From Podarcis filfolensis (lineage: Eukaryota), in the NCBI GenBank assembly GCA_964270895.1, contig OZ185440.1: a stretch of DNA of 64,000 nucleotides; one strand, written 5' to 3'. A program made the position numbers and the translations under genes. This document shows positions 1-64,000 of this stretch, piece by piece. Positions within the stretch are counted from its first letter, which is position 1, and every line of letters begins with the position of its first letter. The notes under the pieces were generated by a model, which did no database searches, was not told where the DNA came from, and was given only the letters and a program-made list of their open reading frames with translations.

Positions 1-591
1 GATGGGTATTGTTTGGAGGAAATGGCTTTGTGGGCTAAAATCAGGCCTGTAGGCTGGAGGTTCCCAACCACTGGTGAAAAGGGTTCTGTGATCTGCCAAC
101 AGCCAGACTAATTACAGTCATTAACCTATCTTCATTAAGGATGATACTATCTTAGCTTAATAAGTTGAGACATGAATGGGCCTTGGCAGTGGGTGTACAA
201 CCCCTTCGCTCATTCCTGTATAGTAGGAAATCCCCCCCCCCATTTTAATAAGTCTGCATAACATATAGATTACAGGAAAAAAATTGTCTTCTGGGAGACA
301 ATCAAACCAAGAAGTCTTCAATTAACTCGAGTTTTTCATTTTGTCTGAACTGGGAAACCATGGCTAAAAGCTTTAGGTGCCCACTTGTCTTTTCGGTGTC
401 TTCTGCTGTATTTTTCTAGAAGGCTAGAAATATGACAAGATAAGGAATTTACCTGTCACACTTTCTGCAGGTTTTGTCCTTTGTGCCCCTTTGAGAAATG
501 TGGGTGAGCTATATTTGCTGTTCAGACTGTGCAGTCATAGTTTGTCATTGAGTGTCTGTGTTCATAACTGATCCTTTTTTCCCCCTTGTAG

Positions 592-683
592 GGAGGGGAA
601 TGAACCAGGGGAGTCCATGACGATCACGTACAGTGAATTGCTGAGTAAAGTCTGCCAGTTTGCCAATGTTCTTCAGGAGCAAG
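592..683 (+). CDS. ACSS2: ACSS2 exon 3 (92 nt) [30 protein letters not shown]
   Basis: cccccttgtag acceptor, AAG|gtatct donor. Confidence 0.96.
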
Positions 684-3600
684 GTATCTGACTCTGCGGG
701 AGTCTGCAAATTTGCTTGCCTCGGAAAGCATCCTTCCTTTCTCTGATGAGTTCAACAGGTCTTGCCATCCAAGCCTGAAGTTGGGGAAGAGGTTGTGGGA
801 TTTTGTTTTTTTTTACAGTTGTGCTGCGCCTCCCAAGTGCAGAGCAATGCAGATCAGGCTGCACTTTCATTTTGAGCTGAGAGGAGGGATTTCATTTGAT
901 ATCATGCTGCAGCTTATAGGATTGCTTCAGAAGTATAATACGAAGGTCAAGACCCCACCTCTCCTCCACAACTTGGTAGAGGGGCAGAATTGTGATAAAT
1001 GCTGGAAATGGATTACAGATGTGTGCTAAACTAACTTGATCTTTGTGACTCTTAAAACAAAACAGCTTTGTAATAATTTGTACAAAGAAGGACACACACA
1101 CACATACTTCCAGTATATTTTTATATTAAATATAAAACTGCACCACATCCATCCCAACATTGTTTCTGAGCAGAAGCATCTGTTCCTTCCAAACTGGGGC
1201 TTAAACAGAATTTTTGTTAAAATGTACTCTGATAAGATTATCTGCAACTTTGCATATTCAGCTTTATAAATTATTATTATTTGATTCTGTATATTTGTAT
1301 GTTTAACCATCTTTGCAATACTTTTTAATCAATGTCCTCTTGCTCGCCCTTCTGATTTTGCATACCTCCATTGATATGTCTTATTTTATACAGATGTGGC
1401 ATAATGTTTATGTACAGAACATGAAGAAATATAATTTATTATGCAGGGCAGAAACCAATGCTAGCAACAAATGTAAAATATGCGGAATATATGGATAGGT
1501 ATCAGTGAAAGCAACAAATTTGTTGTTGCTCTTATTCTTATTTGTTCTTATTTGTTTGCTTGTTTTTATCGGGCAAACATAGTGACATATGGCTCGTGAA
1601 TTTGTGGCAAGGTGTGGTCAAATAAAGTTTTATCCAGCTTTAAAAAACAAATATCAGGTGATTGAAGGAATGTTGCCAGTAGTATCAATGGCTGGAACTA
1701 CAAAATAAAATGCTGTTAATATAAAGTTATCTTTTTCAAAGGAAAGTAAAATGTAACAAATGTTTGCATATGACATTTCATATTAGATACATCTGACCAG
1801 CAAGAGAACCCTTTGGTATATTTATATTCTAAAATGTTTAAATAGAAGCATATCCTACCTAGCCTTAGAAACTTCTAAATACAAAATGGTGACTTGGTTC
1901 CACTGAAGAGATAGTTACACTTTTTACTGGGGCTGTTGTGAGAATTTAACTTGTTAGTGTTTTGCAAAGCAACATGGAAATGAAGGATCAGTGTGCTTCC
2001 TCTTCTTGGCTGAGGCTTGAAGAAAACATATTAACAGCATTTTATTCTGTAGTGCCATCCCTTGATACCACTGGCAATGTCTTTGAAACAAAGATGCCCT
2101 TCTAAATTCAGCCACAATATGCTTCCCTTTCATTGGTAACCCCAGGGCAGATCCCATGATCCCAAGTCCCTCCCCCCCCCAAAAAAAGTTTTGTTTGTCA
2201 TGCATACACTTCTGATCTTTCAGGAATTGTATGCTTGTGTTTTTGAGCCTCCTGACTTCTGTTTTTTCCAGCTTTGTTCTTTCTCTTGGAATACCAGGGC
2301 CCAGGACACAGTGGCTGAATGGCAAAAAGAGTGTCCGCTGTCTGGCATGAGAAACATCTCTTTCTCTTTCACAGGCATAAAGAAAGGAGACAGAGTTTCT
2401 ATCTACATGCCAATGATCATTGAGCTGGTGGTAGCCATGCTAGCCTGTGCCAGAATTGGAGCAGTTCATTCCATTGTGGTAGGAAGGAGCAATTACTTCT
2501 GGTGTGATTTCTGTTCTTGTGCGGCACTGGCTGCCAATTGAAATGAACAGTGCTTGTAGCAGATAGCAGCCTGAATTAAGCTAACTTTGTACCCTTGAAC
2601 TGGGTTCTTTATGGGGGGAGGGGTGCAATCTTGTTTTCCAGTTTAAGGATTTTTAAGCTTAGGTTTTTAGAGAATGTTTTCCATATTGACATTTGCCACC
2701 CCACTCCCTGAGCATTGCAGAGGATTCTGCAGAGTGTTCCAAGGCATGGTCTGTACATGTGGGGGTGTCAGCAAAGCTGCACATTGCAGAAGGCTGGTAG
2801 CCATGGGCAAACTGTATTTCAATGAAATATGTATGCAATTCTCATTGAAAAAAACTTTGATAATCATCTAAGGAACTCTAGAGCACTCTAGAATAGCCTT
2901 TTGGAAAAGTTATGGCACTAATATATTGTAAAAGTGCCATTCGTTGAGTCCCTGTTCACAACTGCAAGTGTGATTAACCGTGTGTTCTTGTTTTTAGTTT
3001 GCAGGTTTCTCGGCAGAATCCCTTTGTGAAAGGATCCTTGATTCCCACTGCTCACTTCTCATCACTGCAGGTAAAACAGTTCTCTTCTAAACTGCAGGGC
3101 CCTTAATCTTATCAGAATACTTTGCAAACAAGATTGACCTTTTAATGAAAAAACTCCATGTTCGGACAACTTTTTATGCTCTTCCTCTTACTAGGAAGGA
3201 GCTATTACTGGGTTGAACTGCAGTCCAGGGATATGTTTTGTCAGGGCGCAAGCTGTGGGCAATACATCAGTTTCCTGATAAGGTGGAGTTTCATTATCGA
3301 AAGGGCCTCCTTCCACTTTTTTTGATGTTTTTTGTTGCTACAAGTGGTTTCAAAAATTGTGTCAGATTTCCTAGTTGCAGTTCTGGATACAGTTTTTAGG
3401 CTGCAATCCTATTCAGCTGCCTAGGGAAAAGCCCCACTGAATAGAGTGGGACAATTCTAACTAGATATATGCATGGGATTGCATTCTTAGTTCATGATTT
3501 GACATTCAGTTTGGCTTTCCATGCCAGATAAATAAAAATAAAGGAATTTCCACATTCTGAAAGCATGCATTAACTTAACAGTTCCAACTGTTTCTGTTTA

Positions 3601-6600
3601 ATTTTGTAACACAATAAATCAAGATCTCCAAGATCTGTATATTAGTCTCCTGCCACTTGCTACATCATGTCGAACTAAAACAGGAGAAAGTCCTGTAAAA
3701 TCTTCTTCCTTCTGATTGTACCTCATAGAACACTTCCAAGATTATTGCTCACTGTAAACATACAAGGTTGGCCCTACCATTAGGCAGAGTGATGTAACCA
3801 CCTCAGGAGGAGCCATTCTTGTGGAGCTCTCCAACCATCTCCATTCAGTTGGAGGGCAGAGCTGTGTGTGGCACACAGCCTGTCCTGCACCCTGTAAAGT
3901 AGCCTGCTATTCTTGGGTGAAATGGTGGGCACTGTCCTGTTGCAAATATTTAAGTAAGATTGAGCTGCCAGTCCAGTTGAATGGGAGTGCCATCTTGTCC
4001 TTTGCAGCAAAATGTGCTGGGCAGGCATTGAAACCTGAGGCCCTTTCAGTAAGGTAGGTTTCATTTATTCCATAAAGCAGGAATGGGAAGCCTGCAGTTG
4101 AAGTGCAACTCTCAGCATTGCACAATCATGGAGAAAGCTATCAAGGGCTACCAGCCATGATGGCTGTGCTCTACCTCCACAGTTGGAGGCAGCAAGTCTT
4201 CCTAATACCAATTTATGGAAACCACAGAAGGGGAGAATGCTCTTGTGCTCATGTTCTGTTTCTCACAGGCATCTGGTTGGCCACTGTGAGAACAGGAAGC
4301 TGGACTAGATGGGCCATTGGTCTGATCCAGCAGGCTATATTCTTTTTCTTCTTCTTTTTAGATTTTCCGTTTTGCAATTACATCATTTTCCATTCTTATA
4401 CAGTAGTTCTTTTTTAGACTCCCCACCCAGCATTCAATGACGATTCTTGGTACATCTTGCTTAGCTGCATATACATTAATTCCTTCACCTTATTTTTCAC
4501 ATTGACATAACGTTTATATTATCAACTGTTGGTCACAAGGTATCCCAAACCTGAAATTTATATTTGAGATCATTTTTTTTTGTAAATAATCCCCTAAATA
4601 CTCCCACTCACTTCTCATCTGTTTATCATCTTGATTTCTTATTCTAGATGCCATACTTGCAAGCCAGTAGGCTATTCTTATATTCTTATGTCATTGACCA
4701 TGCTGGCTGGACTTGAAAGGAGAGGGAATCCCACAACATATGGAGGGTCACAGACTTCAAATCCTTACCATAGAGGCCTCTACTGTGACCATGATTGGTT
4801 TTCACTTTAGCAAACTTTCTCTTAATTCCGTTGTTTCCATCCTTTCCTTTAAACCAAGCTGTTCCTTTCTTCTTGTGACCTTCAAGTGCTTGCAGGCTGT
4901 TCTGGTGAGCCAGTTTAATGATTTGCTTACTCTTTGTAGATGCCTTTTATAGAGGTGATAAGCTGATTAACCTGAAGCAGATAGCAGATGAAGCCTTGCA
5001 GAAATGTAAAGACAAGTAAGTCAGACTCCCTTAGAAAGTATTTGTTTCTTTGTGAATGTAAATGCATGCAGTTGTGGTCTTAAACACTATAGCATCCCTG
5101 GCACAGAGGTGTGGATAGAAATAAAGCTGGGGAAATTATGTGCCGTGTAAATACACTCCTTTTGAAAGATGCTCACTCTATCCAAACCACAACATTTTGT
5201 TTAGAACTATAATAGTAGTTCTCCCCTATCTGGTTAACTACTTCTGAAATGGAAGTTGCTGACTTTCCAGCACAAAATATTTGTCAACAGTTAATTAGGG
5301 CAGGAAGTCAAAACATATCCCCACTTCAACGACTCAGTTCAGACATCATCAAGCCATGGGTACAAAAGCTTAGGTAAAGGGACCCCTGACCATTAGGTCC
5401 AGTTGTGACCGACTCCGGGGTTGCGGCACTCATCTCGCTATATTGGCCGAGGGAGCCAGCATACAGCTTCCGGATCATGTGGCCAGCATGACTAAGCCGC
5501 TTCTGGCAAACCAGAGCAGAGCATGGAAACGCCATTTACCTTCCCACCGGAGCGGTACCTATTAATCTACTTGCACTTTGACGTGCTTTCGAACTGCTAG
5601 GTTGGCAGGAGCAGGGACCGAGCAACTGGAGCTCACCCCATCGCGGGTATTCGAACCGCCAGCCTTCTGATCGGCAAGTCCTAGGCTCTGTGGTTTAACC
5701 CACAGTGCCACCCGTGTCCCTCTACACGGTACGAAAGCTTACCTATGGTTAAATATTGTGTCTGAACTGACAAACCATTGTTTGCATACAAGAGTTAGAC
5801 ATTCTGTTTGGAAGAGTGTTTGGAACCCATGGTTTAGCACAGGGGTGGGGGCCCTTTTTGACTGTTTGACTAGATTTTTATCAGTTCCACTTATGATATC
5901 TTTATGACATCAGATGACTGATAGGAAAGTGGTTTTTCCATCCAATGAAGTAGCACCCCACAGTAAAGAAGAAGAAGAAGAAGAGTTTGGATTTGATATC
6001 CCACCTTTCACTCCCTTTAAGGAGTCTCAAAGCGGCTAACATTCTCCTTTCCCTTCCTCCCCCACAACAAACACTCTGTGAGGTGAGTGGGGCTGAGAGA
6101 CTTCAAAGTGTGACTAGCCCAAGGTCACCCAGCAGCTGCATGTGGAGGAGCGGAGACGCGAACCCGGTTCCCCAGATTACGAGACTACCGCTCCTAACCA
6201 TTACACCACACTGGCTAAGAGTGCTTAGCAATTTAGTGGTAGAACTTGGTTGATCAATATAATTTATCCAGCCTGCCTCATACTTCCATAATCAGCTGCA
6301 CAGGTTCAAACTTGCTCAAGCAAATGACCTAGACACTCTTCTTGGAATTTTTGTGTGTTTTCCATTAAAATAGTTTGGGCTCATGACTTCATCTTTCCTC
6401 TCCTTGTAGGGATGCCCCTCTGCGAAGGTGCATTGTGGTCAAGCATTTAGGAAGGGAAGAACTGGTGCTGGATGGGCCAAGCAGCAAGTCTCCACCTCTC
6501 AAGAGAATCTGCCAGAGTGTGCAGGTGAGTTTCCTGTTGTAAATGGGTGAAGGACCTGTTGAAGGGCTTGAGCTGCTTTTCCTTATTTGAGAGAGATGAT

Positions 6601-9600
6601 TGCATGTTTCTAATTATTCTGCCATCGGGAGTTAAGGTTTGTTTTGCTCCTGATGCTTCTGCCTGCATTGTAGAGAACTAGGCAGAACTGTTTAGCATTG
6701 GCAGGAAGAAATTCTGTTTTCTTCCAAACAGCCCTTGCCTTGCAATTGAGACTGTTACGTTCGATATGGCTGTATAATAATCATACCCACTCACTGGATA
6801 GTGCCTGCGATATCGCTGCCGCCGAAGATTTGTGCTTTTAAAAGTTTACTCTCCTGGGCAAGCTTCACTACTGGACCATGAGACTTATCATCGGGTCCTT
6901 CAGCAGAAAACAGAAAAATGGAGCAAAGTTACACTTCATCCGCACTCTTCCCCACCCCCAGTTTCCTGCCATTCTAGAAAAGTTTATTCTTTAAAACTTA
7001 TATGGTGCTAAAAGACATATGGGCCTTTTCTCACTTACATAGCAGAATTGTTACTTCCACCACAGATAGAAATCTAAAAGCTATCATGTGTTTAGTCCAT
7101 GATACAATTAAAGGTCTGAAAACGGGACATTTTTGTGTACATATTTTCTTTAAACTTGAGGCATAAAGTTGTCTTTGTGAGAGCAGCAAGCACACTAACA
7201 GTTTCACCTGTGCGATGAAATAAGCAGTAGGTGGGCTTCTCACCATGCTCTTGAACTAGGTTTAGATTGGACCAGGGGTTTTTTTCTGTGAAATTTATCA
7301 ATGCTTGCAGTATGCAAGCTGTATTTAAAATCAGAATATGGATGGGAATCACAGGTATTTCCATTACAGTAAGAGTGCAGAATCTATGCCCCTCCAGAGG
7401 TTTCTGGGCTGCAGCTCCCATAATCCCTGACCATTGACCATGCTGGCTGGGACTGATGGGAGCAATAATCCAACAATATCTGGAGGGCAACAAATTCTTC
7501 ATCTTGTACTACAGCAAGGTTACCTGTCTTTCTGTTATGTTTGTATGGATTCCTGCAAAAAAAGAGGAACTAATTTGAACATAACTCTGAGATAGTTCCT
7601 GCTTTTACTGTTGGTTTATCATCTGGGAAACCCTCAGGTTGCAAATCCATTGGCACAGTAACATTCTCCCTTGCCATGCAGACTTCCCAGAGCACTTTAC
7701 TGTTGCTTGGACCCATCCCACTTATCTTACAAGTAAGTTGTCCACCTTGCCTTCTACAAACTAATCAGTTTATCTTTCCACTACCCTCCGCAGCTCTTGT
7801 GCTGTTCCTGTAAACACCCAGTGCTAACTAGATTCCCTTATCACAGCACCAGGGGAATAAGAAGGAATAATATTTTCTGGATAGCTTCTGTAAGTGCAGA
7901 GGTTTCCAGTGCCAGGTTTCTGTCCTGGAGATACTTCAACTTAGCCACAATCCTGTTGGAGAGCCAAGTGAACCTTCTCTAGAGGCTATTCTGTATTACA
8001 ATATATTGTAATGCCTAGTGTGAACAGTGCTTGGAATTGAGGTTATGTGGTTCTGCCCTTGGTTCTGGTCCAGAAGCTTCAGCTATTTCAGAAGCCGGCA
8101 TCCAGACTAGCGATGGAACAAACTACTGCCAGTGTATGGGCAGTGAATACTTTGTTCACATTGTTTGATGAGCAACGTATTAACAATGGCTGCATTGATG
8201 AAAGTTGCTTCCTTTTTTAGTGAACTAGCAAGGACACGTCATACTAGGGCAAATCCTGTTCTGCCCCCTTTTTATACCTGTTCAGCTTCTTGGTCTTCAC
8301 ATTGATCTGGCTCTCTGCAGAGCACTGAGTGAAACCCATTTCTCTTTGGCTGTTTTGCATTAGTTCATTACAAGCCTATTGCAGGTGCCCCTTTTGTGTT
8401 ACCTTAGCAGTATAAGAACTGCTTTTCCATGGCTTCATCCTGCATTGGAAAGCACAGGCTAGAGGACCAGCCTGGCCTTTTGTATGCAGGAAGAAAAGGT
8501 CTGAAATGGAATCAGCCAAGAGGCATTGTCAGGGATTGAACCGTTGCCTGAGCCCATGCTTTGCAGCTCATCTTTAGCATCCAAGAAGATGCGCTTCTGC
8601 AGCCATGATGTGCACCCTCTCAGCTGCATCATGTCTTTCCTTGCCAGCATGGTATTTTAAAAGGTATAGGCGCCCTAGCACAACTCTTCCACTTCTCAAA
8701 TCTTATATCTTTGTGAATTTTTAACAGGAAAAAAAGACTGAGAGCTCAAAGAGAGTCCATCCCAAGGTATTTACTGTGTAGCAGAAGCTTTCTCTCGGCA
8801 CCCCTCTGTTCTGCTTTCCCTTTCCAGCACTCCTCCTCACTTACCTGCTCTCACTGCACGGCACAGTGTGGCCTCCTAACCCCACTTCCATCAGTTGCAT
8901 GTTAGTCATAGACATCACTGTCCCAAGGGTTGGAAGGGAGCGTTGCGATACATGCCATAGCCTGGGATTGTTTGGGAGGGACAGTGACTCTGTTGTAGTT
9001 CTAACACTTTCTTAGTATCTCCTTGTATATGCACATGAAACGTAAAAGGGATTTTACACAAAACCAACAGAAAATGTCAAGAGGTGGTGGAGGAATTCGG
9101 GTCCTTGTGATATCTCTTAGGAAATAAGCACAGCTGGGGTCCTGAAACGGGGTTACAGCATGTTCACACACTGAATGGCTTGGTGCAGCTTCCAGGAGTT
9201 CTGTGCTCAGACCCCATTTCCTCACCTTAAAGCAGCTCTATGGGCTTGTGAAGTAGCCCGTCTCATGCTTCCACCCTGACAGCTGAGCCAGCTCTGCTTC
9301 CACCAGCATTGTACCAAATGATTATTATTGTATGTAACAGGCTGAGATGTGGCTCCAGCCTTTATTGTCCTCTTTCCCATTCTTAGCTGGCTTAATCCAA
9401 TCAAAATGGTTGCTCCTCTGCATCAAAGTTGTGTTGAAAAATGATTCTACAAGAACGAAGATTTTGCCACTAGCTTTCCTGTACAAGGAGATTTCTGTTA
9501 CTAATCCTTGATTAGTAATTCTATTACTAGTAATTTCTTGATATTATTTTCCAGAGGTTTTGTCTTTTCTGGGAATTAGCTTGTTGCTTGATATTTGGAA

Positions 9601-12600
9601 AGTGAGCATGGTTTTGTGTAACCTTCGTGCTTAACTGCTGTGTACTCTTCTCAAGCTGTAAGCACTCCAAGCAAGGATTTGGATACAGTCTTTGAGCGGA
9701 GAATGAAAGAGCACATACAGGCTCCAGAAGGTGTAGCCTCTAGGCAAAGGCAGTGTGATGCAGATACTCCTCCATATGCACCTATCACACTATCCATTAG
9801 TATATGCAGCAGTGACAGTTACTACTGTTTGCCACCACATAACCAGTGCGAGGTTCTGCTGGTTAGCAGCATGTGCCCCACAGCCTGAGCATCATGCTTT
9901 GAACAAACACCCCCTACCAAACGCCCTACCGGCTGTGGGTAGGCTCTAGGGCAGCTGCCACCACACCAGATGGACAGTGAGTTGGATGCAGACTGACAAC
10001 ATAGACATGTAACCACATTTTGCATTCTGGGCTTGCACCCTTGACCTGGGCAGTTTTCCTGCTTACATATCATAGCACTACACTGAAAGATTTGTATTGA
10101 AACACTTGCTCAGTATTTTTTTTCAGTAGACTTCAATACATGCTGCAGGACACACTGGTGCTGTATCAGCTTTTAATACTAACCTTTCATCACTGTTCTT
10201 CACAGGGAAGAGGATTATTCAAAAATTGCAACTCACATGTTCTTTTGTTAAAAGTGTAGGGGGGAAAAGCTTAGCTATACAGGTAAGCTGCTGCTTTTTC
10301 TGAAAGGTGGCTTTATGGCTCCTTTCCAAAAATTTACAAGCTTTGGCACTGCACGTTAGGCTGTGCAAAGGGGGTGTCAGAGTCCTATAGAAATTTGCAT
10401 GAGGATATCCTGTTCCTGGTAGCACAAATACTGATACGCCATACGCAAACTTTCCACAACAGCTTTTTGACTGTGTTTCTCTTCCCCACCTCACCACCCA
10501 TCAGCTCCCTAGACTGGGATTTTCAAAGATTTTTAAAAATTCAATGAAAATTGGGTACACAACACTGCACTTGTTTCATTTCAACAAGAATGCTTGTTTC
10601 ACCTAATCACTCTTTAAAATTATTTTGTATTGACTTGTTTTGTTTGCTCAAGCCAACTTCAAAGTGGGGTTTGCAATATTGGCTTTGTACTGAAATCATC
10701 TTATAGTTAAACCTGATGTACCCAGGAGAGGAGCTATGTAGCAGAGTTTCAGTTTACATAATACACACTCAAGAATACACACTCACTGTTCTATAAGCAT
10801 TGCCTTTGCATTAATACCTACTAGGGTGCACTGTTGTTATGAGAGAACTGATAGTGTGCTATAGAGGATATATTCATTAAAAATAAGAGAATTCTGTGAG
10901 CCCAAAGCACTCGCCCACATGGAGGCTGCCTGCCGCACCTCTACCAGCATACTGCTCCAGCCTTGTCTACTTCCAATCAGCTTCTGCTGGGGACAGCTAA
11001 TTCTGCTGTTTCTTCATATTGGGTGTAATTGAATGATCCAGTTGTGCCCAGTGTAGCTTAAAATGCTTAAAATGGCCCCCTTCCATTGAGATGGAGAAAC
11101 TTGCAGCAGCAACACATAAAGAAACGTGGTGAGGGCTCCTCTGGAGTGGGTAATGCTTATTCTTTTAAAAATGTTCCACTTCACCTATCAGCTTAGGAAA
11201 CCCTAGTTTGATGTTTACGTTTTGCCCACCAATGGTTGGTTGCTGAGCTGTTCGTTGTAATGAGATTTCTGCTTAGCTCCTTGGGAGCTGTTCTCCAACC
11301 ATCTTCATCTGGAACACCAAATAAAGGTTCTTTTGGAAGTTAGGTCCCATGTAAATAAATGGCACCTCATCCACAGTAATACTTTCAGCACCAGAATATG
11401 GATGTGTATAGTTTCTCCATAACTTAATGTTTTTTAATGTATCCATCCAGGTAGCAAAGTGTCACTAGGAAGCAGTCAATGATGAGATTGCTGATAGGCA
11501 GACACTTAGACCTGTGCTGAGAATAAATGGCTGCAGGCCATTGGGCTTCTTAAAGGCCTGAAGCCAGGGGTGGTGAATGATGGCCCCCTAGATTTTGGAC
11601 TACAACCGCCTTCAGTCCCAGCCAGCATGGTCATGGATAATGGGAGCTGTAGTCCAGCAGCGTCTGGAGGACTTCATGTTGCTCTCCTTAGTATGGATGT
11701 ATAATAACCGTGCTTCACTTACATAAAGAGAACATATAAAATGGCTCTGTGCATGTGTATTAAATGCCGGAACTCCTGGTGGATTTGCTGCATGCCACCT
11801 TAGTGTGATATTTATAATTATCCCTTTGCCATTAACTCCCTAAGTGGCTCTTCCAAATCATTGTGTGTCAGAATCATAGCCCCTCTGGGGATCATAACAC
11901 CAACTTACTTTATTTGGGGATTTATTATTTATGTACTAATTTTTATTTTTAAAAAACATATTTATGTTCCTCCTCTCCATCACAATTGCCCCCAAGGTGA
12001 ATATAAAAATTGCAAGAATAAAATGGTTGATATCAGCTGATCTTCACTGGTGAGGGCCTTTGCTCATGAAAGCATAGGAGTTAAAGTGTGTGTCGTACTT
12101 CATTTCAGAAACCTTTGTATTTCCCTTAGGCATCCTTGACTGCCATGAGAGAGTTTCCTTACCATTCCTGAATTGCTTCTTTTTATGCACCCTTTGTCCA
12201 CAGCACATGCACAGAACATTCAAAATGAAGTGGTTTGGATAGCTCTGGTCTCAGCAGATGAAGTTGAACTGGCTTGTGTAAATTCAAGGACTTGTCTAAA
12301 ATGCACTGAGATAAATTGTTCAAATTCATTAAGGGGCTTTCCTAATGCTACCCATTGTAAAGAACTATTTGATCATGAAACATGAAGATGAAAATACAGT
12401 TATGCATACAGGGGAAGACAAATTATTGAAGTGGTTTATAATTATATGAAACACAGTGGGAGACACGCACTGGGAAAAACTATTAATAGTTGCATATGAA
12501 TTTAGGATGTGCACACAACTGTTCTGATAATAGACTTACATATTCACTAAAGCCAAGCATGCAGACTTGGTGAATATTATTCCTGATCCATAGGGCTGTT

Positions 12601-15600
12601 GGTTAAGAGAATTCTAATAGTTTCTCACATCCCCCCACCAGAGACTTTGTTTGACCTTGGGCAAGCTTGTATTTCAGCCTTCCAGTAAGAGTAGCCTACC
12701 TTACTGGATTGTTGTGATGATAGATGAAAGACTGTGAAGAACTTGCTGATCAAATTTATATATATGTGATAAACAGCATTACTGGTAAAAATTATATTTT
12801 CTCCTGCACTACATTCCTGTAGCTATTGCTTAGGCTCTGACAGATGTTCAGTAGCTTTTGTTTGCTACTTGGAAAAATAACAGCATTTAACAATAAGATC
12901 AGTATTATTAATGCAGAATCACTAAGATTGTTGAACTAATGATGCCACAGTTTTGATTAGGAGGTCAAAACTGCTCATTTAAACAGATGTCATGGTGTGT
13001 TAACACTGTAGTTGTACTTCTGCAGCTGTTAAGAAAGGAAAACGCTTTTAAAAATAGGAGAAAAGCTGAAACAGTAGAGTTCTGCTTTAAAAGCCAAAAT
13101 AATCAGTTAAAGTGCAAGAGCTCCAAAGCTGGGTTTTTCCAACCATCTTGCTGTCTTTTAAGTATTATGTGTGCCTCTTACTATGTGGTTTTCTTCAGAT
13201 ACCTTGGAATTCAGAAGTCGACCTTTGGTGGCACAACGTTATGAAGAATTCTAGCAAGGAGTGTGAGCCTGTCTGGTGTGATGCGGAAGACGAACTGTTT
13301 ATTCTCTACACCAGTGGGTCAACTGGAAAACCAAAGGTATGTTCCTTTATTCTGATCCTGTGCCAAAGCATGAAGTGAAGAGTTAATATTTACTTGTCAA
13401 GTCACACTCGTTTGCTGTTCACTCTGCTGTGTGGACGCTTTGGATCCAAATGCTTACTGTTTTAATGCTTTCACAGTACTGGTCTGGAACCAGAAATGGG
13501 CCCTATCTCTACAAATACTTGTAACGTTAGTGCAACATTAATTACACATTAGTGTAACGAGACCTCTTGTATTCCAGGTGCTCTAGATTACTTGGAAGGG
13601 GGAAAGTTCAATGGTAGAGAATGTTTTGCCTGCAGAAGGTCCCAGGTTCAGTCCCTTCCATCTCCCCATAAAAGGATCTCTGGTAGCAGGTACTGTGAAA
13701 GTTCTTTGCCCAGAAACCCCACCTAGCTGCTGCCAGTCAAAATAGATGCCATTGGGCAAGATGGAGCAGTGGTCTGACTTGTTCTGTTCATGTGGCCCAC
13801 TGTGAAATTCTGGGTTGGTGGCATTGTGTGTATATAAATACATGCAGGGTGCAGGACTGGCCACATGTATTTTTTCACCGATTATTGAGCAGCAGTTGGC
13901 ATAAATAATTGAAGGAGGCACAGAAAGCCTAATACTTTTTAGTCTTTGCTATACATAGCACATCTACACATTACAGGCTTTCTTCATAACAACATATGCT
14001 TCCTAAGCCTTGTATACATCTGTTTAAATTCACACGAGATACGAGTCTGTGCATAAACTTTGATGTGTTTATTTCACTGCTTGCTGTACAGAGCACTCGC
14101 TTTACTGAATTTATGTGGTCAGTGGTTTGATGACTACAAAAATATCACATGAACTAATTTGGTTACCTCTCAGGGCTGTGTTTGGGATTGGTGCCACTAT
14201 TTTCGCATTTAATTATGACACTGCAAGTAAACATTGCAAAGAAAAGTACTTCATGGTAATGTTTCCCTGTAAAAGGGAGTCATACTAATTTCCCTTGTGT
14301 GTGATTGAACTAATGTTATGGTTATAATGTGGTTAATGATACAGTAAAAATACGTTTCCTTCTCTCATGCTGAAGTTTTACTGATGTATTTGTTCAATGT
14401 GGTAGTGCTTGAGTAAAACAATGGCTGGATGTAGACACATCAAAGTAGTCTTTCAGTTAAATGCATTGTAAATTTAAACAGGGAAAACAGGTAGAGAAAA
14501 ACAGGACTCCACACTGCCACCTGGTGGCACAATGTTATATTGCAAATACAACACATATACAGTGGTATCTCAGGTTACATACGCTTCAGGTTACATACAT
14601 TTCAGGTTACAGACTCTGCTAACCCAGAAATAGTACCTCGGGTTAAGAACTTTGCTTCAGGATGAGAACAGAAATCGTGCGGTGGCCGTGCGGCAGCAGC
14701 AGGAGGCCCCATTAGCTAAAGTGGTGCTTCAGGTTAAGAACAGTTTCAGGTTAAGAACGGACCTCCGGAACGAATTAAGTACGTAACCAGAGGTACCACT
14801 GTAAATCTCTTTTTCTTTACCAATCTAGCTGAGTCCAATGTTGCTGTATGCTTTCTCATATAATCGAAATCAAGCCAGTAATGTTCTGTTTAATTTCAGC
14901 TAGTTTTTTTTGTTTCAGGGTGTTGTACATACAATAGGTGGCTATATGATTTTCACTGCCACTACCTTTAAATATGTGTTTGATCACCATCCTGAGGACA
15001 TCTACTGGTGCACGGCTGACATTGGATGGATAACTGGCCATTCCTACCTCACATACGGACCTTTGGCAAATGGGGCAACCAGTGTCTTAGTAAGTTCTGT
15101 GGTATGTGGGCGCTGTATGAGGGTGGGGGGACTAGAAGCCTTGCCAGGCTTACACAAACCAAGTATGAGTGCCTTGATCAAGGTTGAATTGTATTGGTCT
15201 GGTCGTGCAACATCCTCATTGGCAAGAAAGCAGCTAAACAAGTTAGGTCACTGATGATGACCATGGCTCCCCAAACCACGTTTGCACTGAGGTTCATTGC
15301 TGGTCAAGTTCTTCTTACTGTCATTCTTCACAAGTACCTTCTTCTGATTTGAGCCAGCAGTCTCGCTGATTCAAATCAAATCATGAATGGTCCCCATTAT
15401 AGGGCTGCAAATTTTTGCACCCCACTTGCTGGAAGCAGCAGGTGGGGTGGTGGGTTTCTTCTTCTCATGCTAAACGACTTGTTTTCTGCTCAGTTTGAAG
15501 GGCTTCCCATTTACCCAGACGTTGGTCGTATGTGGAGCATCATTGACAAGTACAAGGTGACCAAGTTCTACACAGCACCCACTGCCATTCGCCTTCTCAT

Positions 15601-18600
15601 GAAGTATGGAGATGAACATGTCCGGAAGTAAGTAGGACTTTAAGCAAAACAGAGAGTGGTTTCGCTAATAACCTTCCAGCATTGGGAATATATAATCTCA
15701 AACATGCATCGCTCTAGAGAAAAGCAAACCCTAGAGCAAAGCTAATTCCTCCAGCCTTTTCCTCAGGAACAGCGTTCTTGTTTTACGTTTGTTCTATAAG
15801 ATACAAAGCATAGGGGCCAACTCCTAGGGGCCAAGGTCCTTTCGGGGGGCCCCAATCAAATATATGAGTGGGTTGCCCTTCCCCCCCAGTTGATGGAAAT
15901 TGCCATTTAAATGGTGTGCATGCACCACATCATGTGACTGATTCCGTGGAGCAGGGCTTACCCCCCCCCACATATGTTATTGAAGTTGGCACCCCTGATA
16001 TAAAGACAATGTGGGGAGGACAGTGAGAAAAGAGGGAAGGGAATATACTTGGCTGGATCTTGGTGCTTAGTTTAAGCCCTGATGACTGCTAGAAAAGGTC
16101 TGTCTGAATCTCACCCCAGTTACTATGCTTGCTCTTGACAGGAGGCTTTTGTCGGTTTCTGGCAATGTTCTCCTTGTGCTGCTTGGCACTCTCCTTGAAG
16201 GGCCAGCTCTGGAACTGCAAACCAATTTTTTTCTTGTGGAGTTTTCCTCCCTCTCTTTAAAAACCTATCTGCTTCTTATGGCAGGTACAGCAGGAAGTCC
16301 CTGAAGATCCTTGGGACAGTTGGGGAGCCCATAAACCCAGAAGCTTGGCTATGGTACTATAGGGTGGTTGGCGAAGAAAGATGCCCTATAGTGGATACCT
16401 TCTGGCAGACAGAGACTGTGAGTTATTTGGTTCTTGGTTCCCTTTGTGTCTTGTGAATGATCTGTCTGTTTGCCTGTGTGGGTGTTAGGATTTTCCTGCG
16501 CTCTCCCAAGTACTAGGTTTTGGGCGGCATTCAGCTTGGTTTTGCTCAGAGTAGACTAATTGAAGTAAATGAACTTGACTAAGCAATGCCCATTAATTTC
16601 AGTGAGTCTACTCTGCATCAAACTTAGATGAATACCACTTTTTGAGTGGAATTCAATATAGTGGTAAGTGGGGTACATGGGAGGGGGATCAGGTTTTCTC
16701 CCCACCCCCACCCTGCATGCCCCCTAAACCTGTTCTGCAGGTTCCCCAATCCTCCAGAGTCAATTTAGGGGTGTGTGGGGTATGCGGAGCAAGCAGGCCG
16801 CGTTCTGTACATGCAACAACTTAGTTGAATCCCACCTTTTTGAGTTTTTGCCCACAAACTTGCTACAGTTTTTCTATAGCAAAAGTACAGTTGCTTGGAA
16901 ATGCATTGCTGCTACCTGCTGTGCCTCGGAACAACTCAGCTTTTCCTCGACTGCTTGGTATTGTTGTAACAGTTTTGGGTTTCTATCCTGCAGGGGGGCC
17001 ATGTGTTAACTCCTCTCCCTGCTGCCATACCAATGAAGCCAGGCTCAGCTGTAAGTATAGATTCTTATTGTTCTCGTCTGTTTGTGCAGCAGTACTTTTT
17101 GTCCCCCACCCCCCTTGGGCTTTGGCGCAATAGTTTCACTAATAATCCTCTCATAAACATGCAGATAACTGCAAATTATTTTATACACACTTGCATGTTT
17201 TAAAGCATTTTCTAAAGCAAAACCAAAGTGGGATGATAGGCTCTAAGTGAATAGAGGTTTTCCTTCCTGGAAATTGACTTATTTGCTGACCAGAAGCTTT
17301 GGGTGTAATCTTAAAAGTTATGGAACCTTCTGGGGTGAATTATTTGGGGATGGGAATGGACCAATGGAAGAACTTAGCCCAGATGTGAAAACAAGTCCAA
17401 AGTTCCCTTTCTCCCTTCCACATGTCTGCTTTCTCTGGGGGTTTAGTTTGCATTTTCCACTTCTTCCAAATCCTACTATTTCCTTGGCAGACGCTTCCTT
17501 TCTTTGGGGTGGTCCCTGCGGTGCTGGATGAGTCTGGGGAGGAGCTGGAAGGAGAAGCAGAAGGTTACCTGGTAAGAAAAAGTGAAGTTTTTATTGCTGG
17601 CTAAATTCAATCTGTGTGTGGAGCTTCATGGTCTATATATAGTCATTCCCATTTTGCATTAGTTCCATGTGTGAGATATCTGTCCCTTAACTGCTTCAGA
17701 CAGTGGAAGCAGAGCATAGCAGTCATGGCTTGTTACCATTGATACCATTATCCTCCATACTATTAAAGCTATCTGAATTGGTGGCCATCTCCACTTCCTT
17801 CAGAAGCAAGTTTAATACTTTAAGAGAGAGAGAGAGAGAGAGCGCATTCACACACACACACACAAATAAAATTTTCAGCTTGACCTAGTAATGTATTGGC
17901 AGCCAGTGGTATTACTTTAATAAACGTGTTGCATGTTAGATGCTGGTTTCTCTAGTATGCAACCTAGGGCAGCCCCACACAGAGATTGTTCCAGTAATCT
18001 CTTGAGGGTACCAGTGCACAGTCCGCTGTGACTGCTATCTGTATCCAGGAATTGTTGAAACTTGTGTACCAGCCTAAGCTGGAAAAAGGAACTCTCAGCC
18101 ACTGGAGCTACTTGGGCCTCAGTTGACGAAGATGGGTACAGGTGTAACCCCAGACTACAGACTTGTTCCTTCAGAGGAAATGCAGCTCTGTTTGGAACTA
18201 GCAATTGACCAATTTCCTGGATCTGGGCACCACTCATCTTAAGGCCCTCCACCTTGCCAGGATTCAGCTTCAGTTCACTGGCCCTCATCCAGACCACCAC
18301 TGTATCTGGACTTAGTATTGCTAGTTTGCCAAAGTTAGCCTTTTAGCGAATACATGTGTAAGATACATATTCACTAGCAGATAGGGTAACCAGAGTGGGC
18401 ATAATACCTGCTTAATTCTCAGGCTGCTTTGGAATGGGATGGTGTTTGGGAAAGCAGTGCAGAGGACAGGGGTTCAGCCCTTCCTTCTCACATTGCTGCT
18501 GCTGTCTCAAAATTTGAGTCCTTGGTGGCTGCTCTTTCTAAAGCAAAAACACACACCCCAGAAAAAGTTGGAAGGGTCTACTGTTTAAGCACAGAGTGTG

Positions 18601-21600
18601 GCAACTCCTCAGCATTGTAATAAGTTCTGAGCTCAGCTCTGATCAGATCAAATTTCTCTCTGGGAGTGAAGAAGATTTGAACTATCAGAGTTGAACTGAT
18701 TTTACACAGGAGACTGCAAGTTGTCTTTCACCAAGAGCAAAGGATCATAAAATATATCTGCAGAATGGACGATTGCCCAGAGCAGAGTCAAAGTGCCAAG
18801 AATGTGCATGGGTTGCTTGGGTGTTGTCCAGCTTCTATTTATGAAAGATGATACCATTCTGTATGTTCGTTTAATAATTACGTTGTAGAGGGCATCTGGA
18901 ATCGCTGTAGTGATGAGTTTCCTGGAAAAAATTGAACACGGAAATTTCCTGCTCTCCTAAACCCATTGTGATCTGATTTAGCATGGTCTACTTGACTAGA
19001 AGTTTTTTTGGGGGGCGTGGCATGGCGGGAGTATGCCATGTTTCATTTTATGCTGTGTGTAGAATTCAATAAGGTAAACACTGGCACTTTAAAGTAAACT
19101 ATGATTTAATGCACTTTAATGTTTGCTCGTCCTCTCCTGAGTGTTGCAGGAGGAGGAAACAATCCCAGAGTCTGGCATGGGGTGACATGTGAACTTAGGC
19201 TTGTAGTTTGTTTCTTGGTGAGCTAACAGACCTTATCTTCAGGTTGTGGTTTGCTTAGAGAGAAACAAACCACGAGCTCTAGTTTACATGCATTGAAAAG
19301 CCAGATTATTGTCATGTTTCTGGCTTGTTTCCATCATGGAACAGTTGGGAGGACCACATTCCCAGAGTTAGGCCATGTTATAATTGCGGTTATCAGTAGC
19401 ATATCTTAAGCCTAAACAATACATGTTGTATCAGACCCAAGGTACGTCTAACCCAGTTCTCACAGTAAGACGTGTGTAACTCATCTTGATCCTCAGTCAC
19501 TAGTATTCAGAGGCAAACTTGACTGAATGGGTATTTGAACTCTGGTCTCCCAGGACAAAGTCCATCATTTGAGGCAATGCGCCATAGTGACTTAACACCC
19601 AATGTCTTGTGTGAGCATAGCATTATACAGTATTGAATCCTTTGTGGGAGGAGAGGAACAATTCTTTGGAAGTAAGCCACAGCTTCACATAGGACAAAAT
19701 GCTCAATGCAATGTAAGGGCATGGTAAAGAAACCCACGTTTAATATGTTCTCTTATTTGTCCTCTCCTTTTAGGTTTTTAAGCAACCCTGGCCTGGAATA
19801 ATGCGCACAGTGTACAAAAACCACCAGCGGTTTGAGACCACGTACTTCAAAAAGTTCCCTGGTTACTATGTGACTGGAGATGGTAAGGTTCTACATGGAA
19901 TCCTGTAATATTGACAGTAATGCTTGCTTCCTGTATAATGTGGAAGGGATTAAGCATGATATATAAAAAAGAGGCTCAACATACTTCCTTTGTGCAGCTT
20001 TTTTTTATTTCCAGCCCTTCCATCTGAATTCTCTTTCTAACAGGGACTTAGAGCTATATGTATGGACTAGGTTTGATTCAGACTTGGGTTTTGTGAGCTT
20101 TTAATTCGTAGCCCTGGAATGAATGCTCAGATCTTGGCAACAAAGGCAAGAGGTCCCTTTATGAAATCCACAGTCCACCCTGCTTGACTCCCTGGAATTA
20201 GGAGCAAATTGTGGGAGAAGGTGTGTGAGTCACAAAGGATATGGGGAACAGACCCCCTTTGGCACCCTTTATTTACATCAATTTGATTTGCCTGGAATTT
20301 GATTTGGATACTGAAGTTCAGCCCTGAAATATGCAATGCATAGGGTGGGGGGCTTAGGAATTGGTTCATTGGGCCTTTCCTTTTCCACTCATTCATCTTT
20401 GCTGGTCCCATGTATTTGCAGTTAGGCAGCAGGGCTTCTGGGCAATGAGGTGTTACTACTGCTTTTCACATTACTCTTTTTTGCTGCCTTATGTTTCTTA
20501 ATACTTAGTGTCATTTGTTCACATTGTGCTGTGTACACCCACACCCACCCCAGTTCTCCCTAGATGCTTTTTTCCCTAGCTGGCTACTTTATAATGGTCA
20601 ATTTGCTGGTTTGGTTTTTTCCCCCTGCCAGGCTGCAAGAGAGATAAAGATGGTTATTATTGGATCACGGGTCGAATTGATGACATGCTGAATGTTTCTG
20701 GTAAGAACAAAATCTTTGTGGAAGGTTTCGAGTTTCCTGTAAAACTCTCCCAATGATATGGTAGGCCTTTTTGACATGATATGCCATCCTAGGCTCGTTT
20801 GGGAGGAAGAGCAGGATGTAAAATGAATCAATCAAAAAATTTGGGGGGGGGGCGTGATATGTTTCCTCCTCAATACTGTTTAAAGCATGTGGCTGACAGA
20901 GGGTCAGCCAAGGATGAATGAGATGCTTGGGCCAAAAAAGGTTAGAGCAGTGAATGCAAAAAATCAATAGTGACTGTGGTTGCATAATCAAATCCTGGCT
21001 TGATAGGCCAGGATACGTTTGAGCTTCATGCACACACATGCAGCCTCTTTACTCTCACTCTTGCTTTGTGTGAATGGGGAAGCAGAGCAGGAAGCTGCAG
21101 TTAGATGTTAGTGCCTGATTTGTGCAAACTGGGAACTATGGTCACTGTCATCAAAGCAACAAGGAATCCTGGCTTGTTTGGAAACCATTAGCCACCCGTG
21201 TGGTTTATACATAATACAAAATTATGGTTAAAAATGGTTTGTTTTTCTCCTTGTGCAAAGCATGGAGTGCAATGGAATCATAGGGCTTGATGCAGGTGCA
21301 TAAAGCTTACCTGAAAGCAGCCAATGTCTGAGCTCATTCCCTTAAGAGATTCTTTCTACTTTATAGTTTTGTCTGCCCCATTTTTCTTAGGAATTTTAAA
21401 GTTTGTACAGTGGCATTGACTCCTGCATAGCCATGGGGTTTTCAGGAAGCATATAACATTAGCTGCAATGTGACCTTTTGGTTTCCTTACATAATGGTCC
21501 ATAGAGTCTCCATAACTATCAAATATCTGGGCACTTGAAAGCTCTTATCTTTTCAGAGATTGAAATATCTAATATTTACATATCTCTGGTTTTTGTTTTT

Positions 21601-24600
21601 ATAATTTATCTTGGTACACAGCACCATATCCGCTCAAGCAGAATCAGTGCAGGCATACTCTTTGGGGAACTTCAAGGAGTCTTCTCAACCAGATAGACTA
21701 GAGGAAAACATGTTCTCCTCTTTTATCTTATGAAGTCCCAACAAAATACGAAACTAAGCAAACTAAGAAATGGTTTGCTCTACTATTATTGGCTACTTTT
21801 ATTTATTTTTTAGCTTTTACAAGTTGTACTTGGGATCAAACTGTGTTTTCTCCCATAGTACCTTTCTAGAATGCTATTTTGCAACATTTGCAGCTTGACC
21901 AAGATTTTAGTGTAAAGGGTTCCTTTTTTATTTTGGTGATGATATTTCTTTGGCAATACACAATCTATGCCAATGGATAACCATGTTGGCCTCAGCCAAT
22001 AGAATTACCTTAAGCCCTAGCCTTCAGCACGGGTCTTGGCTTGCTTAGTTTTTTTTTTTTTTCATTAAATTTATATGATGCTTCATTGCTCAAAACAAAA
22101 CTTCAGTTTACAAAAAGAATAAAACAATGAAGTTATCAGTAAAAAAAAAAAGACAGTTCAAAGCAACTATATAAAATACTCAGATTTTTTTTTAAATAAA
22201 AAAACCCAATAAGCTAAAAACTAGATTAAAACCAATGTCAACATGGATAGGCTTTCCTAAATGAAGGTATTTTCAGCAGGTGCCGAAAACCGTACAGTGA
22301 AGGGGCCTGCCTGATGTCAATAGGCTTTTGTGGAAAACCTCTTGAAAAGTGAAGAGGCCTGGGTAGCAATGCCAATATAAGAAAAAGCCCCCATTTTATT
22401 CTGTTTGCAGGGCACTTGCTGAGTACAGCAGAAGTTGAATCTGCTTTGGTGGAACACCTGGCGGTTTCGGAGGCAGCAGTAGTAAGCCACCCGCACCCAG
22501 TGAAGGGAGAGTGCCTCTACTGTTTTGTGACGCTGAAGGATGGTCATGATTTCACAAAGAACTTAGTTGATGAACTGAAGAAACAAGGTAACCTTGGTAG
22601 ACCATCACATGTCGCTTGGCAAAAGGGCCAGAAAGCCCTTTTGGATTTGTGAGGTGGGTGCGGGAGGGGCAGGGTAGCATGCTGCTCATGCAACAAAGAA
22701 AGCCACCTTAGGCCAGGTTAGACTTTTTGTCCACCTGGTCACATCCCAATGAAGCTGAATGTTGGAAGATTCGGGGGGAAACAAAAGGAAGTACTTCTTC
22801 ACCCTACATGTAGTTAAATTATGGAATTTGCTCCCACTAGAGGCAGTGATGGCTGCCAACTTGAATGGCTTTAATAGTAGATTAGAAAAAAATCATGAAG
22901 GATAAGGCACAGTGGTTATTGCCACTGATGGTTGTGTTCTCCTCCTCCATCACTGTCAGAGGCAGTGCGTTTCTGAATAGCAGTTGTTGGAAACCACAAG
23001 AGGGAAGAGTGCTGTAGTGTTCAGGTCCTGCTTGGATGCTTCCCATGGGCATCTGGTTGGCCACTGTGAGATCAGCATGCAGGGCTAGATGGGCTTTTTC
23101 TTTGTCCTTGGTATTATCTGGTCCAACTGGCAGTCTCTCTGGAATACCCAGCAAAGGACATTCCCTTCACTTCTTACCCAGTTCTTTTAAAACTGGATAT
23201 ACTAGGTATTGAATTCTGGACCTTAGGCATGGTAAACATGTGCTCAGTTGCTGAGCCAGGATCACATTGGTGGAGCGGATGTCACACTAGCCTGTTCAGC
23301 AAAAGGAAAGCTACCTGCTGGCTCAGATTTTCTTTTGGAGATCATTCTTCAGCCCTTCTAATCTTCCTGAAATGAAGCCCCACCCCAGCAACTTGCATCA
23401 TCCCACAGCCTGGCTGGCAGGACAGTTTTCAAATAAAAGGTTCATTGCTTAGTTGTCCCAGAGGCTAAATTTATCTCTGCTGGCCTTATTGCCTCCCACA
23501 TGTTGCTCTCCTTGCCAGCTGGCACCTGACTTGAATACATAAGGGCAGACCGCATGGCCCGTGAACAGGGTGTGGGTTTTGCAGTGGCGAGGCATTTCAC
23601 AACAACCCTTCCTTTCCCTTTGACAGCAGAGTTGCTGTAGAGGAGGGTGGGTTTCCACAACAGGTTCGTTTCCAAATTGGACTCTGGGGTAGCGGTATTT
23701 ATCTGACCAAGGTCTTACGGGAACAGAAATCATTCGACGTGTTTTTAATGAGCGGAGCAAGACTTCCCCAGAGTGGCTGCTTTTTAAAACAGGCCCGTTG
23801 GTGTTAGTTACTCCTGGTCAGCCCCTTTGTCATTCAAACACTGTGTTCTGCAGAATCCTTTCAGAAGCTTTTCACGCACTCATCAAGGAGAAGAGTTTCC
23901 CTGAAAGACTATAATGAGAGAGAAGCTAATCTCACTTTCCACTGTGCAGCTGTGAAGGGACATCTGGGGTGTGCCAAGGATGACACCTGCAGATGGAACA
24001 GGCACATGAGGCTGAGCTAGTGCCTTCTGTGTACTGACTGTGGATCTAAACAATGCCCCATTTCCAGAGGCAAATGCAGAGAAGTCAGCGTGGGAGGGGT
24101 CCCTGTGGTTTGAGAAACACTGCTTCCTGTCAGAAATAAGAGCCGGTAGAATAAAAATGTTGCATACCTTTTAGAAGAACGAATAAGTTCTAATTGGAAA
24201 TGGGAATGATGAAAGAAGAACCTCGGTTACAAAACTGAAGTGGAAACAATCAAGGAAGAATTTATATTACAATTTATAAATCTTATTCCTGAAAAGGGTT
24301 TTGTTTTCTGTCCCTACTATGTGTGTTAAAGTTGCATTTCAGTGTAACTAGGAGCAGGGGGGTGCTGTGGTCTAAACCACTGAGCTTCTTGGGCTTCTAA
24401 TTGGAAGGTCTGGCAGTTCGAATCTATGTGACGGGGTGAACTCCTGTTGCTGTGTCCCAGCTCCTGCCAACCTAGCAGTTCAAAAGCATACCAGTACGAG
24501 TAGATAAATAGGTACCGCTGCGGTGGGAAGGTAAACGGTGTTTCAATGCGCTCTGGCACTCATCACAGTGGCCCGTCACGCCAGAAGCGGTTTAGTCATG

Positions 24601-25997
24601 CTGGCCACACAACCCAGAAAACTGTCTGTGGGCAAACGCCAGCTCCCTCAGCCTGAAGTGAGATGAGTGCCGCACCCCATAGTTGCCTTTGACTGGACTT
24701 AACTGTCCAGGGTCTCCTTTACCTTACTTATAGCAGTGTGTTCCAATTGAGAATGCCAGTCATGCCCCTTTCCCCTGGATATTTCATTTCTCTCCCTTCC
24801 GGGTGGGATGTTGGTGTCTTGTTTAGCTATTCTTCCTGTTTGCATGGGTTCACGTGCTTTATGAATGGTCCAGAGGCTATCATAGCTAAAATCCTTCTTT
24901 CATTTGCAGTTAGAGAAAAGATTGGGCCCATTGCAACACCAGATTATATTCAGAATGCACCTGGCCTGCCCAAAACCCGCTCAGGTAAGATATGGATTTT
25001 ACAGTATATGTGCAGGAAGCACAGATCATGGTGCTGTAAATACCTCTTGCCTTACATTACAGGTTCTTGCTTTTAATTGAATTTACATTCTTTGCTTTCT
25101 TTTTGGAAACACAGTGTGGGAATTGGGAAAACTAGTAAAGCTGCGAGTAGCTATTTAGTAGCCTCTGTTGTCTTGGAGCCTTGTGGAAAACATGGAAATC
25201 ATCTTGCCTCTACTGTAGGGATGGCATGACAGTATGGTTTGATTGGCAGAAAGGATTTCTAATATGTCACAAGGCAGTAGTGGCTTGTGAGGAAACCCAG
25301 CCAGATGGGTGGGGTATTATTATTATTTATTGTACTGCCCATATAGATCAGTGGGAATTGTGTGGACAGCAACTCCCAAGGCAAGGTAGAAGTTGTTTAT
25401 CATCATGGGCTTAATAGACCACAAGCTTAACACAAGTCAAGTGTGATGCAGCAGCAAAATAAGCTAGTGCTCTTCTAGGCTGTACCAACAGAAGTCTAGT
25501 GCCCTCATCAAGGGAAGTAATAGTACCGCTCAGTTGTGGTTGTATGGCCATGTCTTGGATCCTTTAGTTGAGATTCCTGCATTGTAGGGACTTGGATTAG
25601 ATGACTCTTAGGGTTCCTTCCAACTCTACAGTTCAATTATTTTATTGTCTTTGGGCAAGTTGCTTAGAATTTTACTCCCAAGTTATTAATTTTATTCAAT
25701 TCATTGTATTTTATGTTTGTAGACTAATCTGGGGTCAAGAATCCCAGTGTATATCCTATTTTTAACAGCATGTCCTAAAATCCTGCGTCACTGCCTAAAT
25801 ACCATTCATTAATCATCTTTTTCTTGGAATGCAAGTACAGTTTGATGTTACACTGCCATTTCTTTGCAGGTAAAATTATGCGGCGGGTATTAAGAAAAAT
25901 TGCCAAAAATGACCAGGAGCTGGGAGATACCTCTACTGTGGCAGATCCAGCAGTTATAAACCACCTTTTCAGCAACCGGTGTGAGACAATACTGTAG
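592..25997 (+). CDS. ACSS2: Acetyl-CoA synthetase 2 (cytoplasmic), spliced CDS, 5'-incomplete (exons 1-2 outside window)
   Basis: 16 GT-AG exons splice in frame (1732 nt to TAG). They contain [33 protein letters not shown] and [11 protein letters not shown]. Exon sizes match the recalled human ACSS2 structure. Confidence 0.98.
2375..2478 (+). CDS. ACSS2: ACSS2 exon 4 (104 nt) [34 protein letters not shown]
   Basis: tttcacag acceptor, GTG|gtagga donor. Confidence 0.97.
2998..3070 (+). CDS. ACSS2: ACSS2 exon 5 (73 nt) [24 protein letters not shown]
   Basis: tttttag acceptor, CAG|gtaaaa donor. Confidence 0.97.
3399..3484. repeat. Hairpin-type dispersed repeat; relatives at about 16530, 33411, 34634, 49608 and 58660
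   Basis: Inverted termini TGCAATCC...GGATTGCA with internal CCCACTGA/AGAGTGGG stem. Confidence 0.6.
4140..4336 (+). mobile_element. CR1-type LINE 3' UTR fragment
   Basis: CATCTGGTTGGCCACTGTGAGAACAGG...CTAGATGGGCC...GATCCAGCAGGCT, shared with the 22760 and 60268 copies. Confidence 0.7.
4940..5015 (+). CDS. ACSS2: ACSS2 exon 6 (76 nt) [25 protein letters not shown]
   Basis: tttgtag acceptor, CAA|gtaagt donor. Confidence 0.97.
5372..5720 (-). mobile_element. Sauria SINE, full length
   Basis: tRNA-like head GGGACACGGGTGGCACTGTGG on minus, central GAAAGCACGTCAAAGTGCAAGTAGAT, tail GGGGTCCCTTTACCT. Confidence 0.9.
5967..6216 (-). mobile_element. tRNA-derived SINE (Squam3-type) with (TTC)n tail
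   Basis: Near-identical to 57811..58057; A/B-box-like head. Confidence 0.88.
6410..6524 (+). CDS. ACSS2: ACSS2 exon 7 (115 nt) [38 protein letters not shown]
   Basis: ccttgtag acceptor, CAG|gtgagt donor. Confidence 0.96.
7385..7500. mobile_element. Short imperfectly palindromic non-autonomous DNA element; related copies near 4650..4758 and 11565..11680
   Basis: CTCCCATAATCCCTGACCATTGACCATGCTGGCTGGGACTGATGGGAG core recurs in both orientations. Confidence 0.55.
8728..8766 (+). CDS. ACSS2: ACSS2 in-frame cassette exon (39 nt) [13 protein letters not shown]
   Basis: ttttaacag acceptor, AAG|gtattt donor, phase 0/0. The peptide resembles the recalled 13-aa insert (GKLKEKSKRVQPQ) of the long human ACSS2 isoform at the same junction. 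Confidence 0.85.
13199..13336 (+). CDS. ACSS2: ACSS2 exon 8 (138 nt) [46 protein letters not shown]
   Basis: ttcttcag acceptor, AAG|gtatgt donor; AMP-binding loop motif. Confidence 0.98.
13597..13790 (+). mobile_element. Older tRNA-derived SINE; related degraded copies near 23110..23260 (-) and 57290..57432 (+)
   Basis: TGGTAGAG...GAAGGTCCCAGGTTCA head; CTGCCAGTCA...GATGG...GGTCTGACT tail shared among copies. Confidence 0.65.
14514..14529. promoter_or_regulatory. Palindromic CTCF-type motif CTGCCACCTGGTGGCA in ACSS2 intron 8
   Basis: Minus strand reads CCACCAGGTGGCAG, matching the CTCF core. Confidence 0.55.
14560..14801 (+). mobile_element. Non-autonomous Tc1/mariner-superfamily MITE (242 bp), family A
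   Basis: TA flanks, TIR CAGTGGTA(T/C)CTC...GAGGTACCACTG, internal CAGGTTAC/CAGGTTAAG repeats; second copy at 58974. Confidence 0.9.
14919..15089 (+). CDS. ACSS2: ACSS2 exon 9 (171 nt) GVVHTIGGY...[21 protein letters not shown]
   Basis: tgtttcag acceptor, TTA|gtaagt donor. Confidence 0.98.
15494..15627 (+). CDS. ACSS2: ACSS2 exon 10 (134 nt) [12 protein letters not shown]...[20 protein letters not shown]
   Basis: ctgctcag acceptor, GAA|gtaagt donor. Confidence 0.98.
16285..16417 (+). CDS. ACSS2: ACSS2 exon 11 (133 nt) [21 protein letters not shown]...VDTFWQTET
   Basis: atggcag acceptor, ACT|gtgagt donor. Confidence 0.98.
16994..17050 (+). CDS. ACSS2: ACSS2 exon 12 (57 nt) [19 protein letters not shown]
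   Basis: cctgcag acceptor, GCT|gtaagt donor. Confidence 0.97.
17491..17571 (+). CDS. ACSS2: ACSS2 exon 13 (81 nt) [27 protein letters not shown]
   Basis: ttggcag acceptor, CTG|gtaaga donor. Confidence 0.97.
17823..17864. repeat. Compound (AG)n/(CA)n microsatellite
   Basis: Direct reading. Confidence 0.95.
17900..18310 (-). mobile_element. L2-type LINE ORF2 fragment (decayed, downstream of RT core)
   Basis: Translation [15 protein letters not shown]...CSLGLHL...AQV...FFQLRLV resembles L2 WM..N.LKLN..KTE...LGV.LD...QLR. Confidence 0.8.
19774..19882 (+). CDS. ACSS2: ACSS2 exon 14 (109 nt) [36 protein letters not shown]
   Basis: ccttttag acceptor, ATG|gtaagg donor. Confidence 0.98.
20632..20700 (+). 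CDS. ACSS2: ACSS2 exon 15 (69 nt) [22 protein letters not shown]
   Basis: ccctgccag acceptor, CTG|gtaaga donor. Confidence 0.98.
22235..22325 (-). mobile_element. L2-like LINE 3' fragment
   Basis: GCAGGTGCCGAAAACCGTACAGTGAAGGGGCCTGCCTGATGTCAATAGGC preceded by A-rich tail complement; recognised from memory of squamate L2. Confidence 0.5.
22411..22587 (+). CDS. ACSS2: ACSS2 exon 16 (177 nt) [15 protein letters not shown]...DELKKQ
   Basis: tttgcag acceptor, AAG|gtaacc donor. Confidence 0.98.
22760..23098 (+). mobile_element. CR1-type LINE 3' fragment (end of ORF2 plus 3' UTR)
   Basis: AAGTACTTCTTCAC...ATGGAATTTGCTCCCAC...GTGATGGC typical CR1 ORF2 end, followed by the shared 3' UTR motif. Confidence 0.75.
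24351..24725 (+). mobile_element. Sauria SINE, more diverged copy
   Basis: Aligns by eye with the 5372 and 48580 copies. Confidence 0.88.
24910..24984 (+). CDS. ACSS2: ACSS2 exon 17 (75 nt) [24 protein letters not shown]
   Basis: tttgcag acceptor, CAG|gtaaga donor. Confidence 0.98.
25415..25632 (+). mobile_element. CR1 LINE fragments (ORF2 piece joined to 3' end)
   Basis: GTGTGATGCAGCAGC...AAGCTAGTGC...TAGGCTG and GATTAGATGACTCTTAGGGTTCCTTCCAACTCT. Confidence 0.7.
25870..25997 (+). CDS. ACSS2: ACSS2 terminal exon, coding part (128 nt) [41 protein letters not shown]
   Basis: tttgcag acceptor; TAG at 25995-25997; completes PKTRSGK (catalytic/acetylated lysine). Confidence 0.98.
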
Positions 25998-27895
25998 CAA
26001 GGCAATTCTAGAAGAAAACAGCAGTAGTGCAGGGATTTGGTGAGAATATGGCCCCATTGAGATAATGACTGAGTTTCTCTTGAGATGAAGAAGCTGCCCA
26101 ACGCTGAGCTGAATGTAAAATGCTGTAAATGAAGAGAAGAAACTGGTGCTCCAAGATCCAGTCCTTTTGTGTTGTAGATCTAGTTGTCTGTGCCTCTGGA
26201 GAACTGTGTGCATTATGTTGTAGACCGGTAACTACATATCTGAAATTCCAGCCTCATTCACGTCGTACAGAATGACAAAATTAACATTTTAACTTTCATG
26301 GATTAGTTTCATGAATTGTTTGTTTTTATTTTATTTTTTTACCTCTTAACGTGCTGCAAATGGGCAGAGCTTAGAATGTGTAGGCATTGGTGTAAGAAGA
26401 TGGCTTTGCTCCCGAGTGGTAGTTAAAGGCTTTGAGAACCGACAAACTGAACAGTAATCCTCATGTTGAGGAAGAATTATTGGAACAATTTTTTTTAGAA
26501 ATCAAGCATTCATTAGGTTTCTTTCTTTATAAAATCCTGGATCCTCTGGCTGCATGCCATGGGAAAATCGAAGTTTATAGAAAAACTGCAATTCTGAAGC
26601 TGTATAAAACTACTTTTCATGCTATTAATGACAATGACTTTCCCCCTTAAAAGGGAATAAGGCTATCTATATGTTTTGGATTTTAATAGTACATTTGTGT
26701 ATGTGTGGGTGCAGAGCTGAATTTTCCCAGTGCATCAATTTTTTTGTGTGGGTGGGTGGAAGCAAATTCAGGGAATTATAGTCATGAAAAGTTGCATTCA
26801 GTGCCTAGATGTATCCTAGAGGGAGGTTCATAAATTTTCCGTGGCTGTTGGTTGGTGCAATTCCTGTACCAATTGAATATGGGTAGGGATTCACTTGGAT
26901 GGATGCAAAGCAGGTGCTGTAGTGATACCCAAAGTTTCAGTGACATGGGGCAATTCAGTTGCTTGGTTTTCCAAGTGACCAGCTATGACACACAATCACA
27001 TGAAGAAAATGGATATAGCCAGTGATTCTCACCTATGTTTGCTATGGCTGGGGAAAGCGTAGCTGCATTTGTGGAAATTGTTTCCAGGTAAATTTTTATT
27101 TAGTCCAGTTTATGCTTCCATTTCTTGATATAATAATGGACATATATGTGACCAAATACGAGTTGCTACTTTTGTGGAGAGACAAATAATCATAACAACA
27201 CTGTGACCGTTCTGCAGACAACTATGCAGAGGTGTCTTTTCTCATGGTTGGGTGAATATATCCATCGTTCACAATACAGCAAAGTCACAGTTAAGGATTT
27301 GCTTATTCTAGGTTTTTCACCGTTCAGGTAGCAAAGAAAAAAATATCAAATCAAGTTTAGGTAGAGATCAGATGTGGACACATAACTGGGATTCCCCCCC
27401 CCCCCAATAATTTGATCCCACAACTCAAACTCCCTAATAAATGTAGATGAAAAAAAACAGGCTTCTTGTCTCAATAAATTTTGTCAGGGTATGTAATTCT
27501 AGCACATCCTTCAGTGCTGCTGAACTGGAAAATGCCGTCCTCCAATTTTTTAAATTGAAATCAAAGCTTTAACTGTGGTAGCCACAATGGTGTATCCCAA
27601 GATGTCTTCTTTGCCCATGTAATTAAAGCATGTCCCGAAAACCATGTGCTTGACGAATAATTTAACATTTTTCTGACCTTGACTCATGGTTATACCTTTC
27701 TCATTTCTTACCTGCTGTTAGTATTCTAAATGCACTTGTCTGTGGTCTGCAACATTGGTGTATATTTAATCTAATGTCCTGCAGCATTAAAGGTGAGCCA
27801 GTGGCTTGCTATGTGCTGGTAACATGAAATAAGTCCTTTTAATCTTGGTCTGACATAATTTTGGTTGGGAAATGGCTAGAATTGTTTTTAACTGA

Positions 27896-27914
27896 AATAA
27901 ATCAAAGAAATAAA
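27896..27914 (+). terminator. ACSS2: Probable distal poly(A) signals of ACSS2 (two AATAAA)
   Basis: AATAAA at 27896 and 27909 followed by GT/T-rich sequence; proximal AATAAA also at 27436 and 27473. Confidence 0.6.
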
Positions 27915-28269
27915 ATCTATAAAGCCGTCACAGTTGGTTGTGGATTTTTTTTGTTTATATTCATAGTGCCTGGTTTTCATTTTGAAACCTAGACCAGACT
28001 TTGGCTTCATTTTGATATAACCCTAAAGCCATGGTTCAGCACAAGATGAACAATCCCAGCATGCTTCTGGGCTGTTTCCCTCGCAAAGAAAGAGCCTGGA
28101 AACTTGTGCTTTCCTTACATGCAGTTTGCTGAAGCTAAGGCAACATTATTTTAAAAACACAGGCTTCTGTCAATTGATAATCTAACTCAGAGCTGACTCA
28201 CTGAAATTCATGGACAAGAAACTCCATTAATTTTATCACTGATTGTTTTCCATTAGATAGCAAAGTGCT

Positions 28270-28275
28270 TTTATT
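28270..28275 (-). terminator. GSS: Probable poly(A) signal of GSS
   Basis: The only minus-strand AATAAA (TTTATT on +) I found between the GSS stop (29668) and the ACSS2 3' end. Confidence 0.45.
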
Positions 28276-29667
28276 TAGAAAACTCATTTAGACAATTGCT
28301 GAGAAAATATGTCTAAATTGTTACCTTTTTTTTCCTGTTGGTCCTTAATACTGTGCTCTCAATTAAGACATGTTAATTTTATAAGCCTCTCCTCTAAAGA
28401 CATATATTCTAGGCATAAGAAGTTTGTAGTTTAAAAAAATAGGTTCAAAGGCCTTGATCCAGAAAGATCCATGTATAAATTGAGATGCTGCTGTTTAGAA
28501 AGAAAACCAAAGCCATCCCAGCTCTATAAACCCCATCTTTTAAAAACAATATTGATATGCAGTTTCAAAGTAACTTATTTGACTTCATTAAATTTCCCCT
28601 ATCTTAAAATGGCACATAGCTTGGTTTTGTAGGTGAGTATATTCCAATTGTTAATGCTCAGGGTTTTGTTTTGGTGAGCAAACATCTTCCATAGTTTCAA
28701 AATGTTTGAAAACTTTAACATGATTAACTTCTGCTTCTTTCAAAACATCAGCAGATAGCATGTTGAACACAAGTGTATTCTTCAAAAATGAGTATGTTCA
28801 GATTCTGAGCATACTATATTATGTGACTACTGGATATTACTCACCAAAGTAGCATAGGAGAGACCAGATTGATCAACCAGTTATTTCAGCTGAAATAAAA
28901 TCTGAGATCCTTACAACTTATGATATCACAGGACATTCTTATTACTGTTGTTTGTCTCTGAAATCTGTTTCCCAAGAGCTCACCTTCCTTTTCTTAACCC
29001 TCTTCCTTTAGCATACACATTCTGCCTTTTCAAAATGTTACAGGAGGGGTCCAGGAGCATTGAAATAAAATCACCTCTTGTCTGGGGGTTTTCTTTTCCT
29101 TTCCTACTGTGTGCCCTTTTTCCTGTGCCATATCACAATGTTTGTTCATTGTTCTGTGACCTTGCATGCAGTTTTTCCTTTGTGATGTATTCCTCTCAAA
29201 CAAGAACGTAACAGAAAGCAGGAAGTGTTGCACAGCATCTTATGCTCAGAAGAGTAACCCTCGCCAATGCAGAAGAGATCAAGATAATACACTATTTTGC
29301 TACCAGGCCCTTGAAGGTGCATGTGTAGCAGCTGGTATAGTGCTGTCTCAGGAAATGCCTGATTAGAACATCAACAGATTGTCCATGGTCACAGTACAGT
29401 AAAAGGGCATGAAGTCTGTGAGAATCATGCTAAGGGTGCTTCAAACAGGAAATTGTCAAAGAAAGTCAACTGGAATCCAGTATTTTCTTGAGACCAGGAA
29501 GAAGCAGTGCAACTCTGCCTGCTTTGTATCTTGGGGTCACTGGTGAGAGGAGGGCTTCCAGTATCAATCTGATTGTCAAGTCCGCCCGTTGGCAATCATG
29601 CCCTAAAAGAGAATGTCTCTTATTTTAAGCACAGTGAGGATGATGTCAGTGATGAGGTATTCTGTTT

Positions 29668-29791
29668 TCATATCACATAGGGAGTATCCAGAACAGCCAC
29701 TCCAGCTGCTACTCCGCCATCTGCATGTTCGACAGCCTTTGTTCGCAAGAGATGGCCAACATGCTTGTTCACCACAAGATCCTGACCCAGT
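29668..29791 (-). CDS. GSS: GSS terminal exon, coding part (124 nt) [40 protein letters not shown]
   Basis: cttgcag acceptor; TGA at 29670-29668. Confidence 0.98.
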
Positions 29792-32700
29792 CTGCAAGAG
29801 AAAAATCAAAAGGACTAATTAAATTCATATAGTAACAGTTTTGACTCTGCAGTCTCACCAAACTCCTGCTTTGTTAACAGTGCCTGCTTGATGTACAGTT
29901 TACCAGTGTTTATATATGCATACTGACTTAAGAGTTTTACAATTCTTACAGAATTATGCATGAGCAATAACCATTTCAGTGGGCACAATGGAGGGTTGTG
30001 TGATTTACCCAATCAGAAATTAGTATCCGCTTTAGAATTGATGCACCTAATGCCCTCTATATACACCCACACACCACCTACTAAGCAATGTGTGTGTTAC
30101 ACTATTGGCATTAATTATATTGCTGCCATAGTAATAAAAACGTAGGAGGCTGCTTTATATTGCATAAGATCATTGGCCCCTCCAGAGACCTGTTTATTGA
30201 GCACTCATCCAATTTGCGTACCCAGAGGTTGGATTATATCTGCTCTTTACTGATTATTCATTTTGATTTGCTGGCAGAGCAGGTACACAACTGAGAATTT
30301 GGCCTGCATTCATGCTAACACAGAATCAGAGTTGGAAGGGACCCCAAGGGTCATCTATTCCAACCCCCTGCAATGCAGGAATCTCAACTAAAGCATCCCT
30401 GACAGATGGCCATCCAACCTATGCTTAAAAACCTCCAATGAAGAAGAGTCTACCTCCTTCCGAGGAAGTCCACTCCACTGACTTATGCACATTCCCGTAA
30501 GCCAATGCATTTCTCCATGTCTTCTGAAAACAGAAGTGTTGTTTTTTTAAAGCAGATTTGTTGTGCTAGGCAACAGAGCCCTTTAATCCACTTTAATTGT
30601 ACCTAAGGTTCCAACATGGGCTTGAATACTTCTTGCATAATAGACACCTTCACTGACAAAAGTGCTGTATTGTTTTTCACAGCACTACTTTGGAGATGCT
30701 ACAGATTGCACCTGGAACACATGCTATGGATACAGAAAGTACCATCAATGAGCTCTGTAACACTTCCATTGCTCCAGAGTTCCTGTCCAGTGACACATTA
30801 TTTAGCCCAGTACTAACCAATGCTATATGCATAGGAATACAAAACTATTAAAAGCAAAGGCACAGACCCAGTAAATAATGTTACTTTCTCACCTGACGTA
30901 GACGCCAAAAATTCCCAATTCAGACACACATTCTGATACTTTCAGTGGACTGTGAGCCCTCAGTAAATAATTCAGTGCAGGGAGAGGCTTTATCTTGTCC
31001 ATGAGAATGTAGGAGGTCCTTTCTGGACTGTCTTTAATTTTCTCTAGAACCTGCTTGAGCTCTTCACCATAGAGGTTGTTCCCTGACAAACACAGCAGCA
31101 GGTAAAATGAATTCACTAGAGTTGGAGTAACTGGAGGATAAAGGTGTGTGTTGGGTCCCTGTAGCTACCCCAGTAAGTATAGAACATGAAGAAAAGCAAT
31201 CACTGACAACTGGCACCAGTGTAAGTGGTAAGCAAGCCAATGGGCTTGAACCATCAGCTGATCCATGGGTGTGTGTGGGTGTGTGTTTGGTTGGTTGGTT
31301 GGTTTGGGAGAAATGATCCTGATCCAAAATGTGTAGAATATGCTTAGATAATGCTTCCACAACATTTTGTTTTATCAGCTAAATTGCTTCTAACCTTTTT
31401 TCCTACTAAGTTTAAATTTCAGTTGGGATACAGTACCGGAAGAAAGCACTACAGAATTATTTGCTACAGCATCAGGGAAGACAATTTGTCCCTAATAAGC
31501 TACTTTTGTTCTTGCAGAATTATTTAAAAGGTGTGTGCATACAGATACCGTATTTTTCGCCCTATAGGACGCACTTTCCCCCCTCCAAAAATGAAGGGGA
31601 AATGTGTGTGTGTCCTATGGGGCGAATGCAGGCTTTCGCTGAAGCCTGGAAAGCGAGAGGGGTCGGTGCGTACCGACCCCTCTTGCTCTCCAGGCTTCAA
31701 GAAGCTATTCCCCCAGCCCGACAAGCTCCCAGAGCGATGCCAAAGCTGCGCGCAGCTTCGCCATCGCTCTGGGACCCGTTCTGGGGGCTGGGGTCGGGGG
31801 AAGCTCAGGCTTCCCCCGCCCGCAGCCTCGCAAGCTCCGAGAGCGATGGCGAACGTGCGTGCACCTTCGCCAGCGCTCTCCGACCCGCGCTGGGGGCGGG
31901 GGAAGCTCTGGCTCCCCCCCCTTTATTCCCCCCCCCCAAATCTAGGTGCGTCCTATGGGCCAGTGCGTCCTATTGGGTGAAAAATACGGTAAGTCCTGAT
32001 CCTTGAACCAGGCTGTTGACTCATCATACACAAAGAGAACCAGTTACTGACCTCCTCCCTCACGTTGTGGCTTTAACACAAAGCGGTCTGGGTCAGCAAT
32101 AGCCATGGCAATTATCTTATCACCTTCTTCATCCTGCAAGGAGGAGGAGAACGGGGAGATATATACACATACATATTCTCTCTCTCTCTCTCTCTCACAC
32201 ACTCACACACACACACACACTCACACACACACACACACAGCACAAGTTTTGCATATATATTTTTTACAACTTTGGCTTTAACTAAGTTCTATTGCCTAAC
32301 AAATAAAATTCTTGACAAAACAGATTTCACAATGTATGAAGACTATAAGAACACATTCATCACAACAATCTCCTCAGATGTTGTACTGTGCTGCATTTTA
32401 AAAAATACATCCAGTTCAAGGCAGTGTACGTATCCCTCTACGCATTACTACTTACCATCTCCATAGAATAAAGGCCGGTGAATGTTGCTCTTAATCGAGC
32501 CACTGCTTCTGGTTTATTTGGCAGTAATTTTTCCAGTGTTCCTGGTCGGCTCAGCTCCTGCTGAACTTTTTTGGTCCCAGCAAGCTGTGTGGCAATATCA
32601 GGGCACTTAACTGCTCTAGATCTTTCCAACAGCAACCGTGCCTCCCAGTTCTTTCACAAAAACAGAAAAAAAGATAATTTCAATCAAGGTTCTATATAAC

Positions 32701-35700
32701 ATGTATTGTTTAATATTTCAAGTTTTATGCATTCAAATACATGGGTAGGTGCAGAGGTTGACACTAACTGGGATCCAAAGTACCATCTTCTGCTTGCAGA
32801 GGGGGTTTTCATATTTAGCCTTGCAGCTCCACACACCTCCTTCCAAGCCATTCAGAGAATCACCCCAAGAGGCAAACCTAGGATCAAGTGGAGGAACCAT
32901 AAGCGGCTGGGTCCCTCCTCATGACCCCTTGGAAGGGTGGCATTGGTAAGAATGATATAATTGTATGCAGATACACACGCCACTGCTACTCAAGGCACAA
33001 CAAAACCTAGCAAAAACTGATATTTTCAGAGCTCAAACTGAATACGTGGCTAGAAAACATTTCTATTTACCCATGATAGCCACAAGCCTGCATATAGCAA
33101 GTCAGCTAAAAGCACCATGACTATTAAGCTCTGAAGTAAAATATGTAGATTTAGATGGCATATTGAGGCAAACAAGCCACCAGTCTCTCAGCACCGAACA
33201 AGTTAAGATATCACTTCCACCAGCTGGATGTCTTGGGAAATTGGCTGAACTACTTCTAGAATTAGCTGTTTGATAGAATGTATTCAGAATTCCCCAGGTG
33301 ATTACCAAACAACTAAAGAATTACACATGCACTGAATTCATATTTGGGGTCCAACTGTGCCAAGGATAATGTCACAGTGCCGCAGAGCTTGCACTCAAGA
33401 TTTCAAGACAGTGGATGATATTCAGTGTCAATTAGAGTAGACCCATTGCAATCAATGGACTTAATTGTTTCAGTGGGTCCACTCAGAGTATGACTTAGCT
33501 GGGTATTACCCAGTAATACGAACCTGTTTGTTATAATTCTTTGGCACGTAACCTTCTCTATAGTACACCACTGCAACTTCCTCCCCATCTCTGAAATAAA
33601 GATAAGGAAAACAATCAGTGGTTCCTTCAACATGGCTCTCTCTCACACAAGATTAAAATATTATATACAATACATTCTACAGATGTAGGATTCTGTTCCA
33701 TTTATGAATTGTTTTCTAATCCTGCAAGAAGGGACTTACAAAAGAAAGCTTTCAAATAAATTACCTAGTGGATCAATAGATCACAATCTCTCTGCTTATG
33801 GATACAAATATTAGTTCCATTCAGAGTTCTTTGGTGAAGTCTATATAGAAACTTTCCATGTTTTAAGTTGTGTATCAGTAGTACATAACTGAACATGTAA
33901 GAACTGCATAGCAATGGAGTTTCCAAACGAGTAGCATGACCTGAATCTTGACAATCTGAACACACTTGTTTTATTAACAGCAACATTAATGAAAATAAGA
34001 GTCTTCATTAAAACCCCGGAAACATAGCAGATACTTAATGTTTACATAACAACCCAAAATGCAGTTTATTATGCAAACTGCGGGAGGCAGTGGAAGACAG
34101 GAGTGCCTGGCGTGCTCTGGTCCATGAGGTCGAGAAGAGTTGGACACGACTAAACGACTAAACAACAACAACAACAAGCATATCAAAGTGGACTTATTAG
34201 CACTCCCAACATCAGCCTGTGTTATTTTTTACATATGCCAAAACTACAGCGTGAAATCCTCCTTGAAACCACATATGGGCTATCCACACATTAAGCTAAA
34301 GTTTGTGTGCTCACTATACTTACATATGCAATCTCTTGTCATTGTCCAAAGACGCTTTTTCAAACACATCTTTAAATCTTCTTCGGATCACCCGGATATT
34401 CCTTTAGGAAACAGACAAGAAATATTAAGGCTAAAGTCCTATACACAATTACCTGGGAGTAAGTCACAATTGCATTATGAGATTAGCTTTATATATGTTC
34501 ATGTTATAAATCCTGCACTGTATTTTAAAGCTTAGTTAGGAAAAGATAATGTAGCTATATACAATATGCATTGAACTTCTAACAGTATTGAAGAACCCAC
34601 TTTTGTCACAGAACCTTTCTGCAGTGAGGTATCACACAGAGAACAATCCAGCCTGTTATAGCACAGAGGATGTCTACTCTGAAGTATGTCCCATTAATTT
34701 CAGTGGCACTTACTCGGAGGTCAGTGGGTATCAGATTGCAGTTTTAAACCCTTCAAGTCCTGTTAATTATAATAGGAGAGTTAAATGCTAAATCGTGTCA
34801 TTAGGTTTTACTAGGACAACAGTCTTTTTGCACCTTAAAAGTGTAATGAATTTATCTTTAAAAAGTATTATTTAGCAGAGCCAAAAAAAATGTCATTAAG
34901 CATGAATGATGTAAGTAAGACCAGATTTCACAGGACTAATTAAATGGCATTACATGAAACACTTCATCTTATTAGATGAAAAAAATTACCTCATCCAAAG
35001 TTCATTTTCTACACAGCGTTGGTCAAAAATATTCCTCTGAGCCTCTTCAACTAGGAACATTACCACTGCTCTGAAACAAAAACAGAACATATATCAATAT
35101 ACTAAGTTTCCTCATTTAAAAATATATTTTTGTGCTTCTTACTACTATTTACAGCAGCTGTACTGAAAACTTCTACAACAGGCCAAAACTACAGTGCCAG
35201 ATAATACTTGCAGGAAGGCACAATAGAGTGCTGCTTTATACTGTACATTTGCCACTCCCTGCTGTTTCTACGCCTTTCTTCTACATCTTTGTGCATGTAT
35301 ATGACAATTATACAAAGAATCAAACAGATACAAAGAGGAGATATCCATAATAAGGAATTTATAGTTTAACATCTGAAAGGTTTCCTAATAATCCATGCAT
35401 CCAACAGCTGGGGTCTTCCTTCAAGTAGTTATACTAGCTTTGTGGTTCTACCCTATAAGAGGAAATGGGTTAAACAAGTAGTTGAACAGTAGAATTATAT
35501 GTAAAACAGCTTCAGTTGATTTATCTAGCTGGGGAGAGAAAGGTCTATAAACAGACCCTCCTGGTTCAGTGAAGAAAAACCCCCACTACTGCCGGCATTG
35601 TTTTGCAGGTAGTGGCCCTGAGACCAGTTTTTCCATCTATGCCAAGAGACATTTGAAAGGAGGTGTCTTCCATAACATACAGGAATGTTGTTGTCCCCCT

Positions 35701-38700
35701 AAAGAAGGGAATGAAAACCTACTGCATAGGAAGATAAAATTCTCTTTCCCAGTTTTCCTTCATGTGCCTATTCCTATCATACACTTCCTTCAATATTCTA
35801 TAAGATGGAGACAGAGGGCTTATTTGCATTTTCTTGTTTGTGAAAACAAGAAGTAACAGAGCATATTTCTTGCAGATGAACAACAATCATAGCTTTGTAG
35901 AGCTTGCAGTTCTCTTCCCCTACCTGTCTGAGCCGTAGAGTTCCCAAGCTTTTGCAATGCCCGTGGCAATCCCTTTGGCTGGATTATTGGTCAGTAATTT
36001 TGAGGCTTCCTTAGATTTCCCTAGAACGTTCAACACATGCCTGCAATTGGGATGCATATAGAAAAGTCACACAACAATTCACTGTACACAGCTGCAATTG
36101 AAGAGCCAACCAATTGAGATGTAAAGTACAAATGCCAACCATCCTTTATGAATGGTGCACGTGTGTACAAAGTTACTTTCGCATGCCAAATATATGTAAG
36201 CCCAGTAGTTGACAGTAAAGTCATGGCGAAGTAATCCAGCTAATGCGTCCTTTCAGCGCAAGGATTTCCACTTGCAAAATAAGACTTTCTCCACCTCTCC
36301 TCCCCCTTGTGCCCCTCCCTTCCCCAAATTTGCTGCAGAGGGCTGCGGGAAACCCTGGAACAGATTTGGGGGGGTACATGGGGGGACAGTGTCCCATCGT
36401 GAAAGAGGAAATCAAGTTATGCATGTTTACAGGTACTATAAATTAATTTTGCACTTGACAATAGATTCCTGAAAGCTATATATAACAGACAAAGCTTTTC
36501 CAAAAGGACACAACATGCTACTGTGTCTTCTCTGATTGCACTGCCCAAGTGCAAAAATCAGAATTGGGATCAGAATTCAATATCGTGAGAACCTCAGATT
36601 TCATTTTTCATAATAAATAAGTCACCTGAGGTTGTGATGGCCAGCTGTGACAAGACTCACTGAGAGTCACATCTATAATGCTACTGCTTGTGATTCTCAG
36701 AAAGGAAGGTGGAAATGCTAGATGCTAGATTACCTCCTAGGCTGGTGCAACAAAGAGGCCTAGATAAGATACATTGGCATCACACAAGAGCAGCAGGCTC
36801 AGTTCAAGATCACACACATACAGTGGTGCCTCGCAAGACGAAATTAATTCGTTCCGCAAGTCTTTTCGTCTTGCGAGGTTTTTCGTCTTGCGAAGCACGG
36901 TCAGTCGCAACTGCACCTCTTCAAGCGGTTTTTTTAAAAAAGGAAACAAACTTGCAAGACGTTTTCGTCTTGCAAAGCAAGCCCATAGGGAAAATCGTCT
37001 TGCGAAGCAACTCAAAAAACGAAAAACTCTTTCGTCTTGCGAGTTTTTCGTCTTCCGAGGCATTCGTCTTGCGAGGTACCACTGTATTGTGCTAGCCTAA
37101 CTCGGCCCATTGCAGGGGTTTCTGTTGGCTACTGCCTGTAAGGATACTGCCAATAGTAGCTTTTGCCTCTCATCTGGGCAAAGGCATTGGCCAGTGGAGC
37201 CAGGCAGAACTGGGTGGAGATGCGCATCTGCCTCATCCAAACCCCCTCCAGCACAGCAAATCAAGGTATTGGTTTGCTATGCCAATTTTAAAGTGGCTTC
37301 TGTAACATGGGCAGACATTGCCAGGTAGTCTCAAAAGCTAGATAAGGGAAGAATGAGCAGTAGGTGAGGGGGTAGGCCTTTAGCATCTTGTCCAGCTCTT
37401 TGTACCTCACCAGTACAGCAGAATTAAACACAGCCTTGGCGAAAGGATAAGACATGAAGGACCATCTATAAGCCAGCTAGAAGTTGTTTTGCTGAAAACA
37501 CACACAGAAAGACACACAGTCTGGAAGTCCTTACCGATGCACCGCAGTGGTTCTAGATGTGAGGCCTCCAAAGCTGGCAGCAATAGTGTTTATTTCTATT
37601 TGCTTTAGAGCTGGAGTGCCTTCTGCACCATAGTCAAACATGTAATCAGAGCGATTAATTCCTAAAAACACAGACTGGACAAGGCAAAAAAGTAGCAAGA
37701 AATGGAGCAGCCATCATTCCAAAGAGGATTCTATACATTATCTGTCAAGTGCCAACTGAGCTAAAAACATCTTATGGGGGAGGTGGTGGTGTTTTGTTTT
37801 GTTTTGTTTTTATTATGCATTTCATGTTTTTATCTTTTATTTTTATGCTGTGAACCATCCTGCGATGGATGGTATACAATTTTAATAATAAAATAAATAA
37901 ATAAAATAATAATATTTTGACAGTTAAATAACATCATATTTGATTACTGTGCAACTACCATATTATTTATTTAAACAAAAAATAGACACCATTTGATTGT
38001 AAACAAACAACCCTCAAAGCAGTTTACAAAGAGAATTAATACAATTATTAGTAAAATACAGTTTCAAACAACTGTTAAAAACACTAAAAAACCAAACATA
38101 TGAAATCATATATTATCATGGAATACCTGAGTTATTCCTTCTTTCAAAACTTGCTTGTAGATTTTGAAAAGCTGAGCTGTAAAGTCATCTACTTTGACAG
38201 TACTAAGAGGAGAGAAAACAAATCTTATTTAGTACTCAAGCCTGCTGTGACAAAACAAGGAAATTATCATTACAATCTTTTATGTAAAACCATCTGACGT
38301 TAATACTTCTTTGTCAAGCAATAATGGCAAGATGATTTCATGTTATACCCCAGCTCTGAACATATTACATGAAAGATGCAAGTTCTATGAAATCAGGAGG
38401 ACTTATGTCTACATAAATGTTTAAAGACCTCTTGTGCGTTGAATAGCTGACAATCTAAAAAACGGCTGGTGAGGCTTTACCTAAGGATGAAAATTTTGCC
38501 TCCTGAAAACCTTTCCCAAGGGGGAGGGGGAGGAAACTAGCAGTCTTGGAATCATGTGTCAGATTTCACAAAGCTTGTGTTCACACAGAACAAAAACGTG
38601 CATTGTAAAAGAAAGCTTTAGTTGTTCTCTAACCTTTCCTCTTCAATTAGCCAACTGCCAATCAGGCTAACAGGCAAGGGAGTTAATGATTATGAGACAT

Positions 38701-40069
38701 TTAGGAACATTGGGTTGAAACTAAACTAACCTGAGTACAAATCAGAAGTATATCCAAGATTAAGGAAGTTTAAATTCAAAGTTCTTTTTTCCTAATACGT
38801 AATACGTACCTTGCAAGAGTGCGTTCCAGAAATTCTGTGTTCCGGCTAACTTCATCTACCAGCAGGTTAAAGTCTTGTTGAACTGAATAGGCTTGCTCAA
38901 GTAGACTGCTTGGTACTGCAGATGGGAGCAGTGTAAAGGGAGCGTAATTCACCACCTATTGACAAAGGTTTAAAAATGAACGTGTCAAGAACTACCACTT
39001 CCTTCCAGTAACAAATCAGGTTAAGCCCTTTTAAAACTTGGGAACATACAGGATGAATATAGGGGATACAATACAACAGTACTAGAATGGAACTATACCT
39101 GCAGTAATCTGGGGTGCGGTGAGATAAGGTGATGTAGGAGCAGGGAGGAGAGCCACCTAAGAGCTACAAAGGATAAGGTAAAGGAAATGGGAGTGAAGAG
39201 TTCCCTTTCGCTCCATGCAACACATTGACTGGCCTACTTGCATTGCGCAAGTTCACACAGCCAGATTCCTCTATATAATATTAATTGCAAATATACCGTC
39301 ACGTGGAGGAAAGCTAGGGCAAAATGGCAAGGGTCAGTTCACACTACTGAATTTCTCCAGTTATGTTCACTGCATGAAGAAAGGTTAGTGTGAGCTGGAC
39401 AGTGCCTACAATGAACATTAGCAAAGTGATCATGTGTTGCAGGCGTCTGCAAATTGGGACTATAAACGTTGGCAATACACACGTGAACATTAGCACAGAC
39501 ATAATGAAGGGATGGGGACACAGTGAAGGATAAACACACTGATTGACAAAGCTGTTTATCCACACAACTGTATAGATGACAATGTGGAGCCAGCTTTATG
39601 TGAATTGTGTGATACATGCAATGAACCAGCAGCAATCTCCCCATGTGCCTGCCCAGTTCATACTGCATGGTGCTCCAGTGAAGGGAAAAATGGGCTATTT
39701 TATGGGTGAAAGTAGGAAACTGTCATGGCAGCATAAGGCTAGGATGTAAAAAAAAGTCTGGTATGGCTAATGTCACAAATGTACAGTGCATCCTGGTGAG
39801 AACTAGCCCCACTCTAGAATCCCAAAGCTTTCCCCTTCCCTAACAACATGCCGACTATGTTGTTACTGGGATTTTTTTTTCCAAATTTTACCATCTTCCT
39901 TCCATGGGTGTTGGATCATGAAATCTAGTTTTCAGCTTACATCAGATGCATTGGGGTCATCTTTGGTCCTCATGAGAACACCTTCAAGTAGTGCCGAATC
40001 CACTGCAATTGGTGCCACATACTGAATGAGCTGGACATTACACAAAATGTCTTTCCAAGGGGCAGTCAT
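29668..40069 (-). CDS. GSS: Glutathione synthetase, complete spliced CDS, 474 aa
   Basis: 12 GT-AG coding exons total 1425 nt. Motifs [36 protein letters not shown] and LRTK...GGVAAG are present. Exon sizes match the recalled human GSS. Confidence 0.98.
30319..30480 (-). mobile_element. CR1 LINE 3' end
   Basis: AGAATCAGAGTTGGAAGGGACCCCAAGGGTCATCTATTCCAACCCCCTG is the reverse of the canonical CR1 tail. Confidence 0.85.
30893..31082 (-). CDS. GSS: GSS exon 12 (190 nt) [14 protein letters not shown]...[10 protein letters not shown]
   Basis: tgtcag acceptor, CAG|gtgaga donor. Confidence 0.98.
31548..31989. mobile_element. CpG-rich MITE (442 bp) with CCGTATTTTTC termini (Tc2/pogo-like)
   Basis: TA|CCGTATTTTTCGCCCTATAGGACGCAC ... 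GTGCGTCCTATTGGGTGAAAAATACGG|TA. Confidence 0.88.
32052..32133 (-). CDS. GSS: GSS exon 11 (82 nt) [27 protein letters not shown]
   Basis: ttgcag acceptor, GAG|gtcagt donor. Confidence 0.98.
32177..32240. repeat. Compound (TC)n/(CA)n microsatellite in GSS intron 10
   Basis: Direct reading. Confidence 0.95.
32456..32650 (-). CDS. GSS: GSS exon 10 (195 nt) [33 protein letters not shown]...LYSMEM
   Basis: tgaaag acceptor, ATG|gtaagt donor. Confidence 0.98.
33524..33590 (-). CDS. GSS: GSS exon 9 (67 nt) [22 protein letters not shown]
   Basis: tttcag acceptor, CAG|gttcgt donor. Confidence 0.97.
34078..34177 (+). mobile_element. Bov-B/RTE LINE 3' end with (CAA)n tail
   Basis: GGAGTGCCTGGCGTGCTCTGGTCCATGAGGTCGAGAAGAGTTGGACACGACTAAACGACTAAACAAC. 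Confidence 0.85.
34324..34401 (-). CDS. GSS: GSS exon 8 (78 nt) [25 protein letters not shown]
   Basis: cctaaag acceptor, TAT|gtaagt donor. Confidence 0.96.
34990..35070 (-). CDS. GSS: GSS exon 7 (81 nt) [26 protein letters not shown]
   Basis: tttcag acceptor, GAG|gtaatt donor. Confidence 0.97.
35924..36040 (-). CDS. GSS: GSS exon 6 (117 nt) [38 protein letters not shown]
   Basis: ttgcag acceptor, CAG|gtaggg donor. Confidence 0.97.
36821..37084 (+). mobile_element. Tc1/mariner-superfamily MITE (264 bp), family B
   Basis: TA flanks, TIR CAGTGGT(G/A)CCTCGCAAGACGAA, internal CGTCTTGCGA repeats; near-identical to 51031. Confidence 0.9.
37535..37674 (-). CDS. GSS: GSS exon 5 (140 nt) [13 protein letters not shown]...[23 protein letters not shown]
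   Basis: gtccag acceptor, TCG|gtaagg donor. Confidence 0.98.
38127..38202 (-). CDS. GSS: GSS exon 4 (76 nt) [25 protein letters not shown]
   Basis: cttag acceptor, CAG|gtattc donor. Confidence 0.97.
38810..38955 (-). CDS. GSS: GSS exon 3 (146 nt) [48 protein letters not shown]
   Basis: caatag acceptor, AAG|gtacgt donor. Confidence 0.97.
39941..40069 (-). CDS. GSS: GSS exon 2 coding (129 nt) [43 protein letters not shown]
   Basis: Acceptor cctcag leaves 8 nt of UTR (40070-40077) before the ATG; donor GAT|gtaagc. Confidence 0.95.
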
Positions 40070-41772
40070 TGTGAAGGCTGAGGCAGCAGAGAATAAATCT
40101 GAAAGCATTTTAAAATAATTACCATAAGGCAGGGGAACCCAAGATTTGAAGGTGGAAGAAAAACACCGTTTCAGAAATTTATGGTAATGGAATCCTAGAG
40201 AAGCAGTACTGTCCAATGATTTTTCTGCCTGAAGTGGAGCCCCCATAAGGGTGAAAACTTTTAAAGAAATCTTACTTTACCATTCAGACAGTGTTTTCTG
40301 CCTTCATCAACTATCTGCCCTTCACTGCCACCCTGAGCTCATTGGGAGGAAGGGAGGGATATAAATTGAATTAATAAACAAATAGTGCTGGCTGCAGCAG
40401 GCTTCTTACCCTCAACCAGCCCTGGATACAAGCTAAATAAGCATCTAGATTTAATGAAGCACTATGTAGGCCTTTGTGCAAGTGTAACAACTTCTGCTTT
40501 CACAATGGGACTTTTTCCTCCCCCTCCCCTAAATCTGTTTTGAGGGCAGATCTGGAATGACAGGGAGTGGCACAATAAAGAAGTATCTCCATTTTTGTTG
40601 CATAAAATCAAGACAAAATAAATGTTTTCATGTTTTGTTTTATTTATTGCAAGCTGCCCAGATAACTTTGTATTATGGGGTAGCATGCAAATGCTGCATA
40701 TAAACATATAAATTTTATTTTCCTTTGTTACAATGCGTATTTTTCTAATGAAATAATGGACAGGCTAGAAATTAAAATGGTGAAGGTATCATTTCCCCTG
40801 CACCCCCCAACCGCAGAATGTACATAAAGTGCAGCTTCACTCTCTGCTGTTCATTTGTGTGAACAAAGCTGCAAAACAAATGTCACACTGTCATCAATTT
40901 ATCACACTGTCCTTTTGTAACAACTCCCTGACTGTGTCTGCATAACCTGAATCCAGCAGTCAACACTGTGAGGATGAGCTCCCAGAATGCAGTGTGGTAT
41001 CTATGTTTGCACATATTAGACAGGTTAGTTAGTCATATTAGGATAAACTGCATTGATTGAAGTATTCATTCGTGTTAGAGGAATCTGTCAGTTTCTGAGT
41101 ATTTTAAATATAGCTCCAAAGTGCATCTGGCAGTTGTACCTCTTGGGCAGGGCTGTGGTCCATTAGCAGTGAGGTATGATTTCAGGTACCAACAAGTAGA
41201 ATAATTAATCCCTAAGGATATGGATCTCAACTCTTCATGTCAAAACAGAACTCGCATGCTTTAAACTCTAAACAAACTCAGGCTTATGACAATAGCTTGT
41301 TCAAGAGAAAACCTGTACACAAAACCATACTGAAAAAGGTTGTTTAGCTGTAATAGTCATAATGACTACAACATTTTTCAGCCTTTTAAGTAAGCAATTC
41401 AAAGCTCTCCTAGATCGCATACACTTGTCACATGCACATCCACCCTTTCACTTAAATTGCTCAGGTTGAACCACCAAGAGAGCAGCTCTTTAAGTACATA
41501 CACATTTAGGAACATTTTTGCACCACATGCCGGGAAAAACCTGGACGTCTACAGACATTCCATAATGCATACTCCTTGTGTGTCACAAAGGTAGTGCAAA
41601 GAAAGAATGATAACAAAACCACAGTGAAATTCAACGCAACCAGATAAAATTCAAACTTTCTTTAAAATATTATGTCTGGATTATTTTAATAAATGTACCA
41701 AATCACTGAGGCAGTGGGAGACTTAAAGGAAGTGGGGGGGGGAGTCTCCCACGGCAAACACAAGGAAGCAAA

Positions 41773-41783
41773 TGCTGAGTCAT
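41773..41783 (-). promoter_or_regulatory. Antioxidant response element (NRF2/sMaf), ATGACTCAGCA, in GSS intron 1
   Basis: Exact TGCTGAGTCAT on + with A/T-rich flank (AAATGCTGAGTCAT). Confidence 0.7.
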
Positions 41784-42049
41784 TCACAACTCAACTCCAG
41801 CACGTTAGTTTACAAATGATTGTGCAGTTGGAGAAAATCTCTGTGTATGCATGTAAATAGCCTTCATATTTCAGACTAGATGCCCCAGTGATACAAAATG
41901 CTCTCTGTCTCCCCCCCCTACTCTTCCTTCATAAAACTGCCTGACAGCTTGTTCTCGCCTCCCTTTCTATGGGGCGCATGTGGCCTACGTTTGCCTCTGA
42001 ATACTGACCTTTGCCTCCTGGGCATTGCACATCGTTAGCCCCAGGCCAC

Positions 42050-43130
42050 TTCCGCCACTCCTAGTCCCTCAAGTAAGGATTAGCCCCCAAACATTTCCCC
42101 CTCCATAGTTAATTAAACGGGAATAAAACTATTCTGCCTTTAATCCCCACCCCAACAACAACCACAACTTCTCGTCGTTCGGGGAGACAGCGGGTGGGTT
42201 GGCACCACTTCGTCCTCGGCGCTCCCGCTTCCCGGTTCCAACGCGGCAGGACAGAGGCGAGCGAGTACGAGGACCCCCATCGCCCCCTCAAGAAGCTCAC
42301 CCCTCCCGCTCCCTCGCCCCGACCACACCCGCCTCCTCACATTCAAACTGCCTATGCAACCGTTGGAGGTAGCACGATGACGGAGACCCTCCCCCCTCCC
42401 TCTATTTTTAAATCCGGGTACCTGGAGTCAGTCACTCGAGTGAAAGTCCCCAACCAAGAGCGCTCTACTCTTCAGGCGCTAAGAATCAGATGGCCCTCTC
42501 ACAGATTGGCTACCCCGCCAGCCTATCGAGAAGCCGACGCGCCCTTTCCTGCTGATTGGCAGGAGCCTCACCCAATCGCGTTGGAAAACTGCAAGGAGGG
42601 GAGGTTAAGGGGAAAGGGAAGGCGGAGCCAATGCAAATAAAAAAAGGCGGGTTGTGCTATTCTACCCCGCCCCAGGTTGCGCAAGGTTCGTCGGTCAGGA
42701 GTTTCCCGGGCGCCATTTTTGAATGTAGTCGACTCAGTTGGTGTCAGGATGGGGACGGAGTGGCGGTTGTCCCTGGAATATGGGTGTCACGGGGCGGGTG
42801 GAAGAGCGGCGGGCCGTTCCCCCAACACGGAGAGGGCCAGAGCTAAGCCTCTGGCTGTTGCTGGAGCCGCGGTTTGTTGCCTAGAAAGGAAACCGCGATA
42901 AAATATTGGGCCTGGTTATAGGAGAGGGCCGTGAGACACGGGCGCCTCGTCACAGAGGTATGCGGGTGCCAGTCGCCATTGTCTTGAGGGGCGCTGGCGT
43001 CATGCGTGTCTCCCCGAGAGTCAAGGGAAGGCCCGCAGCAGGGGCTGAGGGACGAACTGGTTAGAGCCACCTGCGGGTGAGAGAGACGGGACGGGAAGCC
43101 ACCGCGGGTTGGCTGCGAACCTTTTTCCTC
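42050..43130. promoter_or_regulatory. CpG island / bidirectional promoter shared by GSS and the unrecognised + strand gene
   Basis: High GC and CpG density against an AT-rich background; CCAAT boxes at 42505, 42555, 42572 and 42628; GC box CCCCGCCCC near 42665; TTGCGCAA 42677; CGCCATTTT (YY1-like) 42711; splice donors on both strands at the edges. Confidence 0.88.
42422..42480 (-). other. GSS: Candidate non-coding first exon of GSS (boundaries uncertain)
   Basis: Minus-strand donor CAG|gtaccc at 42421 inside the CpG island; alternative donors GGG|gtgagc at 42300 and AAT|gtgagg at 42340. GSS exon 2 begins with an acceptor, so an upstream exon is required. Confidence 0.4.
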
Positions 43131-44307
43131 TGGGTTTAGGTAGGGTTGCCATACGTCAACAATTTCGCCAAAAAGAAAAGCTCAACAACTTTTGTGTCCG
43201 GATTTTCACTTTTTGAAATATGTCAACTCTAGGTGAACTGGAAATAGCAGGATCAAAAGCCTATCAGGAAGGGTGCGGTCTCAGAAAGTATCTGCCTTCT
43301 ATGAAGGTAGTCCAAGCTCTTGGGGTGAAAGCCTTGTTGCCTCATTTCCTTTCCCACTCTTCTGATAGCCATTGATCTTGACTTCCAAAAGTCTGTCCTG
43401 GCCCATGGATGCTTTGAATTATCTCCCAGTGCACCTGCACAATGCTATCCTATGTCCTTCAAATGAAAATCCCTCCTCCAACCCCGCCTTTGCTTTACTT
43501 GGCACACCGATTCTCATGCCCTAATGTGCAATGAAGCGCATGCAATTTAAACTTCTGCATATTGCTTCTCTTGTTTGTTTAAAACGTTTTTATTTCTTTA
43601 GCCAAAAAAGGCTCTTATAGTGAAGTACAAAAGATTGCTAACACTCCCTGCCCTCGGGTTTACAATCTGCCTCCTTTAGTTGTTGTTTCCCTGTGCTGAA
43701 TGTTCCTCGGGGAGGTAACCTGTCTTCTTGTACTATATTTGCCATGCTATGTAAATTGTGCTGGGAATGATAATGCTGGGAAAGATGATTAGATAGGTTT
43801 GTTCTTAAATATAAACAGCAGATGCAAGGCCCCTTAGAGAAGCAAGGGCCTGTTCTGTTTATCTCAGTGGAGCTGACACACCTGAAAAGTGAGATCAGCA
43901 GCACACTGCATAGTCTGCTTTGACTGGACCTAACCTTTACCTTTTTTTACCTTTACCTGCACCACCTTGTAGGCATGTTTATGTTTGCTGTCACACACTC
44001 TGGAAGTATGCAACCAGGCTCTTTAGCCTTTTGGTTTACAATGCAACATTTTAAATGACATTTTTAAATAAACCTTTTAGGTGGTTGTAGGGTGGTCCAA
44101 AAGGATAAAAGATTTAAAATGATAAAATTATTTTGGACCAATTCAAGGTGGTGTAGATGTTCTGTTAAAATATTGTGTACCATCCTAAGAAGGTCCAATA
44201 AAATCTACATTAATATTTTTTTAAGAGGAGTATATTCTGGTAGGTATATTTCAAATTTTGTTTTGGTTTATAATGACTGGTCATGCTATATTTACATTTT
44301 AGGTGAT

Positions 44308-44401
44308 ATGTCCAACAAGAACTCAGCGGGGTCTGACACAGAAAGTGAACATAATTTTTATTCTGACTGTTGGGAAGAAAGTCTTATACATATCAACAAA
44401 G
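44308..44401 (+). CDS. First coding exon of the unrecognised gene: MSNKNSAGSDTESEHNFYSDCWEESLIHINK
   Basis: tttacattttag acceptor (exon starts 44303), ATG at 44308, AAG|gtaaac donor, phase 1 matching the next exon. Confidence 0.75.
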
Positions 44402-47400
44402 GTAAACTGAAGACCAAACAAAGGAGTACCTTTATTCTAAATTATTAACTCTATTAATAGATAATTTCTATAGTAAATTTATTGCTGGCATTATAATGAT
44501 GGATTCTGTTAACTGCTTTTGAAAACTATAACTTTGGTGTGTTTTTTGTAATGTTCAGAAATAATGTTTTTGAGTTGATAGGTTTTCTTTTCCCCCCCCC
44601 CCCCAGACTCACTTGACTCTGACAGTGAAAGTGATCTCTATCTTCATTCAAATAGTCAGTGCAGTTTGTTGGAAAAAGAAGGAAAAAGCAAATTGAAAAA
44701 AACTTTATTGGTCTCAGAAAAGAGCTTTAGAAAATACTGCAAAAACTGCCCCTTTCTACAACATTTAGAGAACACTACACAGTTTCAAGTGGAATTATCT
44801 CCAGAATCTATATTGCAATTAAACTTTAAGGACTGTCAGACAAATGGTCAGTCGTCAAAAGCTTATTCACCCAAAATATTTCCAGATCTTGACAGGTCTT
44901 ATAGAGACCATTTGTGCTTAAATTGTAGAATCCCTTATGTGACGGTTACTAAGAATTCAGAAAAAGAACAAACCTTTTATACAATTAAGGAAGCTTATGC
45001 ATTTGATAAGCTACATCAGAATCATCCATCAACTGATTATTATCCCACTTCAAAGCAGAACAAAGCTGTGCAAGTTTCCTTTCCCTGCAAAGAAACGGAA
45101 GCTGAGGAAAATGCTGTCTGTGAATTTTTCAAACAATCAGCAATACATTCTGAAGTAGAAGAGACACCAAACAGGAAAGCTATAATATTTCACAGTACTG
45201 AAAGTATTTTCAGTAAAAAGACAAATTCTAATGAACTGGTGAAAGACAATTCTGATTACTCTTCAGAAAAGCCTTATAAAACTCACAGTCCCCAGACACC
45301 TGAGCAAATCTATTTGCACCCCAGTTCTGGAGAACTTGCTATTTCTTTGGTATTAGAAGCAGCATATAGAGATCCATCTGGTTCATCACAAGGAGTTGGT
45401 AATTCTTCAAATGTTAGGGTGGGAAAAGAAGATTCACAGAGGCATGCTTTAGCTTTTAAATTTAAAGGCCCGGAATATAACCAGTTGTTTAAGAAGTTGC
45501 GTATTTCTATTGTTCCAAGTTCTGGACACTCATATACAGAGAAGGAAAAACATAATACACCTTTTATAAAGCTGGTAGGGCTTTCACAAATTTTGGTTGA
45601 TGAGTCCAGACCGTCTCTTGCCTCCTATGCTGAATCATCTGAAGCTAGTCAGCCTCTGGCAACTCATCCAGAGCCATCTGAATCCCAAAGCTTCAACAGT
45701 GATTCTGACCAAGTGCTATCTTCACTGGAACTTTGGTCTTCCAGTGGGTTCTTTCCATCACTGAAACATTCACACACAACTCAGTCTTCTCACTACTTTG
45801 TCCAATCATTGCCATGTTACAAGGTTACCCCTGTTCATAGGACTTCTGAAGTTCAGAAAGTTCAACTGAAGGCCTCCAGGCCTGTGAAATCTGTTGTGTT
45901 TACCAAAAGCACAAAAGTACAGAAGGACAGGAAATTGAGAGCCAAACCTCATACTTCCAAATTTCAGTGGTCCAAGGCTTTGGATACTGAACCTATAAAC
46001 CAAAATCCTCAAGCAGCAGAAATAAACAAACCGTATTTTGTACCCTTAACACAGACTACTAAATGTACCTGCAGCCCATTGCTTGATTTAACTGTTGATT
46101 TGCATTCTGAAGGAAAATATTCTGAAACGCTCCGAAGTGTTCACAGAAAATATTGCAAAAGAACTGGAGGTGGCAAAGTAACTCCTAGATTTTCCTCCTG
46201 TTGCCTGCGAAATCCAAATCCTAGAAGCCATTTTGAGAATCTCCAATATATTTCTCCAGGAAGAAAGAAAAACAATTCAAAGATGCGAAACATACTGAAC
46301 TATTGTTTAGGTTGGACTGGAGGACAGAAGCCATGTGAAAACTGTAAAGGGGGTGTTTCTCCCACTCTGGATAGTTCAAATATAAAGAGGAATGAGATAT
46401 GCACTCCACATCCCCCAACTGATGGAAATTCCATTGCCTCACTTCTTCCAGGTTCAAGGAATAGTCTAGGTCCACTTCCTACTGCACTGTCTCTTTCAAA
46501 TGAGTGGAGGCATTTATCTGCTCCCTGTATGCAAACTGAAAGAGTCACTTGGAGTCCTGCACTATCCTATTCTGATGCTAAATGTAGCAATTCTCATTCT
46601 CCTTGTGCAAATATTAAAGTAGTGCAGCTACCCAGGGAAATGAATATGCTTAAAAATATAGGTATGGAAAAAATGGATTTTGGAGCTGTCCAGATGGCTG
46701 GTGGAGGCTTAGCCCCCAGGAAGCATTCAATCTGCCCATGTGGAACTATGTCTCAATGTGGCTTGTTCCCCAATGGAGATATTTCAGAGTTGGTTAAGGA
46801 AAAAGCTAGAGGAAGCCCCAGTATTAACCCGAGAGCCAATATGACTGAATTCAGCAGGGTGAATTCCCATGCAGGAACCTTCAACACACAGGAAGACTGC
46901 TGTGCTAGTTGTCATTTCTCTCCAATGTGTTATTTTCATGATCCACAAGAAGTGGCAAGAAATCATTTTACTAAAGTACAGTCCTTCTTTGAGAATGGAT
47001 GTCCTAGGAACTTGAGAGAAAATGTTGTAGAGAGAAACAAGGCACAGAAAAGAGGTGAAAGAAAAAATGTCAGCTTCCATATAGGACCGAGTTATTCACA
47101 AGTGACAGGTACACACAATGCATCACTTTCTAATTATGGCTGTCAGGCACCTGTTTATCACTCTGAATGCTCAGGCTGTTCATGCTGCCAGAATACTGTT
47201 AAAGAACATCTTGACTTAAAACATCAAGTGCTAAAGAACTGCTTAAACAGAGAGAGTGTTTTTCTAGTGGACCCTGGAAAAGGGACTAGAAGCCAGTGCA
47301 AATGTTCCCAAGAAATCCCGCTTTTCTGTGTTGACCAAACTGATATGTATAAGGGAAACAGGTGTGATTTCCATGAGAACAGAATCTAACCTTACTCAGG

Positions 47401-49110
47401 TTTGTACTCGTTTATATAATTTTTTATATATGTGTTGCTATCAAGTTGGAAAGATATAGATGTACTGTACTTCTCTGATCTGCAATTATTCCCCCCCCCC
47501 CAATGCCACTGAGAAAGTGGGTGCAAATGATGCTCACAAAATTGCATGTTTATCTGTAGAAGAAAAGTGTTTTGTTTAGCAAACTAAATAGTGAGGAGAA
47601 CATTTCCATCCCAGATTTCTCTCTGACATGCTAGTTTTCTATGGACTGGGATTTTTTTTCTTATGGAAAAACATTAAATCTTGTGAACCCCCACCTGTAG
47701 CCCTAACACAGATGTACCACTTCAGTGAAAATTAGATCAAAGACGTTATGACAGTCTGTAAGGAAGTTCATATGCATTTCTTATTGAACTAATAACTCTG
47801 CAAATTGTGTTTTCTTATTTGAACTTTTCTACCTAACAATGAAGACTAGGACCCGAGTTTAAACTTATCAACTAAGTTCCAGCTCAGATTTTTAATTTTA
47901 GTTATGTGTTTCTCATATTTTACTATTTGTATTTGTTTGGATAGCTTATGACTTGTCTCAGAACTCTCATATTGTGGGGGCAAGGCTTAATAAATTGTTT
48001 AAAAACAGTTGGGCAAATATTCAATGAAAGATAATTCTAGAACCATCAGGCAGCCATTGAGAATGTACACTGTACATGGTATAAACTATTACTGTCCATA
48101 GTACAGATGGCATTCTAAAAAAATATATAGTGCTAATAATGAAATTAAGACTTAACTTATTTTCTGCCAACCTGTCCATTAAAAGTACTAATTGGGATTA
48201 AAGCAAAAGTGTGAGAACAGGGCATGGGGAGACTTAAACCTATTCCAGACTCCTTTCAGTTTGGTGACATGGCCTTGCAATCCAGCAGAATTTACACTTG
48301 CAGCGTGGGTGGTGTTTAAAAAATGCTCATTTTAAAGGCTTGTTTTCCCTCAGGCCGGCTTAGCCAGCGGAAACCCAACTCTTCAATAGAGTTTGGAATA
48401 TGGATAATTTAAAATGGCCTAATTTAAGATGGCATAAATTCTGCTGGCTTCCTACAGATTGCTCTGCCAAAGTTGCATTTAACATACAATTGGGAGTCAA
48501 TATTAAAAGTACACTGTAACTTTAAACATACTTTTTGATATGAGCTGCTAATAAAAGAACCCAATTCATTCCTCTGTGTAAAGGTAAAGGACCCCTGACC
48601 GTTATGACTCTGGGGTTGCGGCGCTCATCTCGCTCTATAGGCCGAGGGAGCTGGCGTTTATCCGCAGACAGCTTCTGGGTCATGTGGCCAGCATGACTAA
48701 GCCGCTTCTGGTGAACCAGAGCAGTGCACGGAAACGCCGTTTACCTTCCCGCTGGAGCGGTACCTATTTATCTACTTGCACTGTGTCTTTTGAACTGCTA
48801 AGTTGGCAGGAGCTGGGACCGAACAACAGGAGCTCACCCCGTCGCGGGGAATCGAACTGCCGACCTGATCAGCAAGCCCTAGCCTCTGTGGTTTAGACCA
48901 CAGCGCCACCCGCGTCCCTAGGCAGTGACAAACAGGACACTTACCTGTCTGAAGGTAGCAGATATTTTTGTTCATCTCTCACTTGTGCTGTTTATTTTTA
49001 TTAGGGATCTTCACATATTAACCAAGGATGGAAAAGGCTCCATGGAATCCACAAACGCTGTAAAAAAAGAAGTTGGTACAGTTGTTTTCAATGACAAGTC
49101 AGTGGTTTAA
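44308..49110 (+). CDS. Unrecognised protein-coding gene; model 44308..44401 + 44607..47361 + 49005..49110 = 984 aa, Ser/Cys-rich, mostly low complexity
   Basis: 907-codon open frame; phase-compatible GT-AG junctions (94+2755+106 = 2955 nt); AATAAA at 49158 after the stop. An unspliced-end variant stops at 47389 (958 aa). Confidence 0.78.
44607..47361 (+). CDS. Giant coding exon (2755 nt) of the unrecognised gene
   Basis: Long polypyrimidine tract plus cag acceptor at 44606; open frame throughout; CAG|gtgtga donor at 47362 (frame otherwise runs to TAA at 47389). Confidence 0.85.
48580..48918 (-). mobile_element. Sauria SINE
   Basis: GGGACGCGGGTGGCGCTGTGG head on minus, CTTTACCTT tail. Confidence 0.9.
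49005..49110 (+). CDS. Probable terminal coding exon: DLHILTKDGKGSMESTNAVKKEVGTVVFNDKSVV*
   Basis: tttatttttattag acceptor, phase 2 matches the 47361 donor, TAA at 49108, AATAAA at 49158. Confidence 0.6.
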
Positions 49111-51030
49111 AAAATGAAATGTTGACTTTTGTTGGTATGTGCTTTGTAGTGAATATCAATAAATGAAGACCCACAAAGGACAGTCACATTGGGTTGTAGC
49201 CAAATAGTGACACATGCAGCTCACGTTGATACTGCATCGCAGTTTCCCCACCAAGCAAAGAAGGATAAACTTTGATATACGTGGAGAATAAGAGTGCTTC
49301 TAAATTGTTGCTGTTTTGGATTGTGGTTCAGTCCCATAATGGGAAATTCAGGTTACACAACTGAAATTTATTTGGCATTCTAGCATAGCAACCTTGCTTT
49401 CTCCCAGAATTGGACTTTTTGCCATAATGAAAGTGACTGAAAAATGCACTGGAAAGTGTGGATAATGCTTGAAACAACACGGTCTGTTATCTCCACACAG
49501 ATCAGAATGAATGCTCAATAAATAATGTCTAACATCCCTGCAAACTTTGTGCAAACAAATGAGGATAAAACCTCAATGAGCAAGTTGCCTGGAAAGAACT
49601 TTAAATTTCAATCCTATGCCCGCTTATGGAGGAGAAAGCCCTATTGAAATCAGTAGGACTTGTTTCAACAAAGATATGTGTAACACTGCACTGTTAGCAC
49701 CATAATAATGCATATTGTTTATGGTAAATTGCAGAAGTATATATGATATTAGTCTAATACAGCAAAAGCAATGAAGTGTTGTATGATATCTTGAAGACTA
49801 GCAGATTTATGGCATACACATTAGGCAGGGATAGCCCCCCTGACCGTGGCTGGAACTGATGAGAGCTTGGAGTGCAACATTATATTTGGCTGCTCCTAGA
49901 TTAGAGCCTACAAGATCATATTTTCTTTAGTTCTGTCCCAGATAGTTCTGTGGACTTAACTCTCCTTGAAAGCATGTTCTCCCTAAACAGGAGTATTGGA
50001 TGAAAAGCTTGCTTTTTACCTCTGACCTGCCAGTGAAATGCTGTCAAGCAGCAGTTTGGCAGTCAGTGTTTCCTTCTGTTTTCTCCTGCCAGTCTGCATG
50101 TAAGATTCATGTGACTATTTTCACTAGTTATGAATGCCCAGTTCATGAATCCTGAGTCTCATGATCAATTTTTGTATCATCAAGTAGATGTGCAAGTAGA
50201 TTTTTCTGCATTACCTTGTAGCATCCACATGATGGCAGTATATGAAGGCAAGACCCCTATCTTTTCAGGATTATTCTTCAGTATTTACAATATTATTTGA
50301 AACTTTCTCTTTTTCTTGTTTCAATCGCTAAACTTTATAATCTGCACACTGTTCCTGTAAGATAGCTTTACTCAATTAGCTTTGCAGGAGACCTGAGCTT
50401 AATAGCAGAGATTTTGTGGCATTACCAGTCTATGCAGATCAATGTAGCTAGTAAATTCACTTGGTCATGAATGATATAAACTGCAGCTGATGTGCATGCT
50501 TATGCATTAGCTTTTCCGGGTCTAGGATTCAGTATGGTTGAAATTCAATTTTTGTAACTAGCTGTGACTAATCAATTGATTCACATCACTTCACTATGAT
50601 CCTATTTAGGTTTACAGTGTGATAAAAGTGGATGTTATGGACTGATGGTTTCAGCTGTTCCATTGAATTTATACTCTTTTGCTGAGTTTCTGTTTAAATC
50701 ACTAGTTACTTAAAGGAATGAGGAGCTATGGATGGAGAGATCAGTCTAGCTCTTATCTATGTCGTTTTCACAGGTGATCATTCATTATTTGTCCGCGTTC
50801 ATCTGTATTTTTTTAAAAATGCGATGAAAATTTGTATTTAAATATCTATTTTCTCATATTACACATTTCTAAATGTATTTTATCTTAAAATAGGCATTTT
50901 CGTACAAATTTTGGTGTGCCGTTTGAGTTGAGATCTGTATTTCTACATTCAGAGAAGTGTGAAATGTCATAGTGAATGTGCATTCCACATGCTCATAGTG
51001 TATGTCATTTAGTTTGGATAAATATTATTA

Positions 51031-51293
51031 CAGTGGTACCTCGCAAGACGAAATTAATTCGTTCCGCGAGTTTTTTCGTCTTGCGAGGTTTTTCGTCTTG
51101 CGAAGCACGGTCAGTCGCAACTGCACCTCTTCAAGCGGTTTTAAGAAAAAGGAAACAAACTCGCAAGACGTTTTCGTCTTGCGAAGCAAGCCCATAGGGA
51201 AATTCGTCTTGCGAAGCAACTCAAAAAACGAAAAACTCTTTCGTCTTGCGAGTTTTTCGTCTTCCGAGGCATTCGTCTTGCGAGGTACCACTG
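51031..51293 (+). mobile_element. Tc1/mariner-superfamily MITE (263 bp), family B
   Basis: TA flanks, same TIR and internal repeats. Confidence 0.9.
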
Positions 51294-54200
51294 TATAATT
51301 TACAGCACTCTTCTGTTGACATCATTATTAACATGGTCTCTTTGTTATGGTAGACTGGCCACATTGCCCCCCCAAAAAAAAAACTTGATGAAGGGTCACT
51401 CTGTTGTTTTGCTTCAGCTACTCTAGAACAGTTCGTGATCTTATACATAACAGATTATCACTAAACAACCCATACACCATCCCAATCATTTGAAATCATC
51501 TGCTTAACCTCTGACTGCTAAAGTTTCACTCACACACTTTGAAGTTAGTTTTCTTAGTCATAAAGGTAGAAACTTGCGAAGGAGGAGAGGGAGGAGGAGG
51601 AGGAAAGATTCTCAGGGTGCCATATTCACATCATGTCCTTGCTGGATTCTACACTTGGATAGAATCATAGAATTAAAATAGCACTATACTTAGATTTAGG
51701 ATTACAAATTATTATCAGAACTGGATGGGGTCAAAAAGCCATCTAATTACAACCACACAAAGCCCATTAAGGCAGGACCATTCATCCTCCAGATCTCTGC
51801 CACCGACTACTTTGTTTACACTATCCAGACCAGACATGGTAAAAGAGAACAGGCACTCCAGAAAAAAACACTTGCAGAGCACTCTACAGGATGAAGGTGA
51901 AAAGTAAATTAGATCCCTTCCCAGATTTCTTTAGATTTTTAAGTATTCAGGGAACTTCATAAAAATTATTTGTCACATAATATGAACCACCTAAGTTTCT
52001 AAAAGTTTAAACACACTTTGTAATACTAAAATTCTCTTATTTTTTATGCCACAATCAAAATATTTACCCTGGGCAGCTATTTCAGTGAACTTTACTGTGT
52101 GCTTAGGACAGCAGCATTAATCATCCTGTTGATAATTCAAGATAGCAGAGGGACACACTAAATCTGCTCTTCTGGACAAGGGGAGAGGTGGTTTGGATAC
52201 TGGAGGGACAGAAGTGATACCTTTGTCATACAAAGACTACAAGCAGGTAAAGTTTGAATTTACAGTGCCAGGCCTCCCTTTGTAGGGATGGAGGAACAAT
52301 TTGAATGGTCAGCTGCCCGAGACTTATGGAATCTGATGGATTTCTGAATGTGCTGGGGGATTTTTCAGTAGCCAAAGCTGATAAACCTGTGGAAGCCTTT
52401 ACCTCGTTTTAGTATAATGCAGCGAGGAGACCTATTGACAAAATCGCTCCAGATTACACAGGTTTTGAAGATGGATCTGTTTACACAGGCATTCTCATCT
52501 TTTAGTTTCTCTTTTAGTTGCTGTGCTGTTCTAATGAGATGGTTTTCCGGATATTTTAATCATGGATATTTATCTTTTAATGTTTTAGTGGGATTTTAGA
52601 GGGGGTTTAGTGAGATTATTTTATATATCATAGTATAATTATTGTGTATTTTTATTCTTGTATTTTTTAAGAATGTTGTGCAATTGGTGTTTGTTTTATA
52701 AACTGCTTAGAATCTGTCTGGTCATAGAGTGGTATATAAATTAATGAAAAAGAAGAAGAAGAACGTACTATCGGCTGTACACAACCATAGAGTTTATCCT
52801 TAGATGCCCATCCTGCTGCTTGTTGGATTGCTCAGCCTGGAGAACTTTTAATATTGTTACCCAGAAAACAGCAATCATGCTTCTGTCATGCTGACAGCTA
52901 AAGTATATACTGCTGCCACTTTAAAAGAGTACAGATCTGTAGATGACTGCATTCTTTCTCAGGTCTTTAGCTATATTTTAGCCTTTAATAGTCCTGGTAA
53001 GAGGCAGGATGAAAGGTCAATAAGTGATAAGCAGTTGAGTGGGTTGTCGCTTCTCTGAGTGTTTTCTATTGACTCTGTGCTCTAAAATGGAATTGTAGGC
53101 ATGGTTTTGTCTCCAGTTGGTATGGAGACTGGGTTGATGTTATAATATCCCTATTTGCTTATGAAGGAAGCCTTCAATAATTGAGCTAACTACTTTTCTT
53201 AATGTGGCTGAAGTTGATAACAAAAGTCAGCAGCAGATACAGCAGTGGATGTTACCATGCTGGAAGGGAACAGAATAGAGTCTGTACAAAAGATCAGAAC
53301 AAAAGTCTGCCTCTGGTGAATTGGTCTTGGGCAAAACTGAACTTGTGTGGTTAGGTTGAAATGCAGAGCAAAACATATCTATAGTTGATTTCTCCCCTAT
53401 TCCTTTTCCAGTCATGGTCAGGGCTTGTTAATAACACAGTTACTGGTATTTGACAATTGCTAAAACTGTCCTCTTAATTGTAGTAGGATTGCCTACTGTG
53501 GTATAGTAATCACTTAAGATACCTTGCATGTAATTTTGTAGCCCAGAGAAGAGACAGTAAATTGGCAACAAAATGAAATATAATTGCTCTCATTTCATTC
53601 ATGTCAGTGAGTGAGACTGGAATATAAATTTGTGCTGGAGCACTGATCCTCCACAGTATTATCAGCATTTGAAGTATATCTTCTGAAACTACATGCCACA
53701 AATCACTTCGGTAGTGCCACCCATGGAAATGCCTGTTCCTTTTATGAAATGGATCTAGACAGCTATTTTTTTACACCTAGGTAGGAGTTCATTCAAAAGA
53801 TACATTTTTGTAATTTTTATTTGACATTATACTGAAAAAGATACCCTGATCAGAAAATAGTTGCTTATATATTTTATTAACACTGGAAAGGAATTCATGT
53901 CAGAAGATTGTGGTGTTTTTGCATCTTTTAATTATGTGTGTGTGTGTGTGTGTATAAATAAAATCTCAGATATAAAGCATTTACCTTGTTATAATCTGTT
54001 TGCTAAGATATCTAATCTTTATGATAACAAAATTGAAATGTAAATTAAGTAGATAGTGTCCAATGATAATACTTTTATTAATCAAGATTATTATCTGCTA
54101 TGTTTGTTTATTGTGTGTTAAGTTTTATGTATATTTATGTTTTATAATAGTAATAAGCTGTCCTGGATAAGTTCTGTTGGAAGAGGGAAAAGATAACTGA

Positions 54201-56589
54201 GGAAGGCAAAATTGCATAAGGTGGGATGGAAAGAAAAAGAGTCAACAAAATTGTCACTCACCAAACTTAAACTGTGAAAAAGACTGAATTGAAAATGGAG
54301 ACAATAGATGTACTGCTCCCTGTTTATCTGTTTGCTTTGTAACACAAAATACCGTAATAAAAACTAATTAAAACAAAAAGCAGAATTGGCACCGTTGTGA
54401 AAATACTCTATGTCATCTGAAGGGGCTAATATGTTTTCTGAGACCACACACTTTTAGCAAGGTTTAGACATTTTATTTTCCAAATGCTTGTTGTGGTGAT
54501 AGATATTTCAAAAAGCTGCTTCATGTCTCAGATGGTTAGTGCCTCTTGTGTCTTTGTTCAGTACATAACATAACAAGGAACACTTACTTAAGCAAGGCTG
54601 AAAGTATCACTTAAATAGGTGAACTGATGTTGGCGGGATTAATTAAATGAGATGGGATAACTGTAGAACCATAATGCTTTATCAGTCACTTGATTAATTG
54701 ATCATTTTAAAACTTTGATCAGTTTAAATGGTGTACCCAATTCTTTGAGGGGCAGATTTTCTAAAAAGATGTTAATTATTCTTAAACTAAGTACTTACAA
54801 ATAAATGAGTGACAAGCACCTTCTTAGTAAAGGTATTCCTGTCACATAGGTGCCGACTTTGATGCAGCCATGTGTCATCCAAAGACAAATAAGCCTTTTG
54901 TTTCAGACATATTAAAATTCATATGAAAATTAATCAAAATGTGTTTAATCAACTGAGTTTTATTTAGCTGAGTAACAACCCTGTTTTTTAAAATTATATA
55001 TATAAAACTGGAGACAAGCTTTTAGTATCACATTTCTAATCTGATGGTTTCCTATGCCTGAGCCTTGCCTTAAAAAGTTGTTCCCAATCACTTTTCACAT
55101 ATGATTTGGGGAGGGTTTGAGTCCTAAAAAGTGGCAAAACATCTCATGATGGATAACTAAAAATTCAGGCCCCAATGCCTGATGCATATTTAATACAAAC
55201 TTTTTACCTATGCATCTCTTCCAGGATACATACCAGGCTGATACAAGCCTGTTCCACCATGACAGAGCAGCTCAGCAGAGTATCTGACAATTAATTATGG
55301 ATGGTAAAAGGCAGCTTTTAAGAAAGTTGGAGGTGATATTATGATGGAGGTTTTGTTTCCATGGGGTACAGGCTTATTTCTTTTGCATCTCTGTTGCCTA
55401 TGATCAAGCATTTTGAAAAGAATTTTAAAACGCTAGAATGCTATTTAGAATCAGTAGTGGAATCAGTGTGCAGTGCAAACCATGAGCTGAAGTGACTGTC
55501 ATATCAAAAGCATTCTGAAAAAATACTGTTCCTAGCCCATGGGAACAATGTGAATCATCTGTAGGGTTTTATTTACACCAAATATTTGTTTAATAATAAT
55601 AGAATGTGTTTGCAGTTTAATAATTTTTAAAATGTAGCCCTTGATAAACCTAAATACTGTACACTGTAGGATTTTAACTACAAGTAAAAGCCACCCACTG
55701 AAGATAGTCACTAGTGTAACAATTCTAACTGGGAGCAAAAGGTTTTATTTAATGAGAACAGCTCAACTGTTGGCTCTGTCCTTCAGTCCTAATGACGTGT
55801 TTTACTAATGGGTGATACCAGTTTCAGATTGTTCCTCTGCACAAAGAATCATCCCTAATCCATATCATCTTCATGGAAGCCCTAAATTGGTTGAGAGGCT
55901 ATGTATAGATTTGGCTATATCCTCACTAAGTTAACATAGAGACCTCTGATATGCACCTCTAGGAGTGAGCAGAACAGACAAAGATATCACTGAGTGTGCC
56001 AAGATAACCAGCAACTTGAAGAACACAACAGGATGCCTACCACTGGCTTGTAAAGCTTATTCTAGATGGGTTAAAAAGGGCAAGGCTATTTAGGAAGCGG
56101 GGAAGACTGGTGCAAAAAGTCCCTTTTCGGTAGTGCTGTATGAAAGAAACAAGCACTCAAAGGTACCCGATAACATATCCTAGTGTAGTGTAGGAACAAA
56201 AGGAAAGGCAACCTCTACGTCAGGCCTCACCAACATGATGCCCACAGGCACAAATGTGCCTGCAGAGGCCTTCCCTGGCACTGGGAATGAGGTCCTCTCC
56301 TTCCACTGAAATTAACCTTGAAACGATTTCTTACAATTACTTCTGAAAAAACACAGATAGATTGTGCAATTTATCTAGACTGAGCCTCTGTGTTCTCAAT
56401 GTAATCCAAACACAGTCTTTGGAGATAACTGTTCTTTTTCCAGTCTGAAGAACTCAGGTTAATAATTTCCACTAAAGAAACCTCTTTAAAAATTAATTTT
56501 AACTTCTCTTGCCAGCTTGAGCTCATTATGAATTTTGGCCAACCTGACATTCACTCAGTAACTGTTGGCTCCTTGTATATATGCTTCCT

Positions 56590-56718
56590 CTCAATTCCTA
56601 TATTCCAGTCGCGAACCTCATCCCACCATGTTTCAGTAATGCCTACCAGGTAATATTTGCCATCCTGTATTAAAAGCTCCAATTCGTCTTGCTTGTTTCC
56701 CATACTCTGTGCATTTGT
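56590..56718 (-). mobile_element. CR1 ORF2 N-terminal apurinic-type endonuclease fragment
   Basis: Translates to TNAQSMGNKQDELELLIQDGKYYLVGITETWWDEVRDWNIGIE. Confidence 0.85.
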
Positions 56719-57810
56719 GTCGAGAAAACTGAAACCAGGAATCGTTCCCTCCAGCTGCTTCCTTATTGTAGTTTCTTAGCAGGATTCTGAAGCACCACCT
56801 CAGTGTTAAGACACTTAATGTGGAGTTCTTTTATATTATAATCCCGTTGGAAGGGTTCATTAATTATTCCCATTCTCATCTCTGACACCATGATAGGTTT
56901 AAGATGCAGCTCAGTAAAGGTTATATAGGGGTGGGTTGTTTTTTTTTTTAATGGCAGACATGGTAAGCATTTGGCACGTATACACTACAAGAGATGAACA
57001 AGAGCAACTGTGACATTATCTTCGTTTGCTAAAAATAGCACCCTTCAAAGTTTAAAGAAAAGTGTATTATGCTTGTTAACCTCTCCTGTGTCTGTCAGGC
57101 GTTATAGCATTAGATGCAGCATTCCCTTTCAAGGCCTTTCTAGTGCTCAAACAATTGAAACTCAATACATTGTCAGCAATGAAAGGGGAGGGATAAATAG
57201 TTGTGGCACAGTCTGCATTAATCACCATAGAACAATGTAATACTATGAACTCTGTCCCATGCACATGCAACACTTAGGGAACATATAGGAATGGGCATTC
57301 TTTAGTGGCAGAACATCTTCAGGTTGGGCTGGGAACATAACCGGTCTGAAACCCTGGAGAGTCACTGCCAGTCAGTGTAGGAGGTACTGAGCTAGATGGA
57401 CCCAATGATATGACTCAGTATGAGGGATTTCTCTCCTTTAATGTCACCTGCCCAATATCTCTAGCTAGATTTCTATTTTCAGAGAGCTCTTTATGGAAGG
57501 GATTCAAAAGTGGCATCGCTCACCTATAGTCTCAAGTGATACTCTTTGTTCCACCAGTACAACATTCTACTACCTCATTCCTATTGCTTTAGGCTACATG
57601 TATAGACCCAGTCTTGAGAGAAAGAATTGGAATAAAAACAAGAGAAAAGAATATTCTAGACCATGCTGTTTTCTGTACCTGACAGGCATTTTATGCTGGG
57701 CTTTACTTCTGAACTGCTGGTTCCTGCTTTGAGAGAATAACAGTGCAGTGGGGAGTGAACCAGCCTGTATGGTGCCGATTCCCAGGTTTTTCCCTACTAT
57801 TGAACCATTG

Positions 57811-58057
57811 AGCCAGTGTGGTGTAGTGGTTAAGAGCGGTAGTCACGTAATCTGGGGAACCGGGTTCGCGTCTCCGCTCCTCCACATGCAGCTGCTGGGT
57901 GACCTTGGGCCAGTCACACTTCTTTGAAGTCTCTCAGCCCCACTCACCTCACAGAGTGTTTGTTGTGGGGGAGGAAGGGAAAGGAGAATGTTAGCCGCTT
58001 TGAGACTCCTTAAAGGGAGTGAAAGGTGGGATATCAAATCCAAACTCCTTCTTCTTC
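57811..58057 (+). mobile_element. tRNA-derived SINE (Squam3-type) with (TTC)n tail
   Basis: AGCCAGTGTGGTGTAGTGGTTAAGAG head, GGGTTCGCGTCTCC B-box-like, CAAACTCCTTCTTC tail. Confidence 0.88.
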
Positions 58058-58973
58058 ATACCATCTCTTAGATAATGCCAAAGTAGAGGTAAATCCCATG
58101 TTTCAATAGGGACAGAAGAGAATTCTGTTCTGCATTTTTAAGCAAGCCAAGCTAATTTATACCTCTCAGATGTGCTGAAATATAATTATCATGCAGATTT
58201 CACACTCCTCTGAATTTTGCTATACAGTCCTTAGCTCAAAAACTCTACCAAAGTGCATTAAAAGTAGTATTTTTAGGATGCAGTACATCTGGAAATGTGC
58301 ATATTGAGATAAAATACATATTTACATTAGACTAATCCATACCTATTTTTAAACAGCTTTGAGGCTACAATGTTTTATTTTCTTCCCATACCTCATTCCT
58401 AATTGGCTGTCTTCATAGATCGTCTCCCCACATGCTTTACCCCATATTCTCACTGCCTTGGGCCCAAATTCCATATTCAAGTATACATGTATAGGATTTT
58501 AATCTCAGAATTATGCAAAATGCGCAAAATGGTACAAACACACAGTTACATAAGCAACAAAAATTCAAATAAATGAACCTAGCCGCACATGCAAACTTGC
58601 CTGTAGTTGAAAAAGTTGCTTGCCTGGCATGCAATCACCTTTTGTGGTAGAGAGGCCTGGATTAGGGTTATAGTCAACTAAATTTTACTCAGCAGACCCA
58701 CTGAAATTGAGGGGCTTAACTTAGTCATGTTCATTGATTTCAGTGTGTCTGCTCTGAGTAAAGCTTAGTTGAACACCGATTAAAGTCAACATGAAGAAAG
58801 TATCAAGGACAAACCAGCTCAGTTAACAATGATGCTCAGGATACAGCTAAGCAAGATGGGAGATCCATGATTAGAGTTTTTCTAAGGGGGTAGATATAGC
58901 TCTGTGTGGGTGTGTGAGTGAATGAGAAAGTGATTTGTATTAGTGCTATGGCACAGGGAGAGGGTAGCAGATA

Positions 58974-59215
58974 CAGTGGTACCTCAGGTGAAGTACTTAA
59001 TTTGTTCCGGAGGTCCGTTCTTAACCTGAAACTGTTCTTAACCTGAAGCACCACTTTAGCTAATGGGGCCTTCCGCTGTTGCCGTGCCACCAGAGCATGA
59101 TTTCTGTTCTCATCCTGAAGCAAACTTCTTAACCTGAAGCACTATTTCTGGGTTAGCGGAGTCTGTAACCTGAAGCGTATGTAACCTGAAGAGTATGTAA
59201 CCCGAGGTACCACTG
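58974..59215 (-). mobile_element. Tc1/mariner-superfamily MITE (242 bp), family A, inverted relative to 14560
   Basis: TA flanks and the same TIR and internal sequence. Confidence 0.9.
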
Positions 59216-60267
59216 TAACCCTCTTTTCTCATACCATTTTCCCAGTCTGAATAGTCCCTGCCTGAGCTGCTCTTTGAATCACAGGGCAAAACATTTAGGT
59301 ACCTGTTTGAGACAACAACAACATGCTCATTGCCTAATGGCTGCAGCACTAAAGTGAATGTGCATGTGTGAATGAGCCACCTCAGATTAAGGTCAAACAT
59401 ACTGAACTGTCGTATCATTTCCAACCATCAGTGTTTGCATTGGAGTTGGTGCACGTGTTCCGCTGCGAGTCATTAAAATGTCTGTTTTTCAGTCTCTGGG
59501 GTTTTAGAGAAAACACCAGCCACTTTTCTATGAGGTATAACTGGGGCCATGCAAAGTTCAAACACAACTTAATGCTGCAGATTAGCTACTGGTTGAAATG
59601 ACTTCATCCTAAAACTGTGCTGTGCTTAACTCCTAAGGTAGACAGCCCATTAATGTTGACTGTAACTAATAGGGCTTTGTTCTGAAATGCATTAAAAATG
59701 GTCATATCATCTGAGACGATGATATCATGCTTAGCAGCAGCTAAATAAAGAAAAAACAATTGTGCTATTTTTGAGGAAGAGGTTTCATATCAATCCTACG
59801 CCATAGTGTTACGGATCTTTATTTGGTTTGAAATGCAAAAGAAAAACAACTACAATCTCCTTCATATAACTGCCAGCTTGAGGAAGGGCATTTAAAAACA
59901 AACAAACAAACTCTATTGTTTCTAGGCTTTGTTTCAATCTGAAATGCCTAAGGTAGAGCCAGCAAAGCTAAAGCCCGTAATGGATGCATCTATTGTTTGA
60001 AGTATGGAACAACAATTGAAGGGTGTTCTGGCTTGCTAAAAATAGAAAGGCAGCTGCTGCTGTCCATTTCTTAGTAACTGAGAATAAAACAATGCTCAAG
60101 TATTGTCTGCATTACTGGAGTAGTGACATTGGAACCACTTCGAAAGGACCAATGGGATGGATCAGCAAGTTATTTATAAATGCCTAATGTCATCCTTTCC
60201 CATCCCCCACAATCTAACTGCACTTTCTTAGCCTTTTGCATTACGTTCTCTCAGTTAAGGATGCAAA

Positions 60268-60352
60268 AAGAGCCCTGCTGGATCAGACCAAGGCCCATCT
60301 AGTCCAGCATCCTGTTCTCACAGTGGCCACCCAGATGCCTATCTCTACATAT
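60268..60352 (-). mobile_element. CR1-type LINE 3' end
   Basis: Reverse complement of the 4140 copy tail. Confidence 0.7.
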
Positions 60353-62539
60353 ACAGCTGGACTGAGGATTGTAGACCCTGGAAGTACTGAAACAGGCTTT
60401 CTGATCCTCTGGATTAGAGCTGCCAGGATATTTTCCAATGGGCACATTGCATGGTACAAAATTTTTGCATAGAAAGCATAGACTAGAAAATAGCCACCAG
60501 TTGATGGCTATCTTGGTCCAAGAATGTGGAACATCGATGTGAATTATATGGAATGTATCTTTGTCCTGCACCTTGAATGATTAATTTGAAACATTTAACG
60601 CTCATACTGCTTGAAGCAGGAGATGGCTTAATAGCCCAGAATATGCATCAGCTTCCCATCATGTGTACTCGTGGCTGTAGTGATTCTGCACCCACAGGCA
60701 GGCTCAAGGAATGGCAAATGGCCTTAAACAACTCTAATAGCTTTTTTAACTCAAATAGCTTTTTGATTGAATTATCAACTTGAGACTCTTCTATACCTCA
60801 GTTTTGTCATTTAAATAATGGAGTGAGCCATGTATGATTGAAAAAAGCAATTGCTGGCATCTACAGTTTGAGCCAACAGATTCACCTTTTGGATTAATGG
60901 TTTGTGTATGTACAGTATACCTTAGATGTTTAATGAAATGAGAAGCACCTTAGAAGAACACAAATGATAAGCAATTTTTAAAAATGGTTTTAAAAAACTG
61001 GGTTCATTAATTTTGAGGGCAGTCATTGATTTTATTTTGTGCTGCACACATTTGGCAGTCCTGACAACAGTAAGTGGGCATTGCCAAATTCCAGAGTGGT
61101 CTTAGCATGATGTGGCATGAAGATGTCAGTTTAGACAGTACATTTTGAAACAGCATCGTTTCCCTGTCTCCAAGCTTCATCTATATGCATCATTTTTGAG
61201 AAAGGAAAGTGCTTCAGTTCCCACAACATGGACTTTTCCAGTTCCAGAACTGGATCACAAAAGAAAAAACATTTATTATAATTTCCAGAGGTGAAGCCAT
61301 GTTAGTATCTTGCAGCAAAAACATAAGCTTTTCTGGACTACAGTCCACTTCATCAGACACATGAAATGTTATGCTAATCTGCAGGTGTGCAGATACATGT
61401 TGGGTGGCAGTGAATTGTAAACTTAGGTCAGAAGGGAAAACAACAACTGCATACATGTGAAGAGTTTCCGAGTTCACTTTTTTACCATTATTGTTTACAG
61501 TGTTAATAATTTGAATACCCCCCTCCCTCTCTCAAAGATATACAAACAAGCTGCCTTTTGGAAAACTTTAAATATATACAGGGGTAGATTTGTAGTATTG
61601 TTACATGTTTTAGTTACATTGCTGCCCTGGGCTCCTTTAGAAGGAAGGGCAGGATATAAATTCAACAAGAATAATAACAATAATATGAAGATTATGTTAA
61701 TGCAAGCCATTCACAAATCTAATATTTATACATTTATTTGGCGGCTACTGATTTACCGACAATGGCACTAAAAATATGGCTTATTTTAATTATTGATCTT
61801 TCCCTGTTTGCTGTACGGAATGCTGATCAATTTGTTCAGAAGTGTTTCAGGGAAAATGTAGCATAATCACCAAAGTCTGTGCAGTATGTAGACCAAAGAA
61901 GATCTGCACCTTTAATTCCTACAGAATAATGCACCGGAACAAAGGCATACCTTATAAACAGTTGAACCTGCCTGCACTTTGAGAACAGCTTTGCTTTCTT
62001 TTCTGATGTTTTAAATTTTATATATTGTATGCTTTTTGGAAGCTGCTTTGAGATCTAGATGTAGTTAAAAGATGAGCCGTATTAAAAAAATAAATTCTAA
62101 ATAGAACAAAAAGTGTTCCTTTGAGGACCTGTGAGAGCGTTTCTCTTACCAAATGCCTAGCACAACCAGCTGCTTCACATCTGCAATTAGGCAAGAGAAC
62201 TCCTGTTCATCATTACAGAATATTTATAGAAAGATGCCCCATCACCTGGCTGAACATCACACTGTGAGTTTTTATTATTATTCAGCTTCAATTCTATAGG
62301 CCTGAGTTGGCTTTAAGATGTGGAGGTATCGGGATCCTTTCTTGAGTTTGTTCATCTGTCCCACTGAAGACTGTAGATCCTCTGTATCTCTTGGAAAACA
62401 AGTGTAGTCAAAGTTGGGCAGTGGCTATCCAGTGAAGTTGCTTATTTGTGCTTGAGTTCAGAAAGAGTAGAAGGAATCACGGTTCACCCTGCCTGGAGCC
62501 TGAAGCTGCTCAAGTGCCATTAAGTCATGGTGTGGCATT

Positions 62540-62765
62540 GCATGCATGATAATCTACAACAACTGTATGTTTTGCATGAACGACACCCGACTGCCCTCCT
62601 GGAATCTGACACGTGCTGCTATTCAAAATAGCTCTTGAGAAAGAAGACCTTAGAATAACTGCGGTTCCTCAGAACAATCAGTAGCTCTTGCCGCAACAGA
62701 GGCCTTAATTACACTGTCCAGACAGGACTTTAAGGTGCTTAGCTGCCATCTCCCTATCAGTGAGT
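62540..62765 (+). promoter_or_regulatory. Candidate muscle-type promoter and non-coding first exon (possibly MYH7B)
   Basis: TGATAA 62547, CACGTG 62610, MEF2-like TTCAAAATAG (1 mismatch) inside GCTATTCAAAATAGC 62618, donor TCA|gtgagt at 62760; recalled GSS-MYH7B synteny. Confidence 0.35.
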
Positions 62766-63495
62766 GAAAAGCTTTGGCGGCTAACTTTCATTCTGTATCA
62801 CATTCTTAAAATAAAGTCCGTCGTGCCCTTGTCCCTCCTGAACAGGAACCCAGTGATCCCCGAGGGTATAGCTCGGGTTCAAAGTTTTTCTCCTGCTGTG
62901 TGCCTGTCTGAATTACACTCACTGTGAAGATGATAACTCATCTAGTAAACATAGCATTGCCTTTCTCAAAAATCTGGAGAAAAGCCAGGGATGGCTGATG
63001 CTCATTTGCTTCCGAGAAATTTCTTGAGATCAAGAAATGAATGCTGGCTTCATACGGATTTTTATTCTGTTATCTTAATCCTCTTTGAAGCTACAATCCA
63101 TTCATGGTTTACTCCAGGGTAGGATCATCCATTTATGTGGGGCTATTCCACCCCCCCCCCGATTTTCTTTTATTTTTGAACCTGTCCAACATTTAAGAAT
63201 TCCATCCTATGCAGAAATGCACCCACCCTGGTGCCTCTCCGTTTGGAGGCTATCTAAGTGGGAACTGAAGAGAGGGAAGCCCCAGGCAGGTTTGGGAGGA
63301 ATCAACACTTTTATTAATTCCATCATCAGTCAGCAGAATATAAATTGGGATCTACTGGCAGATCTCTGGGTGATTTGCAATAATCGGCACAGGTTTATGA
63401 CTTTAACAAGTAAAATTTGAAAGTAAAATCTTGTTTTAAAATCTCTCATCCTAACCCTTTTTATTCTCTGAGGCTTCTGATGGGTAATCTGTGTT

Positions 63496-63547
63496 TGCTG
63501 CTGCTGCTGCTGCTGCTGCTGCTACTACTACTACTACTAATAATAAT
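63496..63547. repeat. Compound (CTG)n(CTA)n(TAA)n microsatellite
   Basis: Direct reading. Confidence 0.95.
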
Positions 63548-63715
63548 ATTTATACCCCACCCACCTGGCTGGGTTTCCCCAGCAATTCTGGGTGGCTTAC
63601 AGTACATATAAAAACAGCAAAACACCAAACATTAGAAACTTCCTGATACAGTGCTGCCTTCAGATGTCTTCTAAAAGTTATGTAGTTCTTTAGCTCTTTG
63701 ACATCTGATGGTTTG
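63548..63715 (-). mobile_element. L2-like LINE 3' end with microsatellite tail
   Basis: TTATACCCCACCC...CCCCAGC...GGTGGCTTAC and CCTGATACAGTGCTGCCTTCAGATG; abuts the (CTG/CTA/TAA)n repeat. Confidence 0.6.
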
Positions 63716-64000
63716 CTTTTATTTTGGACTATATCTCTTGTCATTGATGCTGTTGTTCTGTGGTTTATACATTGGTTTTCTTTTTATTGTAAACACCACA
63801 TATTTTAATAGAAGACACTATATACACACATTAAATAATGGTCTGTTAGTCCCAATTCCAATTTTAAAAATAAACATGAACATTCATGTACCAGAATCTT
63901 TATTTCCAAGGGAAATTCTCATAAAGACCGCCCCAGATTGTTTTAGGGATGTGCTTGGGGGAATTATCCATCACATTGATTCTACATAATTTTGAGTTCA

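Follow-up and report, generated by a model that had tools for sequence, protein, structure and literature searches.

A long open reading frame beside GSS

The locus considered here lies next to the glutathione synthetase gene (GSS) of the lizard Podarcis filfolensis, and the question it raises is whether a very long reading frame transcribed away from GSS belongs to a real gene and, if so, how old that gene is and what it might do. The window, i.e. the whole 64-kb stretch of DNA that was analysed, contains a 907-aa ORF at 44666–47389 (+) inside a 935-codon stop-free stretch (44582–47386). The runner-up stop-free stretch in the window has 196 codons. Regional GC content is 0.30–0.42, and with a per-codon stop probability of 0.064 derived from local composition the chance occurrence of 935 stop-free codons has a probability of ~1e-27. 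An earlier note on this DNA, made from its letters alone, had judged the 907-codon frame to exceed chance in AT-rich DNA, and these figures agree. The head-to-head arrangement with GSS and the ACSS2-GSS synteny that it described are also present, with ACSS2 exons (+) and GSS exons (−) upstream in the window; MYH7B is not visible within the 64 kb. No second copy of the gene was found in the window by tblastn, and the searches described below returned one locus per named species, indicating a single-copy gene. The ORF occupies the middle, giant exon of a genuine single-copy protein-coding gene positioned head-to-head with GSS. It is very probable that this is a real, vertically inherited gene of non-avian reptiles that has no detectable relatives elsewhere and evolves fast under purifying selection.

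Exon structure and shared promoter

The following features were assigned in the window.

42300–42800 (no strand): CpG-island promoter core shared with GSS, GC 0.57–0.60
44303–44401 (+): first coding exon, acceptor AG 44301–44302, donor GT 44402; ATG at 44308, 31 codons plus 1 nt; matched by tblastn with orthologues from 44308 on
44607–47399 (+): giant exon, ~2.8 kb; acceptor 44606/44607 after a C-rich tract
47362–47363 (+): site of a frame-shifting 2-bp deletion common to three lacertids, from a six-species DNA alignment
47387–47389 (+): lacertid TAA stop, 10 nt 5' of the last exon junction; protein of 958 aa here
47399/47400 (+): ancestral giant-exon donor CAG/GTTTGT, phase 0
48581–48918 (+): SINE-like interspersed-repeat insertion in the last intron, missing from the orthologous intron of Lacerta agilis
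49005–49094 (+): terminal exon, ancestral coding part, 29 codons plus TGA, frame 3
49158–49163 (+): AATAAA polyadenylation signal, read directly from the sequence

The gene consists of three coding exons. Its first intron is in phase 1 and follows ~31 codons, and its second is in phase 0 and follows the giant exon (...Q/GTTTG). Splice sites were compared at seven loci plus the window, and neither the position nor the phase of the introns varies from turtle to gecko. The first exon, which encodes an acidic, Ser-rich N-terminus, is found together with its splice sites (an acceptor, 5 nt, then the ATG) and the giant-exon acceptor in Pelodiscus, Trachemys, Phrynosoma and Heteronotia. The upstream ATG exon and phase-1 join (44401>44607) first proposed from the Podarcis sequence are borne out both by these shared sites and by tblastn with orthologues. 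The AATAAA reported near the 3' end is likewise in place, and is conserved in the three lacertids (Podarcis, Lacerta and Zootoca).

An acceptor conserved 5 nt before the ATG suggests that transcription starts further upstream with a non-coding exon, for which the CpG-island core is the putative origin. Lacertids, gecko and snake share CCAAT boxes, the ATGCAAAT octamer and the GCGCCATnTTTGAA element in this region. BLAST anchoring of the promoter succeeded within squamates only, and a CCAAT-cluster heuristic applied to distant loci was uninformative.

The SINE-like insertion plays no part in the function of the gene. Two further copies of this repeat, 78–83% identical, occur in the window, and the intronic insertion has no match in Rfam, tRNA-like families included.

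Orthologues and taxonomic range

Orthologues were identified in geckos, skinks, cordylids, lacertids, iguanians, Varanus, snakes, two turtles and alligators. The 16 squamate proteins matched show 40–93% identity (E=0 to 1e-161) with 96–100% coverage (71% in one case). phmmer, run exhaustively against 1.84 billion representatives, gave 12 matches in all, including Pelodiscus (E=3.7e-73) and alligator (E=8.8e-26), and unnamed matches in Logan are all skink, gecko or alligator-like. The gene had been called unrecognised, which needs correcting: RefSeq already holds orthologues, every one labelled 'uncharacterized protein LOC...'. These include LOC117048865 of Lacerta agilis and LOC118088472 of Zootoca vivipara (93% and 90% identity), as well as LOC102459295 of Pelodiscus sinensis, LOC117886225 of Trachemys scripta and LOC106737931 and LOC112548554 of Alligator (30–36% identity for both turtles and alligators). 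This is not a new kind of system, and the RefSeq orthologues are unnamed and unstudied. Literature searches using the synteny and six LOC identifiers found no published mention of them.

The lacertid, turtle and alligator RefSeq orthologues have the same head-to-head position relative to GSS and the same exon structure. In 9/9 fetched loci the divergent neighbour on the opposite strand is annotated GSH_synth_ATP/GSH_synthase (Pfam), and the gene tree matches the species tree. The giant exon is intact in 10 species, comprising squamates, turtles and alligator, with 885–971 codons. Several RefSeq models are much shorter: those of alligator have 366–382 aa, compared with an intact 885-codon frame in the DNA, and those of Varanus have 223 and 256 aa, compared with 951 intact codons. 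The models of both look truncated and are open to correction.

No homologue from birds, mammals, amphibians or fish was found in the protein-database searches, including phmmer against the 1.84 billion representatives. A search with the conserved C-terminal half of the turtle protein matched only reptiles, and a profile search of a 5.8-billion-protein database recovered three family members among 8000 candidates scored. These protein searches returned only non-avian reptiles, and the family appears restricted to squamates, turtles and crocodilians as far as can be detected. Because it is present in lepidosaurs, turtles and crocodilians, the gene is old and would date to the sauropsid ancestor; established sauropsid phylogeny gives an estimate of ~280 million years for the syntenic position. 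Birds nest among the carriers, which makes this gene a candidate avian gene loss. Among taxonomically restricted vertebrate genes this one is a well-supported example: old and constrained, and without a domain, fold or literature.

Selection

Pairwise dN/dS (NG86) is 0.43–0.59, with bootstrap confidence intervals of 0.30–0.72, 0.37–0.56 and 0.42–0.61. Maximum likelihood (GY94) gives an omega of 0.62, and the likelihood ratio test against omega=1 is highly significant (2dlnL=96.7, p=8e-23). Coding indels in lacertids (3, 3 / 81, 3, 3, 3 nt) are all multiples of three, and Zootoca has an in-frame deletion of 120 nt; intron indels are of mixed lengths. Selection on the gene is purifying but weak. 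A frame disrupted in relatives or a dN/dS near 1 would have spoken against the gene, and neither was observed (range 0.43–0.62). Intact frames, dN/dS below 1 and homologues in reptiles only all support the initial suggestion of a fast-evolving gene that is lineage-restricted or was lost in mammals. That suggestion also drew an analogy to fast-evolving germline genes, with which the rate alone (omega 0.43–0.62) is compatible.

Lacertid frameshift and the 3' end

The 3' end of the gene differs between lacertids and other reptiles. In a six-species DNA alignment, the three lacertids share a deletion of 2 bp at ~47362 relative to Phrynosoma, Pantherophis and Pelodiscus. The body of the giant exon is in frame 2 and the conserved peptide preceding the donor is in frame 3. 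As a result of the deletion, lacertid translation stops at 47387–47389, so that the protein has 958 aa instead of 984 and lacks the final ~40 residues of the ancestral one; non-lacertid orthologues retain this C-terminal tail. The Lacerta and Zootoca proteins end in the same way, at the read-through stop. The C-termini of Phrynosoma and python match 49008–49091 in frame 3 by tblastn, and the terminal exon also aligns with Phrynosoma and Pantherophis. The second lacertid intron is now located 3' of the stop codon, and the terminal exon downstream of the new stop is presumably 3' UTR. A missing mini-exon of ~37 nt was considered as a way of reconciling the frames and was rejected, as the 'missing' peptide was located in the giant exon itself, immediately 3' of the deletion. 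In alligators, too, the tail is absent, due to an early stop. The lacertid frameshift and the alligator stop reveal a dispensable part of the protein, and it follows that parts of it are under little constraint.

The initial model had a different 3' junction (47361>49005, phase 2) leading to a 35-aa tail and 984 aa, and here homology favors the other frame and the phase-0 donor at 47399/47400. It is improbable that the junction 47361/47362>49005 is really used in P. filfolensis to produce a protein with a new, lacertid-specific tail. The sequence AG/GTGTGA does occur in both the window and Zootoca, in all three lacertids the tail frame runs uninterrupted to a stop (a TAA>TGA change preserves the stop in Zootoca), and the terminal-exon differences between the window and Lacerta leave the amino acids of this frame unchanged, albeit with n=2 only. 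However, Lacerta agilis has AGATGT at this site and so lacks the GT donor, the changes in Zootoca are non-synonymous in the tail frame, and other squamates conserve a different frame. The RefSeq-derived Lacerta and Zootoca proteins, moreover, both finish at the read-through stop. That the shared deletion is instead the first lesion of a decaying pseudogene, or that the lacertid locus yields a mere non-coding transcript, is very hard to credit. The deletion does cut off a conserved tail and omega is fairly high, but ~926 codons 5' of it stay open in three lacertids, where all indels, including the one of 120 nt, are in frame. Furthermore, omega among lacertids only is 0.43–0.46 (95% bootstrap interval 0.30–0.72), identity is higher in coding sequence (96.7%) than in the intron (93.9%), and alligators keep 885 codons despite having no tail. 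A protein-coding lacertid gene ending at the read-through stop remains the preferred reading.

Relationship to known families

No Pfam domain was found in the ORF from the window up to E=1, and searches of 11 family members up to E=10 yielded no DUF and no supported family. A match to Crust_neurohorm, a neurohormone family, in one member only (E=5e-4) was judged spurious. A PDB profile search gave no match either, in keeping with the initial statement that the protein resembles no named family or transposon ORF. The nearest protein-language-model neighbours in the Atlas are exophilin-5, CEFIP/C10orf71, REDIC1/C12orf40 and AMER3. These are alike in kind only, being Ser/Lys-rich proteins of ~1000 aa encoded mostly by one large exon, with no predicted fold and with conservation in short motifs. 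Their scores of 0.64–0.80 lie within the range of shuffled proteins and carry no sequence homology; the corresponding families (PF15089, PF15232 and PF09422) have no Pfam match here and are missing from the phmmer matches. The top named neighbour, REDIC1/C12orf40, scores 0.67, and PF15089 does not match any of the 11 members. Atlas look-ups, all at or below 0.80, return generic disordered proteins at noise level and were set aside as evidence.

Two other origins can be weighed against these results. The gene could be a fast-diverged orthologue of a named gene of birds, mammals or amphibians, located here or elsewhere in those genomes. With omega at ~0.5–0.6 and lizard proteins only 30–36% identical to those of turtle or alligator, a mammalian or otherwise distant orthologue could escape phmmer, the profile search scored 8000 candidates of its 5.8-billion-protein database, and the Atlas neighbours are other disordered vertebrate proteins with giant exons. 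Nevertheless, phmmer found reptiles only while still reaching alligator at E=9e-26, the turtle-based query with the conserved half had nothing beyond reptiles, a DUF matched in 0/11 members, and the Atlas scores are those of noise, so that this origin is regarded as doubtful. A transposon-derived or domesticated mobile-element ORF might be suspected because a single long exon sits in AT-rich DNA that contains repeats, with interspersed repeats close by. It is an extremely remote explanation, as there is no transposase, reverse transcriptase, integrase or other Pfam domain, spliceosomal introns are conserved within the coding sequence, and the gene is single-copy per genome, with no further tblastn copy in the window, at a syntenic position fixed for ~280 million years by the phylogenetic estimate. 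Vertical inheritance of a reptile-restricted gene is the reading retained below.

Protein properties and possible function

The protein has a pI of 8.7 and a GRAVY of −0.73, with an acidic, Ser-rich N-terminal half and a basic C-terminal half. The acidic Ser clusters noted previously are present, and no signal peptide and no membrane or hydrophobic segment was found. AlphaFold2, run with 23 sequences, gives a mean pLDDT of 31 and one short helix, and almost the entire protein is predicted to be disordered. Candidate PP1-type RVxF-like and clathrin-box-like strings are present and were rejected, being unconserved in turtles and alligator or non-canonical; the PP1-type and basic motif candidates are not kept outside squamates. 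Conserved sequence occurs in short motifs only, among them four near-invariant cysteine pairs (C486/488, C709/711, C857/860 and C897/899) that are 96–100% conserved in the 23 sequences and present in the window. These comprise three CxC and one CxxC spaced 150–220 residues apart, and AlphaFold2 did not bring them together. Tesmin/TSO1-type and other CXC or zinc-binding domains have no Pfam match, and the cysteine pairs here are dispersed rather than clustered.

The function of this fast-evolving and apparently unstructured protein is a proposal only. It may be an intracellular, probably nuclear, phospho-regulated scaffold that would act through some eight short conserved motifs lying in the C-terminal two thirds. 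Among these motifs are the three CxC pairs and the CxxC pair, which might serve zinc chelation or redox sensing upon partner binding, and the gene would be transcribed from the CpG-island promoter held in common with GSS. Taken jointly, these proposals are tentative and unlikely to hold in every part. A broader account is less likely still: the gene would be an ancient sauropsid, possibly amniote, orphan that birds lost and that mammals either lost or never had, its pairing with the GSS promoter would have been kept for ~280 million years because of co-regulation, and the disordered protein would, through its four cysteine pairs, be a scaffold that responds to metals or redox state and is tied to glutathione metabolism. 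The fixed divergent pairing with GSS does provide a concrete hypothesis, namely that the two genes may be co-regulated and linked through redox or metal chemistry at the cysteine pairs.

A long open frame beside GSS

The gene adjacent to GSS consists of a small ATG exon, a giant exon and a terminal exon, and the following features were read on the plus strand of the window.

44303-44401, +, first coding exon, conserved architecture
44607-47399, +, giant exon, conserved architecture
44582-47386, +, stop-free stretch of 935 codons
44666-47389, +, ORF in the ORF listing of the window, 907 aa, within that stretch
49005 onward, +, terminal exon, conserved architecture
49158-49163, +, AATAAA

The region is AT-rich (GC 0.30-0.42). 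At its base frequencies (A 0.33, T 0.28) random sequence would run into a stop about once in 16 codons, and 935 codons without one have a probability of ~1e-27. The runner-up in any frame of the whole 64-kb window reaches 196 codons. Chance falls far short of explaining a frame of this length, and the one to which the earlier note drew attention is thus real.

Taxonomic range

Sixteen proteins matched in a word-indexed search of 5.8 billion, all of them from squamates and all named 'uncharacterized' or 'hypothetical'. The Lacerta agilis protein is 93% identical and that of Zootoca 90%; those of Phrynosoma, Hemicordylus, python, colubrids, elapids, Crotalus, the gecko Heteronotia and the skink Lerista are at 40-49%. 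This order marks the window as lacertid DNA. Exhaustive phmmer over 1.84 billion cluster representatives gave 12 matches in total, adding Pelodiscus sinensis LOC102459295 (E=3.7e-73), Alligator sinensis and A. mississippiensis (E=8.8e-26) and Varanus komodoensis, and a profile search recovered Trachemys LOC117886225. The Logan proteins among the matches resemble those of skinks, geckos, iguanians/lacertids or alligators. With the conserved half of the turtle protein as query, nothing matched outside reptiles, and bird, mammal, amphibian and fish proteins gave zero matches across all protein-database searches. Its presence in Lepidosauria, Testudines and Crocodylia places the gene in the sauropsid ancestor; absence from birds, if true, is a secondary loss.

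Pfam searches with the ORF and with 11 family members, the latter scanned up to E=10, yielded nothing credible, and a profile search of PDB sequences gave no match. Atlas look-ups reached at most 0.80, with generic disordered proteins, a score that the tool's own calibration counts as noise. None of the defining features of named families (TE domains, CXC domains, REDIC1 and others) was found, in keeping with the earlier view that this is neither a transposase nor an RT. Its nearest known counterparts are its orthologues, which RefSeq carries as 'uncharacterized LOC' models, and no paper on the gene turned up in the literature searched. Thus a gene first described as unrecognised had already been modelled by annotators, although the family is undescribed.

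Gene structure and orthology

Nine loci were fetched (Pelodiscus, Lacerta, Zootoca, Phrynosoma, Pantherophis, Alligator, Trachemys, Heteronotia and Varanus). All nine have a giant exon that runs for 885-971 codons without a stop. In Alligator mississippiensis it spans 885 codons (locus L006, 8444-11098) versus a RefSeq-derived protein of 366 aa, and in Varanus komodoensis 951 codons (locus L009, 10858-13710) versus proteins of 223 and 256 aa. Both RefSeq models are thus under-annotations, and look like truncated or mis-split fragments.

The splice architecture is unchanged from turtle to gecko. An acceptor AG lies five nucleotides before the ATG, implying an upstream non-coding exon; a phase-1 donor follows after ~31 codons, the giant-exon acceptor sits behind a pyrimidine tract, and a phase-0 donor (CAG/GTTTG) ends the giant exon, followed by a small terminal exon. 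This shared layout bears out the phase-1 join 44401>44607 proposed from the window sequence. The codon-model tree matches the species tree, with turtles and alligator together, gecko basal among squamates, iguanian with snake, and the lacertids together. The gene has been inherited vertically, as a single copy.

A lacertid frameshift at the 3' end

The earlier note joined 47361 to 49005 in phase 2, giving 984 aa, and its GT donor is present in the window and in Zootoca; Lacerta has AGATGT there. Homology contradicts this join, since the giant exon of other squamates and turtles runs ~12 codons further, to ...Q/GTTTG, and the terminal exon (49005-49094) matches theirs in frame 3 and not in the frame that the join requires. 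The window retains the 12-codon peptide and its donor (47399/47400), displaced by one frame. A six-species DNA alignment places a 2-bp deletion at 47362/47363, common to the window, Lacerta and Zootoca, after which the frame reads eight new residues and then TAA at 47387-47389. Just this ending is seen in the Lacerta and Zootoca proteins derived from RefSeq. The most economical model of the product in this lizard is a protein of 958 aa rather than 984. Substitutions in the terminal exon among lacertids are too few to show which frame, if any, is constrained.

In the 958-aa model, 10 nt separate the TAA from the last exon junction. Under the established 50-55-nt rule, a stop in this position would escape nonsense-mediated decay. 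In alligators the frame ends independently and earlier, directly after the last CxC motif, and the C-terminal tail is therefore dispensable.

Selection and indels

Pairwise dN/dS (NG86) is 0.43-0.46 among the three lacertids (95% bootstrap 0.30-0.72 for window-Lacerta), 0.46 for Pelodiscus-Trachemys (0.37-0.56), 0.50 for Phrynosoma-Pantherophis (0.42-0.61) and up to 0.59 in deeper pairs. A GY94+F3x4 fit to 677 ungapped codons from nine taxa gives an omega of 0.62, and fixing omega at 1 is strongly rejected (2dlnL=96.7, p about 8e-23). Coding indels among lacertids are all multiples of three (3, 3; 81, 3, 3, 3 nt, the 81 being a trimming-affected estimate of a 120-nt deletion in Zootoca), and those of the adjacent intron measure 1, 2, 5, 15 nt and so on. 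Identity is 96.7% in coding sequence versus 93.9% in the intron. The 120-nt deletion (Zootoca locus L003, about 6297-6310; window about 44620-44740) is clean and in frame, and takes out 40 codons, the second acidic Ser cluster among them, so this N-terminal motif is dispensable in at least one lacertid.

Constraint on the protein is weak yet unambiguous, and its evolution is quick. The dN/dS values below 1, the frames intact in relatives and the reptile-only matches uphold the suggestion of a real, lineage-restricted, fast-evolving gene, which we class as old, taxonomically restricted and encoding a disordered protein.

Properties of the protein

The 958-aa protein has a pI of 8.7, a GRAVY of -0.73 and a composition rich in S (12.6%), K (8.0%) and C (4.2%). 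It contains no hydrophobic segment (maximum 19-residue Kyte-Doolittle value 0.94). Residues 1 to ~400 are acidic, and the remainder is basic with several short basic clusters. AlphaFold2 on a 23-sequence alignment gives a mean pLDDT of 31 and a pTM of 0.23, the sole predicted helix being short (residues 557-566 of the giant-exon product), which we take to mean that the protein is intrinsically disordered. Conservation is focused in ~8 short blocks (279-298, 423-435, 483-503, 543-569, 705-727, 794-798, 881-884 and 892-906, counted from nt 44609), and four Cys pairs are 96-100% conserved (C486/C488, C709/C711, C857/C860 and C897/C899). These data show that the protein is constrained, disordered and not secreted, and that what is conserved in it is a set of linear motifs and Cys pairs.

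One tentative and rather doubtful proposal is that the protein would serve as a scaffold or adaptor that folds upon binding. It might be nuclear, because of its basic clusters, and might be phosphorylated at the N-terminal S-x-x-E/D clusters, while the widely spaced CxC/CxxC pairs may make metal or redox-sensitive contacts.

Genomic neighbourhood

Translated exon-sized stretches upstream of the gene place ACSS2 on the plus strand at ~13-23 kb, including the AMP-binding signature region, and GSS on the minus strand, reaching a CpG island at 42.0-43.0 kb. GSS and the gene thus lie head-to-head, as originally proposed. No myosin-like translation occurs in 49-64 kb, which places MYH7B outside the window. 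An opposite-strand neighbour with both glutathione-synthetase Pfam domains is present in 9/9 fetched loci; the two genes have stayed paired from the sauropsid ancestor onward.

Separating them on the GSS side is a CpG-island promoter core (42300-42800) with three or four CCAAT boxes, one of which is fused to a perfect ATGCAAAT octamer, and a GCGCCATnTTTGAA element, all conserved in lacertids, gecko and snake. These elements are compatible with co-regulation of GSS and its neighbour, without demonstrating it. A conserved plus-side copy of TTTGAA in the same interval overlaps a GCCATnTT string, a YY1-like core, so a reading of TTTGAA as a CHR element is uncertain. In Lacerta agilis the interval from the promoter region to the ATG exon holds ~3.9 kb (locus L002, 5921-9806) that is missing at 44121-44135 of the window, through insertion in Lacerta or deletion in the window species.

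The last intron contains a SINE-like interspersed repeat of 338 bp, of which two older copies (both 78-83% identical) lie in the ACSS2 region.

48581-48918, SINE-like repeat, last intron, shortly before the terminal exon
5411-5720, +, older copy, ACSS2 region
24357-24683, -, older copy, ACSS2 region, near where GSS begins

Comparison with Rfam found no tRNA-like part in the repeat. It is not present in the orthologous Lacerta agilis intron, and is thus a recent insertion. Near-identical long multi-frame open translations also occur at 36694-37097, inside GSS, and at 50976-51423, downstream of the gene; a second interspersed repeat, present in two copies, probably accounts for both.
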